From: Candidatus Eiseniibacteriota bacterium | GTDB taxonomy: Bacteria > Eisenbacteria > RBG-16-71-46 | Assembly: GCA_963717505.1 (NCBI GenBank) | Contig: OY970342.1 | Span: 2,880,001-2,944,000 of the forward strand | Direction of reading: 5' to 3' | Length of the DNA stretch: 64,000 nucleotides | Shown: positions 1 through 64,000 of the stretch, in pieces | How positions within the stretch are numbered: the stretch's first letter is position 1 | How the letters are laid out: every line of letters begins with the position of its first letter | Position numbers and translations under genes: made by a program | Notes under the pieces: model-generated | What the model was told of the DNA's origin: nothing | The model's database searches: none | The model's input: only the letters and a program-made list of their open reading frames with translations

Positions 1-23
1 ATCGCTGCCGGGGTGCCGCCAGC

Positions 24-407
24 GTGGACGAGTTGATCGATCACCTGCACTGCGAGATCGACCATGCGCGGGCGAAAGGACTGTCGGACGAGCAGGCGTT
101 CGCTGCGGCGGTCGCGAGACTCGGACGAGCCGGGGAGCTGGCGGCCGAACACGGGAAGAACCGCTCGTGGCTGGCGTGGGTCTGTGCGAACGAACGGGGG
201 TTCGCGTCGAACAGAGGCCGCAGTCTGCTGCTTTCCCACGCAATCATTTGGGCCAGCCTGATGCTCGGGACGGCCCTGGTGATGTCGAAGCGGGACGACC
301 CCGATACGTTCACGCTCCTGCTGATCCTCGTGATGCTCCCGCTCTGGGGGGCTTCCGATCAGATCCTGCGCCGGGCGCTCAGAAGTCAGGGGCGTGGCGA
401 ACGATGA
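24..407 (+). CDS. Membrane protein with permease-prefix-domain-1-like N-terminus (possibly 5' partial)
   Basis: DELIDHL...GLSDEQAFAAAVARLG motif followed by two hydrophobic segments. The frame is open to the window start. Confidence 0.6.
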   Translation: MDELIDHLHCEIDHARAKGLSDEQAFAAAVARLGRAGELAAEHGKNRSWLAWVCANERGFASNRGRSLLLSHAIIWASLMLGTALVMSKRDDPDTFTLLLILVMLPLWGASDQILRRALRSQGRGER

Positions 408-745
408 TCGCGCGCCTGATGGGACTACGCACGATCTCGCCCGAGGATCTGCACAAGCTGATCCAGCAGGCTGGAGTCATGGCGATCGACGTCAACTCGC
501 CCATCAGCTGGCGCGAGGCTCACGTTCCGGGTGCGGTAAACCTCGACCCGGAGGCCTACGCGGCGACCGATCTGCCGCAGGACAAGGCGGCCCGGCTCGT
601 CTTCTATTGCTCCAATCCTCTGTGTCGGAAGGCCCCGAACGCAGCGCTGCGCGCCCGCAAGTTCGGGTACGAGAACGTGAGCGTGATGTCGGCGGGGATC
701 AAAGGGTGGATGAGCGCGCGGCTGCCGACCGAGTCGGGCGCCTGA
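404..745 (+). CDS. Rhodanese-like domain protein
   Basis: AIDVN...HVPGAVNL, LVFYC, GYENVSVMSAGIKGW motifs. ATGA overlap with the upstream stop. Confidence 0.85.
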   Translation: MIARLMGLRTISPEDLHKLIQQAGVMAIDVNSPISWREAHVPGAVNLDPEAYAATDLPQDKAARLVFYCSNPLCRKAPNAALRARKFGYENVSVMSAGIKGWMSARLPTESGA

Positions 746-801
746 AGCTCGGTGCGCTCGCTCGAAAAGACTCGCCCTTTGCCGGAGCTGCCCGCTCAGT
801 G

Positions 802-1302
802 ATGGCACCGGACTCGGTGGTCCGCATCCGACCCGCCGCGGAGTCCGACGAGGCCGTGCTCGGTCGTCTCGGCGCCGCGCTCATGCGTCAGCATCACGCC
901 ACCGATCCGCGTCGTTTCATTCTGGTGTCGCGGCCGGAGGCCGGGTACGGGCGATTCCTGGTCTCGGTGCTGGACAACCCCGACTACCTGGTGCAGGTCG
1001 CTGAGCGTGGGGATCAGGTGGTGGGGTATGTTTTCGCGGGCATCGAGTCGACGAGCTGGAGGGATCTGCGCGGCCCGTGCGGGTTCATCCACGATGTCTA
1101 CGTCGACGAGAGCGTGCGGCGGCTCGGCACCGGGCAAGAGCTGCTGCGCGCGGCGATGGTCTGGATCCGTTCGAGGGGTATGTCGCAAGTCGTGCTGTGG
1201 ACCATGCCCGCCAACCAGGCCGCGCGGCGCCTGTTTGCGAAGATGGGATTCCGGGACACGATGATCGAGATGACGCACGACGAGGATTCTGCCCAAACCT
1301 GA
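802..1302 (+). CDS. GNAT family N-acetyltransferase
   Basis: FIHDVYVDESVRRLGTGQELL acetyl-CoA motif A and NQAARRLFAKMGF motif B. Confidence 0.9.
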   Translation: MAPDSVVRIRPAAESDEAVLGRLGAALMRQHHATDPRRFILVSRPEAGYGRFLVSVLDNPDYLVQVAERGDQVVGYVFAGIESTSWRDLRGPCGFIHDVYVDESVRRLGTGQELLRAAMVWIRSRGMSQVVLWTMPANQAARRLFAKMGFRDTMIEMTHDEDSAQT

Positions 1303-1330
1303 GTCCGAGGGTGGCGCCGGAGGGTTCGCC

Positions 1331-1942
1331 ATGCACGAGTCGGCATCGGGACTGCTCCCGACGTGGGAGGTCTTCTACCTGATCGTCGGGACGACCGCGG
1401 GAGCCCTCATCGGGCTCCAGTTCGTGGTGATGACGCTGATCGCGGACGCCGGACTCTTGCGCGGCCGGGGTGAGTCGATCTCGGCCTTCGGTACGCCGAA
1501 CGTCGTGCACTTTTGCGCGGCCCTGTTGGTGACCGTGATCGTCTCGATCCCCTGGGGTGTCCTCCCACCGGCGGGAATCGGCGTGGCAATGAGTGGCCTG
1601 ATTGGAGTGGTCTACTCGGCAGTCGTCACGCGGCGGGCGCTCCGACAGACCGGATATCAGCCCGTGCTCGAGGACTGGGTTTGGCACAGCGCCCTGCCTG
1701 CGCTCGCGTACGCCACGATGCTCGTTGCCGGGGCGTTCCTCATCAGGCGAAACCCAGGTGCGCTGTTCTTCATCGGCCCGGCCACGCTGTTGCTCGTGTT
1801 CGTCGGTATCCACAACGCCTGGGACACCGTGGAGTACCTGATCCTTCAGCGGGCGAAGAAGGAGCGAGAAGTGCCGGTCGGCCCAACGCACCCGAGCCCC
1901 GACGTGGGCGAGCAGTCTGACGCTGGAAACCGACTCGAATAG
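1331..1942 (+). CDS. Hypothetical integral membrane protein
   Basis: About 5 hydrophobic helices, a GTTAGALIGLQFV motif, and GGAGGG RBS upstream. Confidence 0.7.
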   Translation: MHESASGLLPTWEVFYLIVGTTAGALIGLQFVVMTLIADAGLLRGRGESISAFGTPNVVHFCAALLVTVIVSIPWGVLPPAGIGVAMSGLIGVVYSAVVTRRALRQTGYQPVLEDWVWHSALPALAYATMLVAGAFLIRRNPGALFFIGPATLLLVFVGIHNAWDTVEYLILQRAKKEREVPVGPTHPSPDVGEQSDAGNRLE

Positions 1943-1985
1943 CGGATGGCGATGAGAGTCCCCGAGCCGAAAGGTGCCTGTCGAC

Positions 1986-2021
1986 TTAGCTTTGACAAAA
2001 CCGGCTCTTAGTCTAGTCTAA
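1986..2021 (+). promoter_or_regulatory. Sigma70-like promoter overlapped by DtxR/MntR-type operator(s)
   Basis: TTGACA (1992-1997), 16 nt spacer, TAGTCT (2014-2019). Imperfect palindrome TTAGTCTAGTCTAA (2008-2021) plus a weaker TTAGCTTTGACAAA (1986-1999), directly upstream of a DtxR-family gene. Confidence 0.65.
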
Positions 2022-2026
2022 GCGCC

Positions 2027-2707
2027 ATGAGTCGGCTCTCGCGATCCCGTCAGGACTACCTCAAGGCGCTTTACGCCCTCGCCCAGGGGGGTGAGGTGGT
2101 GCCCACCTCGCGTCTGGCCACCCAGCTCGGTGTCTCCGCGCCCTCGGTAACCGCCATGCTCGGTCGGCTGACCGCAGAGCGACTGGTCTCGTACGCGCCA
2201 CGGGCGGGGGCACGCCTGACCGCCCGCGGGCGACGCGAGGCGCTCGAGATGGTCCGGCGCCACCGCATTCTCGAGGCGTTCCTGGTGCGCGTACTCGGCC
2301 TCGACTGGTCGGAAGTGCACGAGGACGCCGAGGTGCTCGAGCACCACGTCAGCGACCGCGTGCTCGAGGCGATCGACCGGCTCGCCGGTCATCCGCACGA
2401 GGACCCGCACGGGCACCCAATCCCCGACGCGCGCGGTCGCGTGGCACGCCGCTCCCTCGTACCTCTCGCCAATCTGCCGCGCGGCGCCCGCGCGACCGTG
2501 CGCGAGATCCGCGATGAGGACGTTCGCCGCATGGTGCGCTGGAAAGAGGTCGGGCTCGTCCCGGGCGCGGAGGTCCGGGTACGCGACGTTCGTCCGCTGG
2601 ACGACGTGTTCGAGCTGGATGTAGCCGGCCGCCGGTTCGTCACCGGAAGCCAGGCGCTGGAGGGCGTGCTGGTTCAGATCCGGAAGGGGGAGAGTCATGG
2701 AGCGTGA
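2027..2707 (+). CDS. mntR: DtxR/MntR-family metal-dependent repressor with C-terminal FeoA/SH3 domain
   Basis: DYLKALY, wHTH LGVSAPSVTAM, RRHRILEAFL, HEDAEVLEHH, DPHGHPIP. Lies upstream of mntH. Confidence 0.9.
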   Translation: MSRLSRSRQDYLKALYALAQGGEVVPTSRLATQLGVSAPSVTAMLGRLTAERLVSYAPRAGARLTARGRREALEMVRRHRILEAFLVRVLGLDWSEVHEDAEVLEHHVSDRVLEAIDRLAGHPHEDPHGHPIPDARGRVARRSLVPLANLPRGARATVREIRDEDVRRMVRWKEVGLVPGAEVRVRDVRPLDDVFELDVAGRRFVTGSQALEGVLVQIRKGESHGA

Positions 2708-4694
2708 GACCGAAACGCGATCCCTCGCCGAAGTCCACCGGACCGTCCCGATCCCCGTGGTCGGGTCGTGGATTCGGCGTCTATTCGCGTTCGCGGGTCC
2801 GGCTTATCTCGTAAGCGTCGGCTACATGGACCCGGGCAACTGGGCCACGGATCTCGCTGGCGGTGCTCGCTTTGGCTACCAGCTGGTCTGGGTGCTCCTG
2901 ATGAGCAACCTGATGGCCGTGCTGCTCCAGACGCTGGCGGCCCGACTGGGTGTGGTGACCGGCAAGGACCTCGCCCAAGCCTGCCGGGATTTCTATCCAC
3001 GCCCGCTGGTCTTTCCGCTCTGGATCTTGTGCGAGTTGGCGATCGTCGCGTGTGATCTCGCCGAAGTCCTGGGCGCGGCGATCGGGCTCAAGCTGCTGTT
3101 CGGCGTCCCTTTGTTGTGGGGCGTGATGATCACCGCACTCGATGTGCTGCTGTTGCTCGCCCTGTCGCGGTTGGGCATGCGCCGGATGGAAGCGTTCATC
3201 CTGACCCTGGTGGTGACGATCGGCGTCTGCTTCGGCATCGAGATGATCATGGCGCGCCCGGACCTCGCGGCGATCTTCAGCCACCTGATTCCGCGCGGTC
3301 CCGACGGGGCTGTGAGTCTGTTCCGCTCGACGCCGGGCGGAGGATTCTCGGTACTTGGGTTGGACAAGGAATCCCTCTACATCGCGATGGGCATCCTCGG
3401 CGCCACGGTCATGCCCCACAACCTCTACCTGCACAGCTCGCTGGTTCAGAGCCGTGCGGTCGCCGATTCACGCGCAGGCAAGTTGCAGGCAGTGCGCATG
3501 AACCTCGTAGACTCGGTGGTCGCACTGAACCTCGCCCTGTTCGTGAACGCCGCCATCCTGATCCTGGCCGCCGCCGTGTTCCACACCAGCGGCCACCAGG
3601 ACGTGGCGCAGCTCGAGGACGCGCATCGGCTGCTCGCGCCACTGCTCGGAACCAGCATCGCTGCGACGCTGTTCGCCGTGGCGCTGCTGTGCTCGGGCCA
3701 GGCGAGCACGATCACCGGGACCTTGGCGGGACAGATCGTGATGGAAGGCTTTCTGCGCATTCGCATTCAACCTTGGCAGCGACGACTGATCAGCCGCGGG
3801 CTCGCCATCATCCCAGCGGTGGTGTTCATCGGTATCAAGGGAGCCAATGCCGTCGACGATCTGCTGGTTTTGTCGCAGGTCGTGCTCAGCCTTCAGCTCG
3901 CCTTCGCGGTCGTTCCGCTGGTCACGTTCACCAGCGATCGCCGCCGCATGGGCGAGTTCGTGAATCCGCCGTGGGTGATCGGATTGTCCATTCTGGTCAC
4001 GGTGATCATCGTCGGGCTCAACGCCAACCTGGTCGTACAGACGTTCGGCGATTGGGTGCGAGCGCCGGGCAGCGTCTTCCTCAAAGCACTTGCCTTCGCC
4101 GGCGTCGCGGGCGCCGCGTTGCTGCTGGCCTACGTGGCGATCGCTCCGATACTGCAAAGGGTCATTCCCGGGCTCGTGCGTCATGCTCTGGAGCCGCCGC
4201 CCGTCCCGCAAACGGCTGGCGTCGGGCCCCCGGCCCGAGCGATCTCGGAGACCGGCCCGCGGGTCGTGGCCCTGGCACTCGAGCTTGGCGCCGCAGACCG
4301 TGCCGTGCTCGATCAGGTGCTGGCGATGCCGCTGCCACGCGAGGTTGACGTGGTCCTGCTCCACGTGGCCGAGAGTGCGGCGAGCCGCTACCTAGGTCCG
4401 GAAACTCAGGACCAGGAATCACGCGAGGATCAAGCGGCGCTCGACGGGATCGCAGGATCATTGCGCGCCGCGGGTCTGGGCACACGCGTCATGCTGGGCC
4501 ACGGCGACGTGAAGACCGAGCTGGCGCGGATGGTGGATGAGGCCAAAGCCAACTTGCTGATCACCGGCTCGCACGGGCACCGGTTCCTCGGGGACTTGTT
4601 CTACGGCGCGACCACCTCCGGGCTGCGTCACCTCGTGCGTTGCCCGGTACTGGTCGTCCGTTCCGATCCACGGTCGCGCAGCACGGGACGCTGA
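2697..4694 (+). CDS. mntH: Nramp divalent metal (Mn2+) transporter with C-terminal universal-stress-protein domain
   Basis: GYMDPGNW and GATVMPHNLYLHS signatures. C-terminal LLITGSHGH...YGATT USP motif. Confidence 0.95.
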   Translation: MERETETRSLAEVHRTVPIPVVGSWIRRLFAFAGPAYLVSVGYMDPGNWATDLAGGARFGYQLVWVLLMSNLMAVLLQTLAARLGVVTGKDLAQACRDFYPRPLVFPLWILCELAIVACDLAEVLGAAIGLKLLFGVPLLWGVMITALDVLLLLALSRLGMRRMEAFILTLVVTIGVCFGIEMIMARPDLAAIFSHLIPRGPDGAVSLFRSTPGGGFSVLGLDKESLYIAMGILGATVMPHNLYLHSSLVQSRAVADSRAGKLQAVRMNLVDSVVALNLALFVNAAILILAAAVFHTSGHQDVAQLEDAHRLLAPLLGTSIAATLFAVALLCSGQASTITGTLAGQIVMEGFLRIRIQPWQRRLISRGLAIIPAVVFIGIKGANAVDDLLVLSQVVLSLQLAFAVVPLVTFTSDRRRMGEFVNPPWVIGLSILVTVIIVGLNANLVVQTFGDWVRAPGSVFLKALAFAGVAGAALLLAYVAIAPILQRVIPGLVRHALEPPPVPQTAGVGPPARAISETGPRVVALALELGAADRAVLDQVLAMPLPREVDVVLLHVAESAASRYLGPETQDQESREDQAALDGIAGSLRAAGLGTRVMLGHGDVKTELARMVDEAKANLLITGSHGHRFLGDLFYGATTSGLRHLVRCPVLVVRSDPRSRSTGR

Positions 4695-4707
4695 ACGGCG
4701 CACCGTC

Positions 4708-6246
4708 CTAGCCGGGCTTCGGTTGAAGCTCCTTCTCCAACGCCAGTTTGTAGGCCACGTAGTACTTGAAGATGTTGCTCACGTACTGGACCGTCTCCCG
4801 GCCGATCTCCTTCGCGGCCAGGACCTCGACGTTGTTGAACCAAACGTTGGGATCGAGCCCCTGGGCCGCCGCCCGGCGTCTCATCCGGGCGATGCGGTTC
4901 GGCCCGGCATTGTAGCTGGCGAAGGCGAACAGATGGCGATCGAGCACGCTCATCGTGGGTGCGTCGGCGAGGTAGTTGTCGCGAATGAAGCGCATGTACT
5001 TGACGCCGGCATGGATGTTGTTCTCGAGCTTCGTGACGTCGCGGATATTGATGCTCCGATCGGCCGCGGTGCTGGGTAGCACCTGCATCACGCCGACCGC
5101 CCCCGCCGGGCTCACCAGCTTCTGGTCGATCTTGGATTCCTGGTAGGCCTGCGCCGCAATCATCAGCCAGTCGAATTCGTATTGAGTGGCGTAGCGCTTG
5201 AAGATCTCGGCCGTGCCGGCGAACCGTCGGCGCTCCGCGCCGCGCGTCGGGTTCCGTGCCCACTTGTTCGTCTTGAGGTATCGCTTGAACAGCTCGTTGC
5301 CCAGGTATTGGCCAGGCCCGTGCTTGCGGATGAAGGCGTTGACCTGCTTTTCGAACGCGGGACTGTTCGCGCGGAAGGCCCAGCCAATCTCGGCGCCGGT
5401 GCGCACCGCAAGTTCAGGGTGGACGCGCAGGCTGTCGAACACGTCCGCCCAGAAGTTCGCCAGATGGTCGTCGGCGATCGTGATGTCGATGAGTTCGGCG
5501 GCGGTCATCTCGAGCAGGTCCTCGGTCTCGAGGTGCTCGTCGGCACGACGGATCACGACCGTGTCGCGTCCCTCGCGGCGGAAGCGCTGGTTGAGCGCCA
5601 ACAGGCTCTCGAAGTAGCTGCTGGCGGGCCGCACCCAGACCTCACGGCCGGCGAGGTCCTCGAGCGACGACAGAACCGGGCCCGAGGCGTGAGTCACCAC
5701 CACCTCGGAGACGTTGGTGGCGACCGGCAGGGAGAACGCCACCTGTTTCGCACGCTCGGGAGTGATCGTCAGGTTCCCCACGGCGAGGTCGCCATGTCCC
5801 GAGACCAGCATCGGCAGGAGCCGGTCACGGGTAACGGGAATGTGGATCACGTGCACCTTGAGGTGCCGGGTCTTGAGGGCCGCGTTCAACCCATTCTCGA
5901 ACTCGACGAGCGCCTCATACGAGAGTCCGCGGGGGCGGAGGCCGTCGAAGAAGTACTGAGTCCGGTTGTAGACCACGAGAGCGCGAATGACCCGTCGTTT
6001 GACCATGCCATCGAAGTCGCCGGTCCACGGCTCGGCAGCGCCAGCCAACAGCTCGGCAGGCAAGGGCTCCTCGACGTGCAAGAGGCTGGAGTCTGCGGGT
6101 ACCGAAGTGGTCGTATCCCGCGAGCTCGCGTCGGACGGCTCCTTGGCGGGCGCACAGCCGAGGATGATCTGCGCTACGGCGAGCCAGAAGAGCCCAACAC
6201 ACCAGAGTGCTAGTCGGCACCGCATTGCTGGAGGTCGCCAAGTCAT
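4708..6246 (-). CDS. mltF: MltF-like lytic transglycosylase (solute-binding domain + SLT domain)
   Basis: AAQAYQES, SPAGAVGVMQV, ASYNAGP, ETVQYV SLT motifs after a periplasmic-binding-protein domain. Confidence 0.85.
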   Translation of the reverse strand: MTWRPPAMRCRLALWCVGLFWLAVAQIILGCAPAKEPSDASSRDTTTSVPADSSLLHVEEPLPAELLAGAAEPWTGDFDGMVKRRVIRALVVYNRTQYFFDGLRPRGLSYEALVEFENGLNAALKTRHLKVHVIHIPVTRDRLLPMLVSGHGDLAVGNLTITPERAKQVAFSLPVATNVSEVVVTHASGPVLSSLEDLAGREVWVRPASSYFESLLALNQRFRREGRDTVVIRRADEHLETEDLLEMTAAELIDITIADDHLANFWADVFDSLRVHPELAVRTGAEIGWAFRANSPAFEKQVNAFIRKHGPGQYLGNELFKRYLKTNKWARNPTRGAERRRFAGTAEIFKRYATQYEFDWLMIAAQAYQESKIDQKLVSPAGAVGVMQVLPSTAADRSINIRDVTKLENNIHAGVKYMRFIRDNYLADAPTMSVLDRHLFAFASYNAGPNRIARMRRRAAAQGLDPNVWFNNVEVLAAKEIGRETVQYVSNIFKYYVAYKLALEKELQPKPG

Positions 6247-6295
6247 GGGCGGGCACGCTAGCAGGCCTGTTCCCAGTCACGCAATGCCCAGCGAG

Positions 6296-6736
6296 TTACT
6301 GTCCCGGCTTGGCTCCCGCGGTCTTCGTCGTCGTCGTGCCGATGCCCACGCCCCTGAATCCCGCGGTCCGCACCGCGTCCAGCAGCCGCACCACCTGGCC
6401 GTGGGCCACGCCGGCCTCGGCCTGGATCAGGGCCTGCGCGCCCGGGCGTTGCTCGCGCAGCGTGCGCAGCGCCGCGGGGAGCGCATCGAACGTCGTGGGG
6501 GTGCCGTCGAGCATCAGCGTTCCCTGTTCGGTCAGCACCAGGTCCACCCCCTCGGTGGCCGCGCCGACTCCGGCGGGAGGGGCGGTGCTGGACTCGGGAA
6601 GGTTCAGTTCGAGTTCTCCCGCACGCTTGAACGTGCTGGTCAGCATGAAGAAGATGAGGAGCAGGAAGAGCACGTCGATGAGCGAGGTCACGTTCAGGTC
6701 GACGCCCCGATTGCGCTTCCGTTCCCGGAACACCAT
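6296..6736 (-). CDS. exbD: ExbD/TolR family protein
   Basis: LNVTSLIDVLFLLLIFFML signature. The start may instead be the GTG at 6745. Confidence 0.9.
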   Translation of the reverse strand: MVFRERKRNRGVDLNVTSLIDVLFLLLIFFMLTSTFKRAGELELNLPESSTAPPAGVGAATEGVDLVLTEQGTLMLDGTPTTFDALPAALRTLREQRPGAQALIQAEAGVAHGQVVRLLDAVRTAGFRGVGIGTTTTKTAGAKPGQ

Positions 6737-6741
6737 GCGGC

Positions 6742-7362
6742 TCACCTCGCACGCTCCGTGGCCCGGGGCCGCAGTCGCGCCACGAGGCGGCTCGCGTAGG
6801 CCTCGATCTCGAGGATGTAGCGCTCCGACCGCGCGGCCAGGTAGTTGTAGGCGAACAGCGCGGGGATGCCGATGCAAAGTCCTTCGGCGGTCGTGAACAT
6901 CGCCTCGCTGATGCCCTCGGACAGCGTATTCGCGTCGCCGAGACCGACGAGCGATGTGCCGGCGAACATCTTGATCATGCCGAACACGGTGCCGAGCAGC
7001 CCGAGCAGGGGGGCGGCCTGGGCCACGGTCTGCAGCCAGTAGAGGTTGCGCTCGAGCGCGGGAGTTTCCTGGCGGCCCGCGTCGAGGACGGCGTCGCGCA
7101 TCTCCTCCCACGGGCGCTCCGCGTTCTCGAGCGCCGTGCGCAGGATGTCGGCGAGTACGCTGGGATTCCGCCGACACATGTCGATCGCCACGCTCAGGTC
7201 CTTGCCGGGCTGGACCGACTCGACCACGTCCACGATGTGCCGTGGCATGACGCGGCTGCGGCGAAGCGCGATGAGCCGCTCGATCATCACCACCGTCCCG
7301 ATCAGGCTGCAGAGCGCGAGCGCGTAGAAGAGCGGTCCGGACTTCGTGATCAACTCGAACAT
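6742..7362 (-). CDS. exbB: MotA/TolQ/ExbB proton channel protein
   Basis: APLLGLLGTVFGMI...GISEAMFTTAEGL signature. Confidence 0.9.
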   Translation of the reverse strand: MFELITKSGPLFYALALCSLIGTVVMIERLIALRRSRVMPRHIVDVVESVQPGKDLSVAIDMCRRNPSVLADILRTALENAERPWEEMRDAVLDAGRQETPALERNLYWLQTVAQAAPLLGLLGTVFGMIKMFAGTSLVGLGDANTLSEGISEAMFTTAEGLCIGIPALFAYNYLAARSERYILEIEAYASRLVARLRPRATERAR

Positions 7363-7430
7363 GTCGGTGGTGTTCTCCTAGGGTGGATGAATGCGTCCCT
7401 TGCGCGCGGCCGGCGCGGGTGAGGGTCAGG

Positions 7431-8441
7431 TCAGCGGGGTCGGAACTTCGGGTAGACCAGGCGGACGCGCAGGATGAGGGTTTCCTCCGGAAAGTCGGCG
7501 GGCAGCGCCTCCGTGGGGGTGCTGGACCGCAGTGCACTGGTTGCGGCACGGATTAGCGACTCGTGCCCCTGTTCTTCGATTACGTCCATGCGCAACACCT
7601 CGCCCGAGCGCGCGATCTCCATTTCGACCACGGTCCAGCCGCCTTCCTTGATCAGGCCCAGGTAGTACGCGGGCGGCGCTATCCAGGCGCGCATGAGCCT
7701 CCGGCCGAAACGCTGCAACCACGGGGCCCATTCCCACGCGGTCGTGCTCAGGCTCACGTCACCGGTCAGCTCCGCGTTGCCCTCTGGGTGGTCCATCTCC
7801 GGCTGGCGCGTGTCCGAGTTGCCGGGCTCGGTGGACTCGTTCGGGAAACTCTCGCCCGACACCCTGACGTCGCGCGGGACTGGCGTCGTGGCTTCGCTTG
7901 CGGCGCTCGGGGGCCCGGTGGGCGAGTCCTTTCCGTCTGCGCCCGGCGGCTGCCGGGCTTCCTGTTCCGTCGGCGTGCTCGCGGGCTTCGGTTCCACCCG
8001 GCCGCTTTCCAGTCCCACGGCGGGCGCGTCGGCCACGCCGCTCATGCGCGGCAGGGACTCGTTACCGCCGGGGACCTGGTCTCGAGCGCGGCTCGTGACA
8101 TTGCTCAGGAAATCCGCGTGCTCGGGTGCCTGATCCTCGCGGTCCGCGGGCAACTCGGTGAAGTACGTGGGCTCCTTGGGTTCGGTATTGGCGGGAGGTG
8201 GCTCGACGAAAGTGAGCTGGATCGGCTCGGGTCGGGTCTCCCGCGGCGGGGAAGGCACCCACTCGCGACCGACCTGCATGCCGATCATCGCGATCGCGTG
8301 CAGCGCCAGCGTCAACGACCATGCGATCACCCACGTGCGGCGGTTCGGGTCGTGCCGGAGTGAAGGGGCGCTCACGTCAGTGAGCAGGCGAGGTGATGGA
8401 TGCACGTCCGCAGGATATCGCGCCGGCGACCGGGGCCGCAC
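7431..8441 (-). CDS. TonB/TolA-like energy transducer (start uncertain)
   Basis: N-terminal TM with SxxLH, Pro-rich linker, and TonB/TolA-like C-terminal domain. Lies upstream of exbBD. Confidence 0.7.
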   Translation of the reverse strand: MRPRSPARYPADVHPSPRLLTDVSAPSLRHDPNRRTWVIAWSLTLALHAIAMIGMQVGREWVPSPPRETRPEPIQLTFVEPPPANTEPKEPTYFTELPADREDQAPEHADFLSNVTSRARDQVPGGNESLPRMSGVADAPAVGLESGRVEPKPASTPTEQEARQPPGADGKDSPTGPPSAASEATTPVPRDVRVSGESFPNESTEPGNSDTRQPEMDHPEGNAELTGDVSLSTTAWEWAPWLQRFGRRLMRAWIAPPAYYLGLIKEGGWTVVEMEIARSGEVLRMDVIEEQGHESLIRAATSALRSSTPTEALPADFPEETLILRVRLVYPKFRPR

Positions 8442-8459
8442 CCACCCGGGCCGGACTGG

Positions 8460-8984
8460 TTATTGCCGCCGGGGCCCTGCTTGAACACTCGCCTCATCTT
8501 CGGCAGTCGGGCCCCGGGTCGCACGGTCGATCTGTCGAATGGCGCCCAGGTGGTAAGCGAGGTGCGCGACACTGCCCGCCATCCAACCGGCCTCGACTTC
8601 GCTCACCTCACGTGGCGAGCGGAGGATTTCCGTCCACACATCGGCTTCACGACGGAGTTCGTCGCGTAGCTGTTGCCACTCGGCCTCCGATACGACGGTC
8701 TTCCGCCAACTGGCCGTCCAGTCCATGTCGGGCCAGGGCGGCGGCGTCCCGGTCGCCCACCGGTTGAGCAGCGAGAGCCCGTAGCGGAGGTGATCGACGT
8801 GCGCCGCGATCGACGGGCCGCCGTGCGTCGCCGAGGCCGAGGCGGCGGAAAGCCGGTCGAGCGACGCGAGCAGGCCCGGGTCTCCCTGGTTCAGTACGTA
8901 CGTGCGAGCGCTCGGATCAGGGGAGCCGTGGATGAGCTCGCCGAAAAGCGTGCGCAGCAGGGTAGCGAAGGGTCCTGTATTCAT
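8460..8984 (-). CDS. DinB family protein
   Basis: SIAAHVDHL and AHLAYHLGAIRQ His motifs. Confidence 0.8.
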   Translation of the reverse strand: MNTGPFATLLRTLFGELIHGSPDPSARTYVLNQGDPGLLASLDRLSAASASATHGGPSIAAHVDHLRYGLSLLNRWATGTPPPWPDMDWTASWRKTVVSEAEWQQLRDELRREADVWTEILRSPREVSEVEAGWMAGSVAHLAYHLGAIRQIDRATRGPTAEDEASVQAGPRRQ

Positions 8985-9020
8985 GGCCAAAGGCGAGGTG
9001 CCGGTGGACGGTTCCACTGC

Positions 9021-9881
9021 CTATTGCGTGATCTGGCTGACCCGCAGCGTTTCGATGTCGATCGCGGACAAGAAGCCAAAGCCATTCCAATTGTATAGGC
9101 CGAACACGAGGCGACGCGAGTCTGGCGACCACGACGGAAGGTCGCCGTCGGTCAGATAGTGGGCTCCCGTGCCGTCGGGCTTCATGAGGAAGATGTGCCC
9201 GGGTGAGAGGGTGTATGCGATCCACTGCCCGTCCGGGGACCACGTGGGGTCCGAGTATCCCATGTCCGTCGTGAGTCGCTGCTCGGCGTGGCCGGTCGTG
9301 TCCATCACGAAAATCGCTCCACCACTGTCAGGTGACTGTCGGACATGAACCAGGCGCGCACCGTCTGGTGACCAGTCGGGATCGCGCCAGCTCTCGGTTC
9401 CCGTCGGCGCCAGCGACCGCAGCCCGGTGCCATCTTGCGACACGATCCAGATGCTTCCGGTCCCCGTCGTGTCGAATGTCTGAAAGGCAAGCTCGTTCCC
9501 GGTGGGCGACCAACGTGGCCTGGATCCCTGGGTGGTAATCGCCTGCAGGCCCCCGCCGGTCACAAGGACCGAGTGGATGCCCTGGTGGGAGATCGCGAGA
9601 CGCGTGCCATCGGGCGACCAGTCGGTTTCATGCCATTCACCCTGCAGAACCTGAGGGCCCACCACACCAGCGGTGTCGACGATCCATATGCCCGTGGTCG
9701 AGGGCGACCCGCGAAGGTACCTGCTGTACGCAATCCGTGACCCGTCCGGGGACCATGCGGGCGAATCGGCGTTCCACAGAGTCTCTGGCTGCACGATCGG
9801 CCCTATGTTGACCGGAACCGCGACGCCACAGCCGGCCGCAAGCGCGGCGGGAAGAAGCAGAGCGCCTATTCTCCATCTCAT
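9021..9881 (-). CDS. TolB-like PD40 beta-propeller lipoprotein
   Basis: Lipobox LAAGC and repeated PxWSPDG motifs. Confidence 0.8.
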   Translation of the reverse strand: MRWRIGALLLPAALAAGCGVAVPVNIGPIVQPETLWNADSPAWSPDGSRIAYSRYLRGSPSTTGIWIVDTAGVVGPQVLQGEWHETDWSPDGTRLAISHQGIHSVLVTGGGLQAITTQGSRPRWSPTGNELAFQTFDTTGTGSIWIVSQDGTGLRSLAPTGTESWRDPDWSPDGARLVHVRQSPDSGGAIFVMDTTGHAEQRLTTDMGYSDPTWSPDGQWIAYTLSPGHIFLMKPDGTGAHYLTDGDLPSWSPDSRRLVFGLYNWNGFGFLSAIDIETLRVSQITQ

Positions 9882-9984
9882 GGCGCAATACTGACACAAT
9901 GCGAGGCAAGCGATGCCAACGGCCAGATCCCGGCCCTTGCCGGCGCCGGGATCTATCCGCAGGACAAACGATGAAGGTTCCGGC

Positions 9985-10512
9985 TCAGCGGTTCGCGCCG
10001 ACCTCTTGACCTTGGCCGGAGACCACGAGATGCGCGCGCCGGTTTTGTGCCCACGCGCTCTCGTTCGAGCCATCGGCGAACGGACGCATCTTGCCATACG
10101 ACATGACTCGGATGCGGCTCGCGTCGATCCCCGAATCCACCAGGTAGCGGCGCGCGGCGTTCGCCCGGCGCTCGCCGAGCGCCTGGTTGTATTCCACGGT
10201 GCCGCGCTCGTCGCAGTGACCTTCGATGAGCACGCTCGTGGTCGTTTGGGTTCGCAGCATCGCGGCATCGGCATCGAGCGCCTCGCGCGCGTTGCCGGTG
10301 AGCGCGTACGAATCGACATCGAAGAAAGCGGGCCGCAGTTCGATGGACGCCTGCTCCGGCTCGGCAGCCGGCGGCGGGGGTGGTTCCACCGGCGCTGGAA
10401 CGGCGGCGGCGGGTGAGGGTGGTGGCGACACCGCGGTCTTGCGCGCGCAGCCCACGAGCGCGAGGAGCACAACGAGTGCGGCAACGGACGCGGGAAGGGT
10501 GCGTGAGATCAT
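9985..10512 (-). CDS. pal: Peptidoglycan-associated lipoprotein (OmpA-C domain)
   Basis: Lipobox LVGC, IEGHCDERGTVEYNQALGERRA, SYGK...NRRA. GGAGG RBS. Confidence 0.9.
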   Translation of the reverse strand: MISRTLPASVAALVVLLALVGCARKTAVSPPPSPAAAVPAPVEPPPPPAAEPEQASIELRPAFFDVDSYALTGNAREALDADAAMLRTQTTTSVLIEGHCDERGTVEYNQALGERRANAARRYLVDSGIDASRIRVMSYGKMRPFADGSNESAWAQNRRAHLVVSGQGQEVGANR

Positions 10513-10737
10513 TGGGAGGTCCTCCAGGAGGTGCGTCGTCCCGACCTTCCGCAAGTGGGGGCGGAAGGGCCGTTCCCGAGGGCAACGCCCATGCCGCGAG
10601 CCGGGTCGTAGGGGCGCTGCGCCTTGCTCTGCCGCGATTTGCGGGCACGCGAGGCCTCGGATCTCCGAGCCGGACGAAGCCGGTCAGCCTGCCGTTTCGC
10701 CCGATCGAGCAGGCGAATCGCACGGCCGCCGTAGTCG

Positions 10738-11211
10738 TCAGTCGAACAGGTGGAACCGCGTGCCGAGCGTGAGCACGAAGCCGTCTTTCCCCTGGGTCGT
10801 GTACTTGATCTCGTAGAACGGTTTCAGCCGCCTGATGCTCGCCTTGGCGCCGACCAGAAAGTTGACGCCGGTGTTCCACGATGCGTCGTTCTGGTCCGGA
10901 TCGTGGTGGTAGCTGGTGAAGCCGGCGCCCGCGTAGAGCGCGACGACCGGCAGCGGGAGCACGGGGAAGTGGCCATCGACGGTGATCGCCCAGTCGTTGC
11001 TGTTGTCCACGAACACATATTCGAGCATCGGGACCACGTCGAAGCTCAGGACCCCGATGGCAGCCCCGGCGCCGATCGACGCGGTCTCCGGCTCCACGCG
11101 CCAGTTGGTGAACGCGATCGGCTCGACCACGCTGATGGCGGCAGCGGGTTGTGCGGTGGTGAGGGCAAGACCAAGAAGCAGGACACAGCGGAACCACCCA
11201 CGGACAGGCAT
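10738..11211 (-). CDS. Small outer-membrane beta-barrel protein
   Basis: Signal peptide, alternating beta strands (LYAGAGF, GVNFLVGA), and aromatic C-terminus RFHLFD. Confidence 0.6.
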   Translation of the reverse strand: MPVRGWFRCVLLLGLALTTAQPAAAISVVEPIAFTNWRVEPETASIGAGAAIGVLSFDVVPMLEYVFVDNSNDWAITVDGHFPVLPLPVVALYAGAGFTSYHHDPDQNDASWNTGVNFLVGAKASIRRLKPFYEIKYTTQGKDGFVLTLGTRFHLFD

Positions 11212-11318
11212 GGTGGGTCTCCAGGTTTGGAAGCAGGAAGGATACGAGGATAGATCGACCGTCGCTTCAAGCTAACACCCCACGGCCGCCGGCCCCAGCC
11301 GCGCATGCCCGGAACTCG

Positions 11319-13082
11319 TCAACGAACCACGCAAATGCGCCGGCTGATCGTGACGCCGTCACGAGACAGCCGCAGCCAGTAGACGCCGCTCCTGGTGACC
11401 GCACGACGATCGAAGCGTTGCACTTGTGGTCCTTCGCCCGTGGCCTCGACAGCCCGGCGGGCGACGATGCGTCCGGCGAGGTCGATGAGCTCGATCTCGG
11501 CTCGTCCGGGCGCGGGCAGCGTGAAGGTGACGGCGAAACCCTCCGAGCTGGGATTGGGCACCACTCGGGCGATTGCGAAACCGGCGTCTAGCGCCTCGTC
11601 GGGTATGCCCAGCAGCCCGTCCGCGACGATGCGGGTCGCGTAGATCTGCGTGGGCTCCGATCGCGCGTCGACCCAGGCCACGATCGCGTTCGCCGCGGCG
11701 TCGGTCGCGACGACCGGTGAAGTCTGATCCCCCGCGGCGGAAGAGATGGAGAGCCCGTCGATCGGCCATCCGTTGGCGACCGCGCCCGAGCCCGTGACGC
11801 GCAACGCGTAGACATCTTCGTCGGCGCCGTTTCGATGGTCCTGCCACGCCACGACGACTCCGCCGGCGCCGTCGTCCGCGACACGCGGGAGGCGCTGGTC
11901 ACCCGTGGCCCCGCACAAGCGCAGTCCGTCCACCGGCCACGAAAGTGATCCATCCGCGAGCAGGTGCTGCGCATAGATATCCGCGGCGCCGGCGCCGGCG
12001 CGCAAGTCCGTCCACACGATGAACGCGCCTCCTTGGCCGTCGGACGCGACGGAGCTCCGGCTCACCGTCGTGCTCGTGCCCGGGAACGGGATGTAAGTGC
12101 CCGACTCGGTCGCGAACGCGCACACGTCCAGGCCGTTCGCCGGCCAGCCCGAGGCGACCGAGAGGTCGGAGAGGAGATGCTGTGCCATGAGCCGGGGCGG
12201 CGTGAAACCGGCATCGCGCCAGAACACGAACGCGCCACCGGCACTGTCTTCAACAATTCCCGGAGCGTCACGGAAACCGTCGCCGGCCGGCCGGTAGGAT
12301 TCCGGGCCCAGTCCACCGCTGGCTTGCGCCTTGCGCACGAGGCTACCGACACCGGGTGAGACGACGAACGCATCCTGATTGCCGACCGCGCCGACGATGG
12401 GACCCCATTGCTGGAACAAACTGCCGTTCAGGTACGTTCCGTTTGGCGTCCAGTCTGGAGCCGTCCCGCCGTCCTCGATTCGTGCGCCGACACGCCCGGC
12501 ATCGTAGAAGCGGTTCGAGTAGGTCCAGGAAGTGAACAATCTCCCGGAGCCTCCGAGCGCTGCGACCGGGATCCAGTTGCGGCAGCAGGCGGTTCCCGGA
12601 GTGCCAGGACCATCGGGATAGCCGGTGATCCGCACGCCGTCGACCGGCCACCCGGCTGCCGTCGTCCCGTCGAAAATCAGATGGCTCACGATCAGAGGAG
12701 ACATGTTGAAAGGGCCGCCGTCGTCGACGACGATGACTCCTCCAGAACCGTCGGGAATGGCGTAGGGACGGCTGCGTTCCACGCCGTCGGTCGGAAGCGC
12801 CAAGCCGGACATCGGCCAGCCGACGGCCGCGTCACCGACACCGGTCAAATGCTGCGCGAACGTACGGCGCGGATTCGTGCGGGCGTCTTCCCAGACGAGG
12901 TAGGCGCCACCGGAGCCATCCGGCACGATGGCCGGCGTCGTCTGCGTCGCCACGCCGGGACCGACCGGGATGCCGTTGGGAACCCACGGGGCACCCACAG
13001 CGCCGCCGGTGACAAGGAACGAAACTACGAAGAGAGGTAGGAGCTTCGTTGAGAACGCGAGAACGGATCGGGGCGAGTTCAC
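11319..13082 (-). CDS. Secreted DGxGG-repeat (propeller-like) protein with C-terminal FlgD/T9SS-like domain
   Basis: Signal peptide, repeated (S/P)DGxGGA(Y/F)xxWxD units, and PNP...SGVYWLRL tail. GGAGG RBS before the GTG. Confidence 0.75.
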   Translation of the reverse strand: MNSPRSVLAFSTKLLPLFVVSFLVTGGAVGAPWVPNGIPVGPGVATQTTPAIVPDGSGGAYLVWEDARTNPRRTFAQHLTGVGDAAVGWPMSGLALPTDGVERSRPYAIPDGSGGVIVVDDGGPFNMSPLIVSHLIFDGTTAAGWPVDGVRITGYPDGPGTPGTACCRNWIPVAALGGSGRLFTSWTYSNRFYDAGRVGARIEDGGTAPDWTPNGTYLNGSLFQQWGPIVGAVGNQDAFVVSPGVGSLVRKAQASGGLGPESYRPAGDGFRDAPGIVEDSAGGAFVFWRDAGFTPPRLMAQHLLSDLSVASGWPANGLDVCAFATESGTYIPFPGTSTTVSRSSVASDGQGGAFIVWTDLRAGAGAADIYAQHLLADGSLSWPVDGLRLCGATGDQRLPRVADDGAGGVVVAWQDHRNGADEDVYALRVTGSGAVANGWPIDGLSISSAAGDQTSPVVATDAAANAIVAWVDARSEPTQIYATRIVADGLLGIPDEALDAGFAIARVVPNPSSEGFAVTFTLPAPGRAEIELIDLAGRIVARRAVEATGEGPQVQRFDRRAVTRSGVYWLRLSRDGVTISRRICVVR

Positions 13083-13340
13083 TGGAACCTCCTGCATGTG
13101 TGATCGACGAACCACGATGTGCAGTAGCCAGGAACCCCGAATCCTCCTCTTTGTGGGGCCATGCTGGGCGGGGAGATGCTCGCGCCGTCAGGAATGATCC
13201 GTCGCGAGAATGCGTCCGTCAATCGGGATTTTGGGCCGCTCTCAAGTGGCCAGGCTGTCTTTGCATGGACCCGGAGGAGTAGCCTGCTGAGCATGAAAAA
13301 ACGGTTGGCGGATCACGAGTCAGAACCCCTGGGTTTCCCA

Positions 13341-14492
13341 ATGACGTTCACTGAATTGGGCCTGGCTTCCGGACTGGTCGCGGCTCTGGCCGAGCAACAG
13401 ATCACCGATCCGACGCCCATTCAGGTCGCGGCGCTGCCGGTGTTGCTGGCGGGCAAAGATGCCTACCTGAACGCCGAGACGGGAACCGGCAAGACCCTGG
13501 CCTATCTGCTGCCACTCTTCAGTCGGCTCGACGCGGAGCAGAAGCTGCCGCAAGTCGTGATCGTCGCGCCCACGCACGAACTGGCGATCCAGATCCAGCG
13601 CCAGTGTCGCGACCTCGCGCAGAATGCCGGCTTGGCGATTCGTACACTTCTGCTCATCGGCGGCACGTCGCTGGATCGTCAGATCGACAAGCTCAAGACC
13701 AAGCCGCACATCGTGGTCGGCTCGCCCGGTCGGCTGCTCGAGTTGATCAGAATGGGCAAGCTGAAGACGAAAGGCGTACGCAGTGTGGTGATCGACGAGG
13801 CGGACCGATTGCTGATTCACGAGAGCCTGCCCGCCATCCGCGAAATCATCCAGGCCGCGCCTCGCGGGCGGCAGTTGATCTTCGCGTCGGCCACGGAGCA
13901 GCCGGAGAGTGCGGAAGCGATCGCGACGCTCACGCATGATCTCGTCATGTTACAGGCCGGCGCCGCACCGGTGAACGAGAACATCGAGCATCTGTACCTG
14001 GTCTGCGAGGGTCGCGACAAGCCGGACGTGTTACGGAAGCTCCTGCACGCGCTGCGCCCCGAGCGGGCGCTGGTGTTCGTGCACCGCAGTGACGTCGCCA
14101 AGGACGTCGCCGCGAAACTGACCCATCACCAGATTCCGGTTGCAGACCTTCATGCTGCCCGTGACAAGCAAGACCGGAAGCAGGCGATGGATGACTTCCG
14201 CATCGGCCAGGTGCGCGTGCTGATTGCTTCCGATGTGGCGGCGCGCGGGCTCGACATCAAGGGCATCACGCACGTCTTCAATCTCGACGTGCCGACGCAG
14301 AGCAAGGCCTACCTGCATCGCGTGGGCCGAACCGCCCGTGCGGGTGCGAAAGGGCAGGCGGTCTCGCTGATGACCGTGGACGAGGTCCGGCTGGTCCGTC
14401 GCTATGAGAGCGAACTCGGCATCGGCATGCACCATGTGCGCCTGCGCGAAGGCCGTGTGATCGCAGCGGGGGTGGACGAGTCTCGAGTCTGA
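13341..14492 (+). CDS. DEAD-box RNA helicase
   Basis: PTPIQ, AETGTGKT, PTHELA, DEAD, SAT, ARGLD and HRVGRTAR motifs. Confidence 0.95.
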   Translation: MTFTELGLASGLVAALAEQQITDPTPIQVAALPVLLAGKDAYLNAETGTGKTLAYLLPLFSRLDAEQKLPQVVIVAPTHELAIQIQRQCRDLAQNAGLAIRTLLLIGGTSLDRQIDKLKTKPHIVVGSPGRLLELIRMGKLKTKGVRSVVIDEADRLLIHESLPAIREIIQAAPRGRQLIFASATEQPESAEAIATLTHDLVMLQAGAAPVNENIEHLYLVCEGRDKPDVLRKLLHALRPERALVFVHRSDVAKDVAAKLTHHQIPVADLHAARDKQDRKQAMDDFRIGQVRVLIASDVAARGLDIKGITHVFNLDVPTQSKAYLHRVGRTARAGAKGQAVSLMTVDEVRLVRRYESELGIGMHHVRLREGRVIAAGVDESRV

Positions 14493-14550
14493 ATCCACCT
14501 CCCAGTTGCCACAATTGCCCTGCGACGGGGGGCAGGAAGATACTCGCCGC

Positions 14551-16074
14551 ATGACCGCCTCACGATGGACCGCAATGGCGGCCGCCCTGGTGATTGCCTT
14601 GGTTGCAACGCCTCGAGCCGGTTCTGCAGAGCAAACCAAAGGGACGACCGGCAGCGACGCGGCCCGTGCGACACGACAGCGCTTCCTCGAAATGTTCGCT
14701 CGTGCCTACTTCCCCGGGCGGACTGGCCAACTCCTTGTGGTGCCGCGCAAAGGCGACTTCATCACGCGTCCCGACCCATACTACGCTCAAATGCACGGCA
14801 CGCCCTGGCCCTACGACGTCGACATTCCCTTGATGTTCACCGGCCCCGCAGTGAAGGCGGGGCGGTATTCGATGGCGGCGGTACAACAAGATATCGCGCC
14901 GACGCTTGCCGCCGCGCTGGGTGTCCAGATGCCGCCAACCGCGACTGGGCATGTCTTGCCGGTGTTTCGGAAGGGCTTCGGTCGACCGCGAGCGATCGTG
15001 CTGCTGGTTCTGGACGGCATGCGTCGCGACTATTTCGATCGCCACGCCGCGTCGATGCCGACCCTGACCGCCCTGCGCCGGCGCAGCGCCTGGTTTACTC
15101 AGGCGCAGGTCAACGTCCTCCCCAGTAACACGGCCGTCGGACACTCGACGATCGCGACGGGAACCGATCCCGGTGTGCACGGAATCACCGGCGTCAGCAT
15201 GTACGATTGGGAGGGACGCCGGCGCCACGAAATGTTTGCCGGGTGCGATCCACAAGATCTGTTGGCACTGACGATCGCGGACGTATGGCAGCGCGCGACC
15301 GCCGGGCGCGCGGTCATCCTGGCGCAGGGAAGCATCGACCGAGCGGCGACGCCACTCGCGGGGCATGGCGCGTGCCTCCAAAATGGAAGGCCTGTAGTGC
15401 TCGCGAGCTACGATCAGCAGTCGGGCACCTGGCACTCGAATCCCGCGTGTTTCCGGCTGCCCGACTATCTGAAGGATTCGAGCGCCAGCACGTTGTGGAA
15501 GGAAAGCCCCGAGTGGATGGGTCATAGGATCGACTCGACCACCGCCGTGCGCTATTCGGCGCTGTTTCCGGTGTTCGAATCCAATGCGACGATCGCCATG
15601 ATCGAGCACGAGCCTCTGGGCGAAGACAGCGTCGCCGACCTCATTCTGCTGAACTACAAGTGCGCCGATTTCGTGGGCCACAAGTATGGCCCGGAATCGG
15701 AGGAGCTCCGTGTCACGCTCGCCGAGATCGACCGTCAATTGGCGCGGGTCCTGAGTGCGCTCGAGGCCAAGGTGGGGAAGGACTATCTGCTCGCGGTGAC
15801 CGCCGATCATGGCATGCCGTCGATACCGCCATCGCCCGACCACCGGCATTTCACGACCACGATCGCCGATCTGTTGCACGAGAAGTTCGATCCCGAGGGA
15901 AAGCAGTTGGTCACTTCGTTCGAATCGGAGAACTGCCAGATCTACATAGACGAGGATCGGCTATCGAAGCTGGGCTTCACCCTGCGCGACCTGGCCCAGT
16001 TCCTAGAATCGCAGCCCTACATGTTCGCCGTGTTCACGAACGACGAGGTGGCGCGTGAGGCCGGCATGGAGTAG
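14551..16074 (+). CDS. Secreted alkaline phosphatase (PafA/NPP superfamily), apparently circularly permuted
   Basis: LVLDGMRRDY, TAVGHSTIATG, DFVGHKYGP, TADHG. The HGTPWPYD/DIAPTLA block lies N-terminal to these. Confidence 0.85.
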   Translation: MTASRWTAMAAALVIALVATPRAGSAEQTKGTTGSDAARATRQRFLEMFARAYFPGRTGQLLVVPRKGDFITRPDPYYAQMHGTPWPYDVDIPLMFTGPAVKAGRYSMAAVQQDIAPTLAAALGVQMPPTATGHVLPVFRKGFGRPRAIVLLVLDGMRRDYFDRHAASMPTLTALRRRSAWFTQAQVNVLPSNTAVGHSTIATGTDPGVHGITGVSMYDWEGRRRHEMFAGCDPQDLLALTIADVWQRATAGRAVILAQGSIDRAATPLAGHGACLQNGRPVVLASYDQQSGTWHSNPACFRLPDYLKDSSASTLWKESPEWMGHRIDSTTAVRYSALFPVFESNATIAMIEHEPLGEDSVADLILLNYKCADFVGHKYGPESEELRVTLAEIDRQLARVLSALEAKVGKDYLLAVTADHGMPSIPPSPDHRHFTTTIADLLHEKFDPEGKQLVTSFESENCQIYIDEDRLSKLGFTLRDLAQFLESQPYMFAVFTNDEVAREAGME

Positions 16075-16091
16075 CCACTCGAAGCGAGGCT

Positions 16092-16181
16092 CTGGCGTCC
16101 CCAACCATCGAGAATTCGAACCGCCTGATCGGCTGGTTGCGGGGGATGGATGGGCTCAAGCAGGATCTCAAGACCCCCTGA
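16092..16181 (+). repeat. att-like unit R1 (tRNA-Glu 3'-end copy + peptide-coding tail)
   Basis: CTGGCGTCCCCAAC-CATCGA-GAATTCGAAC..., translating LASPTIENSNRLIGWLRGMDGLKQDLKTP*. Confidence 0.8.
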
Positions 16182-16295
16182 GGACCTGCTGCCTCGGCTC
16201 AGCTTCGACGACACGGTGTCGGTGACGGCGGGCGAAACGCAGGTGGCGCCGAAGGCGCCACCGACATACGCACTCTGCGGGGCGGAGGATGGGCC

Positions 16296-17279
16296 GTGCG
16301 AGCGGCGGTCAACACGCGCTACGGATCCCCGGACGTCATAGAGATCCGGGAAGTCGCCAAGCCTTTGCCGAAGGTGGGCGAGGTCTTGGTCAAGGTTCAT
16401 GCGTCGACGGTCAGTCGGACCGACTGCGGCTTTCTCCGCGCTCATCCCTTTGCGATGAGGCTCTTCACGGGGCTATTGCGACCGCAGCGGACGATCCTCG
16501 GCATGGACTTCGCAGGCGTGGTCGAAACGGTTGGCGCGAACGTCAAGTCGTTCCGCCCCGGCGAAAGCGTGTTTGGCCTGTTGCGATGGCGCGAACTCGG
16601 CGCCCACGCCGAATATGTCTGCGTGCCCGAAGCCTCGTACATCGCCAAGATGCCGACGGGCGTGACCTTTGAGCAAGCCGTTGTCGGCGAGGGCGCCTTC
16701 TATGCCTATACTTCGCTGATGCAGCTCGGCCTGAAGCGCGGACAACGCATTCTGATCTATGGCGCGTCGGGCGCCATAGGCACAGCAGCGGTGCAGCTCG
16801 CCAAGTCTCTTGGCGCGGACGTGACGGCGGTTGTCGCCACGCGCCATGTCGACCTTGCCAAGTCCCTCGGCGCGGCGAGAGTGATCGACTACACCGCTCA
16901 GGATTTCACGCGAATCGGGGAGACGTTCGACTGCGTGCTGGACGCTGTCGGGAAGGCTAGCTATTTCCGGTGCCGACGATTGCTGAAGGCAAGCGGGGTG
17001 TTCGCCGCAACGGACGCCGGGCCTGGGGGGCAGACATTGCTGCTCGCGATCTGGTCGTTCATCACCGGGAGCAAGAGGGTTCTTGCTGTGATCCCGAAGC
17101 GGGTCGAGCGTTTTGTCGACTACTTGAAGGAGCGCATTGAAGCGGGCGAGATTCGTGCGGTCATCGACAGGCGATATCCGCTCGAGGCGATCGCCGACGC
17201 CTACCGCTATGTCGAGCAAGGCCAAAAGACCGGGATCGTCGTCGTCAACGTGACGCCGGCGAGTGATCAGCACGCCTGA
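16296..17279 (+). CDS. Medium-chain dehydrogenase/reductase (NAD(P)-dependent, quinone-oxidoreductase-like)
   Basis: EVLVKVHAS, ILGMDFAGVV, LIYGASGAIGTAAVQLAK. Confidence 0.9.
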   Translation: MRAAVNTRYGSPDVIEIREVAKPLPKVGEVLVKVHASTVSRTDCGFLRAHPFAMRLFTGLLRPQRTILGMDFAGVVETVGANVKSFRPGESVFGLLRWRELGAHAEYVCVPEASYIAKMPTGVTFEQAVVGEGAFYAYTSLMQLGLKRGQRILIYGASGAIGTAAVQLAKSLGADVTAVVATRHVDLAKSLGAARVIDYTAQDFTRIGETFDCVLDAVGKASYFRCRRLLKASGVFAATDAGPGGQTLLLAIWSFITGSKRVLAVIPKRVERFVDYLKERIEAGEIRAVIDRRYPLEAIADAYRYVEQGQKTGIVVVNVTPASDQHA

Positions 17280-17393
17280 TCGTGTCGCCGAGTGACGCTC
17301 CAGTCGCAGCACCTTGGACTGCCGCAGCATGGACACCCTGGCTCCCGGTGTGCCGCGCTCTCGCCGCGTAGAAGTGGCGGCCCCGGCTGAACG

Positions 17394-17916
17394 TCATTCC
17401 CGTCGCTGCCCGCTGCCGAGGAACGTGTTCCAGATTGTGTTTTCGAGGGTGGCCATCGCGGCCTCGAGCTCCGCGCGGTCTTTGATCGTTTCGGAAGTCG
17501 TGCCTTCCGCGGCAAGCGTTTCCGCACATCGCGCTTTGATGGGCAGGCCCTGGTCGCGACTTCCCAATCGGCCCAGCATGGCTCTCACTTGCCGGATCTG
17601 CTCCTGGACGTCCCTGATCTGTTCCAAGGCTCGCTCGACCGTGACGGCACCGCGCTGCGCGTTCTGGAGCAGGTGGCACTGGAACTCGCGACAGCACTTC
17701 GGACGATGGGCGTAGATGCCGCATCGTGTTCCACGCAGGGCCGCACAGGGCTTCGAGAGCAGGCCTGTGTGTCCTGCCCTGGTTCTCGACGTCCATCCCA
17801 ATGATCTCGAGTCGAGCGACCTCGGCCTGACCGACCAGCTCGACGTCGGCGAACAGCGTGCCGTCGCAGCACAGCCCGCAATTCGTGCACAGGGTATCCG
17901 TGAGGAGAGGTGTCAT
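17394..17916 (-). pseudogene. YkgJ-family Cys-cluster (Fe-S/Zn) protein, frameshifted near 17770
   Basis: CTNCGLCC in one frame and PCAAL...CGIYAHRPKCCREFQC in another. The junction falls in a short AC repeat and may be a sequencing error. Confidence 0.7.
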
Positions 17917-17976
17917 GGGGGGACAATGGTCTATCGCGTCGCGATTCGAAAGGGGTGACTTGAAGTTCCTCCGTCT

Positions 17977-19338
17977 TTGCCGATGATTAGTCAGAACACG
18001 GGAGGAGCTGTGAAGACTAGTACGGAGCGTCGAAAACCGCAGGGTGGTCTCCGGGGGGCCGCCGTCACCTCCGTTGTCGGTTGTGGCGGCCGCCTCTTGC
18101 CGGTGCTCGCGATCGCCCTGTGGACGGCTCCCTCCGCCCAAGCCGTGCCCAACGCGACGCTGTGGGTCGTGCAACCGCCGGGGGAGATCGTCGCGTTCGA
18201 CGTCACCCGGTTCGAACGTGTCGGGGGCATACGGCTGCCGGTCCAGATCTACCACGATCCCAACAAACTCGCGATCAATGGCGTTGGCCAGATCATGGCA
18301 GCGCTGGATGAGCAAAGGCTTTGGCTTTGGGACGGCAGAACAGCGCGCGTGCTTCCCATCGAAACCAGTGTGAACGCAAACCGCGATTCCCGGCGGATCG
18401 CGAGCAAGCCGGCGCAGTGGCTGCTCGGTGACGACGGCAACTCGCTGGTCGTGCTCGAGTCGGTCGTGAAGGACTCCAGCAGACCAAGCGCTGGGGCCGA
18501 GTCGCTGATCGTTGTTCGCGAAACGTCGCTCGAACAGGAGCCACGCGACACGATCGCGTCGTGGAGATTGCGCTACTACGAGTGCCGGACTTCCCAAGTT
18601 GCAGACTTCACAGAACCTTGCCCGGATCCACGGCTCTATGCGCCGGGAGGGATCGTGCGGGGATCTCTCGCAGTCATGTGGTGGGAACGGGACTCGACAC
18701 TGTGGCACGAGGAGGGAACGCCGGCACTCGGTGGGTGCAACATTTCCCGACTCGTGCGGCAGGCTTCGGATTGGCGCGAACTCACCGACTGGAGCAATGG
18801 CGAACTTCCGCTCGATCTCGCAGCCAACGGAGCCTGCCTGTTCGTTGATCGTGATGGCGGTTGCTGCGGCTGGATCAATGAGAGTAGCGATCTCGTGATT
18901 TGTTCAACGCCAGAAACTAGCCTAGTGGTTTTCGACGAATGGCGACGCTTTGAAAACGCCGACTATGACGTGAGTTTCATGGCGACTTCTGCTCGCCTCT
19001 CGCCGGACAATCGTCGCGTCGCGATGACCATTGTGGGTACGTCATCTGCCATCGAAGGAATGCGCCTTTCGGCAGACGGGCAGGCAGATTCGGTCAAGCT
19101 TGCCGGTATTCAACGCGCATTGGCGACATTGCCCATAGCAATGGTGACCCGACTGTCGGAGCCGGGAGAAGTGCCGTTCGAGCTGCCGAACACCGAGGTG
19201 GTTGGTTGGACGAGCGAGCGCGAGCTCATCGTCGTTCAGGACCGCGAGCTGGTCGCTGTCGATGTCGTCACCCGCCGCACTCGATCCACAGGGATCCGCG
19301 TGAGGAGCGCAGCGGATGCGATCGTCGCGCGGAAGTAG
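17977..19338 (+). CDS. Hypothetical secreted protein (start uncertain)
   Basis: Long ORF with a signal-peptide-like segment LLPVLAIALWTAPSAQA. No family recognised. Confidence 0.6.
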   Translation: MPMISQNTGGAVKTSTERRKPQGGLRGAAVTSVVGCGGRLLPVLAIALWTAPSAQAVPNATLWVVQPPGEIVAFDVTRFERVGGIRLPVQIYHDPNKLAINGVGQIMAALDEQRLWLWDGRTARVLPIETSVNANRDSRRIASKPAQWLLGDDGNSLVVLESVVKDSSRPSAGAESLIVVRETSLEQEPRDTIASWRLRYYECRTSQVADFTEPCPDPRLYAPGGIVRGSLAVMWWERDSTLWHEEGTPALGGCNISRLVRQASDWRELTDWSNGELPLDLAANGACLFVDRDGGCCGWINESSDLVICSTPETSLVVFDEWRRFENADYDVSFMATSARLSPDNRRVAMTIVGTSSAIEGMRLSADGQADSVKLAGIQRALATLPIAMVTRLSEPGEVPFELPNTEVVGWTSERELIVVQDRELVAVDVVTRRTRSTGIRVRSAADAIVARK

Positions 19339-20461
19339 ACGCGTGGTTTGCCGCGGGGAACGCTTTGTGATGGGCCTGGCGGCAGCGATCGCAGCTGGGA
19401 GCCTGCTCGCACCCAACGTGTATGCCGACTCGCCCGACCGCGCAAAGCCTTCACTCTGGCTGGTCAGCTACTTCGCCGAAGCGCGCGACAAGTCGAATGG
19501 TATGGCGATCGAGTGGCGCCTGTTCGATCCAGCAACGCGGGTCGATTCGGTTCTGGTCGCCTTAGTCAGTTCGCCAGCAGCCGTGCGGATCAACTCCTCC
19601 TATACCGAGGCCACCTTCGCTTTGGGAGGCGCGATGCAACGCTTGCGCTGGGAATGGGGCGCCCAACCGTGGTCGGAGATCCCACTTCCCGATGCTCGGT
19701 GCATCGACGTCTGGTTCGACCAACGGGCTCGCTGCTGGTGGCTAGTCAGTGGTGATGTCATCCAACTGGGAAGAAACGCATTTCCTGGCCAGCTCTGCCG
19801 GTACGACTTCTGGCGCAGCACCGCGGATGGGAAGGACTGGAGTATCGCTCGTCGCGAAACCACGAGCTGCGTCACCTTCAGCTGGACTGGATGGACGTCG
19901 ACTCGGAACATCGAACCCGGTGCCGAGGCCGGGTTCGGGCTGTGGTTAGGGCAGGCCGCGATGACGCCCGATCGCTGGGGCCTGCCACCCCAGGCGATCT
20001 CGCCGCCGCAGGGCCAGAACGCGTCGGGGCCGCCCTGGTACTTCGTCGGATCGCGAGTCATCAAGGGCCTTGGGCTGGCCTACCGGATGGAGATGTTTCG
20101 CGGGGATCCGTCGAAGGGCCAGCGAGCCCAAGAGTGGTTCGTCACCGCGCCGTTTGTCCTCGTGGACAGGACCAATGGGAGCGAACGCGTTCTCGATGCG
20201 CCCAACTTCGGCCCCCTTGGCCAGCGCGTCCGACTAGGAATTGAAGAACGCGACGGCTTCGTCCTGCTCAGTGGTGACCGGAACTATCTCTACGACCTTC
20301 GCACCGGGGAGCAGTTGCTCCCGAGCTCGGCGAGGTCGCCAATCGTTTGGGTTCCCCGTCCAGTGCCGATGCGCGTTGACACAGCTGGATTCGAGCGGTT
20401 GCGCGCTCGTTTCGAGACGAGATCCGGTGGCGCTACGACGCCGCGGCATGAAAAACGTTGA
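19316..20461 (+). CDS. Hypothetical secreted protein (true start probably 19343-19370)
   Basis: Long ORF with signal-like GLAAAIAAGSLLAPNVYA. No family recognised. Confidence 0.55.
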   Translation: MRSSRGSRRVVCRGERFVMGLAAAIAAGSLLAPNVYADSPDRAKPSLWLVSYFAEARDKSNGMAIEWRLFDPATRVDSVLVALVSSPAAVRINSSYTEATFALGGAMQRLRWEWGAQPWSEIPLPDARCIDVWFDQRARCWWLVSGDVIQLGRNAFPGQLCRYDFWRSTADGKDWSIARRETTSCVTFSWTGWTSTRNIEPGAEAGFGLWLGQAAMTPDRWGLPPQAISPPQGQNASGPPWYFVGSRVIKGLGLAYRMEMFRGDPSKGQRAQEWFVTAPFVLVDRTNGSERVLDAPNFGPLGQRVRLGIEERDGFVLLSGDRNYLYDLRTGEQLLPSSARSPIVWVPRPVPMRVDTAGFERLRARFETRSGGATTPRHEKR

Positions 20462-20640
20462 CTTGGGCACGCTGACGCCTAGACTTGTGTGCGACGACAC
20501 GTCGGGAGGTCGAGCAAAACCCTGCCGACTCGTAGGTGAGAACCAAGCGAGATAGTCGTGCCCACCAGTTGAGGAGGCGCACCGGGAACCAGGCTACTGC
20601 TGACGAGTTGAAGTGTTCGTTTCTCGTGCAGGAGGTGCCT

Positions 20641-22641
20641 GTGTCTCGCTTCCGCCTAGGCTCCGAGAGAAGTTCGCTGCTCGACATGCCACCGATCGCC
20701 GCGGCATTGACGTTGGCGTTCATTCCCCTCGTTGTGTCCACGTGTAGCGCGGCGTGGGTCCCGAACGGCGCGCCTGTCACCATGGCGCCGGGCGAACAAT
20801 CATTGGAATCCACGGTTCCCGACGGGAACGGCGGCGCATACGTGTTCTGGCGGGACAACCGCCTCGGCTACGACTACGCACCCCGATACGACGTCTTCGC
20901 CCAACACCTGGACGCCGAAGGCGAAGTGGTTGCCGGATGGGACCCGCAGGGCAACCCGATCGCAAACACCGATGACCACGAAGGCGGTGCTCGTGCCATC
21001 AGCGATGGCGCGGGCGGCGCGATCGTGATGTGGGCGGCAGGCAACTATCGCCTGCAGCGGGTTCGCCCTGATGGGTCCCATGCCTGGTCATCCGGCGGTG
21101 TGTCCGTCTCGGATGACGGCGCCGCCCGCGTGTCCGGCCAAGTCATGCCCGACGGTTCGGGAGGTGTCTACGTCGTTTGGGCCAACGCCGTGGTGAGGCC
21201 ATCGCTCGAGGCGCTCTGCCCGCGCTGTCATCCCAGCTACACCTATCATCTCTTCGCACAGCGCATCGATGCATCCGGCAACCGTCTGTGGGGCGCGATG
21301 GGGGTACCGGTGACTCCAGACTCCATCGCTGGCAACGTAACCCTGCTCCTCGGCAACGAGGGGCGTCCGCTCATCCTATGGATCGATGTGCTGGGAATGT
21401 ATCGAGCCCAGGAACTCGACTCCGATGGACATGCTCGCCTGCAACCAGATGGTCAGGTCATTCCGCATCTTCGCGGCGGGCTCACTGCAGCTACCGGACC
21501 GCGCCAAGCGGTGACCGTATTCAACTACGGGGAGGACACACACGAAGACATCGCGGCCCAACACCTCGGGCCCGATCTCACGGTGGACTGGGGAGAGTCG
21601 GGCCAGCCGATCGTCGTCGAGGCTCACAAACAGGAGCCAACAGGGATGACCGGCGATGGTGAGGGCGGCGTACTGCTCGCATGGCACGATATCCGGAACG
21701 CCGTTAGTTGGGATGTGTATCTCACTCGCGTGACATCGGGAGGAAGCTTGGCTGAAGGCTGGCCGGATCATGGACTTCCCGTTTGCACGATGTCGGAGAG
21801 GCAAGACAGTCCGACACTGATCTCCGATGGAGACGGCGGGGCGTACGTGGCATGGATAGACCTTCGAGAACCGACCAACGGCTACGACCTCTATCTGCAA
21901 CGTGTACTCGGAACCGGGACTATTGCGGCGGGCTGGCCAGACCAGGGCCTTCCGATCTGTATCATTCCGCAGCAACAGGTGAACCCCCAGCTCGTCGCCG
22001 ATGGCAACGGCGGAGTCATCGTCGTTTGGAACGACTATCGGCGTGGCTCGGAAATCTACGCGCAAAGGATCGATGCTCACGGTCGGATCGGCGACCAGCA
22101 CACTGCGGTTATCGTGTCGCAAGCAATTCTTACGGTCGACGCAAACGACGTGACTGCCGAATGGCAGGTCGACGTGGCAGGAATCAATAGCGTCGAAGTC
22201 CTGCGGTCGAGCGTTGCCCGCGGCGTCGAACGGCTCGGAACGGCATTGATCAATGGCTCGCATCGCGCACGGTTCACGGATCGCGACGTGCCTTCAGGCC
22301 GTTACGGGTATGCGATTGAACTCGTGCATCTCGGGACGACCATGACCACTGAATTCACCTGGATCGACGTCGTGCCCTCAGCTCGGCTTGCGCTCGAGGG
22401 TTTCCGTCCAAATCCATCGAACGGATGGGCTCCGATTGCGTTCGTTCTCCCCGAGGCCGGGCCCACGCAAGTTGAAATCTTCGACATACGAGGACGTCGG
22501 ATGCGTGATCTGAGAGAGGCTCACTTGAGCGCTGGGTCCCACTCCATCGCGGTCGGTGGGCGTCTACCGGCGGGTGTCTATTGGATCCGACTGACGGCCG
22601 GGACTCGAAGTATTGCGGCCCGAGGGGTGGTCCTCGACTAG
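20641..22641 (+). CDS. Secreted DGxGG-repeat protein with C-terminal FlgD/T9SS-like domain (paralog of 11319-13082)
   Basis: WVPNG after the signal peptide, SDGxGGAYVxW repeats, and PNP...LPAGVYWIRL tail. GGAGG RBS before the GTG. Confidence 0.75.
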   Translation: MSRFRLGSERSSLLDMPPIAAALTLAFIPLVVSTCSAAWVPNGAPVTMAPGEQSLESTVPDGNGGAYVFWRDNRLGYDYAPRYDVFAQHLDAEGEVVAGWDPQGNPIANTDDHEGGARAISDGAGGAIVMWAAGNYRLQRVRPDGSHAWSSGGVSVSDDGAARVSGQVMPDGSGGVYVVWANAVVRPSLEALCPRCHPSYTYHLFAQRIDASGNRLWGAMGVPVTPDSIAGNVTLLLGNEGRPLILWIDVLGMYRAQELDSDGHARLQPDGQVIPHLRGGLTAATGPRQAVTVFNYGEDTHEDIAAQHLGPDLTVDWGESGQPIVVEAHKQEPTGMTGDGEGGVLLAWHDIRNAVSWDVYLTRVTSGGSLAEGWPDHGLPVCTMSERQDSPTLISDGDGGAYVAWIDLREPTNGYDLYLQRVLGTGTIAAGWPDQGLPICIIPQQQVNPQLVADGNGGVIVVWNDYRRGSEIYAQRIDAHGRIGDQHTAVIVSQAILTVDANDVTAEWQVDVAGINSVEVLRSSVARGVERLGTALINGSHRARFTDRDVPSGRYGYAIELVHLGTTMTTEFTWIDVVPSARLALEGFRPNPSNGWAPIAFVLPEAGPTQVEIFDIRGRRMRDLREAHLSAGSHSIAVGGRLPAGVYWIRLTAGTRSIAARGVVLD

Positions 22642-22716
22642 ACGATCCAATGGACTCGCTCAGGCCGCAGGGTTCGCCGGCTCGAAACTACGGAGTGAGG
22701 CAATCGCCTCGATCAC

Positions 22717-24444
22717 TCAATGCATGGTCCGCCGGCCCGCCCGAGTGACTCCCGTCCTGAGTAACCCCGCCTCCACGAGCGTCGGCGGCTTGCGCCAATT
22801 GCCCGCTCTTTCCCACGCGGCCGCGATCGCGAGCAGGTCGCCGTCCGCCCATGGACGACCGGCGAACTCCAAGCCGAACGGAAGCCCGCTCTCGTAGAAG
22901 CCCGCGGGCACCACGATCGCCGGCACGCCGATCATGTTCACCCAGCTGGTGGCGGAGTGCGGACCCGTACTCAGCTTCCCGTCCTGCGCCATCGTCTCGT
23001 CAGGTGGCGGAATTTGGATGGCGGGGTAGACGAAGCCGTCAAGCTCGAGGCGGTCGAGCGTGGCGATGTACGCGTCGAGCAGCGCCCGCTTCGGCGCGCG
23101 ATACATCTGCTCGGCGTCGGGATCGGTGGCCAGCTCGCGCTGGTTCAAGTGCTGACCACCCACGATCCGATAGTCGTCTTCGGTGCCGATGGACGACGTG
23201 TACAAAGGGACACCCATCGCCCTCTGATAGTCGGCCGCGGAGCGATACTCCGCCGGTCCGAAGATGCCGAGAAAGCGGTCGGTCCCATCCTTTGTGTACG
23301 CGTACGTGGCGACGCGGCTGGCCAGCGTCGCGAACCCCGACGGGAGTATGGAATCGCCGGTCACGATCTCGGCGCCGGCCGCCCGAAGCGAATCCAGGGC
23401 CTGGAGGAACATCGCACGCGTCTTGGGTTCCAGCGGGACGTCCGCAGCACGGCGCAGCTTTTCGGCGGCGACGTCCGAGACGGTGTAGGGGATACCGCGA
23501 AACGGCACGCCGTCGCCCGCGAGCACGAAAGCCGGGACACCGAAGCGCTTGCCCTCGAGGGACGCGGACGGCAGGCCATTCGTGAACGGCCCGCGCTGTG
23601 CCGTCGCGGGGGCTGCGAGCGTGGCCGAGTCGAGGGAATCGGAGCCGGCCATCACGGCGAGCGCAATCGCGGCGTCGGTCACGTTGCGTGCGATCGGCCC
23701 GGTGTTGTCCAGGAGCCAATCCAGCGGAGCGATGCCCGCGGTGCTCACCAATCCGCGCGTGGGGAACACGCCGACCAGGGCGCTGGTTGCCGCCGGCATG
23801 CGGATGGAGTTGCCGGTGTCGGTACCGTTGCCGAGCACGGCCATGTTCGCGGCGACTGCCGTCACGACGCCGCCGGAGGAGCCGCCAGGGGAAAAGCGGA
23901 CGTCGTAGGCGTTGCCGGTCCGCCCGAACGATGAGCTGCGGTTGGTGTCGCTGTTCGCGAGGTCCGGCATGTTGGCGAGGCCGACGATGATGGCTCCGGC
24001 CGCGCGGAGTCGCTCGACGATCGTTGCGTCGCGGGGCGCGACGAGCTCGTGGCCGGGGCGCACGAAGCCTTCCCAACCGGCGGTCGTCACCTGCCCCTTT
24101 ACGCTGGTGTTGGCCTTGATGACGATGGGAACGCCCCAGAGCGGGCCGCGCTCCGCCGTCGCTGCCTCTGCATCCAGCCGGGCCGCCTCCGCGAGCGCGT
24201 CGTCGCGCAGAGCCGTCTCGATGGCGCCATAGACACCGTTGTAGCGGTCGATTCGGTCCAGGTGCCACCGGACCACCTGAGTGACCGTGTATCGGCGGTC
24301 CGCGTAGAGCTGCTGCAGCCGTGGGACGGTGAGGTCCATCAGGTCGCGGTCGGCGGCGCGGCCGGGTACCGCGACTTCTGGGGCTGTACGGCTGCATCCC
24401 GAGAAAGCGAGAGCGACGACGAAGAGCGACCAAGGGAGCTTCAC
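22717..24444 (-). CDS. Amidase-signature family enzyme (lipoprotein)
   Basis: GVPIVIK, PGGSSGG, GTDTGNSIRMPA. Lipobox FSGC. Confidence 0.9.
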   Translation of the reverse strand: MKLPWSLFVVALAFSGCSRTAPEVAVPGRAADRDLMDLTVPRLQQLYADRRYTVTQVVRWHLDRIDRYNGVYGAIETALRDDALAEAARLDAEAATAERGPLWGVPIVIKANTSVKGQVTTAGWEGFVRPGHELVAPRDATIVERLRAAGAIIVGLANMPDLANSDTNRSSSFGRTGNAYDVRFSPGGSSGGVVTAVAANMAVLGNGTDTGNSIRMPAATSALVGVFPTRGLVSTAGIAPLDWLLDNTGPIARNVTDAAIALAVMAGSDSLDSATLAAPATAQRGPFTNGLPSASLEGKRFGVPAFVLAGDGVPFRGIPYTVSDVAAEKLRRAADVPLEPKTRAMFLQALDSLRAAGAEIVTGDSILPSGFATLASRVATYAYTKDGTDRFLGIFGPAEYRSAADYQRAMGVPLYTSSIGTEDDYRIVGGQHLNQRELATDPDAEQMYRAPKRALLDAYIATLDRLELDGFVYPAIQIPPPDETMAQDGKLSTGPHSATSWVNMIGVPAIVVPAGFYESGLPFGLEFAGRPWADGDLLAIAAAWERAGNWRKPPTLVEAGLLRTGVTRAGRRTMH

Positions 24445-24484
24445 GGGTCGAGACTACCACTTGGTTTGGTCCGGCTACCGTGCG

Positions 24485-25453
24485 TCAGGGCCGCGTGATT
24501 TGGCGTCGGTCGCTGCCGTCGACGTTCATGGTCCAGATCACTCCGCCCGCCCCGGTGGAGTCTAAGCCGCTGTAGGCCACCCGGTCGGCAGGTCCAACCG
24601 AGAATTGAAACCAGAAGTGCACGCGAGGATCGCCGAGATCAAACGAGAGCCGCTGCTGCGCCGACCCATCGGAGTTTACGACCCACGACTTCGTCACGGA
24701 CGGATCGCCGAATGTGGCCGGGCTGGGCGTAAAGTGGAAATAGATTCGCTGACCATCCGCAGACCATTGGAGGTTGGCGCACCAGCCATTGAGGTGAGTG
24801 AGCTGTCGATAATCTGTGCCGTCGGCCTCGACCGCACAAATGTTGCCGCCCGTGCCCGACTCGTTCGACATGAAGGCTATGGTTCGCCCGTTTGGGGACC
24901 AAACGGGGTAGCTTCCGAAAGTCACGTTCGAATCTGGCCGGATCAGCGCCCGTTGATCGCCCGTCATGGTGTCGATGATGTGGATACCGGACGTGGAATC
25001 GGGAGCGGATGGCGCACGCGCCGTGATTAGATAGATCAGAAATCGGCCGTCCGGAGACCATGAAGGGTAGGCAGCATACGGGCCGGTCCACGTCCGCGTC
25101 TCGCCCGTGGCGATCACGACGGTGGAAATGCCGCCCTCGTAGTACGCGATGCGGCTGCCATCCGGTGACCATGCAAGCTGGGGGGAGACCGCAGGCCAAA
25201 TGCCGAGCAGCGCTGTAGGAGAGCCACCAGAAACGCCGACGATGGCGATATGTTCGGTGTCGGCGGAATCGCGCGGTTCGTGCAGGTAGGCAATCGATTG
25301 TCCGTCTGGAGACCACGTGGGGATGGCGTCAAGACTCCGGTAGCGCGGAAAGGGCTGGGGCCGGGTGGGCGAACTCGAACAAGCGGCGAAAAGGGCCACC
25401 GCGCACGCGGCCAGAACAATCCGCGTCCCGCGCCGCATCCTTCTGGAATTCAT
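24485..25453 (-). CDS. TolB-like PD40 beta-propeller lipoprotein
   Basis: Lipobox FAAC and repeated WSPDG motifs. Confidence 0.8.
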   Translation of the reverse strand: MNSRRMRRGTRIVLAACAVALFAACSSSPTRPQPFPRYRSLDAIPTWSPDGQSIAYLHEPRDSADTEHIAIVGVSGGSPTALLGIWPAVSPQLAWSPDGSRIAYYEGGISTVVIATGETRTWTGPYAAYPSWSPDGRFLIYLITARAPSAPDSTSGIHIIDTMTGDQRALIRPDSNVTFGSYPVWSPNGRTIAFMSNESGTGGNICAVEADGTDYRQLTHLNGWCANLQWSADGQRIYFHFTPSPATFGDPSVTKSWVVNSDGSAQQRLSFDLGDPRVHFWFQFSVGPADRVAYSGLDSTGAGGVIWTMNVDGSDRRQITRP

Positions 25454-25590
25454 CTCGAGGTGAAGCAGTCCGAAATCCCTCTCCGCGGGGCCGACATCGG
25501 CTTGTCACTCAAGGGCACAATACAGCCCGGCATACCACGGAGTTCCAGAAGGTTGGGGCAGGTCGGGACAACCTAGCGGGCTGAGTGTCC

Positions 25591-28008
25591 CTACCGCCCG
25601 GGGCTGGCTCTGCTCATGCCCTCGAACAAAGCCAGAATGCGCTTGTACTCGTCCAGCCAGCTGTCCGCGTGCGAGAAGTTGTGTCGATCGAGCGGGTACG
25701 GAGCCAGCGTCACCTCGTCCTTGTGCAGTTCGATCAGCCGCTGGTAGAGCCGCACCGAGTCCTCGAACAGGACGTTGTCGTCGAGCATCCCGTGGCAGAT
25801 GAGCAGCGGACCCGCGAGGCCTTCGGCGAACTCGATGGGGGATGACCTGCGATAGGCGAGGCTGTCCACTTGCGGCGTGTTGAGGATGGCCGCGGTGTAG
25901 CCGTGGTTGTACTGCGACCAGTCGGTGACTGGACGCAACGCGGCGCCGGCATGGAAAACGTCGGGCTCTTTGAACATCGCCATCAGCGCCATGAAGCCGC
26001 CGTACGAGCCGCCGTAGATGCCGACTCGGCGCTCGTCGCCGCCATGCTCGCGCACCAGCCACCGCACCCCGTCCACCAGGTCCTCCAGCTCGGGCGTGCC
26101 CATCCGGCGATAGATCGCGGTACGCCAGTCGCGGCCGTAGCCCTGCGAGGCGCGGTAGTCCATGTCGAGCACGACGTAGCCGCGCTCGGTCAGCAAGTGG
26201 TGGAACATCTGCTCGCGGAAGTAGTACGGAAACTGGAGCTGGGTGTTCTGCAGGTAGCCGGCGCCGTGCACGAACATCACGATCGGATGGAGCCCCGTGG
26301 TATCGGCGGGCAGGTAGAGACGCGACCAGATCGGCGCTGCGCCGTGACTCGACGGCACCGCCACGATGCGTGGCTCCGGCCACTGGATCGCCTGGTACTC
26401 GGCGGTGCGCGTGTCCGTGAGCTCGCGCAGTGCGCCGCCGGAGGAAGCGCACACCGCGAGCTGCGTGGGCGTGTGTGTCGCAGAGTGCTGAACCCACAGC
26501 TTAGTGCCGTCCGGCGAAAGACCGAACGCGCTGCAGCCCTGGAGCGGCGTGAGCCGAGCGAGGGGACCGCCCGTGCTCGGCACGCGATAGACGTCGTACG
26601 CGTACGGCGCCTCGGCGTTGGACAGCGCGTAGATCCAGCGTCCGTCGGGAGAGACCTCGGGCGAGGACACCTCGAAACTTCCGCTGGTGAGCGCGACCGC
26701 GGGACTTCCGGGCACTTTCGCGTAGAGGTGCGAATAGCCAGTTTCCTCGGATAGGAACCAGAACCGCTTGCCGTCCGGCATCCAACCGGTCTGGTTGTGG
26801 CCCCAGTTCACCCAGGCGCTGTCGGTGAGCCGATGCTCGGGCCTTAGTGCGTGCTTTTCGAGGTCCACGGTCGCGAGCCAGCGGTCCTTGTGGTCGTGAG
26901 CGGTGAACCGCACCAGGGCTTCAGTGCCCTGCGGATTCCACCAGATCGCGGATACATCGAGCGGGCGTTCCTTGGGTTCGGACGACCCGGCACCGGCGCT
27001 GTCGGGTTTCGCCTTGCTGGTGTCGGGCGCGTCGGACTTGCGCTCGCGCTGGTTCTCCGCGCGCACGCTCGCCAGCATGTCGGCCTTGATCCCCGGCAGT
27101 GGCGCGTACGCGAGCTTGTGCCGCGTACGCTGCTCCAGGTCTACGAGCCATAGCGTCTCGGGCGCCGGCCCGCTCCGTCCCACGCGCGTGCGCGTTTCCT
27201 CGACTTCCTCGTAGCCCGATTCGGTCACGTACATCGGCATCTTGCCGACGCGGCCCGCGTCGTAGCTCTTGGCCGTGGTCACGGCAAAGACCCAGCGGCC
27301 GGTGGGCGAGATTTCAGTCTGAGTCAGCACCACGTCGTCGCCCACATACACCGGCAGCGGCGAGCGACTGGGATCGGAGCGACGCAGGAACTCAGCGTGG
27401 CTCTTGAGCGAGTCGCGGTCGGCACGGTCGCGTGCGAGCGTTGCGATCTGCCGGAGCTGCATCCGCTCTAGATCGTTGGTCTTATTCTCGTCGGGGTCCT
27501 TGCCGGCTACCACCATCGCAGCCGGGCCGGTCACGCGACTGGCCAGGTCGTACGCGTACCAGTCGTTCCCGATGCGGAACAGCACCCGCGCCCCGTCGGA
27601 CGAGAATCGAGGCGCGGCCTCCGTCACGGTACTGCGAGTGACTTGGGTGAGTTTCCGGTTCCCCAGCTCACGCACGAACAGGTCTCCATTGCGGATGAAC
27701 GCCGCGCGCTTTCTCGCGGGGTCGAAGACCGGGTTCTGCGCGTCGAGGTCGGCGAGATCCGCGGGCGGGACCGGCCGGTATGCGCCCCCGGATGCCGCCA
27801 CTCGGTGGAGGTCGCGCACCGGCGAGCCGGGGCGCTTGAGGCTGAACAGGATCGAGCGTCCGTCCAGCGACCAGTAGGGTCGTTCCACCGGCGGCCCGAT
27901 CCAGTCCGGGTCGGCCATGATGCGTTCGAGCGTGAGGGGTGCCGCGTGCGCCGGAGATGCGAGCAGGGAGACGGCCAGTGTGGTGATGAGCCACGGGACA
28001 CAGCGCAT
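25591..28008 (-). CDS. S9 family peptidase (DPP IV/prolyl oligopeptidase-like)
   Basis: Signal peptide, propeller region, GGSYGG nucleophile, HGMLDDNV and catalytic His (DRHNF). Confidence 0.92.
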   Translation of the reverse strand: MRCVPWLITTLAVSLLASPAHAAPLTLERIMADPDWIGPPVERPYWSLDGRSILFSLKRPGSPVRDLHRVAASGGAYRPVPPADLADLDAQNPVFDPARKRAAFIRNGDLFVRELGNRKLTQVTRSTVTEAAPRFSSDGARVLFRIGNDWYAYDLASRVTGPAAMVVAGKDPDENKTNDLERMQLRQIATLARDRADRDSLKSHAEFLRRSDPSRSPLPVYVGDDVVLTQTEISPTGRWVFAVTTAKSYDAGRVGKMPMYVTESGYEEVEETRTRVGRSGPAPETLWLVDLEQRTRHKLAYAPLPGIKADMLASVRAENQRERKSDAPDTSKAKPDSAGAGSSEPKERPLDVSAIWWNPQGTEALVRFTAHDHKDRWLATVDLEKHALRPEHRLTDSAWVNWGHNQTGWMPDGKRFWFLSEETGYSHLYAKVPGSPAVALTSGSFEVSSPEVSPDGRWIYALSNAEAPYAYDVYRVPSTGGPLARLTPLQGCSAFGLSPDGTKLWVQHSATHTPTQLAVCASSGGALRELTDTRTAEYQAIQWPEPRIVAVPSSHGAAPIWSRLYLPADTTGLHPIVMFVHGAGYLQNTQLQFPYYFREQMFHHLLTERGYVVLDMDYRASQGYGRDWRTAIYRRMGTPELEDLVDGVRWLVREHGGDERRVGIYGGSYGGFMALMAMFKEPDVFHAGAALRPVTDWSQYNHGYTAAILNTPQVDSLAYRRSSPIEFAEGLAGPLLICHGMLDDNVLFEDSVRLYQRLIELHKDEVTLAPYPLDRHNFSHADSWLDEYKRILALFEGMSRASPGR

Positions 28009-28066
28009 GGGGCGCGAGGATACTTCAACCTGGACGGCGAAGTCTGCCCCTGACAGTCTCCGCTAC

Positions 28067-29158
28067 ATGAAGCTTCTCTGCTGCTTGCTGGTCTTGTCGG
28101 TCTCGCTCTCGAAGTCGTTCGGTGATGGCGGCGCCGGCGGTGCTGGTGCGAAGGCGGTGGCCGCGAGCGGGGTCGACACGCTGTTCCTGCCCGAGCCGGT
28201 CCAGGTCGAGAGCACTGCGGCCTCTGCTCCTCGTGGACATGTGAGTTGCGGGCTGAGCGATAGGTCCGGGCGCCTGTGGTTCGGCACTTCGGAAGGGCTC
28301 ATGCGGTTCGATGGGCGGAGCTTTACGCGGTTCATCGAGGTGGACAGCCTGCGCGATGCGCGTGGCTACGCGAATTGGGAGCACATCTACTCCATCTTCG
28401 AAGACCGAGCCGGGCACATCTGGTTCGGCGCCCCGAACGGCGTGTACCGGTACGATGGAAACACGTTCACCTGCTGGGCAATCCCGGCGCGCGACTTCAA
28501 GGACCGGAACGACTACCCGAGCCCCGAGAGCCGGTTGTCGAACCCGCTGCCTCCCACTGCGGTCATAAGTATTCTGCAGGATCGGCACGGAGCTCTCTGG
28601 TTCGGCACCTGGGGAGGTGGTGTCAATCGCTACGACGGCACCTCGCTGACCAACCTCTCGGAGAAGAATGGTCTCTGCAGCAATGTGGTCCAGAGCATTC
28701 TCGAGGACCGCAAGGGGAGCATGTGGTTTGCAACCCGGGGCGGTGGCGTGTGTCGCTACGATTGGCGTTCCTTCACGACATACGCGACGCCAGGGGACGC
28801 AATCAGCTATCACGCGTTCTTCATTGCGGCCGACACGGCGGGCGTGCTGTGGACCGGCACGGTCGGTGGAGGTCTGCGTCGGTTCGATGGAACGGGCTTC
28901 ATCCCGGTCGCGGAGCCCGATCTCGTGAACGTCACCTGCATGCTGCAACGCCGCACCGGCGAGCGCTGGTACGGCACCAGCTCTGGTGTCTACCGATACG
29001 ACGGTCGAGCCTTGACCCGCTTCGCAGCGAAGGACGGCACGGGCAGCAATTCCGTCTGGGCCATCGTGGAAGACAAGAGCGGCAGCCTCTGGTTCGGCAC
29101 GCGGAAGGGCCTGTGCCGCTACGACGGGCGGTCGTTCACCCGCTTTCCGGAAGAGTGA
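28067..29158 (+). CDS. Secreted two-component-regulator-propeller (Reg_prop) repeat protein
   Basis: Repeats of SIxEDxxGxLWFGT-GGVxRYDG. No kinase domain. Confidence 0.8.
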   Translation: MKLLCCLLVLSVSLSKSFGDGGAGGAGAKAVAASGVDTLFLPEPVQVESTAASAPRGHVSCGLSDRSGRLWFGTSEGLMRFDGRSFTRFIEVDSLRDARGYANWEHIYSIFEDRAGHIWFGAPNGVYRYDGNTFTCWAIPARDFKDRNDYPSPESRLSNPLPPTAVISILQDRHGALWFGTWGGGVNRYDGTSLTNLSEKNGLCSNVVQSILEDRKGSMWFATRGGGVCRYDWRSFTTYATPGDAISYHAFFIAADTAGVLWTGTVGGGLRRFDGTGFIPVAEPDLVNVTCMLQRRTGERWYGTSSGVYRYDGRALTRFAAKDGTGSNSVWAIVEDKSGSLWFGTRKGLCRYDGRSFTRFPEE

Positions 29159-29222
29159 GGGTTCCGACACGCAATGGAATCGGGACAGGCGGCTGTGCGC
29201 GACGTGAAAGTGCCGGAACCGA

Positions 29223-30398
29223 TCAGCGGAGCCGCACAAACCGACGCGACTGCCGTTCCGGGCCGGATCCGGCCACAAGCAGGTAAAGCCCCGCGGGTGC
29301 AGGCCGGCCACTCGAATCGAGTCCGTCCCAGCTCAGCTCGTGCGGCCCGGGCGTGAACACGTCGTCTGCGATCAGGCGCAGCCTGCGACCCTCGACGTCG
29401 ACGACCTCGACGCGCATGCGCCGTGGGTCGGGCACGTCGAGCCGGAACCGGACCGTGCCGCGATTCGGGTTCGGCATGGGCGCCGAGAGCCGTGCGCCGC
29501 TGGGCTGCGGGTCCGGAAGGCCCGCAACCGTGTTCTCGACGACGAAGTACTGCTGTCCCGGAACGCCATCGAGATCCACGCTGGATGCAGGACCAAGGGC
29601 GCAGGTGCCGGGCGGAACCGGGCCGAGGAGCTGGTTGGAGATCTCGACATCCAGCCCCGACGGGCGCGCGAGCAGCACGCAGATCCGGAACGGACCGGTG
29701 GGATCCCCGAGCGCGGCTAGCGGCACGGCCCATTCGAGTCCGCTCGTGACCCCGCTTCCCGAAGACGCGTTGCAACCTGCGTCGACGCCTCCTGTGTTCG
29801 AGCGATCGAAGCTGGCGAGGATGCCGTGGGGATTGACCGCGCCGGGGCCGACGAGAGTGCCTGGGGGCCCCAGCACCCCCCGGCCGAGGAAGGAGCCTGT
29901 GGCGCCGCCGACAGACGGCAGTTCCGCGAAGTAGGCCGGAAACCCGGCGGCGTCGCGGGCCACGGCGAGCCAGTAGTCGGGGGCGAACTCGGCGTCGAAC
30001 GTGAGCTCCGCCACGCTTTGAAGCGTCACCCAATCCTGCGGGCTCGAGTTGTCGTCGCTCAGGCTGTTCTGGCCGCCGGATCGCGTGTCGACGAACACAT
30101 GCAGCTGCGCCACCGGGTAGAGGAACTCGCTGTAGAAGCGATTAAGGCTGCCCGCGATGAACAGGAACAGCTTGCCGTCCTCGACCAGCACGTACGCGGC
30201 GTCCAGCTCGGATCCGGGGGAGATTTCGTACTGGTAGTCGCCGAGACTCGTCTGTGTCGATTGGACGCTCAACGGCTCGCCATAGGTGGCGTCGAGGATC
30301 CCATCCACCACCGGCGCAGCACTGGAGTTGGCGACCGGAGCGAGCAGCGCCACGCCGTAGAGGAGGACGCGAAGTCGATGCCCTGATGCCGTCCCCAT
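29223..30398 (-). CDS. Secreted protein with C-terminal FlgD-Ig/T9SS-like domain
   Basis: Signal peptide and PNP...WDGLDSSGRPAPAGLYLL tail. Confidence 0.75.
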   Translation of the reverse strand: MGTASGHRLRVLLYGVALLAPVANSSAAPVVDGILDATYGEPLSVQSTQTSLGDYQYEISPGSELDAAYVLVEDGKLFLFIAGSLNRFYSEFLYPVAQLHVFVDTRSGGQNSLSDDNSSPQDWVTLQSVAELTFDAEFAPDYWLAVARDAAGFPAYFAELPSVGGATGSFLGRGVLGPPGTLVGPGAVNPHGILASFDRSNTGGVDAGCNASSGSGVTSGLEWAVPLAALGDPTGPFRICVLLARPSGLDVEISNQLLGPVPPGTCALGPASSVDLDGVPGQQYFVVENTVAGLPDPQPSGARLSAPMPNPNRGTVRFRLDVPDPRRMRVEVVDVEGRRLRLIADDVFTPGPHELSWDGLDSSGRPAPAGLYLLVAGSGPERQSRRFVRLR

Positions 30399-30504
30399 GC
30401 GGGCGAGGTTATCAGATGAGCGAGCGGGCCGAACCGACGAACTACGATGTTGCTCGCCTCCGATCGGTGGCTTCTCGGCGGAGGCGGCGCGGCGCCGATC
30501 CCAT

Positions 30505-30591
30505 GTGGCGTCCTCAACGGGCGCGGATTCGAACCGCTTGGCGGCGTGGCTTCGCGGGATGGATGTGCTCCGTCGTGTTTTGGCTGTGTAG
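30505..30591 (+). repeat. att-like unit R2
   Basis: GTGGCGTCCTCAACG-GGCGC-GGATTCGAAC..., translating VASSTGADSNRLAAWLRGMDVLRRVLAV*. Confidence 0.85.
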
Positions 30592-30601
30592 CTGTCCCCG
30601 C

Positions 30602-30630
30602 TTGCGCATAGTAACGGCCCGCGTTACTAT
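30602..30630 (+). promoter_or_regulatory. higBA promoter with HigA-type palindromic operator
   Basis: TTGCGC-N17-TACTAT. Perfect 9-bp inverted repeat ATAGTAACG-N5-CGTTACTAT (30608-30630). The GTG start is 6 nt after the -10 box, so the transcript is likely leaderless. Confidence 0.75.
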
Positions 30631-30636
30631 CGAACG

Positions 30637-30918
30637 GTGATTCGGAGCTTCCGAGGCAAGGACGCCCACCGGCTCTTCAACCGCAGCCCTGTCCGGAGGC
30701 TCGGGGCGGACGTTCAGCGCATCGCGCTACGCAAGCTAAGGCAGCTCGATGCTGCGGTTGCGCTGGAAGACCTTCGCGTTCCACCGGGCAATCGCCTCGA
30801 GAGACTCCGCGGTGATCGGGCCGGGGAGTGGAGCATCCGGATCAACGACCAGTGGCGCATCTGCTTCCGCTGGGAGGGAGGCGATGCTCATGACGTGGAG
30901 ATCGTGGATTACCACTGA
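30637..30918 (+). CDS. higB: HigB (RelE-family) toxin
   Basis: MIRSF...DLRVPPGNRLERLRGDRAGEWSIRINDQWRICF...EIVDYH. Confidence 0.95.
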   Translation: MIRSFRGKDAHRLFNRSPVRRLGADVQRIALRKLRQLDAAVALEDLRVPPGNRLERLRGDRAGEWSIRINDQWRICFRWEGGDAHDVEIVDYH

Positions 30919-30930
30919 ACTGGAGAGCTC

Positions 30931-31236
30931 ATGGCGACCAAGAAACTGACGCCGATTCATCCGGGAGAGATCCTGCTGGAGGACTTTCTCGAGCCACTGG
31001 GCTTGTCTCAGTACCGGCTAGCAAAGGGACTCAACGTTCCGGCCAGGAGAATCAACGAGATCGTCCTTAGGAAGCGCGCGATTACCGCCGACACGGCCTT
31101 GCGACTGGCGCGTTTCTTCGGAACCTCTGATCGGTTCTGGCTGAATCTCCAGGCAGCCTATGATCTCGATGTCGAGCGTGATCGCCTGGCTGGGCGGCTC
31201 CAGCGTGAGGTGGAAGTGCTGCGGCGCGCGAGCTAA
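30931..31236 (+). CDS. higA: HigA antitoxin (HTH)
   Basis: PIHPGEILLEDFL...RINEIV...ITADTALRLARFFGTS..FWLNLQAAYDL. Confidence 0.95.
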   Translation: MATKKLTPIHPGEILLEDFLEPLGLSQYRLAKGLNVPARRINEIVLRKRAITADTALRLARFFGTSDRFWLNLQAAYDLDVERDRLAGRLQREVEVLRRAS

Positions 31237-31242
31237 GAGTCG

Positions 31243-31335
31243 CTGGCGTCCCCAACGGGCGTGGATTCGAACCACCTCATCGGTTGGCTTCACGGAATGT
31301 ATTCCCTCCAGAGGTCTCTGGAGACTGCTGCGTGA
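31243..31335 (+). repeat. att-like unit R3
   Basis: CTGGCGTCCCCAACG-GGCGT-GGATTCGAAC..., translating LASPTGVDSNHLIGWLHGMYSLQRSLETAA*. Confidence 0.9.
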
Positions 31336-31382
31336 GGGGTTGCCAGACACCACTTCCCGGGAGATCGCCTGTTGTGCCCCAT

Positions 31383-32105
31383 CTAGTGGCGAGTTGGCTC
31401 GGATGGCGATGGTCGGGGCTTCGTGACCTGGATGATGAGCGGCTTGGTTGTCACGTAGCCTCGCCAAAGTCGCTCGAGTGGGAGATCTTTGCCCCGCAGT
31501 GGCAGGAATTCGCCGACTCCGAGTTCGAAGCGAATGCCGTATCGCCCCGCCTCTCCGAAGCACTGGCCGACGGCGCCATTACGATCGACGACGTCTTGAC
31601 GATCAGCGCCGCGCACGGGAGCTGCCGAAAACACATCCCAATCGCAGGCTGGACCAAGGTTCATGTCGAAGCGCCCTCGACCGAACCTGACGGGGTACAC
31701 AAGGCTATCGCCTGGACTCAGTGAGACGAAATCGGACTTGGAAAGTGTCCGCCCCAGGGAGTAGGCAATGCTTGGCTCCAAGACGCATCGGCGAGCCGAT
31801 GTAGCCCCCCAGACACGGACACGGAGATCCCATTCCCCTTCCTCTAGCATCTGCTCTGGCTTCGGGCGAAGGAGGACCAACGTATCCGACCCCGCGTTCA
31901 AGAACACGAGATTGAGATCGATCGCTTCACCCGCTGCGAAAACCGTGGTCGGTGTTCGGACGACCAACTGAAGCGACTGGGAGGTCGTCGCAGGCGTGAC
32001 AGGAGTGGCGAGCAACAGCCAAAGGATCATGGTAATGATCAAGGCAACGCTCACTTTGCAGTCGCCGGGTTCCATCGGGAACGACGAGGGATTGAAGGAT
32101 CCCAT
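31383..32105 (-). CDS. Hypothetical secreted protein (cassette gene, start uncertain)
   Basis: Hydrophobic signal-like segment and a beta-rich Ig-like region. Fills the R3-R4 interval. Confidence 0.6.
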   Translation of the reverse strand: MGSFNPSSFPMEPGDCKVSVALIITMILWLLLATPVTPATTSQSLQLVVRTPTTVFAAGEAIDLNLVFLNAGSDTLVLLRPKPEQMLEEGEWDLRVRVWGATSARRCVLEPSIAYSLGRTLSKSDFVSLSPGDSLVYPVRFGRGRFDMNLGPACDWDVFSAAPVRGADRQDVVDRNGAVGQCFGEAGRYGIRFELGVGEFLPLRGKDLPLERLWRGYVTTKPLIIQVTKPRPSPSEPTRH

Positions 32106-32159
32106 CTAAACGTACGTCGGGAGTGTGCGCTTCCCGCGAGCCTGAAACCAGCGTGATTG

Positions 32160-32245
32160 ATGGCGTCCCCAACGGTCGTTACTTCGACCGGCTGGTCGCC
32201 TGGCGCGGGGAGATGGACGGACTCCGGCAGGTGCTGGCAGCGTGA
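32160..32245 (+). repeat. att-like unit R4 (1-nt deletion)
   Basis: ATGGCGTCCCCAACG-GTCGT-TACTTCGAC.... With one base restored it reads MASPTVVTS(N)RLVAWRGEMDGLRQVLAA*. Confidence 0.85.
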
Positions 32246-32267
32246 GGTTTCTCGACCTCCGAAGTCC

Positions 32268-32915
32268 CTAGTGAAACACGTTTCGATTTACGAGCAACAG
32301 GTCCTCCGACCAGTCGTCCTCGCTGGATGCGATGTTCGACCAGATTCGCAGATAGAGGAAGGCCTTGCCGCCCTTCTCCGGTTCGTAGTCTGTCTTCTCG
32401 ATCCCGATCACGAGCGGATCCTCACCCAATTCAGGGATCTGGCGTAGCAAGTCGGCGCGTCCCGCCAACTCGACCCGCCCATCCTCGAAAACTTCCCAGA
32501 CGCCAGTGGAGTCGATGGTGAACGTCCGTATCAGGTCCTCTGAGAACGGAAGGTGGACCGCATTCAGTGTCAGGTACCCGCTGAGGTCGAAGGGAGGCAA
32601 CGTCTCCGACTTCTGCGTCCGAGCCCCGGTCATGGCATTCTCCGAGTAGGCGACGTCGCGAAGTGGAATCTGCTCCACAACGCTAAGATCGGACTTCCGC
32701 ACCTTCTCGAGTCGGAGCGTTCGCCTGTGCGAGTAGTAGGAGGGCGGATACTCGCTGATGGTCACGTACCGGAAGAAGTGGTCGGCGTTCTCTCCGAGGA
32801 GCGTCTGCCGCCGCCACGTTCCAGATCCGGGCGTGGCCGCAGCATCCGCTGCGATCAAGATGCTGATTGCGATGACGAGATACCTCACGGGCTGGTTATC
32901 GGCAGCGCAAGGCAT
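32268..32915 (-). CDS. Hypothetical secreted protein (cassette gene)
   Basis: Signal-like RYLVIAISILIAADAAA. No family recognised. Confidence 0.6.
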   Translation of the reverse strand: MPCAADNQPVRYLVIAISILIAADAAATPGSGTWRRQTLLGENADHFFRYVTISEYPPSYYSHRRTLRLEKVRKSDLSVVEQIPLRDVAYSENAMTGARTQKSETLPPFDLSGYLTLNAVHLPFSEDLIRTFTIDSTGVWEVFEDGRVELAGRADLLRQIPELGEDPLVIGIEKTDYEPEKGGKAFLYLRIWSNIASSEDDWSEDLLLVNRNVFH

Positions 32916-32998
32916 TCGCAGGAGACGAACCAGAGCCGCTTTCGAGGGGATGCGCTAGCGCTGATATCAGGCCCGGTGGAGGTGGTAGCCTGCGGTTC

Positions 32999-33910
32999 AT
33001 GAATCAGTTGCGAGTGTTGCTGACGGTGCTGGTTACGTTAGTGGTGCTCCCTACAGGCGCCGGGGCCTCGGCAGAGTCGCAAGTCGAATCGCTGTGGAGG
33101 GGCGTTTTCGAGGGCGACTCACTGTTCGTCCGCGCTGCCTGGATTCCGACAGTCGGTTCCGCGTCGTGCTATCAGAACGAAACCGGCGGCGCCGATACGA
33201 GTGAAGTGCGCCGGAAGTACGTCGAATACAGCATCGAGGACCTTCGCGGGAATGTCTGGCACCGCGGCGTGCTCTCAGAACCGGAGTCCCAGCAGTTCTG
33301 CTGCGATGAGGTATCCGCCGAGGTGGCCCCCTGGCCAGACAGATTGATCGTTAAGCTGACCACTCTCGGCTGGTACTGCGAACCTGCGGGGAACTGCCTG
33401 GCGTCGCGATTCATCCATGTCGCTGGCCCGGACTCGGTGGCAGAGAGCGCTTGGAGCGCTTGGGATGAAATCCCCTGGAACCCCGCGAGAGGCAGTTACT
33501 TCGACGCATGGGTGATCGAAGGGTGCTTTCAGTACCCGATGCGGCTGGAGGCCCGGTTGCAGGGCCACGCTCTCGAATTCAAGCCGACGTTTCCGCCTGG
33601 CGTGACGGAAGGCGATTTGCTCGAGAAGGAAGTCTACAAGGGCGAGGAGTTCGCGTACTGCCTACGGCCATTCAGCCCGACGAAGCCCACGTCGGTCGCC
33701 TGGTATCTGAAGTCAGACTCGAAGTCACCCGAGCGACTGATCATCCAACCGGGCGAGTCGATCGAGATCGTGTCGGCCGTGGTTCGAGCGGAGCGATCTG
33801 AAGGTGGGGAGCTTGCGCCCAAGATCGTCCAAGTAGGTGTCCGAGTGGCGGGCAGGCAAGGCTTCCTGACGCGGGTCGACTTGAAGGCTCTGGGCTTCAT
33901 CGGACTCTGA
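32999..33910 (+). CDS. Hypothetical secreted Cys-containing protein (cassette gene)
   Basis: Signal peptide and GGAGGT RBS. No family recognised. Confidence 0.65.
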   Translation: MNQLRVLLTVLVTLVVLPTGAGASAESQVESLWRGVFEGDSLFVRAAWIPTVGSASCYQNETGGADTSEVRRKYVEYSIEDLRGNVWHRGVLSEPESQQFCCDEVSAEVAPWPDRLIVKLTTLGWYCEPAGNCLASRFIHVAGPDSVAESAWSAWDEIPWNPARGSYFDAWVIEGCFQYPMRLEARLQGHALEFKPTFPPGVTEGDLLEKEVYKGEEFAYCLRPFSPTKPTSVAWYLKSDSKSPERLIIQPGESIEIVSAVVRAERSEGGELAPKIVQVGVRVAGRQGFLTRVDLKALGFIGL

Positions 33911-33968
33911 ACGTTCGGTGTCCGTCGACCAAGAAGGCTTGCCGTCACTGAGCCAGAGCTCAGGAATA

Positions 33969-34055
33969 CTGGCGTCCCCAACGGGCGTGGATTCGAACTC
34001 GCTGATGGGCTGGCTCCGTGAGATGGACGCGCTCCGGCAGGTGCTCGCTGCGTAG
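33969..34055 (+). repeat. att-like unit R5
   Basis: CTGGCGTCCCCAACG-GGCGT-GGATTCGAAC..., translating LASPTGVDSNSLMGWLREMDALRQVLAA*. Confidence 0.9.
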
Positions 34056-34168
34056 AGCCGAGTTCAGTACCGAACCCGTAGAGCGCCGTCCGTGCGATCA
34101 TGTACGATAGGTTGCCTTCGGGCAGCCTCAGAAATCGACTCTGCCTCCTGCGAATGGAGTCGTTCACT

Positions 34169-35119
34169 ATGCTCCGCACCCTGTTGCGCTGCGTCCTGCT
34201 CGCGCTCGTCGCGTCGTTGGGCGCGCGGCATGCACAAGCTCAAGCCCCAACGTTTCTGCTGCAGTGGGGCACCTCGGGAACTGGCGATGGACAGTTTCAG
34301 TCACCCTTCGGGATCGCCGTGGATCCGACCGGCTGCGTTTACGTTTGTGACCAGTACAACAATCGCATTCAGAAGTTCAGCCCAGACGGAGCATTTATCA
34401 CGAAGTGGGGCACGTACGGGCTCGACCCAGGGCAATTCAACATCCCACATTCCATTGGAGTTGACGCAATGGGGCACGTCGCAGTCGTCGACGTCGCTGA
34501 TCGGATTCAGGTTTTTACCTCCGACGGTGTTCTTATGCATTCGTGGGTGCAGCCCGACCATGCGTCTCCGACGATTCGGGATGTGACCGTTGACGCGATG
34601 GGTGTGATCTACATAGCCGACTATCAGGCCGAACGGATCGAGAAGTACAGTCTCGCGGGTGACTTTCTCGGGTCGGTAGGAGACGGCATCGATATTCCGC
34701 CGGGGAGCGTCGCACTCGATCCCATGGGCAACATATACGTGGGCCGGTACGGAAAGATTCGCCAGATCGTTAAGTTCAGTTCAGATGGTGGACAGCTGAC
34801 GAGCTTCGGGCAGGAGGGAGATGGCGACGGGCAGTTCCAGTCGCCGGTCGGGTTGGCGGCGAGCGACGATCTGGCCTACGTGGTCGACTACCAGAATTAC
34901 CGCGTGTTGTTCTTCACGAGCACAGGCGAGTTCCTGGGCAAATGGGGAAGCCCGGGCGCGGGTCCCGGTGAATTCGAGCAGCCGGTTCGCACCGCGCTGG
35001 CGAGCGACGGCGCGGTGTACGTCGTCGATCTACTCAACAACCGAATTCAGAAGTTCGCCCATGTTGTGACCCCTGTTCTTCGCCGGTCGTGGGGAGCGTT
35101 GAAAGCTCAGTATCGGTAG
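34169..35119 (+). CDS. Secreted NHL-repeat beta-propeller protein with SWGxLKxxYR tail
   Basis: GQFQSPxGIAVD..G.VYV.D..NNRIQKF repeats. C-terminus TPVLRRSWGALKAQYR. Confidence 0.88.
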   Translation: MLRTLLRCVLLALVASLGARHAQAQAPTFLLQWGTSGTGDGQFQSPFGIAVDPTGCVYVCDQYNNRIQKFSPDGAFITKWGTYGLDPGQFNIPHSIGVDAMGHVAVVDVADRIQVFTSDGVLMHSWVQPDHASPTIRDVTVDAMGVIYIADYQAERIEKYSLAGDFLGSVGDGIDIPPGSVALDPMGNIYVGRYGKIRQIVKFSSDGGQLTSFGQEGDGDGQFQSPVGLAASDDLAYVVDYQNYRVLFFTSTGEFLGKWGSPGAGPGEFEQPVRTALASDGAVYVVDLLNNRIQKFAHVVTPVLRRSWGALKAQYR

Positions 35120-35246
35120 CGAGACCCGTCGATGTGAAAGTCGCGTCGTCGCTCCCGCGCTCGCCGGATTCGAGAACCAGAACCGACCGCGCAACCCGCT
35201 GTGGGTCCGCGAAACGCCCGCAAGTGCCAGGGCCACAATGGCGGAA

Positions 35247-35270
35247 CTGGCGTCCCCAACGGGATTCGAA
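35247..35270 (+). repeat. attR-like 24-bp direct repeat of the tRNA-Glu 3' end (R6)
   Basis: CTGGCGTCCCCAACGGGATTCGAA, identical to 48848-48871. Confidence 0.92.
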
Positions 35271-35350
35271 TCGGAGGACCGCACGAAAGCACCGAATCCC
35301 ACGAGCGAGCAAACGAACGACGACAACGAGTTGCGGCCGATCGCTGAGGA

Positions 35351-35408
35351 CGATAGTGGTCGATAGTTAGCTTTGCTGCTCGATAGTTCCCGCACAGTTC
35401 CCGCACAG
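35351..35408. repeat. Short direct repeats near attR (possible integrase arm-type sites)
   Basis: CGATAGT at 35351, 35361 and 35381. Tandem AGTTCCCGCAC at 35385 and 35396. Confidence 0.5.
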
Positions 35409-35640
35409 TGTCCGCCGCAGAAGCCCCAGGTCCGCTACCTGCCCACCCGGCGACTGGGACTCGTGAGAGGCGGCTCCCCTTGGGCGTGAGAGGCTCCAGC
35501 GTGCCAGCCTGCCGGACGGTCGGATGGGGCCCCATTTCCTTTGCCAGGAGTCCCGTTCCAGAAAACTCAAGGAACGAGGGCGGCGAGCGTCGCCAGTGCC
35601 TCCGCGTTCACGTCGTAGGGGTTCTCTTTGCTCTCGTTGC

Positions 35641-36180
35641 TCATTGCTCGCCCGCCAGTGGCGGCTCGCCCGACGAGCCGGGGTAGCTTTGGCCCCCAAA
35701 AATAACCGCGGTGTAGTTCACGTGGCCGTCGTAGTCGCTGAGTGCGGCCATCGGAATGCGGATGTGAACCCACTGCGCCGGGGTCGGCCATCGGTACGGC
35801 CCCAGGCGCGTGTATCCCACAAACGCCCAATCGCTCAAGCGATAGACGTAGTAGCCGCTGCGCCACGCGTTCTGGGTGATGTAGAACTCCCAGCCGTCAT
35901 GGTTGCCGGTGGCGGGGTTGGAGTCAGCGTCGATGCCGATGCTGAGCCCCAGCTCGCGCACGTCCATGATGTGGTGCCCATCGAACAGCGCGCTGAAATA
36001 CAGATAGCCTCCGCGCGCAACCATCTCGTGCTGCAGGATGACCGGCACCGCGAGCGGTAGCTCGGGGTGGTCGGGGTTCGCGGGGAGCGCCGCGAGGCGC
36101 CCCCCGTGCTCGAGGTCGGGCGAAGTGATGCGGCAGCCGCACAGCGCGGCGGCCACGAGCAGCGTAGCGAGTCTGTTCAT
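35641..36180 (-). CDS. Hypothetical lipoprotein
   Basis: Lipobox LCGC and an IDADSNPATG motif. Confidence 0.6.
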   Translation of the reverse strand: MNRLATLLVAAALCGCRITSPDLEHGGRLAALPANPDHPELPLAVPVILQHEMVARGGYLYFSALFDGHHIMDVRELGLSIGIDADSNPATGNHDGWEFYITQNAWRSGYYVYRLSDWAFVGYTRLGPYRWPTPAQWVHIRIPMAALSDYDGHVNYTAVIFGGQSYPGSSGEPPLAGEQ

Positions 36181-36488
36181 GGAGTGTGTCCCAGCGCGGG
36201 ATTAGTAGTGAATCCTGGCGGACAATAGCGGTTGATGAACGTTTCTGCGATGTCGCGTTCCTCGTCGGTCGGCACCCCCCGAAGAACCTGTCCGGAATTC
36301 GACAGTTGTCCCGGCTTCGGGGCGCCGCCGCCTACGGTTCCGCGGGAGGCAAGGCCGAAACGGCCAATGGAAGGTACGTATTGTGCCGTCCCGTCGGAAT
36401 GAGAGTGCCTCATTGCGGCGTTTCGGTGGCGAATGTCGAGCGCCAGAGAAAAACGCCGCAGGATAGACCCTTCCCTTCCTCAGCGGGT

Positions 36489-38108
36489 CTACCGGGCGAC
36501 CACGATCTTGAGACGCTCGTCGTGGCCTGCCCACCGCGCGAGCAGAAAGTAGAGTCCGTTCGGCACCGGCCGGCCGCCATCGTCGCACCCGTTCCAATCC
36601 GTCGACTGATGTCCGGCCGCGAAAGCGCCAGGCGCCAAAGTCCGCAACCTGCGGCCCGTGAGGTCGTAGATCTCGAGCACAGCTTCGTCGGCGCTCCCTT
36701 CGAGCCCTCTGGCTGTCGCCAACGTCACCGCCAACTTCTCACCGCGGCACGGCAGCGGCCACGCCGCCAGCGATCGGGTCGGAAGGTGCGGGACCTCCAC
36801 GGACGCCACCTGATCCTTTCCGACAAACAGGTATGCCTGGCCGGCGGCCGCGCCGCCAGCGTTGTTGATGGGCCCGCCGAGAAGCAGGTCGTCGACCTCG
36901 TCGCCGTTCACGTCTCCGGCCCCAGCGACGGCCGTGCCGAGCATCTCACGTAGGGATCCGATCACGATGAGATCTGCAACAGCATCGACTCCAGGGCCAC
37001 CGTGGTAGACACGGACGCTCCCGGCGCCCGCCGCGTCACCGGGCGCTCCGATGACCATGTCGGCGAACCCGTCGCCGTTCACGTCTCCAGCGCCAGCGAT
37101 GCTACCGCCTCCCGTCAGCGTCAGATCGGCGACTTCATCAGCTTCGGGCCCACCGTAGTAGAGGAACGCGTTGCCGCCGCCGACGAGAAGATCGTCGTAC
37201 CCATCGCCGTTAACATCACCAGCACCAGCGACGGCCTGTCCGAAGACATAGGCCCCGACTTCATCGAGAACGAGGTCGGCGATCGCATCGGCCGCCGACC
37301 CGCCGTAGAAGACGTAGGCTCGATCGCTGCCAGGCCCGTTCTCGGGGGGGGCGCCAACGATCACATCGTCGTAGCCATCGCCATTCACGTCCCCTGCTCC
37401 CGCAGTGGACCTCCCGAAGTTGTCGCCCGCCTGTTCTCCCGACAGGACGAGATCCGCCGTATCGTCCATCGGGTTCCCACCATGAAAGAGGTAGGCCTGA
37501 CCGGCGTCGGTGCCGCCGGCGTCGTTCCGATAGGCACCAACGATCAGATCCGCGAAGCCATCACCATTGAAGTCTCCTGCTCCTGCGACCGAGTATCCGA
37601 ACCAGTCGGTGTCGCCGATGCCGGTCAATGTGAGATCGGCAATCGCATCCGCTGCAGGTCCTCCTAAGAAGACGTACGCCCTCCCGACATTGGTGCCCCC
37701 GGCCCCGTCATTGTTGGGAGCACCGACGATCAGGTCGGCGAATCCATCGCTGTTCACGTCCGCGCTCGCCACTGAATAGCCAAAGGCCGAACGATCGGGT
37801 CCGGTGAGGGTGAGATCGGCAGTGGCATCGGCGCTAGGCCCCCCGAAGTAGAGATCGACGCTTCCGGCCTCGGGCCCACCGGCATCGTTGCCGAATGCGC
37901 CGATGATCAGATCGGCGAATCCATCGCCGTTTACGTCACCTGCACCCACAGCGGAGCCGAACCAGTCGCCCGGCGCAGTGCCAGTGAAAGTGAGATGGGC
38001 ACCGTGGACGGTCGGAGGCCCGGGTAGCGCCGAGAACGCCGTTGAGGCGAGCACCGAGACGGCGACCGCAATGATGAGGAAAGCGAGAACCGCTGACGAC
38101 TTTGGCAT
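36489..38108 (-). CDS. FG-GAP/integrin-alpha repeat protein with FlgD-Ig/T9SS-like tail
   Basis: About seven (FG..VAGA)GDVNGDG.DD.IVGA repeats and WNG.DDGGRPVPNGLYF tail. Confidence 0.88.
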   Translation of the reverse strand: MPKSSAVLAFLIIAVAVSVLASTAFSALPGPPTVHGAHLTFTGTAPGDWFGSAVGAGDVNGDGFADLIIGAFGNDAGGPEAGSVDLYFGGPSADATADLTLTGPDRSAFGYSVASADVNSDGFADLIVGAPNNDGAGGTNVGRAYVFLGGPAADAIADLTLTGIGDTDWFGYSVAGAGDFNGDGFADLIVGAYRNDAGGTDAGQAYLFHGGNPMDDTADLVLSGEQAGDNFGRSTAGAGDVNGDGYDDVIVGAPPENGPGSDRAYVFYGGSAADAIADLVLDEVGAYVFGQAVAGAGDVNGDGYDDLLVGGGNAFLYYGGPEADEVADLTLTGGGSIAGAGDVNGDGFADMVIGAPGDAAGAGSVRVYHGGPGVDAVADLIVIGSLREMLGTAVAGAGDVNGDEVDDLLLGGPINNAGGAAAGQAYLFVGKDQVASVEVPHLPTRSLAAWPLPCRGEKLAVTLATARGLEGSADEAVLEIYDLTGRRLRTLAPGAFAAGHQSTDWNGCDDGGRPVPNGLYFLLARWAGHDERLKIVVAR

Positions 38109-38385
38109 CGTGCTTCTCCCCGTCTTGGTCGCTGCGAACGGCCTGCATCACCAGGCCAGCCCTGAGATTCGAACGGATCGACGAGTCGATGGGACTCGGC
38201 CTGGTTATCGGCCGAGCCGACGCCGACCTCGAAATGTTGTTCCCGGAAACCGGCTCGAGGTGCACGACGATCGTGCCACTCGGCATTGTCCCCGCATGGC
38301 GATCGCTTGACAGGCCGAATGCATAGGCGTTGACTCGGGTGCCACTCAGGACTGGGGCAGCAAGGCCCCGCGACAAGGAGGTCGC

Positions 38386-41300
38386 ATGCCCACGATGCCC
38401 ATATCGTGCTTCCGCCCGTCATGGACGACGGTCACAGCCACCGCCACTTCCCTGCTGGTGGCCCTCACTCTGGGACTGTTCACGCCTCCTGCGCCGTCTA
38501 GTGCCCAGGAACTGAACCCGGAGTTCCCCGTTACCGACGGCACTGTCTGGGCCATGACTGTGTTGGACAGCACGCTCTTCATTGGGGGTTCATTTACGTA
38601 CGTGGGCCGAAATACAGGCGGGTTTGTCGGTGTTGATTCCGCATCGGGCGAAGTGGCTGCGGGATCGGTCCGTGTCGATGGGCACGTGTACGCCAGTGCT
38701 CCAGATGGGCAAGGCGGTCACTATCTGGGTGGCTCGTTTAGGAGTATTTCCGGAGTCCCTAGGGATCGGCTAGCACATGTTCGATCCGATGGAACGCTAG
38801 GCGATTGGAACCCTGGAGCAGACGGCAATGTACGGGCCCTGGCGGTGACCGGTTCGACTGTCTATGTCGGTGGCTCCTTCACGACTATTGGAGGGCAGCA
38901 ACGGAACCGCATTGCTGCTCTCGACGCCACCACCGGGTTGGCCACGAGCTGGAATCCAGGGGCCAACGGAACAGTGAACACAGTCGCGGCGAGTGGGCCG
39001 ACCCTTTACGTCGGCGGAGCATTTAGTAACGCGGCCGGCGTAACGCGAAACAACCTGGCGGCGATTGATGTGGTGACAGGTGCTGCGACTATCTGGAACC
39101 CAGGCGCGAACCAACCTGTATCGGTTTTGGCTGTGAGGGGGCCCACGGTCTACGCGGGGGGGGCCTTCACAAGTATTGGTGGACAGTCACGAGACCGCGT
39201 CGCCGCACTCAATACAGTAGGCGGTCAGGCCAGGAGCTGGAATCCTGGTGCGAGTGGCCTCGTAGCCGCGCTGGGGTTTCGGGGATCACTAGTTTACGTG
39301 GGCGGCAGCTTCTATAACATCGGAAGCCAGGCCCGGCAATCACTAGCTGAGATCGACTCGGTGAGCGGTCTGGCCACATCGTGGAATCCCGCCATCGAAA
39401 GCGGCTCTCTCCCTGGAGTAGTGGGAGCCATCTTAGTTAGTGAGGCATCGGTCTACGTTGGCGGAGCATTTACCAGCGCGGGTGGGCAGGGGCGCTTGAA
39501 CGTGGCTGAGATAGACGCCGCGACGGGCCTTGCCACGAGCTGGAGCCCGCACACCAGTGGTCAGGTGAACACCATTTCCTGGAGCGGGTCAACAGTCTAT
39601 GTCGGTGGAATCTTCACAAGCATTGGTGGAGTCAAACGTAACCGTCTCGCCGCAATTGACATCACGACCGGCTTCACGACTGGATGGGACCCTGGAGCGA
39701 ACTACAACGTCATGGCATTAGAAGGGAAGGGCTCGACAATCTACGTCGGTGGCTACTTCACCGGCATAGCCTCAGAGTCGCGAAGCAACATCGCCGCTCT
39801 CGACGCCTCCACTGGGCTGGCCACAAATTGGAGCCCTGAGGCAAGCGGACCCGTCTACACCATCGCTCTCAGGGGTTCGACGGTCTATGTCGGTGGCGAC
39901 TTCACCAGTATTGGTGGGCAGTCACGAAATCGCATTGCAGCAATCGACTCTGCCACCGGTCTGCCTACGAGTTGGGACCCCGGAGCAAACGGAGACGTGC
40001 GGACTATTGCGATGGGTGACTCGACTGTCTATGCAGGCGGCTTCTTCACCAGCATAGGAGGAGAGCCACGAAGCAGGATTGCCGAGCTTGACGCCACCAC
40101 CGGGTTGGCTACGAGTTGGAACCCAGCCGCTGGTGGGGAGTGGTTCACCGTGCAGACCCTCGCGTTGAGCGGCCCGACGGTCTATGTCGGCGGCATCTTC
40201 ACGAGCATGGGTGGGCAGCCGCGATCCAACCTCGCCGCCATCGATGCCACTACAGGCCTGGCCAACAACTGGAATCCCCAGGCGGATGGCATGGTCTACG
40301 TTCTGAAAGTTGCTGGACCGACGGTCTATTCGGGTGGGTCCTTCTCTACGATCGGCGGACAACAGCGCAACGGCCTCGCCGCACTTGTTGGCACCACTGG
40401 ACTGGCTACGAGCTGGTCAGCAGACGCAGATAGTTTCGTGTCCATCCTTGCTGTGACCGATGATGCGGTCTACGCCGGTGGCTCATTCAATTCAATCGAC
40501 GGCAGAAGCAGGCCCAACTTGGCGCAATTTCTTGGACCGACACCCATACCAGTTCCGAGGGCTGTTGTTTCGGACATCCAAATTGCAGAAGGCGATGTGG
40601 GGGCGGCCCAACTACTCTTCACCGTGACGTTGTCAGAACCGTTCGACCAGCCGGTGACTGTGGACTTCAGCACTGTCGACGGTTCAGCTACAGCTGCGGA
40701 CGACTACGTAGCGATCTCGGGGACGCTCACAATCCCTCCTCACGAACCAAGTGGGGTAATCTCAGTGAGCGTTGTTGGCGATGGCGTGTACGAGCCGGAT
40801 GAAACACTCTTACTCAGCCTGAGCAACCCCACAAACGCCGAAATTGGCGATTTCCAAGCCGTAGGCACGATCATTAACGATGATCCGATTCCGACGATTG
40901 CCGCCGTCGCCCCCGTCGAAACCCTTTCTCCGACCACGCCATCCCTAGCCATCCCGGTGACGATTGCCCGCGGGGACCCTTCGGTGATTCTCGGGTACTC
41001 GGTGCGGCTGCATCTCACCGATCTGACGATTACTGGCGGCGGGATCGCTGGGTTTGTCGAGGGAACATTCCTTCAAGCTGGCAATCCTCTAACGAGCTTT
41101 CAGGTGGTCGACAACGGTGGTGGATCGTACACGGTGGACAACGTGACGCTGGGCATGCCTTGCGGATCGACCGCAACAACCGGAACCCTGTTCAGTGTTG
41201 CTGTTGGAAATGGCACGCTGGCTGGCTTCGGTTCCGTGACGATCGACCAGGCGACCGTCTACGACTGCAACAATGCTGCCTCATCGTTCGCCATCGGGCC

Positions 41301-43125
41301 ACCGGTTGCGGTCTCTATCGACTACACCCCACCGGTGGTGGCAGTAACATCGCCAAACGGTGGGGAATTCTGGCCCGAGACAATCACCTGGAACGCGACG
41401 GATGACGTCGCGATCGCGCAGTGCGATCTGCACTATTCAACTGACGACGGCACTACGTTCTCGAACGTCATCGCGCTCGATGTCCCCAACTCGGGGACGT
41501 ACGCATGGTCGCCGCCCACTACACCAAATGCGCAGGCTCGAGTTCGAGTGACCGCCTATGACGTGAACGGCAACGCCTCTAGCGATGCCAGTGATGCGAG
41601 CTTTGTTCTTGGGCAGTACGGCCTGACGGTGAGCGTGTCCAACGGTACCGTCGTTAAGTCGCCAGATTTGCCCGCGTACGACCCAGGGGTCGATGTGATG
41701 CTTACGGCGACCGCAGTGGCCGGCTTCCATTTCGTGGAATGGACCGGTGACGCGACTGGGTCCGCAAACCCCGTGACGATCACAATGGATGGCAACAAGG
41801 CCGTCACCGCGATCATCCAGGCGAACCCTCCTGTAGCACCGATCACCGCGCTATCTGCCACTCAGGTCAGAACTGGAAACGACTCCGACGGCTCAACGAA
41901 GATCCGGTTGAGCTGGCCATCAGTGCCCGCAGGCACCGTAGTCGTGGTCTATCGGGCGGGGTTTGGCTACTACCCTCGATACGACGAGCTTGGTGGTGCA
42001 GTCCCCTCGGTCCCGTCCTATCCGCCACCAACTCCGTGGAGCCCAGTAGCGGTTAGTTCGTCGGGCGAGACCGATGAGCCGCCAGGGCGGGACTTCCACT
42101 ATTACGTCGCGTTTGTCGTTGATGGGTTTGGAACCGTCTCACCGGCATCGAACCTGACCGGCGGGGCCCTGAACTACCACCTCGGCGACGTGACGAATGG
42201 CGCGACACCAGGTCAGGGCGACAACATTGTGGACATCGCAGATGTCTCGCTACTAGGAAGTCACTATGGCGCGTCGGGTGCCGAGGCAATCGCATTTGCA
42301 TACCTCGATGTCGGGCCGACCACTGATCGATCAGTGCACACGCGGCCGACAACAGACGGGCGACTCGACATTGAGGACTTGGTCTTGTTCGGACTCAACT
42401 ACGCTCAGGTGTCCGCTCCCATGGCCAATGCTCGAACGACGACAATCAAGGCCGGCGTCGATGAGTTGACATTGCTCGTGGCCGAATTGCCGCCCGATCA
42501 ATTGGAGGCGACCCTCGAACTCAGAGGCACCGGAGCCATACAGGCTCTTGCGACCACGCTGCAATGGGATCCGGCGGTAGTGGAGCCGGTCGACCATGCC
42601 GCGGGCGAATTAGTCGTGGACCAGGGTGGACTGGCACTGTCCCCGGGGCCCGGCCGCATTGACGCGACGCTTCTTGGTGCCCGGCCCATGGGGCTCTCCG
42701 GCGTTGGCGAGGTGGCTTCGATCAGGTTTCGCCGGCTGGCGCCAGGGGATCCCGCTATCGAGTTCCAGTCCGCGATCGCGCGGGATGCTCTGAATCAGGA
42801 TGTGCCACTGTCTACCACGTATGCAGCCGAAGTACCGCATGGCCCCATGGCGTACGCATTGTCACCGCCATTCCCGAATCCCTTCCGGTTAACCACGACG
42901 CTGTCCTTTGGCCTAGCGCATTCGGGAACTGTTGAGCTAGCCGTCTTTTCCGTAGACGGACGGCGGGCTCGGACGCTTCTTAGCGGGCCAATTGGCGCTG
43001 GGGACCACCGGGTGCCCTGGGACGGGCGGGACGCCCTGGGCAGCCGCGTCCCAGCCGGTATCTACTACGCGCGACTCACCACGACGCACGGCCAATTCCT
43101 ACAGAGGGTGGTCCACCTGCCATAG
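38386..43125 (+). CDS. Large secreted repeat protein: propeller repeats, Calx-beta, Ig-like, dockerin-like and cohesin-like modules, FlgD tail
   Basis: About 13 YVGGxFTSIGGQxRNxIAALDATTGLATSWNP repeats, Calx-beta (FTVTLS...GTIINDD), paired DxxxDxxD motifs, and PAGIYYARL tail. Confidence 0.85.
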   Translation: MPTMPISCFRPSWTTVTATATSLLVALTLGLFTPPAPSSAQELNPEFPVTDGTVWAMTVLDSTLFIGGSFTYVGRNTGGFVGVDSASGEVAAGSVRVDGHVYASAPDGQGGHYLGGSFRSISGVPRDRLAHVRSDGTLGDWNPGADGNVRALAVTGSTVYVGGSFTTIGGQQRNRIAALDATTGLATSWNPGANGTVNTVAASGPTLYVGGAFSNAAGVTRNNLAAIDVVTGAATIWNPGANQPVSVLAVRGPTVYAGGAFTSIGGQSRDRVAALNTVGGQARSWNPGASGLVAALGFRGSLVYVGGSFYNIGSQARQSLAEIDSVSGLATSWNPAIESGSLPGVVGAILVSEASVYVGGAFTSAGGQGRLNVAEIDAATGLATSWSPHTSGQVNTISWSGSTVYVGGIFTSIGGVKRNRLAAIDITTGFTTGWDPGANYNVMALEGKGSTIYVGGYFTGIASESRSNIAALDASTGLATNWSPEASGPVYTIALRGSTVYVGGDFTSIGGQSRNRIAAIDSATGLPTSWDPGANGDVRTIAMGDSTVYAGGFFTSIGGEPRSRIAELDATTGLATSWNPAAGGEWFTVQTLALSGPTVYVGGIFTSMGGQPRSNLAAIDATTGLANNWNPQADGMVYVLKVAGPTVYSGGSFSTIGGQQRNGLAALVGTTGLATSWSADADSFVSILAVTDDAVYAGGSFNSIDGRSRPNLAQFLGPTPIPVPRAVVSDIQIAEGDVGAAQLLFTVTLSEPFDQPVTVDFSTVDGSATAADDYVAISGTLTIPPHEPSGVISVSVVGDGVYEPDETLLLSLSNPTNAEIGDFQAVGTIINDDPIPTIAAVAPVETLSPTTPSLAIPVTIARGDPSVILGYSVRLHLTDLTITGGGIAGFVEGTFLQAGNPLTSFQVVDNGGGSYTVDNVTLGMPCGSTATTGTLFSVAVGNGTLAGFGSVTIDQATVYDCNNAASSFAIGPPVAVSIDYTPPVVAVTSPNGGEFWPETITWNATDDVAIAQCDLHYSTDDGTTFSNVIALDVPNSGTYAWSPPTTPNAQARVRVTAYDVNGNASSDASDASFVLGQYGLTVSVSNGTVVKSPDLPAYDPGVDVMLTATAVAGFHFVEWTGDATGSANPVTITMDGNKAVTAIIQANPPVAPITALSATQVRTGNDSDGSTKIRLSWPSVPAGTVVVVYRAGFGYYPRYDELGGAVPSVPSYPPPTPWSPVAVSSSGETDEPPGRDFHYYVAFVVDGFGTVSPASNLTGGALNYHLGDVTNGATPGQGDNIVDIADVSLLGSHYGASGAEAIAFAYLDVGPTTDRSVHTRPTTDGRLDIEDLVLFGLNYAQVSAPMANARTTTIKAGVDELTLLVAELPPDQLEATLELRGTGAIQALATTLQWDPAVVEPVDHAAGELVVDQGGLALSPGPGRIDATLLGARPMGLSGVGEVASIRFRRLAPGDPAIEFQSAIARDALNQDVPLSTTYAAEVPHGPMAYALSPPFPNPFRLTTTLSFGLAHSGTVELAVFSVDGRRARTLLSGPIGAGDHRVPWDGRDALGSRVPAGIYYARLTTTHGQFLQRVVHLP

Positions 43126-43139
43126 GAGGTGAAGAGTTC

Positions 43140-43964
43140 GTGTGCGGTTCACGATGCTGTGCCACGTTCTCGCCATTCGTGTGGCTTGGAACGGCGCTTC
43201 TCGTCATGTTCGCATCTTCTTCGGAGGCGGGGGTAGTCGTGTCGATCCCTCCCGACTCTTTGGTCGTCGCGGCAGGTTCAGAGTTCGAGGTCAGCGTCGT
43301 TGTTACGGAAGCAGGGTCAAGTTTCAACGCGATCAGTTTAGTGATTGGGTTCGATCCCGATGCCCTGATGCCGCTGCCAATATCTCCGCTCACGGGGCAG
43401 GTCGGCGCGGCCCTGCTCGATGCCTGCACGAGCGTGTTCCACGATTTCCGCATTGGCTCTTTGAGCGACACAATCAACTGTGCGCTGTTGTGCGGCGGTG
43501 CTTCGACTTCTGGACCTGGCCAAATCTACCGCCTGCGATTTCGGGCCTCGCCGGTTCCTCAAGTCACGGAGCTGACTTTCGTCGAGAGCAAGTTCTACCA
43601 GGCAGGCGTACTCGTGACACCGGTTACGTCAACCAACATGGTTGTTCAGGTCGCAGCACAGGCGGCGGGGGTCACTGATGGGACCCTGACTGGGGCCTTG
43701 TCCGTCCAGGCAACGCCGAACCCAATAAGAGGGGGGACCCTCCTCGTGGTCCACGGTCCAGAAGCCGGGTACCTGACGCTTTCGGTCATGGACATCCAGG
43801 GGCGGGCGGTGCGTCAGTTGGTTGCCGGATGGAGCGTTGGGCCCTGGAAAGCATGGTGGGACGGTAAGGACGATTCGGGTGTAACTGTGCCCGCGGGTGT
43901 TTACTACGCCGTGGTTCGCACGTCGTCTGGATCCGCCCAAAGCCGAATCGTCGTGCTGCGCTAG
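43140..43964 (+). CDS. Secreted cohesin-like domain protein with FlgD-Ig/T9SS-like tail
   Basis: GSEFEVSVVV...FNAISLVIGFDPDAL...GPGQIYRLRF and WDGKDDSG..VPAGVYY. Confidence 0.7.
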   Translation: MCGSRCCATFSPFVWLGTALLVMFASSSEAGVVVSIPPDSLVVAAGSEFEVSVVVTEAGSSFNAISLVIGFDPDALMPLPISPLTGQVGAALLDACTSVFHDFRIGSLSDTINCALLCGGASTSGPGQIYRLRFRASPVPQVTELTFVESKFYQAGVLVTPVTSTNMVVQVAAQAAGVTDGTLTGALSVQATPNPIRGGTLLVVHGPEAGYLTLSVMDIQGRAVRQLVAGWSVGPWKAWWDGKDDSGVTVPAGVYYAVVRTSSGSAQSRIVVLR

Positions 43965-43965
43965 C

Positions 43966-44005
43966 TGTGATGTCTCACCACTGAACAACCTCCTGAGACA
44001 TCACA
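43966..44005. repeat. 40-bp inverted-repeat element
   Basis: TGTGATGTCTCA-N16-TGAGACATCACA, a perfect 12-bp IR extending to 16/17 with flanks. Confidence 0.6.
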
Positions 44006-44305
44006 GTTAGGTCAGGACTTCGCTTGCGCTGCGGCGGCGCAGATGCATGATGTTTCCCGGTTGCGGCGCTGGTGCGTGGTGTTCGGCGATAAGGAACGAA
44101 GCATAGGCTGAGTGTGTCGAGCTGGCCTGGCAACTGTGAGGGACGTTTGGTGGCGAAGTCACGCCTGGTCGACATGCTGCTAGGCTTGATGACTGTCTTG
44201 GGGGACAAACCCTGCTGACGCGTGGGGGTCGGACGATTGCGAATGTTCGGCTTGGCCTCAAGAATAACCAAGTGAGCGACCTGCGTTCGCTTCCAAAATA
44301 GGCAG

Positions 44306-45022
44306 ATGACCGACCAGCCTTCCCCCTCAGAGGTTCCCAGCTCAACCGGCCTGCCATCGGCGGACACGACCCCCGAGAATTCGGCGCTTCTCGGAGATGC
44401 GAGCCGCACACTTTATCGTCGATTTGTCCGCAAGGATGCCGAGGTCCCGGTGAAACCGCCGCCTCTGGCGGCAATGTACTTGGGCGCCAAGATGGTTCGC
44501 CTCCGCCCGGACAATCCCGAGTTCATCTCCCACGCTGGCCACAGCATCCGAGAGCTCATCGACGCGCTTCCCGGCAAGTACCCAAACGTTCCGGTGTTCG
44601 ACCATGTGGATCTAGTTTCAAGGTCGCGTTCGCTGATTGACGCCTGGACTGCTTACCAAGGTGCGGCGCCCGGCGTCAAAGCCCACCTTGGCGCGACATT
44701 CGAATCCACTATGCAGGGCTTTGCGACAGACATGGCGGGAGTGCGCGTTACGAGACGAGAGCAGGCCGGAGCCCTGATGGGAGCGATGGACCCTTCAGGT
44801 CGCCCGCTTCCACCTGTAATAGCGGAGCTCAGGGTGGACGAGTGGGGCGCCTATCGCGCGTTCTTTGTCCGGGCCTGCCACCATGGTTTAACGACCCCCG
44901 AAGACTTCGACAGAATGCTGGAGCTATTCGAAGAGTTTCTGATAGATCGATTGGGTCTGAGGACGTTTCGGAGTCAAGCGGCTCTCGAAGCGATAGTCGC
45001 GGAAGGAGAGCGGCATGCCTAA
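44306..45022 (+). CDS. Hypothetical protein, candidate HEPN-like nuclease effector
   Basis: NPEFISHAGHSIRELIDALP and FFVRACHH motifs. Its stop overlaps the start of the next gene. Confidence 0.55.
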   Translation: MTDQPSPSEVPSSTGLPSADTTPENSALLGDASRTLYRRFVRKDAEVPVKPPPLAAMYLGAKMVRLRPDNPEFISHAGHSIRELIDALPGKYPNVPVFDHVDLVSRSRSLIDAWTAYQGAAPGVKAHLGATFESTMQGFATDMAGVRVTRREQAGALMGAMDPSGRPLPPVIAELRVDEWGAYRAFFVRACHHGLTTPEDFDRMLELFEEFLIDRLGLRTFRSQAALEAIVAEGERHA

Positions 45023-47912
45023 CCGCGAGCAGGTCAAGAGGGCAATCGCCGCCATTAAGAGTGCGGCCGACACGGAGTATTTCTTTGACGCACTAAAGTC
45101 GCCAGATTGGATTGTGCACCTGGAGGCAGAAGGACTGTTCCGTCATCCACCGGAGCCGATTCGCGAAAATCAGACGATTGGGTTTCCATTCTGGCCGCAA
45201 TCTCGCTACCTCCAGCGCATGGCTCCTCTCGCGGCTGATGAGGTGCTTCGAGTCATCCTCGCGATCCCGGACACGGACAACGTTCGCGTTCAGGAGGATT
45301 TTCTCGATGCCGCGATAGTGATGCCAGCGGACCGTGCCGCGCGAATGGTGCCGAAGGTGATCAAGTGGGCGTCTTCACCGTATCAACTGCTCCTTCCGGA
45401 GAAGGCCGGCAGTCTTGCGTCCCGCCTCGCGAGTGGAGGTCAGGTCGATGGGGCCTTGAGCATCCTTCCAGAACTTCTTGCGCTCCGACCGGACTCGCCG
45501 CCAACCACGAGGGAAAAAGGGGCTGGGTTTGCCCTGCCTCCAACCCCGGTCGGCCGATTCCATGAGTGGAAGTACAGGCAGATCCTCGAAAAACATGTCC
45601 CGGCGATTGTGGCAGCAGACGGCCTGAGAACGCTCCAGGTGTTGGTTGAGCTACTAGACAACGCAGTCGCAATCTCCAGACCAGATGCGCGAGGTGGTGC
45701 CGACCATTCCTACATGTGGCGACCGTCAATTGAGGATGGCTCTCAGAACCACGACCACGGTCCACGCGACCACCTCGTCTCCGCTGTGCGTGATGCTGCA
45801 GAGGGAACAGTTACGGCGCACGCCGATTTACTAACCCGGGTTGTCGAAGTATTAGAGGCCAAGGAATGGGACGTGTTCCGACGGCTGGCTCTCCATGTCC
45901 TTCGCAGGTTTCCGACAGCTGGTTTGGCACTCGCGAAGGAGCGAATCCTTGATGAAGAGGCAGTTGAGGATGTCGGCGTGTTCCACGAGTACTGGCTGCT
46001 GGCCGGGGTGATCTTCCCCAGGCTGGAGTCCGTGGAGCAAGAGCGCCTTCTTGCGATGCTCGACGACAAGCTCGCCACGGAAGAGGCCGAGGCGAACAAG
46101 GAGCCGACGCCCGAGGCAAAGGACGAGGCCCGCGAGCGTGCTCGCCATTGGCTCTATCGGCGCTTGACCCTCCTTGGTCGCGCGCTCCCTCGGAAGCGCG
46201 TCGATCAGTTGCAGCGTCTTGCCGAAGAGTTTGGTCCGATTGAGCACCCAAGTTTCCTGGCATATTCATCTGGCGCCGTGTGGGTCGGACCGACCAGCCC
46301 GAAGGGCGAGCAAGACATCTCTCGCATGTCCACAACGGAACTGGCCGACTTCCTGAGGAATTGGCAACCAGCCGGCAGTGTCATCGAAGCTACCCCAGAG
46401 GGATTGGGACGTACGCTTTCGGGAGCTGTTGCTGCAGACCCAACTCGATTTGCGTCGGGAGCACGAGACTTTGTAGGGCTCGATCCTACTTATGTGAGGG
46501 CGATCTTCTCGGGTCTCACCGAGGCGGCTAAGGCGCAGAGGTGGTTTGAATGGGCCCCGGTGCTGGCGCTCGCTCGCTGGGCTGTCGCTCAACCTCGAGA
46601 TGTGCCTGATCGTCCCAACCTCCATTTTGAGGCTGATCCGCACTGGGGGTGGGCCCGCAAGGCCATCGCTGAGCTATTGACCGCCAGTTTTGGACAGCCG
46701 GGGGAGGGGCTCCCGTGGGCTTCCCGAACTGTCGCCTGGGATCTTCTGGAACCACTCACGAACGACCCCGACCCTACGCCTGAGCGTGAAGCACAGCACC
46801 TCGGCAAGAACATGAACCCGCTCACGCTGTCGATAAACACGACCCGTGGCGAAGCGATGCATACAGTCGTGCGGTACGCTCTTTGGGTGAGGCGGTATCT
46901 TGACGATGAGTTCACCAAAGGTCAACAAACGAGCCGCACCTTCGATGTGATGCCCGAGGTGCGCTACGCGCTCGAGACACATCTCGACACTAGACGTGAT
47001 TCATCGGCGGCAGTCCGCTCGGTCTACGGCCAGTGGTTCCCGTGGCTGCTTCTACTCGACTCACACTGGACTCGAGATCACATCGCGTCGATCTTCCCTC
47101 CATCGGCAGCCGCCCTGGGGCTGTGGCGAGCCGCATGGAACGCTTACATCTCCTTCGGCGGCACCTTCGACGACGTCTTCGAGGTTCTGACCGAAGAGTA
47201 CGCGCGAGCGATCGCCCGTATTGGCCAGGACTCGGATGCGCGTTTTGGAGGCACACGCCCGGACAATCGACTTGCACAACACCTCATGGTGTTCTACTGG
47301 CGTGGCAAAATGCCGCTGGGCAACCGCGAAGGCTTACTCGCTGCCTTCTACAGGTCTGCGGGACCAGAGCTGCGGGAGTACGCCCTCGACTTTGTGGGTC
47401 GCGCCATGCACGGCGAAGACAAACCGCCGGTGCCAGATCCAATCCGCGATCGACTTCAAGCGCTGTGGGCTTGGAGGCTTAGCGAGAGTCGTGCGATCGA
47501 GGCATCTGAACGCGCCGTAGAACTTGCTGCGTTTGGGTGGTGGTTTGCTTCTCGCAAATTCCCTGACGATTGGGCGCTTGATCAACTGCTTCAAGCTCTT
47601 CGGTCCGGCGGCAAGCTCGAGGCGGGTCACCTTGTGATCGATGAGCTTGCGACGTTCTCTACACGCGAGCCCGACAAGACGATTGAGGCACTTACGTTAA
47701 TCATCGACGCCGACAAAGAAGCATGGGGAGTGTCGCTGCGAGCTGACAAGGTCGAGACGATCATTAGTTCTGCACTGAACAGCGGAAACCGGATCGCTGC
47801 GGAGAAGGCCGCCGATCTCGTTCACGTTCTGGGAGCGAGAGGCTTCAGGACGTTCGGCCGACTCCTGCAGGGCGAAGGGCCGGGGCACACGCCACCCGCG
47901 TCACTATCATGA
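45015..47912 (+). CDS. Large Trp-rich alpha-helical (HEAT/ARM-like) cytoplasmic protein
   Basis: 965 aa with no signal peptide. Motifs FFDALKSPDW, WPQSRYL, INTTRGEAM. Confidence 0.75.
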   Translation: MPNREQVKRAIAAIKSAADTEYFFDALKSPDWIVHLEAEGLFRHPPEPIRENQTIGFPFWPQSRYLQRMAPLAADEVLRVILAIPDTDNVRVQEDFLDAAIVMPADRAARMVPKVIKWASSPYQLLLPEKAGSLASRLASGGQVDGALSILPELLALRPDSPPTTREKGAGFALPPTPVGRFHEWKYRQILEKHVPAIVAADGLRTLQVLVELLDNAVAISRPDARGGADHSYMWRPSIEDGSQNHDHGPRDHLVSAVRDAAEGTVTAHADLLTRVVEVLEAKEWDVFRRLALHVLRRFPTAGLALAKERILDEEAVEDVGVFHEYWLLAGVIFPRLESVEQERLLAMLDDKLATEEAEANKEPTPEAKDEARERARHWLYRRLTLLGRALPRKRVDQLQRLAEEFGPIEHPSFLAYSSGAVWVGPTSPKGEQDISRMSTTELADFLRNWQPAGSVIEATPEGLGRTLSGAVAADPTRFASGARDFVGLDPTYVRAIFSGLTEAAKAQRWFEWAPVLALARWAVAQPRDVPDRPNLHFEADPHWGWARKAIAELLTASFGQPGEGLPWASRTVAWDLLEPLTNDPDPTPEREAQHLGKNMNPLTLSINTTRGEAMHTVVRYALWVRRYLDDEFTKGQQTSRTFDVMPEVRYALETHLDTRRDSSAAVRSVYGQWFPWLLLLDSHWTRDHIASIFPPSAAALGLWRAAWNAYISFGGTFDDVFEVLTEEYARAIARIGQDSDARFGGTRPDNRLAQHLMVFYWRGKMPLGNREGLLAAFYRSAGPELREYALDFVGRAMHGEDKPPVPDPIRDRLQALWAWRLSESRAIEASERAVELAAFGWWFASRKFPDDWALDQLLQALRSGGKLEAGHLVIDELATFSTREPDKTIEALTLIIDADKEAWGVSLRADKVETIISSALNSGNRIAAEKAADLVHVLGARGFRTFGRLLQGEGPGHTPPASLS

Positions 47913-47921
47913 ACGGAGTAG

Positions 47922-48752
47922 TCATGCTGGCCGAATCGTTAGCCTGAATTCGGAATCCGCCAGGTTCGCTTGGAGTACTTGGACAGGACGGTTGCGACGT
48001 CCCAGGATGTCACGGACGCGAGCCTGATCCTCGCGGGATACTCTGCAACCGAGGATAACGCCGTCGATCGCCTCCTCGGGGATCTCCACCAAGCCAGGTC
48101 CCCCATGGCGCACGATCCGCCACTCACGCTCGTGACTCCATACGACGGCCTTGGTCGCCAAGGTTGATTGACTCCGTCGGAAGGGACTAGAGCGGTAGAA
48201 GTTGATCTTGGGGTAGGTGTTCTCGTACGTAACTGGCATGGGTCCGTAGCAGCCTAGCCATTCATGGGACCTTAGAAGCAGTCCCGTGTTGAAGCGCAGG
48301 CATACACCTCGGTGCCCATCCGCGTAGTAGCCCCACATGGGCAAATCGTTGGGGACCTCGCTGAGACACACAACTCCGAGTTGGGCCACTGCCTCATCAT
48401 GACCAGCACGTAGCCGCTTGTGGGCTTCCGTGACGGGCATCATCAAGATGCGATCGATGGCACTGGCATCTCTTGCGAGACCCATTTCAACTTGAACGCG
48501 TTCCCAGAACTCTCGTTTCTCTTGGTCTGTCGCGTCATCAACCGGATAAACAGCACCATCAAATGGATCATTGAACTCGGAGATCATAGGAAAGTAGAGC
48601 AGCGATCGAAGGGCGAGATCACAGAACCAGGCGAATCGATCGCCCCGGATGCTTACGTACCTGTAAAGACTGGGCAGGTGTTCCAGACGCAATCTCCACG
48701 CGGCGATCGTCGCGTGGTCCTCCTCAGTAAATCCTTGCTCGGCGTCGTTCAT
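47922..48752 (-). CDS. DUF2971 domain protein
   Basis: LYRY, FNDPFD, CLSE..NDLPMWGYYADGHRGVCLRF, K..VWSHEREWR, VILG. Confidence 0.85.
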   Translation of the reverse strand: MNDAEQGFTEEDHATIAAWRLRLEHLPSLYRYVSIRGDRFAWFCDLALRSLLYFPMISEFNDPFDGAVYPVDDATDQEKREFWERVQVEMGLARDASAIDRILMMPVTEAHKRLRAGHDEAVAQLGVVCLSEVPNDLPMWGYYADGHRGVCLRFNTGLLLRSHEWLGCYGPMPVTYENTYPKINFYRSSPFRRSQSTLATKAVVWSHEREWRIVRHGGPGLVEIPEEAIDGVILGCRVSREDQARVRDILGRRNRPVQVLQANLADSEFRLTIRPA

Positions 48753-48848
48753 GGCTAACCTCGCTTTCTGCCTGCCTGTGGTGACCGCAGCAAGGCGTGC
48801 TTTCTGAACGTCTCTGCGCCGGAGTGTCCGAGGGGCGCGTGAACGGTC

Positions 48849-48924
<76 letters not shown>

Positions 48925-49068
48925 GCATCGACGCGCGGCGAGGAGTCGGCCGCCACGCGGAAGGCGCGACACCTTATCAGGGGAGCCCCCCGGGCGGCAA
49001 GTGCGCCGGAATAGCGAAACGCGCCCGCCTTTCGGCGAGCGCGCTCGCGCAACCCTGGAACCGGCGCC

Positions 49069-49623
49069 TTACTTCTCGGCCGGCAGCAGCTCGTCGATCG
49101 AGAACAGCGACGTGAACGGCAGCCCACGCTGCTGGAAGATCTGGGCGCGCCCTGCGCGCGATCGACCACGGCGAGCACGCGCACGACCTGCGCCTTGTAC
49201 GACTCGGCGGCTTCGGCGGCGATCAGGGCGCTCTCGCCGCTGGTGATCACGTCGTCGAGGATGACGACGCGCTTGTGGCCGGCGAGGTTGCCCTCGACCT
49301 GGCCGCGCAGTGCCGTGGTCCTTGGTCGTGCGGCGCACCAGGAATCCCTCGAGCGGTTTGCCCTTGGACGCGCTGTGCAGCATGAGGCCGGCGACCAGCG
49401 GGTCGGCGCCCAGCGTCAGTCCGCCGACGGCGGTGATGTCGTCGCCCGCGAGCATCTCCCAGAACAGCTTGGAGATCATGGCCAGCCCTTCGGGATGCAG
49501 GCTGGTCTTGCGCACGTCGATGTAGTAGTTCGACGTCGCGCCCGAGCTGAGCACGAACTCGCCGAAGCGCATCGAGCGGTCGAGCAGCATCTGGCGCAGT
49601 TGATCGCGTTCGTTCGCGTTCAT
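49069..49623 (-). CDS. pyrE: Orotate phosphoribosyltransferase (two compensating indels near 49311 and 49146)
   Basis: GEFVLSSGATSNYYID, GGLTLGADP, RRTTKDHG. The PRPP motif VVILDDVITSG lies in a shifted frame. Confidence 0.9.
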   Translation of the reverse strand: MNANERDQLRQMLLDRSMRFGEFVLSSGATSNYYIDVRKTSLHPEGLAMISKLFWEMLAGDDITAVGGLTLGADPLVAGLMLHSASKGKPLEGFLVRRTTKDHGTARPGRGQPRRPQARRHPRRRDHQRRERPDRRRSRRVVQGAGRARARRGRSRAGRAQIFQQRGLPFTSLFSIDELLPAEK

Positions 49624-49838
49624 GGTTCCTCTGAAATAGTGTGCGCGAGGCCGGTGCGAGGGGGGTGCCGGTGGGACGCGCGAATTTTGCCGACGCTCAC
49701 GACGATGTCAAGGAACGCGGCTCGTCGGAACGTCTGGGCTCTGGGGAGCGTTTTCGGCGGGACTTGCCGGGGGGTTCAGGGCTACCTAAACTTGTTGCGC
49801 CCGTGCTGAATCATCCCAGCTCTCTACGCCCGCATTCG

Positions 49839-52800
49839 ATGCTGCTCCGACCCCGGTTGATTCGGCTGCTGGTGGGCGTTGCGGCTGCGGCACTTGCCGC
49901 TGCCTCTCCGGCTCCGGCCGCGATCGATGGCAGCGCCCCGGGCCCGATTCGGCTGGCGGTCCGACCGTATCGAGCTCCGCCTGGCCCCGCCGGCGGCCCG
50001 CACGGCGTGGTACGCCCGCGTCTCAGGAGGCGCTGGCCGGTCGGCACAATCCACGATCGCGCGCAATTCTCGCCGGCGCGTCACTCGCCACCGACGTAGC
50101 GTTTCGAGACACCGGGAGCCCCGCGCTCGACCGCGCGCTCGCGAGCTTCGGCGAAGTCACGCTCGAGCCCGAGTTCCGCGGCGAGCTGCCGCCCGGTCCC
50201 GCCGACGACGCCACCGACTTCACCTCGTTCTACATCGCGCGCTGGTCGCGAGAGGTTCCGGTCGAGCGAGTCGTGGCTCGCCTGCGCGCGCTGCCCGAGG
50301 TCGCGAGCGCCGATCCGATTCCGCTGCTGCCGGTCGCGGTCACGCCCAACGACTCGACGTTCGCGGCGTCGTACTGGTTCCAGGATCTGCCGCTCCGCCA
50401 CGACATCGCCGCACCCGAGGCGTGGAATGTGACCACCGGCGACACCGCGATCGTGGTCGGCGTGCTCGACACCGGCATCGTGCCCTACCACCCGGACCTG
50501 GGCGGCGTGATCGCCGGACTCGCGGGTCAGATCTGGACGAATGCTGCCGAGGCCGACGGCATTCCGGGCGCCGACGACGACGGCAATGGCTTCATCGACG
50601 ACGTGCACGGCTGGGACTTCATCAATCGGCCGCCCGACGGTGTGACGACCGGCGAGGACTACGCCGACCAGGATCCCGATGCCAACGACATGGCGGGCCA
50701 CGGCACGGCGGTCGCCGGCGTGGTCGGGGCGCTCACCGACAACACGATCGGCGTGGCGGGCACGGCGTGGAACGTGCGCCTGATGCCGCTGCGCATCGGC
50801 TGGTCCGCGGTCGGCGCACCGCTCGGCCTGGTCGACATGTCGGCGGTGGCGCAGGCGCTGCGCTACGCGGCGCGCATGAACGTGCCGGTGGTCAACTGCT
50901 CGTTCGCCACGATCAACCTCTCGGGTCTGATCGCGGCCGCGTCGTCGGCCACGCGCGCCGGGGTGGTGATCGTCTCGGCGGCGGGCAACGGCGGACAGCC
51001 GCACGATCTCGCCGACCGCGAGGACGTGATCGCGGTCGCGGCGACCGGGCCGGGCGACGTGGTCGCCGGCTTCTCGAACCTGGGTGCGTTCGTGGACTTG
51101 TCCGCCCCGGGGGCCAGCATCGCGACCACGTTCGTGCGGCCGACCACCAGCGACAGCATCGGACTCCGCCAGCCGAGCTACGTGGTGATCGACGGCACGT
51201 CGTTCTCGTCGCCCATGGTCGCGGGTGGTGCAGCACTGGTGCAATCGCAAAGGCGCGCGACTGGGCAGAAGCTGCTCAACGCTCAGGGCATGCTGCTGCG
51301 GTTGACCGAAACCTGCGACGACATTTCTGCTGAGAACACCGGTGTCACGGGCTACGGTGCTGGCAGGCTCAACCTCGAGCGTGCGCTCACCGATCGGCCG
51401 ACCTCGACCGCGTCGCGCTCGGGTGCCGCGGTACTGGGACCGGCGCTGGTTGTGCCGGTCGCGGGGTCGCAGCCGTATCTCGCGTATCTCACGCAGAACC
51501 AGCGTCTGATGATCAAGGCTGGCCAGGCCGAGGACACGGTGGCGGTGGCGACGCTGCCCGGTCCGCCGATCGGAGCACTCGCGGGCGGGCGGGCCGGGCC
51601 CGGCGCGTCGATCGACGAGGGGCCTTTCTGGATGTTCACGAGCACGGGCAACGGCCGCGTCGTCGGTCTCGACGAGTCGGGCGTCGTGCTTTCGGGTTTC
51701 CCGGTGACTGCGGGCGGCGTGTTCACGCCGCCCACCGGTGGCCCTGCGCTCGGCGATCTCGATGGCGACGGCACGCTCGAGGTCGTGTGCGGCCTGGCGT
51801 TCGGGGACCTTCACGCCTGGCATCGCGACGGCACTCCGGTGGCGAACTTTCCGGTGTTCACCAGCCCGGGCGGCAACGCGGCGCCCGTAGCGATCGCCGA
51901 CCTCGACGCCGACGGCGCCGATGAGATCGTCGCTGCCGGCGCCGATGGCGAGGTCCACGTGGTTCACGGCGACGGCAGCGAGATGGCCGGCTGGCCGGTA
52001 ATCGTGAATGCGGATCCGTTCGCCCCGGTGGTCACGCGGTATGCGATGGGCGAGATGCCGGTCATCGTGGTCGCCTCGGGCGCGGATGTCGCGGCGTTTC
52101 ATGCCGACGGCACCCCGCGCTTCAGCCTTACGCTGCCGGGCCTGGTCACGCAGCCTCCGGCGCTCGGCGATCTCGACGCCGACGGGGTCGACGAGATCGT
52201 GCTGGCGCTCGACACGCCGGCGATCGCGGTCGTGGACTCGTCGGGCGCCATGGTCGGTGGCGCGCCGTTCGCGCTGTCGGCGCCCGCCAATGGTCCACCG
52301 CTCATCGGCCCGATCACCCCGGGCGGGCGCGAGATCGTGATCTTCGAGGGCGCCAATCTGGCGGCGTTCGCGGTCGACGGCACGCGACGCGGCCCATTTC
52401 CCAAGCCGGGTCGCGCGGGTAGCTGCGGCAACACTCGCCGACCTCGACGGCGACGGCGCCACCGAGATCACCGCTGGCACCAGCACGGATTCCATCCTCT
52501 ATGTCTACGACGCCGGCCTAGGCGGATGGACGGAAACCTGGCGCGACCGCGCATGGCTCACGCCGCGCGGTGATGCGCATCGCACCGGCAGCCGCGACGT
52601 GGGTCCGCCTTCGGCGGTCGCCGACCTCGGCGTTACTTCGGTCACCGACTCGAGCGTGACCCTGGGGTGGAGTGCGCCCGCCAACGAGGACGCCAGCGTG
52701 CGCGGCGTGGATTACGAAGTTCGCAGTCGACGCGACACGCTGACCGCCGGTGGTTGGAACTCGGCGCTCGAGGTTGCCAGGTTCCGCACGACCGTGGCCA

Positions 52801-53225
52801 CCGGGCGACAGATCACGCTCCCCCTCAGGGGGTTCGAGCCCGGCACGCAATACGCGTTCGCGCTGCGCACCACCGACGAGGCGGGGAACGTTTCAGGGAT
52901 CTCCAACATCGCGACCGCGACGACGAGCCTCGGCGGCCCGCTCGCAAACCACGCGGGTCCGGGAATCGCACCGAGCCGCCGGCCGTCGGGCCGACAGACC
53001 GAGCTGTACTGGCGCGGCGCCGGGGGCGGAGTGCCGCAGGAGATCAGGATCTACGATGTGGTCGGGCGGCGGATTCGACGAATCCCGCTGCCGAGCGATC
53101 CCGAAGGGGTCACGACCTGGGACGGCCGCGACGACGACAATGCGTTGGTGCCGGCGGGTGTTTACTTCGCGCGCCTGACCAGCGGCTCCGTCGGTGTCCA
53201 GACGCGGGTCGTACTGCTTCCCTGA
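49839..53225 (+). CDS. S8 subtilisin-like peptidase with FG-GAP, FN3 and FlgD-like domains (several frameshifts)
   Basis: Triad VLDTG / GHGTAVAG / GTSFSSP in 50273-52573. The signal peptide and the FN3/FlgD tail (52599-53225) are in other frames. Confidence 0.8.
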
Positions 53226-53237
53226 TCCGCGGCGAAA

Positions 53238-53711
53238 TCAGTCGGCGAGTCGCAGGCGCGGGTCGCCTTCGGGCTCGCGGCCACCCTGGCCGATGCCGCC
53301 CTGGGAAATAGGCCCGAGGGTCGCGGCGTATTCATTCGACAGTGGGCTGCGATTGCCGATCGTGTCCACCGCGCGCACGCGGAAGTGCGTCTCGATCGTT
53401 TCCTGATTGGGCGTGAGGTTGAACCAATTGCCAGCCGCTTCGCCGATCATCACGTACGAGTTGTCGCGCGAGGGGTCGGGCAGGTACTGATACACCTCAT
53501 AGAGCACGACGTCCGGGGCTGGGCTCGCGGCCCACGTCAGCCGATGGTATTCAGGTTGGCTGACCACGGCGAGATTCTCGGGCGAGGGCGGGGGAGCGGT
53601 GTCAGAAGTTCCGGTAACAGCGGTGACATGCTGCGTGGTATCGCAACCCCAGAGTGCGACCACGCTCGCAAGCGCGACCCATAGAAGGGACAGGAATCGA
53701 TTGCGGATCAT
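53238..53711 (-). CDS. Lipoprotein with FN3-like domain
   Basis: Lipobox LWGC and PSPENL...LTW...FRVRAVDTIGNRSPLS. Confidence 0.7.
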   Translation of the reverse strand: MIRNRFLSLLWVALASVVALWGCDTTQHVTAVTGTSDTAPPPSPENLAVVSQPEYHRLTWAASPAPDVVLYEVYQYLPDPSRDNSYVMIGEAAGNWFNLTPNQETIETHFRVRAVDTIGNRSPLSNEYAATLGPISQGGIGQGGREPEGDPRLRLAD

Positions 53712-55902
53712 GGCTCGAATCTCCGGGTGCGGCCTCGTCGACGCCTCCACTAACTGTGGTGGCTCGACGCGGGACGCCGGTGGTCGAGCAAACGCGGTGC
53801 CACGCACGAAATCGCAGGGCGTCGAGGCAAAGCGCCGTGCGCGCAGCCGGCGGCCGCATGCATTGCGCAGGCTCGTGGGCTTGACCGCGTGCGGGGTGCA
53901 ATTGGCCCTGACGACCGCTTGCGCCCAGGTCAGCCCGGCGCTGCACGCGGCCGCACCGCCGCCCGACGCGGCTCATCCGGTTCTCGCGCCGTCGTTCCCG
54001 CCGTTCGCACACGCACCGCTCGATACCCCGCTGGTGGTCACCGGCACGTTCGGCGATCGGCGTGGCGGCCACTTTCATGCCGGGCTCGACCTGTCGACCG
54101 GCGAGATTGTAGGCAAGCCGGTCTACGCGCCGGCGCCGGCTGCCGTGGTGCGCGTTCGCACTTCGGGCGTGGGCTACGGCCGATCGCTCTACCTCAAGAC
54201 CGACGACGGTCGCCTCGTGGTCTACGGGCATCTCGACGCGTTCGCCGAGCCGCTCGCGTCGTACGTCGACTCGCTGCAACGCACGAGCGGCCGCTACGAG
54301 CAGGACCTGTGGCCGCCGGCGAGCAAGTTCCGCGTGGCGCCCGGAGCGATCGTCGCGTGGAGTGGCCAGAGCGGCGCCGGGCCGCCGCACCTCCATGCCG
54401 AGATTCGGATCGTCGACATGGCGCACCATCCGCTGCGCGCCGGTTGGCCGCTGGCCGACGCAGCGCCGCCCCGGATCGATCGCATCACGCTGGTTCCGGT
54501 CGACGACAGCTCGCGAGTCGCCGGCACCACGGCGCCTTACACCCGATCCACGGTCGAGGGCGACACCGTCGTGGTCGAGGGGCGCTTCGAAGTCCGAGTC
54601 GAGGCCGGCGACGCGCTGGGGTCGCGCCGGGGGCTCGCGCCGTGGTCGACCGTCGTGCAGCTCGGCGATCGCAAGGTCGAGTGCCGGTTCGACAGCGTGT
54701 CGTGGGCCGGCGACATGTCCGACGCCGCCTACGTCTATGACGGTGACGCTGTGCGTCTGGCGGCACCCGAGGGCGCCCGGCCGAGGGTGCTGAACGCCGA
54801 GTGGCCGAGCGACGGCGAGGGGCTCAATACCGCGCCGCAGTCCGCGCGCGCGGGAGAATTCGATCTTGATTCGAGTGCTCCGACCACGCCACTCGACGTG
54901 ACTGTGCGCGATGTCGCGGGCAATGTGGCCTCGCGTCGGTTGTGGGTGCGTCCACCGCGCGCCACCGACCGCGTCGCGGCGCTGCCCGACACGCACCGGG
55001 CGGTTGCGCTTCGCGACCTCGACTTCGATCTGTCGCCCGCGGGGCACGGCTGCGTCCGCGTCGTCCTGAGTCATGCGCCGCGAGAGTCACGCGCCGTGTG
55101 GATCGGACTCGAAGGCGGCGCGCTGGTTCCCGCCGGGCGTGTCGGCGCACAGTGGTCGGGGCTGCTGTGCCCGCGAACGACCGGTTCCGTCACCGTGGTC
55201 GTGGTCGGAGTCGATCACGCGCCGTGGCGCACGACGCAGGCTCTGAACCTGGACGCGGTCGGGCTCGAGGCGAACGCCGGCCGCAACCCATCCACCGAGT
55301 TCCGCTGGAGCCATGGCAAGGGATCGGTGTTCGAATCCGGTGCGCTCGCGGTGTCGCACGAGAGTACAACCCCGACGGGCGAGCTGGTCCCGGTGAGCGA
55401 CGTGCACGCGCTGGAACCCGAGGATCTGCCGCTGCGAAGCTCTTGGACCGTGACGCTGTCCGCGCGCTCCGGCGCCGACACGAGCCGCGTGGCGGTCTAT
55501 CGGCGCGGGTCGCGGAACTGGGAGTGGGCGGGCGCGGAGCGCGACCTCGAGTCAGGGACCTGGTCGGCGTCCACCCGGCGCCTCGGCGCCTTCGCCCTGT
55601 TTCGGGATGTTCGCGCGCCGGTGATCCACCTCTTGCCGGCGTCGAGCCCCAGCCGTGCGGGCCCTTATTCGCGCTGGACGATCGAGGCGCGAATCGACGA
55701 GCAGGGGAGCGGCGTCGAGGCCGAGCGTTCGCAGCTCTTCATCGACGAGAAGCCAGTGCCCACCGAGTGGGATCCCGATGCCGGCCGCCTGCGCTGGCGT
55801 CCGTTTTCGCTGCCGGCGCGTGGCGAGCATGCGGTGCGCGTGCGCGCGGTCGATCGCGCTGGCAATGTGAGTGAGGCGAGCGGCCGGTTCGACGTGGAGT
55901 AG
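53599..55902 (+). CDS. M23 family metallopeptidase (true start probably near 53860)
   Basis: TFGDRRGGHFHAGLDL, YGHL, SG.SGAGPPHLHAEIR. Confidence 0.8.
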   Translation: MSEVPVTAVTCCVVSQPQSATTLASATHRRDRNRLRIMARISGCGLVDASTNCGGSTRDAGGRANAVPRTKSQGVEAKRRARSRRPHALRRLVGLTACGVQLALTTACAQVSPALHAAAPPPDAAHPVLAPSFPPFAHAPLDTPLVVTGTFGDRRGGHFHAGLDLSTGEIVGKPVYAPAPAAVVRVRTSGVGYGRSLYLKTDDGRLVVYGHLDAFAEPLASYVDSLQRTSGRYEQDLWPPASKFRVAPGAIVAWSGQSGAGPPHLHAEIRIVDMAHHPLRAGWPLADAAPPRIDRITLVPVDDSSRVAGTTAPYTRSTVEGDTVVVEGRFEVRVEAGDALGSRRGLAPWSTVVQLGDRKVECRFDSVSWAGDMSDAAYVYDGDAVRLAAPEGARPRVLNAEWPSDGEGLNTAPQSARAGEFDLDSSAPTTPLDVTVRDVAGNVASRRLWVRPPRATDRVAALPDTHRAVALRDLDFDLSPAGHGCVRVVLSHAPRESRAVWIGLEGGALVPAGRVGAQWSGLLCPRTTGSVTVVVVGVDHAPWRTTQALNLDAVGLEANAGRNPSTEFRWSHGKGSVFESGALAVSHESTTPTGELVPVSDVHALEPEDLPLRSSWTVTLSARSGADTSRVAVYRRGSRNWEWAGAERDLESGTWSASTRRLGAFALFRDVRAPVIHLLPASSPSRAGPYSRWTIEARIDEQGSGVEAERSQLFIDEKPVPTEWDPDAGRLRWRPFSLPARGEHAVRVRAVDRAGNVSEASGRFDVE

Positions 55903-56183
55903 CCGCGTTGCGTCGCACACTCACATCGGCGAGGTCAACCTCCGAAATGTCGGAGTCGGCTCCTGCCATTCGGAGTTAGCCGAGCCTTCGGGCGTACGGC
56001 GAGATCCTTTCCCACTTGATCCATCCTCAATTTCAGCAAGTGATTGCGGTCGTTCGTCGACCGTGGGACTCAGGCGGCATGTCCCGTGCAGAACCACCTG
56101 GCGGATTTCGGTTCCCTCTGGCGTCCGGCACCCGCCCCAATGTGGGCGATGCCGGCGCTCGTCACGCGACTGCGAGGTTTTCG

Positions 56184-56534
56184 ATGGCGTCGCAGCAGGT
56201 TCGAATGACCGTGGAATGGTCTGTGCCGCGTGGAGAGATGGGAGCCATCAATTCCGCCATGCAGACTTTGATGGTTGCCACGCGTGCAGCACCCGGTTGC
56301 GTGGAATGCTCGCTCTCGACCCAGTTGGGCGAACGAGCGGGCTTCCAGTACCAGGAGGAGTGGAGGACGGAAGAAGACTTGGTCGTGCAGCTACGGTCCG
56401 GGCGATTCGCCAAGCTGGCGCACCTCGTGGAGAGCGCATCCGAGAGACCGCGAATCGAGTTCCATCTCCCGGGCGGGAAACGTGGGATGGAGTACGCCGA
56501 GGAAGTTCGTCGGACGCATGGAGAGGTCCCGTGA
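56184..56534 (+). CDS. ABM-like (antibiotic biosynthesis monooxygenase) domain protein
   Basis: TRAAPGCVEC...YQEEW..EEDL...RSGRF pattern. Confidence 0.6.
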   Translation: MASQQVRMTVEWSVPRGEMGAINSAMQTLMVATRAAPGCVECSLSTQLGERAGFQYQEEWRTEEDLVVQLRSGRFAKLAHLVESASERPRIEFHLPGGKRGMEYAEEVRRTHGEVP

Positions 56535-56586
56535 GGCCATGGGCCACATGGGCGCGCAACAATCGGGAAACGTGAGGAGGTCAGCG

Positions 56587-57813
56587 ATGAAGCGCATGAA
56601 ATCGAAGACGGATGCATTGAACGGTCTGCGGTGGCTGGTTCTGGCCATCGTCGGCGGGCTGTCGATGGCGTCCGTGGCTCGCGCAGAGAACGGGTCGACC
56701 CAGTTCGATATCTACGGGTTCGCCATGCTCGACATGGGTTACCAGACCAAGCAGAACGATCCCGCATGGTTCGACGTTCTGCGGCCGACCAAGCTGCCGT
56801 CCGTCGACAATCAGTTCGGCGAGGATGGCCGGTTCTTCGCGGGCGTTCGGCAGACGCGGCTCGGCTTCAAGTCGAGCACGCCGACCGACATGGGCGAGCT
56901 GAAGACCCAGTTCGAGTTCGAAATGTTCGGAACCGGCGTCGACGCCGGGCAGACGACGATCCGCCTGCGTCACGCGTACGGCGAGCTGGGCAAATTCGGC
57001 GCCGGGCAGTACTGGAGTCCGTTCATGGACATCGACGTGTTCCCGAACTCGATCGAGTACTGGGGACCGAACGGCATGGCGTTCTTCCGCAACGTCCAGG
57101 TGCGGTGGATGCCGATCCAGGGCGAGACTCGCGCGACGATCGCGCTCGAACGGCCGGGCGGCAGCGGGGACCTGGGAGTTGCCTCTCAGATCGTCGGTGG
57201 CGATATCCTGGGTCGCTTCCCCCTACCGGACGTCTCGGCGGAGTACCGGATGGGCCGCGACTGGGGCTACATCGAGGGCGCCGGCATCGTGCGGCAGGTC
57301 GCGTGGGACGACATGGACCCGGCGGACGCGGATGGGGATCTCTCGGGCGAGGCTACGTGCTGGGGTCTCAACGGCAGCACGAACATCAAGGCCGGCCGGG
57401 GCGTCGTCCGGGCATCCGTCGTCTACGGCGAAGGCATCCAGAACTACATGAACGACGCGCCGGTCGATGTCGCCGTGGATATCACCGGTCCAGCTCCCGG
57501 GGACATTGAGGGCGTGGCACTGCCGGTCCTCGGTATCTCCGCCTTCTACGACATCACCTGGAACGAGCGCTGGACCAGCACCGCCGGGTACTCGATGGTC
57601 GACATCGACAACAGCAACGGTCAAGGCCCGACTGCATTCAAGACGGGATCGTACGCCCTCGCCAACCTGCTCTACTACCCGGTCAAGAACGTCATGATGG
57701 GCGGAGAGATCCAGTGGGGCGAACGCGAGAACATCAACGGATTCACCTCGGACGATCTGAGGTTCCAGTTCTCCGCGAAGTACAACTTCGCGACAACCAT
57801 TGGAGGGCAATGA
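56587..57813 (+). CDS. DcaP-family outer-membrane porin
   Basis: IYGFAMLD, RQTRLGFK, IRLRHAYGELG, GQYWSPFMD, QFSAKYNF. GAGGAGG RBS. Confidence 0.8.
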   Translation: MKRMKSKTDALNGLRWLVLAIVGGLSMASVARAENGSTQFDIYGFAMLDMGYQTKQNDPAWFDVLRPTKLPSVDNQFGEDGRFFAGVRQTRLGFKSSTPTDMGELKTQFEFEMFGTGVDAGQTTIRLRHAYGELGKFGAGQYWSPFMDIDVFPNSIEYWGPNGMAFFRNVQVRWMPIQGETRATIALERPGGSGDLGVASQIVGGDILGRFPLPDVSAEYRMGRDWGYIEGAGIVRQVAWDDMDPADADGDLSGEATCWGLNGSTNIKAGRGVVRASVVYGEGIQNYMNDAPVDVAVDITGPAPGDIEGVALPVLGISAFYDITWNERWTSTAGYSMVDIDNSNGQGPTAFKTGSYALANLLYYPVKNVMMGGEIQWGERENINGFTSDDLRFQFSAKYNFATTIGGQ

Positions 57814-58860
57814 TGAATATCGTGAACTCAGTGCTGCGGCGAACGGCCGTGGGCACGATGGTGTTGGCGATGGCATTGACGTCGATCGCTTCGGCGCAGA
57901 CTGCCGCCCAGATCGACGCTGCGATCAAGGCAGCTCACGACAAGTTCCTGCCGCTCAAAGAGGGCAAGAACGCCGACTACATCCCGGCGCTGGCCAAGGT
58001 GGATCCGAACATCTACGGAATCGCCGTGGTCACCGTGGATGGCAAGGTCTACATCGACCGGCGACATCACCTCGGAAGTCTCGATCCAGTCGATCTCCAA
58101 GGTGTTCACCATGGCCCGGGTCATGGAGGAGCAGGGCCCGGACGCGATCGCCAACAACATGGGCGTCGACGCCACCGGTCAGGTGTTCAACTCGATCGTC
58201 GCGGTCGAGCAGTACCGGGGCGCCGAGATGAACGCGATGGTGAATCCCGGTGCCATCACCTCGACCAGCATGGTGAGCGGCGCCACGCGTGAGGAGATCT
58301 GGAACAAGATCCTGTCGACCCATAGTGACTTCGCGGGTCGCACGCTCACGGTGAATCAGGAGGTGTTCAAGTCCGAGGCCGAGACCAACCAGCGCAATCA
58401 GGCGATCTCGATGCTCATGTACGCCTACGGACACATCAAGGAAGAGCCTCTGCGTGCCTGCGACATCTACACCGAGCAGTGCGCGATCAGCGTCAACGCC
58501 AAGGACCTGGCGATGATGGCCGCCACGCTGGCGAACGGCGGCAAGAACCCGGTGACCGGCAAGCAATGCATGAACGTCGCCAACGTTCCCAAGGTGCTAG
58601 CGGTGATGGCCACCGCCGGGCTGTACGACGATTCGGGCAAGTGGCTGTTCACGACCGGGCTGCCGGCCAAGAGCGGCGTCGGTGGCGGCATTCTCGCCGT
58701 TTCGCCGGGCAAGTTCGGGATCGCCGTGATTTCGCCGCCGCTGGACGCGGCGGGGAACAGCGTCAAGGCTCAGAAGACGATTGCGGACGTCTCCAATGCG
58801 CTGGGAGGGAACCCCTACGCGGCTAAGCCGGCCGCTGCGGCAACCACGAAGAAGAAGTAG
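57810..58860 (+). CDS. glsA: Glutaminase A with signal peptide (frameshift near 58053)
   Basis: GKNADYIPALA in the first frame, and SIQSISK, VNPGAI, GLYDDSG, PAKSGVGGG in the second. Confidence 0.88.
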
Positions 58861-58948
58861 CGGCCACGCGCCGCCACCGGTCCAGGGTTAGGCCGTGTAC
58901 GTCATCCGTCAGGGCGTACACGGCACATCCGGACCCAGGAGAAACATC

Positions 58949-60511
<1,563 letters not shown>

Positions 60512-60525
60512 AACAGGAGGACACC

Positions 60526-61605
60526 ATGAGAGCACTACGATATGCGGGCGTGGTTGGAATGGTTGGCCTGATCGCCGTCGCGGCGGCTTGTGCCCAAAGT
60601 TCCGGCCAGGCCGGCAAGAAACCAAAGGTGGTGATCGTCGCGACCGGCGGCACGATTGCCGGTTCGGCGGCTTCCCAGACATCGGCGGGTTACCAATCCG
60701 GCGCGGTCGGCGTCGATATCCTGATCGAGGCGGTGCCGCAGCTCAAGGACATCGCGGAAGTTACCGGCGAGCAGGTCGCGAGCATCGGCAGCCAGGACAT
60801 GAACGACGAAGTGTGGCTCACGCTGGCGAAGAAGGTGAACGAGGTGTTGGCCAAGCCCGACATCGCCGGTGTCGCGATCACGCATGGTACCGACACGATG
60901 GAAGAGACCTCCTACTTCCTCAATCTCGTGGTCAAGAGCGACAAACCGGTGGTGCTGACCGGCTCGATGCGGCCGTCGACCGCGATGAGCGCGGACGGGC
61001 CCCTGAACATCTATAACGCCGTAGCGATTGCGGCCGATCCGATGGCGCGCGGACGCGGGGTGATGGTGGCGGTGGATGACGACATTCACTCCGGCCATGA
61101 CATCATCAAGTTCCACGCCACCGACGTCGCGACGATGCGATCGGGCGAGGCTGGGCTGCTCGGAGCCTCGCTGTTCGGCAAGAACACGTGGTATCGGACT
61201 CCGAGCCAGGTCCACACCTCGAAGAGCGAATTTCGGATCGACAATGTGACGGCGCTGCCGCGCGTGGACATCATCTACGCGCACGCCAACATGTCGCCCG
61301 ACGTCATCACCTCCGCCGTCGAGCACGGCGCCAAGGGGTTGGTCATCGCCGGGGTCGGCGACGGCAATATGACGGCGCCGGCGATGGAGCAGGTCAAGGC
61401 CGCGATCGCCAAGGGAGTCGTGGTGGTTCGGTCCTCGCGGACCAACGGCGGCATCGTCCGTCGCAACGTCGAAGTCAATGACGACGAGATCGGCACCGTC
61501 ACCTCGATGGAGCTGAATCCGGGCAAGGCGCGGGTGCTGCTGCAGCTGGCGCTGCTCAAGACGCAGGATGCGAAGAAGATCCAGGACTACTTCAACCGGT
61601 ACTGA
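60526..61605 (+). CDS. ansB: Type II (periplasmic) L-asparaginase
   Basis: ATGGTIAG, HGTDTMEET, SADGPLN and a signal peptide. Confidence 0.93.
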   Translation: MRALRYAGVVGMVGLIAVAAACAQSSGQAGKKPKVVIVATGGTIAGSAASQTSAGYQSGAVGVDILIEAVPQLKDIAEVTGEQVASIGSQDMNDEVWLTLAKKVNEVLAKPDIAGVAITHGTDTMEETSYFLNLVVKSDKPVVLTGSMRPSTAMSADGPLNIYNAVAIAADPMARGRGVMVAVDDDIHSGHDIIKFHATDVATMRSGEAGLLGASLFGKNTWYRTPSQVHTSKSEFRIDNVTALPRVDIIYAHANMSPDVITSAVEHGAKGLVIAGVGDGNMTAPAMEQVKAAIAKGVVVVRSSRTNGGIVRRNVEVNDDEIGTVTSMELNPGKARVLLQLALLKTQDAKKIQDYFNRY

Positions 61606-61647
61606 CGTTTTCTCGATCTGCTGGCGGGTGGGCGCCGCGGTGGTACC

Positions 61648-63072
61648 GTGGCGCCCGCTTCCTCACCTCGACGCACGGAGGATGACTTGGGTAACTCATT
61701 GGCAGGCTCGAAACTTCGGCGTGCCACGGCATCCCTCTCGAGCGGGGCGCGAGGTGTTCTACAACCTACTCGCGGCCGAGCAGCGTTGTCGGTGTTTGTC
61801 GCATTCGCCGGGCTCTGTCTCGGCGCAGTCGGTTCGACCGTCACGCCGGTAGTCGCTCACGCGCAGGAGTCCAGCGAGGTCGCGGGGGCCACGGTGGACA
61901 CCACGCTCGATGCCGGCGAGGAGGACGCAGTCAAACCCAAGCGAAAGATGGTCAAGTGGAACGAGTACGACGGCCCGGTGTCGACCCTGCGGTTCGGCTA
62001 CCACTTCATGTACGACTTCGCGAGCTACGTTCAGGACGACGAGAGCAAGCAACAGGTCGTGATGGAAACCGACAACGGCGTGCGCGACTTTCGCCTGCTT
62101 GCGAAGGGACGGTTCAAGACTGATCGGTCGATCACGTGGACGTTCGGCTACATGTACGACGGCGTGGAAGATGAGTGGAGATTCCGTCAGACCGGAATCC
62201 AGGTGGCGGTTCCGGAGGTATCCGGACAGTTCTTCCTCGGACGCACCAAGGAAGGGTTCTCTCTCATCAAGGTGATGACGGGAAGTTTCATCTGGGGGAT
62301 CGAGCGCTCCCAGGCTCTCGACGCCTTCGTCCCAATCCTCGGCGACGGCATCAAGTACATGGGGTACTACCCCCGCCAGCGCATCGTCCTGAATCTGGGC
62401 TTGTTCGCGGACGCGCTGTCCGAGAATGAAAAGTTCTCCACATACGACAACCAGTTCGTGACCCGGCTCGCGTGGCAGCCGGTGCTGTCCGAGGAAACCC
62501 ACACCGTGGCCCACGTCGGGGTCATGACGCGTAACGGCACAGCGGATGACGGCTTCCTTCGCGAGAAGTCGAAGCCTGGCTCGTACCTGGCGCCCAACGT
62601 GCTCGACACAGGAAAGTTCGCCGCCGACGGCACGGACGCATACGGCGTCGAGGCTTTCTACCGCCGCGGCTCCTGGCTGTTCGGAGGCGAATACGACTGG
62701 CAAAAGGACCATGCGAAGAGCGGCGAGAACCCGTTGTTCCACGGCGGGGACGCCTGGGCTGTGTGGCTGATTACGGGCGAGGTGCGGCCCTACAACGCGC
62801 CCGGCGGTATCTTCACCCACGTCACTCCGAAGAGAACGATCTTCGAAGGCGGGTGGGGTGCCTTCGAGAGCGTGTTCCACTTCAGCTATGCGGATTTCGA
62901 CGACGGTGCCAGCTTCCAGGGAGGAAAGTTCTGGCGGCTGAGTCCCATGCTGCACTGGTACCCGACCGCGTACCAGCGCCTCGAATTCGTCTATGGCTAT
63001 GGGAATCTCGACCGCTTCGGACTGGAAGGTCGCACGCAATTCTTCCAAGTTCGTCTCCTGAGCATGCTGTGA
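61648..63072 (+). CDS. OprO/OprP-like outer-membrane porin (start uncertain)
   Basis: Signal-like segment, beta strands, GRTKEGFSL and WLITGEVRPY motifs. Confidence 0.7.
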   Translation: MAPASSPRRTEDDLGNSLAGSKLRRATASLSSGARGVLQPTRGRAALSVFVAFAGLCLGAVGSTVTPVVAHAQESSEVAGATVDTTLDAGEEDAVKPKRKMVKWNEYDGPVSTLRFGYHFMYDFASYVQDDESKQQVVMETDNGVRDFRLLAKGRFKTDRSITWTFGYMYDGVEDEWRFRQTGIQVAVPEVSGQFFLGRTKEGFSLIKVMTGSFIWGIERSQALDAFVPILGDGIKYMGYYPRQRIVLNLGLFADALSENEKFSTYDNQFVTRLAWQPVLSEETHTVAHVGVMTRNGTADDGFLREKSKPGSYLAPNVLDTGKFAADGTDAYGVEAFYRRGSWLFGGEYDWQKDHAKSGENPLFHGGDAWAVWLITGEVRPYNAPGGIFTHVTPKRTIFEGGWGAFESVFHFSYADFDDGASFQGGKFWRLSPMLHWYPTAYQRLEFVYGYGNLDRFGLEGRTQFFQVRLLSML

Positions 63073-63157
63073 CCGAAGATCATCCACGACTTCGCACTCG
63101 CTCTGGAATCGTCGCCGCGGCACAACCTGCGGAGTGACACTGCAAGGAGGTTCTGGA

Positions 63158-64000
63158 TTGAGTACATCCTTCAAGCACGTCAATGGCCGACGGGCTGTTT
63201 TAGCGACCATCGGTGTCCTGTTGCTTTTCGCGGCGACGTCACATGCGCAGGACGAAGGGGGGCCACCCGATACCACGGGCACTGTGGCGGACACCTACGC
63301 GAACATGGCTGCGGGGGAGTTCACCCCCGCCCAGGGATACGACATCATCAGGACGGAACGCGGCAGTCTGAACATCAGCGTCTATGGGCTGTTCCGCTAT
63401 CTCGGCCAGTTCCCGGAGAATCAGACGTTCACCGACCATTTGGGGCGGGAGCGCCCGGTCGCGGTAAAGAACGACATCAACTGGCACCGAACGTTTGTGT
63501 GGTTTACAGGGTTCTTCGGTGATCCGAAATTCCTCTACAACATTTCGGCGTGGTCGCTGGGTTCGACGGAGCAGACGCTGCTCTTTGGCAATCTCCAGTA
63601 CCGCTTGACGAAACCCCTGGCTTTCGGGGTGGGCATGGGCCCCAACAACACGAACCGCTCGCTCCAGGGCTCATGGCCGTTCTGGGCGGGGAGCGACCGG
63701 CAGATGGCCGAGGAGGCCCTGCGCGGCGGCTTCGCATCCTCGTTCTGGGTCTCAGGCCAGCCGATCGACCGCTTCTACTACAAAGTCTCGATCAACCGAA
63801 GCCTCAGTCAGCTTGGCATCACTGCGGCCCAGGACAACCGTGACTTCGCGTACAGCGGCAGCGTCGTGTGGGTGCCGACGACCGGCGAGTTCGGCCCGCG
63901 CGGCGGTCTCGGGGATCTCGAGCACCACGAGCAGTTGGCAACCCGTTTCGGTCTCTCGGGCTGTACCGCCGTGGAAGGCCGCTACGCTCCGAACGATCAA
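63158..64000 (+). CDS. Putative outer-membrane protein (3' partial)
   Basis: AAGGAGG RBS, TTG start, signal peptide ending ATSHA, and an aromatic beta-rich frame open to the window end. Confidence 0.65.
   Translation, partial: MSTSFKHVNGRRAVLATIGVLLLFAATSHAQDEGGPPDTTGTVADTYANMAAGEFTPAQGYDIIRTERGSLNISVYGLFRYLGQFPENQTFTDHLGRERPVAVKNDINWHRTFVWFTGFFGDPKFLYNISAWSLGSTEQTLLFGNLQYRLTKPLAFGVGMGPNNTNRSLQGSWPFWAGSDRQMAEEALRGGFASSFWVSGQPIDRFYYKVSINRSLSQLGITAAQDNRDFAYSGSVVWVPTTGEFGPRGGLGDLEHHEQLATRFGLSGCTAVEGRYAPNDQ

Follow-up and report, generated by a model that had tools for sequence, protein, structure and literature searches.

Five repeats of roughly 90 bases (R1–R5), all lying downstream of the tRNA-Glu(UUC) gene in the window (the whole stretch of 64,000 nucleotides that was analysed, from a Candidatus Eiseniibacteriota genome), are probably the remaining ends of mobile elements that inserted with the site geometry of large serine recombinases (LSRs). 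Each repeat begins with 13–16 nt of the antisense tRNA-Glu(UUC) 3' end, followed by 5 extra nt and a T-loop-like motif, and then runs into an orphan reading frame of about 75 nt, here called the tail, which in other genomes is fused to recombinases.

Repeats and site geometry

The tRNA-Glu(UUC) gene (48849–48924, minus strand) was identified with ARAGORN and is the sole tRNA-Glu called in the genome. Its antisense strand reads TGGCGTCCCCAACG followed directly by GGATTCGAAC, and R2 (30505–30591), R3 (31243–31335) and R5 (33969–34055) read TGGCGTCCYCAACG, GGCGY and GGATTCGAAC. R1 (16092–16181) reads TGGCGTCCCCAACC, ATCGA and GAATTCGAAC, and R4 (32160–32245), a degenerate copy, has the spacer GTCGT followed by TACTTCGAC, with 1 nt deleted. 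All five are on the plus strand and were classed as type A. The shared antisense sequence and the 5-nt spacer, kept in length by R1 and R4 with different letters, had been noted in a preliminary description of positions 30505–34055 and were confirmed in the sequence; R1 lies outside that segment. Allowing up to two mismatches, 8 occurrences of TGGCGTCCYCAACG were counted in the window where 1.83 were expected, a number that 0 of 100 shuffles reached, and the 7 exact copies of the 13-mer in the 4.16-Mb genome are all inside the window.

The position of the motif T[CG]GA[AG]C was counted from the T of TGGCG. All 21 intact tail-bearing copies, taken from the window and from relatives' genomes, have its first letter at nt 24, and all 18 tRNA-Glu genes have it at nt 19. 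The 21 copies were chosen with a peptide pattern that permitted 5 or 6 residues at the spacer position, and spacer length was constant in all of them; freely varying spacers, which the preliminary description had named as evidence against its reading, were not seen. Conservation extends rightwards for about 75 nt, as far as the stop codon, which the preliminary description had not noted. As previously described, the flank to the left of TGGCG is variable (mean entropy 1.79 of 2 bits over 30 nt in the 21 copies), and a search by eye for a mirrored motif in the LSR-side flanks found none. Such unconserved left flanks are compatible with a putative one-sided recognition.

R1 is the outermost copy and lies immediately 3' of the end of a phosphodiesterase gene, where similarity to the orthologous loci of relatives also ends. 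Between R2 and R3 (30637–31236, plus strand) are a HigB-like toxin (30637–30918; PF05015, E 8e-19) and an HTH_3 antitoxin (30931–31236; PF01381, E 4e-9). A 240-aa ORF (31383–32105, minus strand) separates R3 from R4, and two ORFs of 215 aa (32268–32915, minus strand) and 303 aa (32999–33910, plus strand) separate R4 from R5; these three are without a Pfam family. An NHL-repeat protein (34100–35119, plus strand; PF01436, E 2e-24) follows R5. The cargo between repeats measures 0.7–1.8 kb, and once 14 kb.

A sixth copy, DR6 (35247–35270, plus strand), absent from the preliminary description, is a type B direct repeat, identical to the tRNA-Glu 3' end in 24 of 24 nt and without a spacer. It is a classical displaced tRNA fragment bounding a 13.6-kb island (35271–48848) with FG-GAP, DUF5122/Calx-beta (1579 aa) and FlgD_ig proteins, a 965-aa ORF and DUF2971, in which no recombinase gene was found. 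Directly to the left of DR6 is a 45-nt remnant of a tyrosine-integrase gene 3' end (35202–35246, plus strand), detected at E 2.8e-6 using nhmmer and a profile built from the 3' ends of 7 integrases; in relatives this integrase type reads into tRNA-Glu.

The tail reading frame

The orphan frame follows the pattern ...SN.L..WLR.MD.LR...A(A) and then stops, the stop falling after 28–31 codons in 18 of 20 in-frame copies. In the window the tails read LASPTIENSNRLIGWLRGMDGLKQDLKTP (R1, 29 codons, after the core TGGCGTCCCCAAC and the shifted T-loop-like motif), (V)ASSTGADSNRLAAWLRGMDVLRRVLAV (R2), LASPTGVDSNHLIGWLHGMYSLQRSLETAA (R3) and LASPTGVDSNSLMGWLREMDALRQVLAA (R5), each ending in a stop; in R4 the frame is shifted by the 1-nt deletion, within an AAC codon, yet RLVAWRGEMDGLRQVLAA and a stop are preserved distally.

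Among tail copies, Arg codons alternate between CGN and AGR, and Leu and Met codons do not vary at their second position, a pattern that points to selection at the protein level. Third positions are invariant in 20 copies at codons 8–10 (..T T[CG]G AAC) and average about 1.4 bits at codons 11–26, which suggests that a DNA-level constraint is superimposed on coding at codons 8–10. Endings in -AA were counted in 7 of 18 array tails and in 7 of 8 free-form LSRs, and endings in -A in 14 of 18 array tails. Tails did not sort with recombinase type, as expected if tails are swapped at a common core.

Large serine recombinases with the tail

Full-length LSRs were found, both in other genomes and on metagenome and viral contigs, in two forms: integrated, with the ORF running antisense into a tRNA 3' end, and non-integrated, with the tail and a shifted T[TG]GGAACC-type motif. 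The tail forms the C-terminus of two complete LSRs, P0152 with 519 aa and P0153 with 515 aa, and P0151 (500 aa) ends in ...LASPTGFEPVLPP. In the window's own family, tRNA-Glu(UUC) is read into by the LSRs of genomes G014 and G089, and tRNA-Glu(CUC) is read into by that of G083.

For metagenomes, 48 LSR loci were examined, being those of the 80 matches listed that reach residue 461 at least. The ORF ends in an ARAGORN-called tRNA in 28 of them (Glu 16, Ala 5, Lys 2, Arg 2, Asn 1, Met 1, Phe 1), and 4 of the 48 (L319, L328, L371 and L379) carry ..WN...[WN]LR...AA tails with differing heads; no tRNA was found at the ORF end of L328 (64-kb contig) or L379 (22.7-kb contig). LSR ORFs ending in the tail are P0152, P0153, L214, L215 and these four loci. 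Both site forms could be compared for only two other targets, and the 5-bp offset, hand-counted from the DNA, is present in both: for tRNA-Ala between L215 and L214 (free, viral contigs) and L216 (integrated), and for the tRNA-Lys type between L319 (free) and L316 and L373. These comparisons indicate an LSR clade that bears the tail and targets tRNA-Glu, Ala, Lys and other tRNAs, tRNA genes being targets not previously known for LSRs. The P' half of the intact attP adjoining the LSR gene appears to be the same sequence as the tail, and the tail itself is the C-terminal end of site-specific recombinases, enzymes with an attP inside their own reading frame.

Attachment sites of serine integrases (Listeria innocua/A118-type integrase, phiC31, Bxb1) were modelled by Rutherford et al. 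2013 (PMC3783163), and in that model the zinc-ribbon-domain (ZD) motif occupies bp 16–24 of the half-site in attP and 11–19 in attB, in agreement with the 5-bp rule that the preliminary description had invoked. The sites described there resemble R1–R5 in being short, in sharing an inner motif, in the outer 8–9-bp motif lying 5 bp further out in the attP-type half, and in leaving hybrid junctions after integration; the shifted outer motif and the shared inner motif expected of a hybrid LSR site were both found here. Unlike the modelled sites, those studied here target a tRNA 3' end, have an attP inside the recombinase's own ORF, conserve one half only and are stacked as junctions in arrays.

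The genome containing the window (one contig, marker completeness 86.7%) gave no match to the serine recombinase families PF00239 and PF07508, or to P0151, with tblastn also finding nothing; a cognate LSR (Resolvase, Recombinase and Zn ribbon) was found neither in an element nor elsewhere in this genome, and no LSR remnant adjoins any of its repeats. An LSR 3'-end profile matched 0 of 20 type A copies in their left flanks, and a full LSR profile run across the arrays found nothing but one fragment, in G010; at L079 one tblastn alignment reaches about 9 residues upstream of the tail. Matches to P0151 occur in 22 of 89 family genomes (E <= 1e-10), of which only 5 are close relatives (51–73% identical along most of the protein) and the others are fragments or about 25–35% identical. 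Six PF00589 tyrosine-recombinase matches were found in the window's genome, none within the window, and the family's tRNA-Glu tyrosine integrase had no match in this genome.

Proposed origin of the array

R1–R5 would be distal junctions, that is hybrid att sites, left by repeated integration at the tRNA-Glu(UUC) 3' end. Each junction would consist of the 13–16 bp of antisense tRNA 3' end, as the common core that must hold the crossover, and of a P'-type arm that also encodes the final ~25 residues of the recombinase brought in by the element. As long as the element is free, this recombinase ORF would span attP and end in the amphipathic tail ...[NDS][SW]N.L..WLR.MD.LR...A(A); integration would sever it at the core, so that the recombinase then ends in tRNA antisense sequence (...LASPTGFEPVSPP and a stop) and the tail remains at the element's far end. 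That the conserved side corresponds to the severed 3' end of a recombinase ORF had been overlooked in the preliminary description.

The tail, together with a T-loop-like motif (TTCGAAC or TTGGAAC) whose distance from the core exceeds that of the true T-loop by exactly 5 bp, may be taken as the mark of the LSR clade. The acceptor-stem bases would then be a putative shared contact of the recombinase domain, and the T-loop a putative zinc-ribbon-domain motif, in attB position in the tRNA, whose 3' end would be a B'-type half-site, and in attP position in the repeats. Judging by this geometry, the crossover would fall about 5–7 nt inside the CCA end. The recombinases would since have been lost from the genome, leaving a stack of P' half-sites with cargo between them, and the 13.6-kb island would have arrived later, via a classical T-loop crossover (DR6).

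Alternative explanations

Tyrosine integrases use the same hotspot, and the repeats might instead be attR scars of their elements, with the tail arm as a tyrosine attP P' arm, native or captured from an LSR, and an array built by tandem integration, which tyrosine integrases tolerate, and followed by decay of the integrase genes. We consider this unlikely. The integrated tyrosine integrases L082, G085 and G086 enter the same tRNA-Glu in the same frame and end in LASPTGFEPVSPP, and they have in common a conserved linker ahead of the core, so that their ORF natively reaches it; this leaves unexplained why a T-loop-like motif should lie exactly 5 bp out of register and why third codon positions should be invariant, for neither of which we know a reason under tyrosine integration. 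Tail-fused proteins among the best 150 hits comprised 8 with tyrosine-integrase N-terminal parts and 8 LSRs (the full-length P0152 and P0153 were found separately, outside this count), but the lack of sorting of tails by recombinase type weighs against this alternative. The integrase type was matched in 49 of 89 family genomes (E <= 1e-10) against 22 of 89 for P0151, but 0 of 20 family loci fetched show an adjoining tail, and 0 of 10 viral-contig relatives have one, whereas LSR relatives with other tRNA targets do.

Physical remnants also favour tyrosine integrases, namely the 3' end beside DR6, a further one left of a single type A copy (the tRNA-proximal repeat of G012), and a 4.7-kb element in G045 that runs from the tail through AbiE-like cargo (so labelled from the ORF translations) and a tyrosine-integrase pseudogene to the tRNA; no further repeat was found at this element. 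Against an LSR origin, moreover, LSRs normally bind two half-sites and the left halves here are unconserved, and G089 and G014 hold an integrated LSR, yet no tail was found in these genomes at E <= 0.1.

We infer that the junctions R1–R5 are the work of an LSR and not of a tyrosine integrase. Use of the site by tyrosine integrases only, which the preliminary description had held would count against it, was not observed, because LSRs do use the site. Its interpretation of R1–R5 as sites with a P-type LSR half is largely supported by the tail-bearing LSR clade, with its several tRNA targets, and by the published 5-bp offset. The support remains partial, since the genome is without a serine recombinase and no LSR remnant lies at the repeats, tyrosine integrases share the core, the frame and the tails, and a tyrosine-integrase 3' remnant abuts DR6; the predicted crossover near the CCA end was derived from geometry, and the suggested one-sided recognition would fit the unconserved left flanks.

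That the repeats are small genes in their own right, each translated from an NTG at the tRNA CCA boundary into an amphipathic peptide of ~30 aa, is very improbable. Most copies do open with CTG, TTG, ATG or GTG, some have purine-rich stretches upstream, and gene callers predict many 30–90-aa proteins ending in the motif; the commonest first codon, however, is CTG (10 of 21), a poor start codon, GTA, CTT, TTA, GGG and GGA are also seen, and the identical peptide is the C-terminus of complete recombinases. The frameshift in R4, the in-frame stop in L077:3331 and the lost stop in L081 would be expected of dead fragments. An origin as structured RNAs, or as pseudo-tRNA fragments in which 5 nt are inserted into a tRNA 3' half, without a link to recombination, is the least credible, for although repeats and tRNA share the acceptor 3' strand and the T-loop-like motif, and a T-stem-like pairing of 4 bp, including one compensatory change, can be drawn by eye for R2 and R3, Rfam recovered only the genuine tRNA in the window, fold z-scores ranged from -0.71 to +1.80 (8 folds: 4 repeats, both strands) and substitutions follow the reading-frame pattern.

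Comparison with known systems

SSV1-type archaeal integrases have an int gene that is partitioned on integration into a tRNA gene. The proposed elements would share with them an attP in the recombinase ORF, a tRNA target and a split ORF, as well as chromosomal fragments that mark captured DNA; integrated and free forms here indeed have an ORF in common up to the core and divergent after it. The SSV1-type enzymes are archaeal tyrosine recombinases split near the N-terminus, which inactivates the int gene, whereas here the exchange is confined to the final ~25 codons and leaves the catalytic domains whole. Because recombinase family and host domain differ, the relation is one of analogy and not of membership.

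Integration-dependent immunity of mycobacteriophages was reportedly described by Broussard et al. in 2013. There too (PMC8092301) attP lies within an ORF and attB at the 3' end of a tRNA gene whose transcription is directed towards it, the ORF loses a C-terminal piece ending in -AA on integration, and -AA is likewise the ending of the integrases; the split gene is a repressor and the integrase a tyrosine recombinase, whereas here the split gene would be the recombinase itself.

DR6 and the 13.6-kb island represent the standard tandem-island case. Recombinase-less remnants at tRNA genes are known as 'CIME' accretion. In tandem tRNA islands (Islander, PMC4383910), as here, successive integrations shift older elements outward and leave a ladder of fragments. 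The corresponding signature, an intact tRNA with a displaced 3'-end repeat, is present for DR6 (24/24 nt, 13.6 kb apart), and at R1–R5 only 13–16 nt match before the 5-nt offset; a tyrosine integrase gene for each island was not found in the window. Unlike Islander cases, R1–R5 are not plain tRNA fragments, and their units of 0.7–1.8 kb are without an integrase gene.

Integron cassette arrays and CALINs combine short conserved sites with cargo genes, the recombinase being absent nearby. The present array is alike in having one or two cargo genes per site, including a toxin-antitoxin pair, but its sites would have originated in a recombinase ORF and the end of a tRNA gene, and 0 of the 6 PF00589 matches lie in the window. 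Membership in this class was rejected, as no attC-like hairpin was found (the same z-scores, on both strands of 4 repeats).

Three other genera (G012, G011 and G017) also have arrays of the repeat downstream of tRNA-Glu(UUC), oriented the same way.

Repeats of the tRNA-Glu 3' end

The sole tRNA gene of the window, tRNA-Glu(UUC), lies at 48849-48924 on the minus strand (Rfam agrees), and its 3' end reads CTGGCGTCCCCAACGGGATTCGAACCC on the plus strand. Five plus-strand repeats (type A), R1 (start 16092), R2 (start 30505), R3 (start 31243), R4 (start 32160, with a 1-nt deletion) and R5 (start 33969), open with 13-16 nt of this tRNA end, followed by 5 extra nt and then the T-loop-like GGATTCGAAC; R1 falls outside the region covered by the preliminary description. 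The sixth copy, DR6 (35247-35270), simply repeats 24 nt of the tRNA-Glu end. When up to 2 mismatches were allowed, a 14-mer occurred 8 times in the window against 1.83 expected, a count reached in 0 of 100 shuffles, and the 4.16-Mb genome has seven perfect matches to the 13-mer, every one of them inside the window. Because of this shuffle result and the confinement of the 13-mers, the repeats that had been described are confirmed as real and not chance matches. Their left flanks were not conserved (1.79 of 2 bits), which fits the earlier idea of one-sided site recognition and would equally follow from serial insertion beside whatever DNA then adjoined the tRNA.

A reading frame downstream of the repeats

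The conserved block, overlooked in the preliminary description, extends about 75 nt further, up to a stop codon. Read in the frame CTG GCG TCC CCA, it gives LASPTG(V/A)DSN.L..WLR.MD.LR..L.. and a stop in R1, R2, R3 and R5. A profile search with this tail peptide found matching units, again clustered, in related genera: eight in G012 at E <= 1 (five of them < 1e-5), and others in G002, G010, G011, G017, G036, G016, G019 and G015. The single hit in G026 (E 0.457) carries no claim made here. In three of the matching genomes tRNA-Glu(UUC) is followed directly by the cluster, oriented as it is in the window.

Across 20 in-frame copies, the substitution pattern was that of a reading frame: Arg codons alternate between CGN and AGR, Leu and Met codons keep their second positions while third positions vary, and in 18 copies a stop codon closes the frame after 28-31 codons. 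In the 20 copies of the tRNA-Glu set, the three motif codons were invariant at their third positions, while later third positions averaged about 1.4 bits; at the level of sequence comparison this points to constraint acting on the DNA as such. The ending -AA was present in 7 of 18 array tails and in 7 of 8 free-form large serine recombinases (LSRs), that is, LSRs whose ORF ends in the tail.

Structured RNA or a pseudo-tRNA was ruled out by Rfam and by folding, where neither strand was better than shuffled sequence (z -0.71 to +1.80). Nor does the tail close any gene at these loci, because the upstream frames are short or high-GC antisense artefacts, such as the 454-aa frame opposite an NHL gene in one locus (L049). 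Within 30931-31245, the HigA-like antitoxin ORF stops two codons before R3 and in frame with its tail, which has a chance of 1 in 3 and is treated as coincidence. A word-based search with the R5 tail, weakly informative for this purpose, found no long protein.

Recombinases ending in the tail

A profile of 19 tail peptides was searched against 1.84 billion representative proteins and matched 562 of them at E <= 1e-3, the majority being short mis-called ORFs. Among the best 150 of the 562, the motif lay within 5 residues of the C-terminus in 116, and those N-terminal extensions that could be classified were site-specific recombinases: six proteins matched the C-terminal part of one tyrosine-integrase type, two (P0072, P0118) a second type, and eight the C-terminal region of LSRs. 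Two proteins, P0152 (519 aa) and P0153 (515 aa), are full-length LSRs terminating in the tail. A third full-length LSR, P0151 (500 aa), ends in TRLASPTGFEPVLPP, which is what the tRNA-Glu 3' end encodes when read antisense. Since free forms end in the tail and integrated forms in the tRNA, the ORF crosses the attachment core in both recombinase families. An AlphaFold2 model of P0153 (7-row alignment) had a mean pLDDT of 67.8; residues 454-515 were below 50, a level at which neither the helical tail (497-514) nor docking can be read from the model. For annotation, the many "proteins" of 30-190 aa with this ending (562 matches at E <= 1e-3) are mostly scars and not genes.

The 5-bp offset across the LSR clade

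In genomes of the window's family, LSRs were found integrated at tRNA-Glu UUC (G014, G089) and at tRNA-Glu CUC (G083). Of 80 LSR-related metagenome loci returned, contig ends truncated 32; the 48 whose match extended to residue 461 or further were parsed. More than half of these (28/48) terminate in a tRNA called by ARAGORN (Glu 16, Ala 5, Lys 2, Arg 2, Asn 1, Met 1, Phe 1), four end in tails with other heads (L319, with VVSR followed by NFANWNQLDGWLRQIEGLRRAA; L328, with LVAQ followed by IFPRWNRVEGWLREAEGYSRAA; L371; L379), and 16 have other endings, chiefly tRNA-like peptides at contig ends. On viral contigs of 42 and 46 kb (L214, L215) the LSRs end in MVDLRMPTWNHVNTFLRHFTPLAA and LVDLLTPSWNPTLAWLRHLYDTLPRAA, and on a third (L216) in LVDLTGIEPVTS, within tRNA-Ala. 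These relatives were recovered with alignment A6; a viral-contig scan with P0153 as the lone query found none.

Case by case, free and integrated LSR forms share four residues encoded by the tRNA end. After these residues, by manual count, TTGGAACC stands at nt 12-19 in the free form and ATCGAACC at nt 7-14 in the tRNA. The 5-bp shift first claimed for the window repeats was thus upheld and seen at other tRNAs; because the same displacement separates free from integrated forms elsewhere, the offset is, as judged from these alignments, general to the clade rather than peculiar to the window. For the Listeria integrase, the published model (PMC3783163) assigns the zinc-ribbon motif to bp 16-24 of the attP half-site and bp 11-19 of the attB half-site. 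Mapping TTCGAACC onto these numbers would put the crossover some 5-7 nt in from the CCA end, and if an LSR acted, a 2-bp crossover would be expected within TGGCGTCC.

A hybrid site was observed at L211 (G054:C231, 257-282, minus strand), where an LSR gene is followed by tRNA-like sequence up to GGGATTCGCACC and then by tail-like sequence (..CTGATCGGGCTGG). The 5-nt spacer is absent, so the frame stops early (..GVASPTGFAPP); the site looks like the product of an exchange inside the shared T-loop motif.

Serine or tyrosine recombinase

Neither a serine recombinase nor a tRNA-Glu tyrosine integrase was found in the window's genome, whose six PF00589 matches all lie outside the window. Integrated tyrosine integrases of the tail-associated kind occur in a Candidatus Eisenbacteria MAG (L082), G085 and G086. 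An LSR 3'-end profile matched the left flank in 0 of 20 type A copies. The corresponding tyrosine-integrase profile matched the DR6 flank (35202-35246, E 2.8e-6) and the flank of the tRNA-proximal repeat in G012 (E 1.7e-10); this 45-nt piece at DR6 is the one integrase or LSR remnant found in the window. The unit formed by R5, the NHL gene, the remnant and DR6 looks like a 4.7-kb element of G045 that comprises a tail, an AbiE-like pair (as read from ORF translations only), a tyrosine-integrase pseudogene with an internal TAG, and tRNA-Glu, with no other repeat.

Tails do not group by recombinase type. None was found in the 10 viral-contig relatives of the tyrosine integrase, nor in 80 genome-contig loci found with the tyrosine-integrase alignment. 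G089 and G014 carry an integrated LSR, yet no tail at E <= 0.1; their far junction may have been lost, left unassembled or become too divergent. In our reading, two unrelated recombinase families share the tRNA-Glu hotspot and a common core, at which arms have been swapped between elements. The attribution of the window's sites to LSRs stands in part: geometry and tail in our reading originate in the LSR clade, but the genome has no serine recombinase, and each window junction may have been made by either an LSR or a tyrosine integrase.

Layout of the locus

At the left end, similarity to orthologous loci stops at the end of a phosphodiesterase gene. Rightward follow R1, 14 kb of ordinary accessory genes, R2, a higBA pair, R3, one ORF, R4, two ORFs, R5, the NHL gene, the integrase remnant with DR6, a 13.6-kb island and the tRNA. 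The island (35271-48848) lies between perfect 24-nt direct repeats (DR6 and the tRNA end) and lacks a recombinase gene. Its cargo includes large secreted-type repeat proteins (FG-GAP, a 1579-aa DUF5122/Calx-beta protein, FlgD_ig C-terminal domains) and a DUF2971 protein adjoining the tRNA. With its 24-nt identity, DR6 is taken to be the usual tRNA fragment displaced by a T-loop crossover, so the island would have arrived last.

Long internal DNA repeats were seen at 36489-43125 (144-nt units in the 1579-aa ORF, about 170-180-nt units in the FG-GAP ORF); these encode beta-propeller repeats of the usual kind. Phosphodiesterase orthologues in four genomes, checked as possible empty sites, did not adjoin tRNA-Glu within the flanking DNA examined. 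In L308 (G024:C180) the orthologue of the phosphodiesterase gene end and the start of the downstream alcohol-dehydrogenase gene are present at about 92% identity and non-colinear, which could be rearrangement or mis-assembly. Among sequencing runs, the best matches shared only 0.07-0.14 of the sampled words.

Comparison with known systems

The geometry of the repeats is that of serine-integrase att sites. In SSV-type archaeal integrases attP lies inside the recombinase ORF, and this placement is the likeness. Integration-dependent immunity of mycobacteriophages was reportedly treated by Broussard in 2013. The likeness there is that integration at a tRNA end removes a C-terminal -AA piece (PMC8092301). 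The Islander paper states against tRNA-gene targeting by LSRs (PMC4383910). A literature search, with most subscription journals outside its coverage, turned up neither a tRNA-targeting LSR nor an LSR ORF spanning its own attP, and passages of PMC12884075 and PMC12424338 likewise mention neither.

The finding is real and, at the level of comparative evidence, well backed. If true, LSRs target tRNA genes, contrary to PMC4383910, with the universal T-loop serving as zinc-ribbon motif and the acceptor stem as specificity element. It would also suggest a way to obtain LSRs that insert into tRNA genes conserved across many hosts. The attP/attB pairs over several tRNAs would form a natural series for testing the 5-bp rule of the structural model. 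With attP inside the ORF, integration would replace a conserved tail, usually ending in -AA, by a short ending read from the tRNA; this would tell the free form from the integrated one by a simple switch, of which the search found no prior description for the LSR family.

A broader scheme would have the clade recognise only a primed half (acceptor stem and T-loop in the tRNA, tail arm in the element), so that any circle with one P' arm, the attP-type half at the far junction, could be inserted at the tRNA. Recombination between an array P' arm and the tRNA end would release the intervening cassettes with no directionality factor needed; the array would then work as a platform for gene capture resembling an integron, operated in trans by serine recombinases that visit the genome, and the recombinase, by exchanging its own -AA tail upon integration, would carry an intrinsic sensor of that state. 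That one-sided recognition, capture platform and sensor all hold together is improbable.

Possible related scars elsewhere

Type B fragments (plain tRNA-Glu 3' ends) were seen in relatives at L076 (G012:C8, 10140-10287, minus strand) and L077 (G002:C6, 6781, plus strand); one of the two lies 45 nt from a tail repeat, on a contig stretch with no intact tRNA-Glu found in the 20 kb examined. The window's own genome holds another tail, its sixth, about 210 kb upstream of the window (C1:2670142-2670210, minus strand), ending ..LVALRGAGTNPIASWLREMDALRHALAA. The head of this tail agrees with the tRNA-Glu(CUC) 3' end, as in the integrated LSR of G083, and on this match it would be a P'-type scar at a second tRNA of this genome. 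About 0.9 kb from this tail, at C1:2669162-2669270 (plus strand) and adjoining tRNA-Gln(CUG), lies a tRNA-Glu(CUC) gene not called by ARAGORN. Inside it, a 33-nt stretch reaching from the anticodon loop to the T-arm is duplicated in tandem, which may reflect past recombination or an error of assembly.

Follow-up and report, generated by a model that had tools for sequence, protein, structure and literature searches.

Tail-coding repeats downstream of a tRNA-Glu gene as probable scars of integrases that cross their own attachment site

Downstream of the tRNA-Glu(TTC) gene in a stretch of DNA from Candidatus Eiseniibacteriota bacterium (GCA_963717505.1 OY970342.1:2880001-2944000; 64,000 nucleotides, hereafter the window), five repeat copies, R1 to R5, start at positions 16092, 30505, 31243, 32160 and 33969. 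Each consists of the antisense of the 3' end of tRNA-Glu(TTC), followed by about 20 codons up to an in-frame stop. We consider it quite probable that these copies are stranded ends of integrase genes, left by successive integrations into tRNA-Glu of elements whose integrase crosses its own attachment site, and that decay has since removed the remainder. The link between this tail and an integrase is drawn wholly from relatives and metagenomes, because the window holds no such integrase.

A tandem array of tRNA-Glu-derived repeats

The features of the array are as follows, in window coordinates unless stated otherwise.

16092..16181, plus strand: R1, core of 13 nt identical to the tRNA, integrase tail LASPTIENSNRLIGWLRGMDGLKQDLKTP-stop
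30505..30591, plus strand: R2, core with one mismatch, tail ...WLRGMDVLRRVLAV-stop, the frame reading VASSTGADSNRLAAWLRGMDVLRRVLAV-stop
30637-30918 and 30931-31236, plus strand: HigB-like toxin and HTH antitoxin, sole genes of the 738-bp R2-R3 unit
31243..31335, plus strand: R3, core, tail ...WLHGMYSLQRSLETAA-stop, the frame reading LASPTGVDSNHLIGWLHGMYSLQRSLETAA-stop
32160..32245, plus strand: R4, decayed copy, second half LVAWRGEMDGLRQVLAA-stop in frame
33909..33968, plus strand: possible integrase-linker remnant directly upstream of R5 (ERSVSVDQEGLPSLSQSSGI versus ERTLTVPAQ..., a weak likeness)
33969..34055, plus strand: R5, core of 16 nt identical to the tRNA, tail LASPTGVDSNSLMGWLREMDALRQVLAA-stop
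35247..35270, plus strand: R6, direct repeat (24 nt) comprising the tRNA-Glu 3' end and the preceding C, without integrase tail
48849..48924, minus strand: tRNA-Glu(TTC), the attB target and sole tRNA gene of the window
Genome 2670142-2670225, minus strand, outside the window: R7, tail ...WLREMDALRHALAA-stop, adjoining a tRNA-Gln and a damaged tRNA-Glu(CTC)

The tRNA-derived part of the repeats comprises CCA, the acceptor strand and the start of the T-stem, with 13-16 nt of identity between R copies and tRNA. In R1-R5, about 70 nt follow this tRNA-like part up to the stop codon. An imperfect dyad surrounds a 7-nt spacer in the R copies and has no match in the tRNA. The 16-mer TGGCGTCCCCAACGGG, which is the reverse complement of the tRNA-Glu 3' end, has six matches in the window at two or fewer mismatches (30506, 31244, 32161, 33970, 35248 and 48849, the last being tRNA-Glu itself), compared with 0.10 expected by chance, and six were reached in 0 of 100 shuffles. 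At R1, the match to the tRNA-Glu 3' end is shorter than this 16-mer.

All of R1-R6 lie on the plus strand, downstream of the minus-strand tRNA-Glu(TTC). R1 is the outermost copy, 17 nt beyond the stop codon of a phosphodiesterase gene, and R6 forms the distal boundary of a 13.6-kb integrase-less island that extends to tRNA-Glu. A six-frame scan of the 4.16-Mb genome for the tail motif returned the five copies of the window and R7, and no more. The core of R7 matches tRNA-Glu(CTC), and its tail is the same helix as that of R1-R5.

The frames and ends which the first-pass annotation had assigned to R1, R2, R3 and R5 were confirmed, with the exception of R4: a 1-nt deletion within its T-loop-like part shifts the frame, and only its second half is in the tail frame. 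The in-frame open stretch upstream of R1, R2, R3 and R5 measures 2-48 codons (the frameshifted R4 not counted), so these copies are detached. The upper value belongs to R2, where likeness to the integrase linker is weak; at R3 an in-frame TAA lies two codons upstream. The detached tails lack a start codon, as had been noticed before for most copies, and they lack an upstream ORF as well. In the antisense direction, tRNA-Glu itself reads LASPTGFEPVSPP-stop (48848-48889), or ...NGLASPTGFEPVSPP-stop in the frame of the R copies, in agreement with the earlier reading. This frame is open for 21 codons upstream, to a stop at 48782-48784, and the neighbouring DUF2971 gene (47922-48755) is on the strand opposite to it.

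The inter-repeat units are short (738, 917, 1809 and 1278 bp) and the genes between the R copies are cargo-like. Besides the toxin-antitoxin pair of the R2-R3 unit, there are two ORFs without a Pfam family in R3-R5 and an NHL-repeat protein in R5-R6. The stop codon of the HigA antitoxin is 7 nt upstream of R3, and addiction by the HigB/HTH antitoxin pair may account for the survival of this unit despite decay. R1 and R2 are 14.4 kb apart, and the intervening genes are native-like in composition. The NHL-repeat gene (34100-35119) lies between two copies of the repeat, as does its counterpart in the relative G017 (L058:9543-10499; 43% identity), and with respect to the repeats the two genes point in opposite directions. 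In a synteny comparison, the upstream flank of the tRNA (49069-52573) was common to seven relatives; the phosphodiesterase/DEAD flank was not found beside tRNA-Glu among the relatives' loci examined. At least five insertions into tRNA-Glu have thus taken place, and the DNA downstream of this gene appears to be a composite island over 32.7 kb.

Two repetitive ORFs occupy part of the island between R6 and the tRNA. One, of 1579 codons (38386-43125), contains eight diverged 144-nt tandem units (family D1; repeats 38851-40481). Beside it, a minus-strand ORF (36489-38108) contains seven repeats with a common Asp/Gly-rich end (family D2), which may be FG-GAP/VCBS-like. Both ORFs resemble genes for large surface proteins that the island carries as cargo.

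A tRNA-Glu(CTC)-like gene with an internal duplication of about 33 nt, from the anticodon arm to the T arm, is located 1 kb from R7 on the plus strand (L028:5169-5290; genome about 2669168-2669289). It received no ARAGORN call and a partial Rfam tRNA match of 32.9 bits, and it looks like an integration or excision scar.

Coding signature of the repeats

To distinguish conservation as protein from conservation as DNA, 23-24 copies from this genome and its relatives were analyzed by codon position. In codons 11-27, third positions are the most variable, as illustrated by 0.41, 0 and 1.61 bits at the three positions of an invariant Leu, and codon periodicity is confined to this part. Codons 1-10, on the other hand, derive from the tRNA acceptor stem and T-loop, have low third-position entropy and are conserved as DNA, with a pN/pS of 1.14. 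Pairwise pN/pS of the tail is 0.57 in frame, versus 1.01 and 1.42 in the shifted frames. This agrees with the protein-like pattern with synonymous changes that had been proposed from the window alone. Moreover, none of 23 copies has an in-frame stop in its first 81 nt, compared with 3-14 of 23 in the other five frames, and a stop is reached within 28-33 codons in 23 of 24 copies, so that the earlier observation that conservation of R1-R5 ends at an in-frame stop extends to the wider set. From these pN/pS, stop and codon-position patterns we conclude that the tail is or once was translated under purifying selection, and that the core is a DNA site.

These data bear directly on the reading that conservation concerns only the nucleic acid of the repeat, DNA or RNA (integrase arm sites, an attC-like site, a REP element or terminator, or a tRNA- or tmRNA-like RNA), and that its peptide pattern is a chance product of the tRNA origin. 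The first 10 codons, with their tRNA origin, DNA-type conservation and pN/pS above 1, are what such a reading predicts. It does not, however, account for a three-base periodicity and low pN/pS in the proposed frame alone, nor for the stop kept in nearly all copies. A search of 15900-35500 on both strands gave no Rfam family match at E ≤ 1, and RNAalifold found 0 consensus pairs in 21 copies. Furthermore, the same tail stands behind a different core at tRNA-Glu(CTC), and in several records it is continuous with integrase coding sequence. We therefore regard conservation purely as nucleic acid as very improbable.

More specific candidates were rejected as well. The structured-RNA and attC readings were dropped on the Rfam and RNAalifold nulls, and an integron cassette array on the lack of a PF00589 match in the window together with the lack of consensus pairs in the 21 copies. 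A tmRNA-like reading, with a tRNA-like end and an ...LAA peptide, was also rejected: the peptide strand is opposite to the CCA end, and the real tmRNA is at genome 1691166-1691516.

Integrases carrying or losing the tail

A profile of 24 tails was searched against 1.84 billion representative proteins and matched 768 of them at E ≤ 1e-3. Most of the 150 matches listed are short ORFs from gene calling that close with the motif, the median length being 65.5 aa among the 126 C-terminal cases. Seven of these 150 contain tyrosine-recombinase catalytic motifs upstream of the tail. In P0154, P0085, P0032, P0122, P0044 and P0149, catalytic motifs, linker, LASPT and tail are aligned in one frame, in the order HDLRRSAVRNL...GHKTRSVFDRY, a linker of about 55 residues, LASPT and tail. 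P0154 (375 aa) carries the tail to its end, ...LASPTGADSNWLTTWLKGFEALRLALAAAEYRSI. P0085 is named in its source as a hypothetical protein of a Candidatus Rokuibacteriota MAG; its metagenome locus (L117) consists of a decayed integrase half, linker, core and tail in a single DNA frame, P0085 and L117 being themselves decayed. Full-length genes in this attP form were found on short metagenome contigs only, and a circular form was not directly observed. As a scan of genome contigs with P0154 gave no relative, the full-length attP-form integrase stands without genomic context.

Homologues of P0085 are present in 48 of 89 genomes of the family to which the window belongs, and P0085 has no match in the genome under study (G000). 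Among the best 30 loci of such homologues, 20 have a tRNA and seven have tRNA-Glu(TTC), tRNA-Glu always being antisense to the integrase. The search suggested at the outset, for recombinases that end in ASPTGFEP at tRNA-Glu, was successful: an SPTGFEP ending occurs in 19 of the 120 full-length homologues listed, including 18 of the best 20, and the integrases of L062, L063 and L064 end in LASPTGFEPVSPP-stop or ...VLPP-stop within tRNA-Glu, the frame of L062 being open for 407 codons upstream. PF00589 is present in all 120 full-length homologues listed. An intact example is the integrase of L092 (405 aa; PF00589 at 66.8 bits, with a cut-off of 27.1), upstream of which HTH_17, AAA_25/DnaB-like and HTH_3 proteins are encoded. 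In L093, a tail at 15073-15153, a tRNA-Glu at 19820-19895 and a broken integrase gene beside the tRNA delimit one integrated unit of 4.7 kb.

Within the order of the window, the tail profile matched 43 of 102 genomes at 77 places (E ≤ 1e-5; tallies that include the unpublished genome G026). These tails are usually located downstream of tRNA-Glu and antisense to it. At least 200 open codons were found at five of the 77 places, of which four were inspected (G017, G092, G075 and G057; the fifth is in G026), and none of these four long-frame copies is an intact integrase joined to a tail. The 496-codon frame of G017 was rejected as an integrase, being the antisense shadow of the NHL gene, and the long frames in G092, G075 and G057 were rejected because they are without integrase motifs.

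The proposal that a recombinase gene reads through attP consequently stands in part. It applies to relatives, where the attP form has the helix and Ala-Ala tail and the integrated form ends in ...GFEPVSPP, and it does not apply to the window, which is without an integrase.

Absence of the integrase from this genome

Neither PF00589 nor PF00239 has a match in the window or near R7, and all six integrase matches in the genome are away from both. Likewise, tblastn with five integrases against the window and the genome returned tails and tRNA antisense only. Six ORFs of the backbone region (L092 and L093) and five ORFs of the arrays (L049 and L060) had no match in the window at E ≤ 1e-3 nor in the genome at E ≤ 1e-5. 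Save for the weak likeness at R5 and R2, no resemblance to an integrase is seen in the flanks upstream of R1-R5. Since integrase and backbone genes are absent, what remains in the window is only a tandem array of detached relics at a tRNA hot spot. The copies in the window would thus be fossils, and no switch should be able to operate at this locus.

The latter point concerns the first-pass annotation's principal idea when taken literally for this locus: an integration-controlled degron switch operating at the site itself, with a recombinase alternating between a tagged and a tRNA-tailed form. Its appeal lies in an architecture that exists in relatives, in the frequent AA end (90 of 126 C-terminal cases listed), in a host ssrA tag that ends in ALAA, and in the precedent of mycobacteriophage BPs, where PMC4557955 describes the removal of a tag by integration. 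At the locus itself, however, the window is devoid of a recombinase gene, only 21 codons are open upstream in the antisense frame of tRNA-Glu, and the tails are without start codon or upstream ORF. As the integrase gene is absent, the idea is refuted for this genome, and we give a switch at this site hardly any chance.

Predicted properties of the tail

An AlphaFold2 model of P0154 (mean pLDDT 72.5; alignment of 40 rows, about 25 of which cover the tail) predicts a helix at residues 352-373 (block pLDDT 75-90) after a disordered linker at 302-350 (pLDDT < 50). The conserved residues L12, W15, L16, M19, L22 and L/I26 are situated on one face of this predicted helix, in line with the amphipathic spacing that had been read from the repeats.

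With regard to the end of the tail, the motif lies at most 8 residues from the C-terminus in 126 of the 148 non-repetitive tail matches among those listed. Of these 126 C-terminal cases, 110 have Ala as their last residue; AA closes 90 of them and VA 11. Because the profile used for the search closes with AA, the figure for AA may be a little too high. Among the tails collected from genomes without such selection, AA is the ending in 11 of 23. R3, R4, R5 and R7 have this ending; R1 ends in KTP and R2 in LAV. The host tmRNA encodes the tag ANEQFALAA.

When integrase body and tail were modelled as a complex, with an alignment custom-made for this analysis, ipSAE was 0.33 versus 0.02 for the best control, weakly suggesting docking (contact agreement between runs of at least 59%; partner pLDDT of at least 52). 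Of 80 solved complexes, 58 attain the mark used for docking, as do 2 of 110 mismatched pairs; the range at 0.60 or under holds only 7 of the 80 solved complexes together with both passing mismatched pairs.

Judged from sequence and models, it is plausible that the tail acts as an ssrA-like degron, as a regulatory helix, or as both in this element family. The conservation of the predicted amphipathic helix suggests something more than a degron.

History of the array

According to the explanation that we favour, R1-R5 and R7 would be the tRNA-distal junctions of successive integrations of small elements into tRNA-Glu. These elements would encode a tyrosine integrase whose gene spans its own attachment site, the last 30 or so codons comprising some 5-10 codons of antisense tRNA 3' end (the crossover core, LASPT...) and then about 20 helix codons, usually closing with Ala-Ala. 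Recombination inside the core would join the integrase body to the tRNA antisense, yielding the ending ...LASPTGFEPVSPP-stop, and the original tail would be stranded at the far end of the element. Newer elements would push older ones outwards, while decay would strip out the integrase gene and the bulk of the cargo, so that detached tails remain as an array. In the excised form of the integrase, the tail would provide a property which the integrated form lacks, namely ssrA-like instability and/or a regulatory helix. We infer the order of these events, the inertness of the copies and the property conferred by the tail from the arrangement of the array and its relatives.

As described in PMC5704250, it is well established that decayed, integrase-less elements can form tandem arrays in which the att sites are retained (CIME/accretion). 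The model of integration, decay and accretion fits the array, and leaves unexplained how tidy the junctions are, for instance at the HigA stop codon just before R3. Random deletion accounts for such junctions less well than a site-specific assembly of units without integrase. Because of this tidiness, we keep as the main rival the explanation that the inter-repeat units are living mini-elements without integrase, CIME- or cassette-like, which would be mobilised and stacked by the integrase of a full-length element acting in trans, and for which the R copies would be functional recombination sites. The units have one or two genes within 738-1809 bp, the HigBA pair fills R2-R3, and an NHL gene is found between two copies both in the window and in L058. 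Dense arrays also occur in relatives, with seven copies within 15 kb beside tRNA-Glu in L113 and three each in L049 and L114, and the CIME concept, including mobilisation in cis, is treated as established in PMC5704250. Against living units, a cognate integrase was not found in this genome, and the frameshift of R4 and the loss of the tail from R6 show that decay is under way. In addition, the opposite orientation and modest identity of the two NHL genes do not suggest one mobile cassette, and a DNA site needs no protein-type conservation of the tail. On balance, we think it rather unlikely that the units are alive, and prefer stepwise integration followed by decay.

For the element family at large, it is possible, and we propose it tentatively, that the att site serves as a protein switch: a short-lived, integration-competent free form with helix and AA end would be converted by integration into a stable ...GFEPVSPP form with altered directionality. 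If true, such a switch would represent in bacteria a milder version of what archaeal 'suicidal' integrases do, and would combine control of directionality and of dosage without a separate factor. The tails would then constitute a fossil record of integrations into tRNA-Glu, and the switch family would be widespread in a high-GC lineage without cultured members as well as in metagenomes from soil.

Comparison with known systems

The closest parallel is the myxophage Mx8, whose attP lies within int; integration creates a new 3' end of int and alters the specificity of the enzyme, as described in PMC6070905. Mx8 IntP (phage form) and IntX (prophage form), like the integrases of the relatives, represent a tyrosine integrase with attP in its own coding sequence. 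The Int frame of the Mx8 record includes a stretch resembling antisense tRNA, ...ARSTGLEPVLLG... (...STGLEPV...), which we infer from its sequence to be the core. Mx8 Int is nonetheless 24% identical to the present integrases over 245 residues (pairwise E 0.029), a likeness in recombinase fold only, and the tails are unlike: about 110 residues follow the core in Mx8, versus about 20 in the present family, and the Mx8 tail ends in ...SPSAT, that of the present family usually in Ala-Ala. Mx8 is moreover a 49.5-kb phage, whereas L092, one intact relative, is a small element with HTH, AAA_25/DnaB-like and HTH_17 genes. The principle is thus already known from Mx8, and the present family adds a conserved helix and an Ala-Ala end. 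In the literature searched, which lay largely outside subscription journals, no other described bacterial integrase gene overlapping attP was found.

Mycobacteriophages with attP inside a gene, which had been named as the precedent, are a valid parallel for the removal of a tag by integration; Mx8 IntP/IntX is nearer, since the gene split in the mycobacteriophages is the repressor. In BPs and in clusters G, I, N and P, integration removes a 33-residue extension with an ssrA-like tag and so gives rise to the stable prophage form, and the BPs integrase too carries something C-terminal (both as described in PMC4557955). In the present family, by contrast, it is the integrase gene that is split, and a conserved amphipathic helix precedes the AA end, unlike in BPs. 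The C-terminal feature of the BPs integrase is said to be a degradation tag. In BPs, proteolysis and the effect on lysogeny were demonstrated experimentally, whereas the present family is known from sequence.

Integrases of the SSV type (SSV1, pTN3 and pT26-2) have their att site within the ORF, so that integration partitions the gene, and are called exclusive to archaea in the account of PMC8371274. They share with the present family an att site inside the integrase ORF, but in them the split divides Int(N) from the catalytic Int(C), with loss of enzyme activity. In the present family, HDLRRS, GHKT and FDRY are all upstream of the core, and only the last 20-30 residues or so, behind a disordered linker, are exchanged. 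A Pfam scan of the L092 integrase returned PF00589 only, not the SSV-type PF16795. With respect to the statement in PMC8371274, the present family qualifies the claim that integrases disrupted by their own integration are exclusively archaeal.

Finally, R1-R6 resemble CIME arrays, described in PMC5704250 as integrase-less, att-bounded segments beside a target tRNA that result from integration, decay and re-integration. Unlike those of CIMEs, the present att repeats also carry coding sequence for the integrase tail, and the scars are therefore unusually long (about 87 nt) and datable. Peptide-like repeats beside tRNA genes, now called as hundreds of orphan small ORFs (the 768 representative proteins matched above), can accordingly be read as integration scars, and the rewriting of an integrase's own C-terminus by integration, the Mx8 principle, would be common in a little-studied bacterial lineage. 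For the genome under study, the practical meaning is modest.

Integrases with other frames and targets

Some integrases enter tRNA-Glu(TTC) in a different frame. Those of L069/L094, L078/L095 and L066 (P0173, P0174, P0179 and P0184) end in ...WRPQRDSNPCRRRERAVS-stop, and the R copies bridge both integrase frames by a 5-nt insertion relative to the tRNA. Homologous integrases from the same bacterial family abut or overlap other tRNA genes in antisense (L067, L071-L074, L077, L080, L083, L085, L087 and L090), their targets being tRNA-Leu(CAA/TAG/TAA), tRNA-SeC, tRNA-Lys and tRNA-Ala. It may be a general trait of this integrase group that the gene reads into its target tRNA.

In one metagenome ORF, P0029 (169 aa), a Cys-rich stretch is joined to a LASPT...WLREMDSLR...TAA tail. 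This stretch presumably resembles the zinc ribbon of large serine recombinases, and P0029 may have arisen as a chimera or where different elements adjoin.
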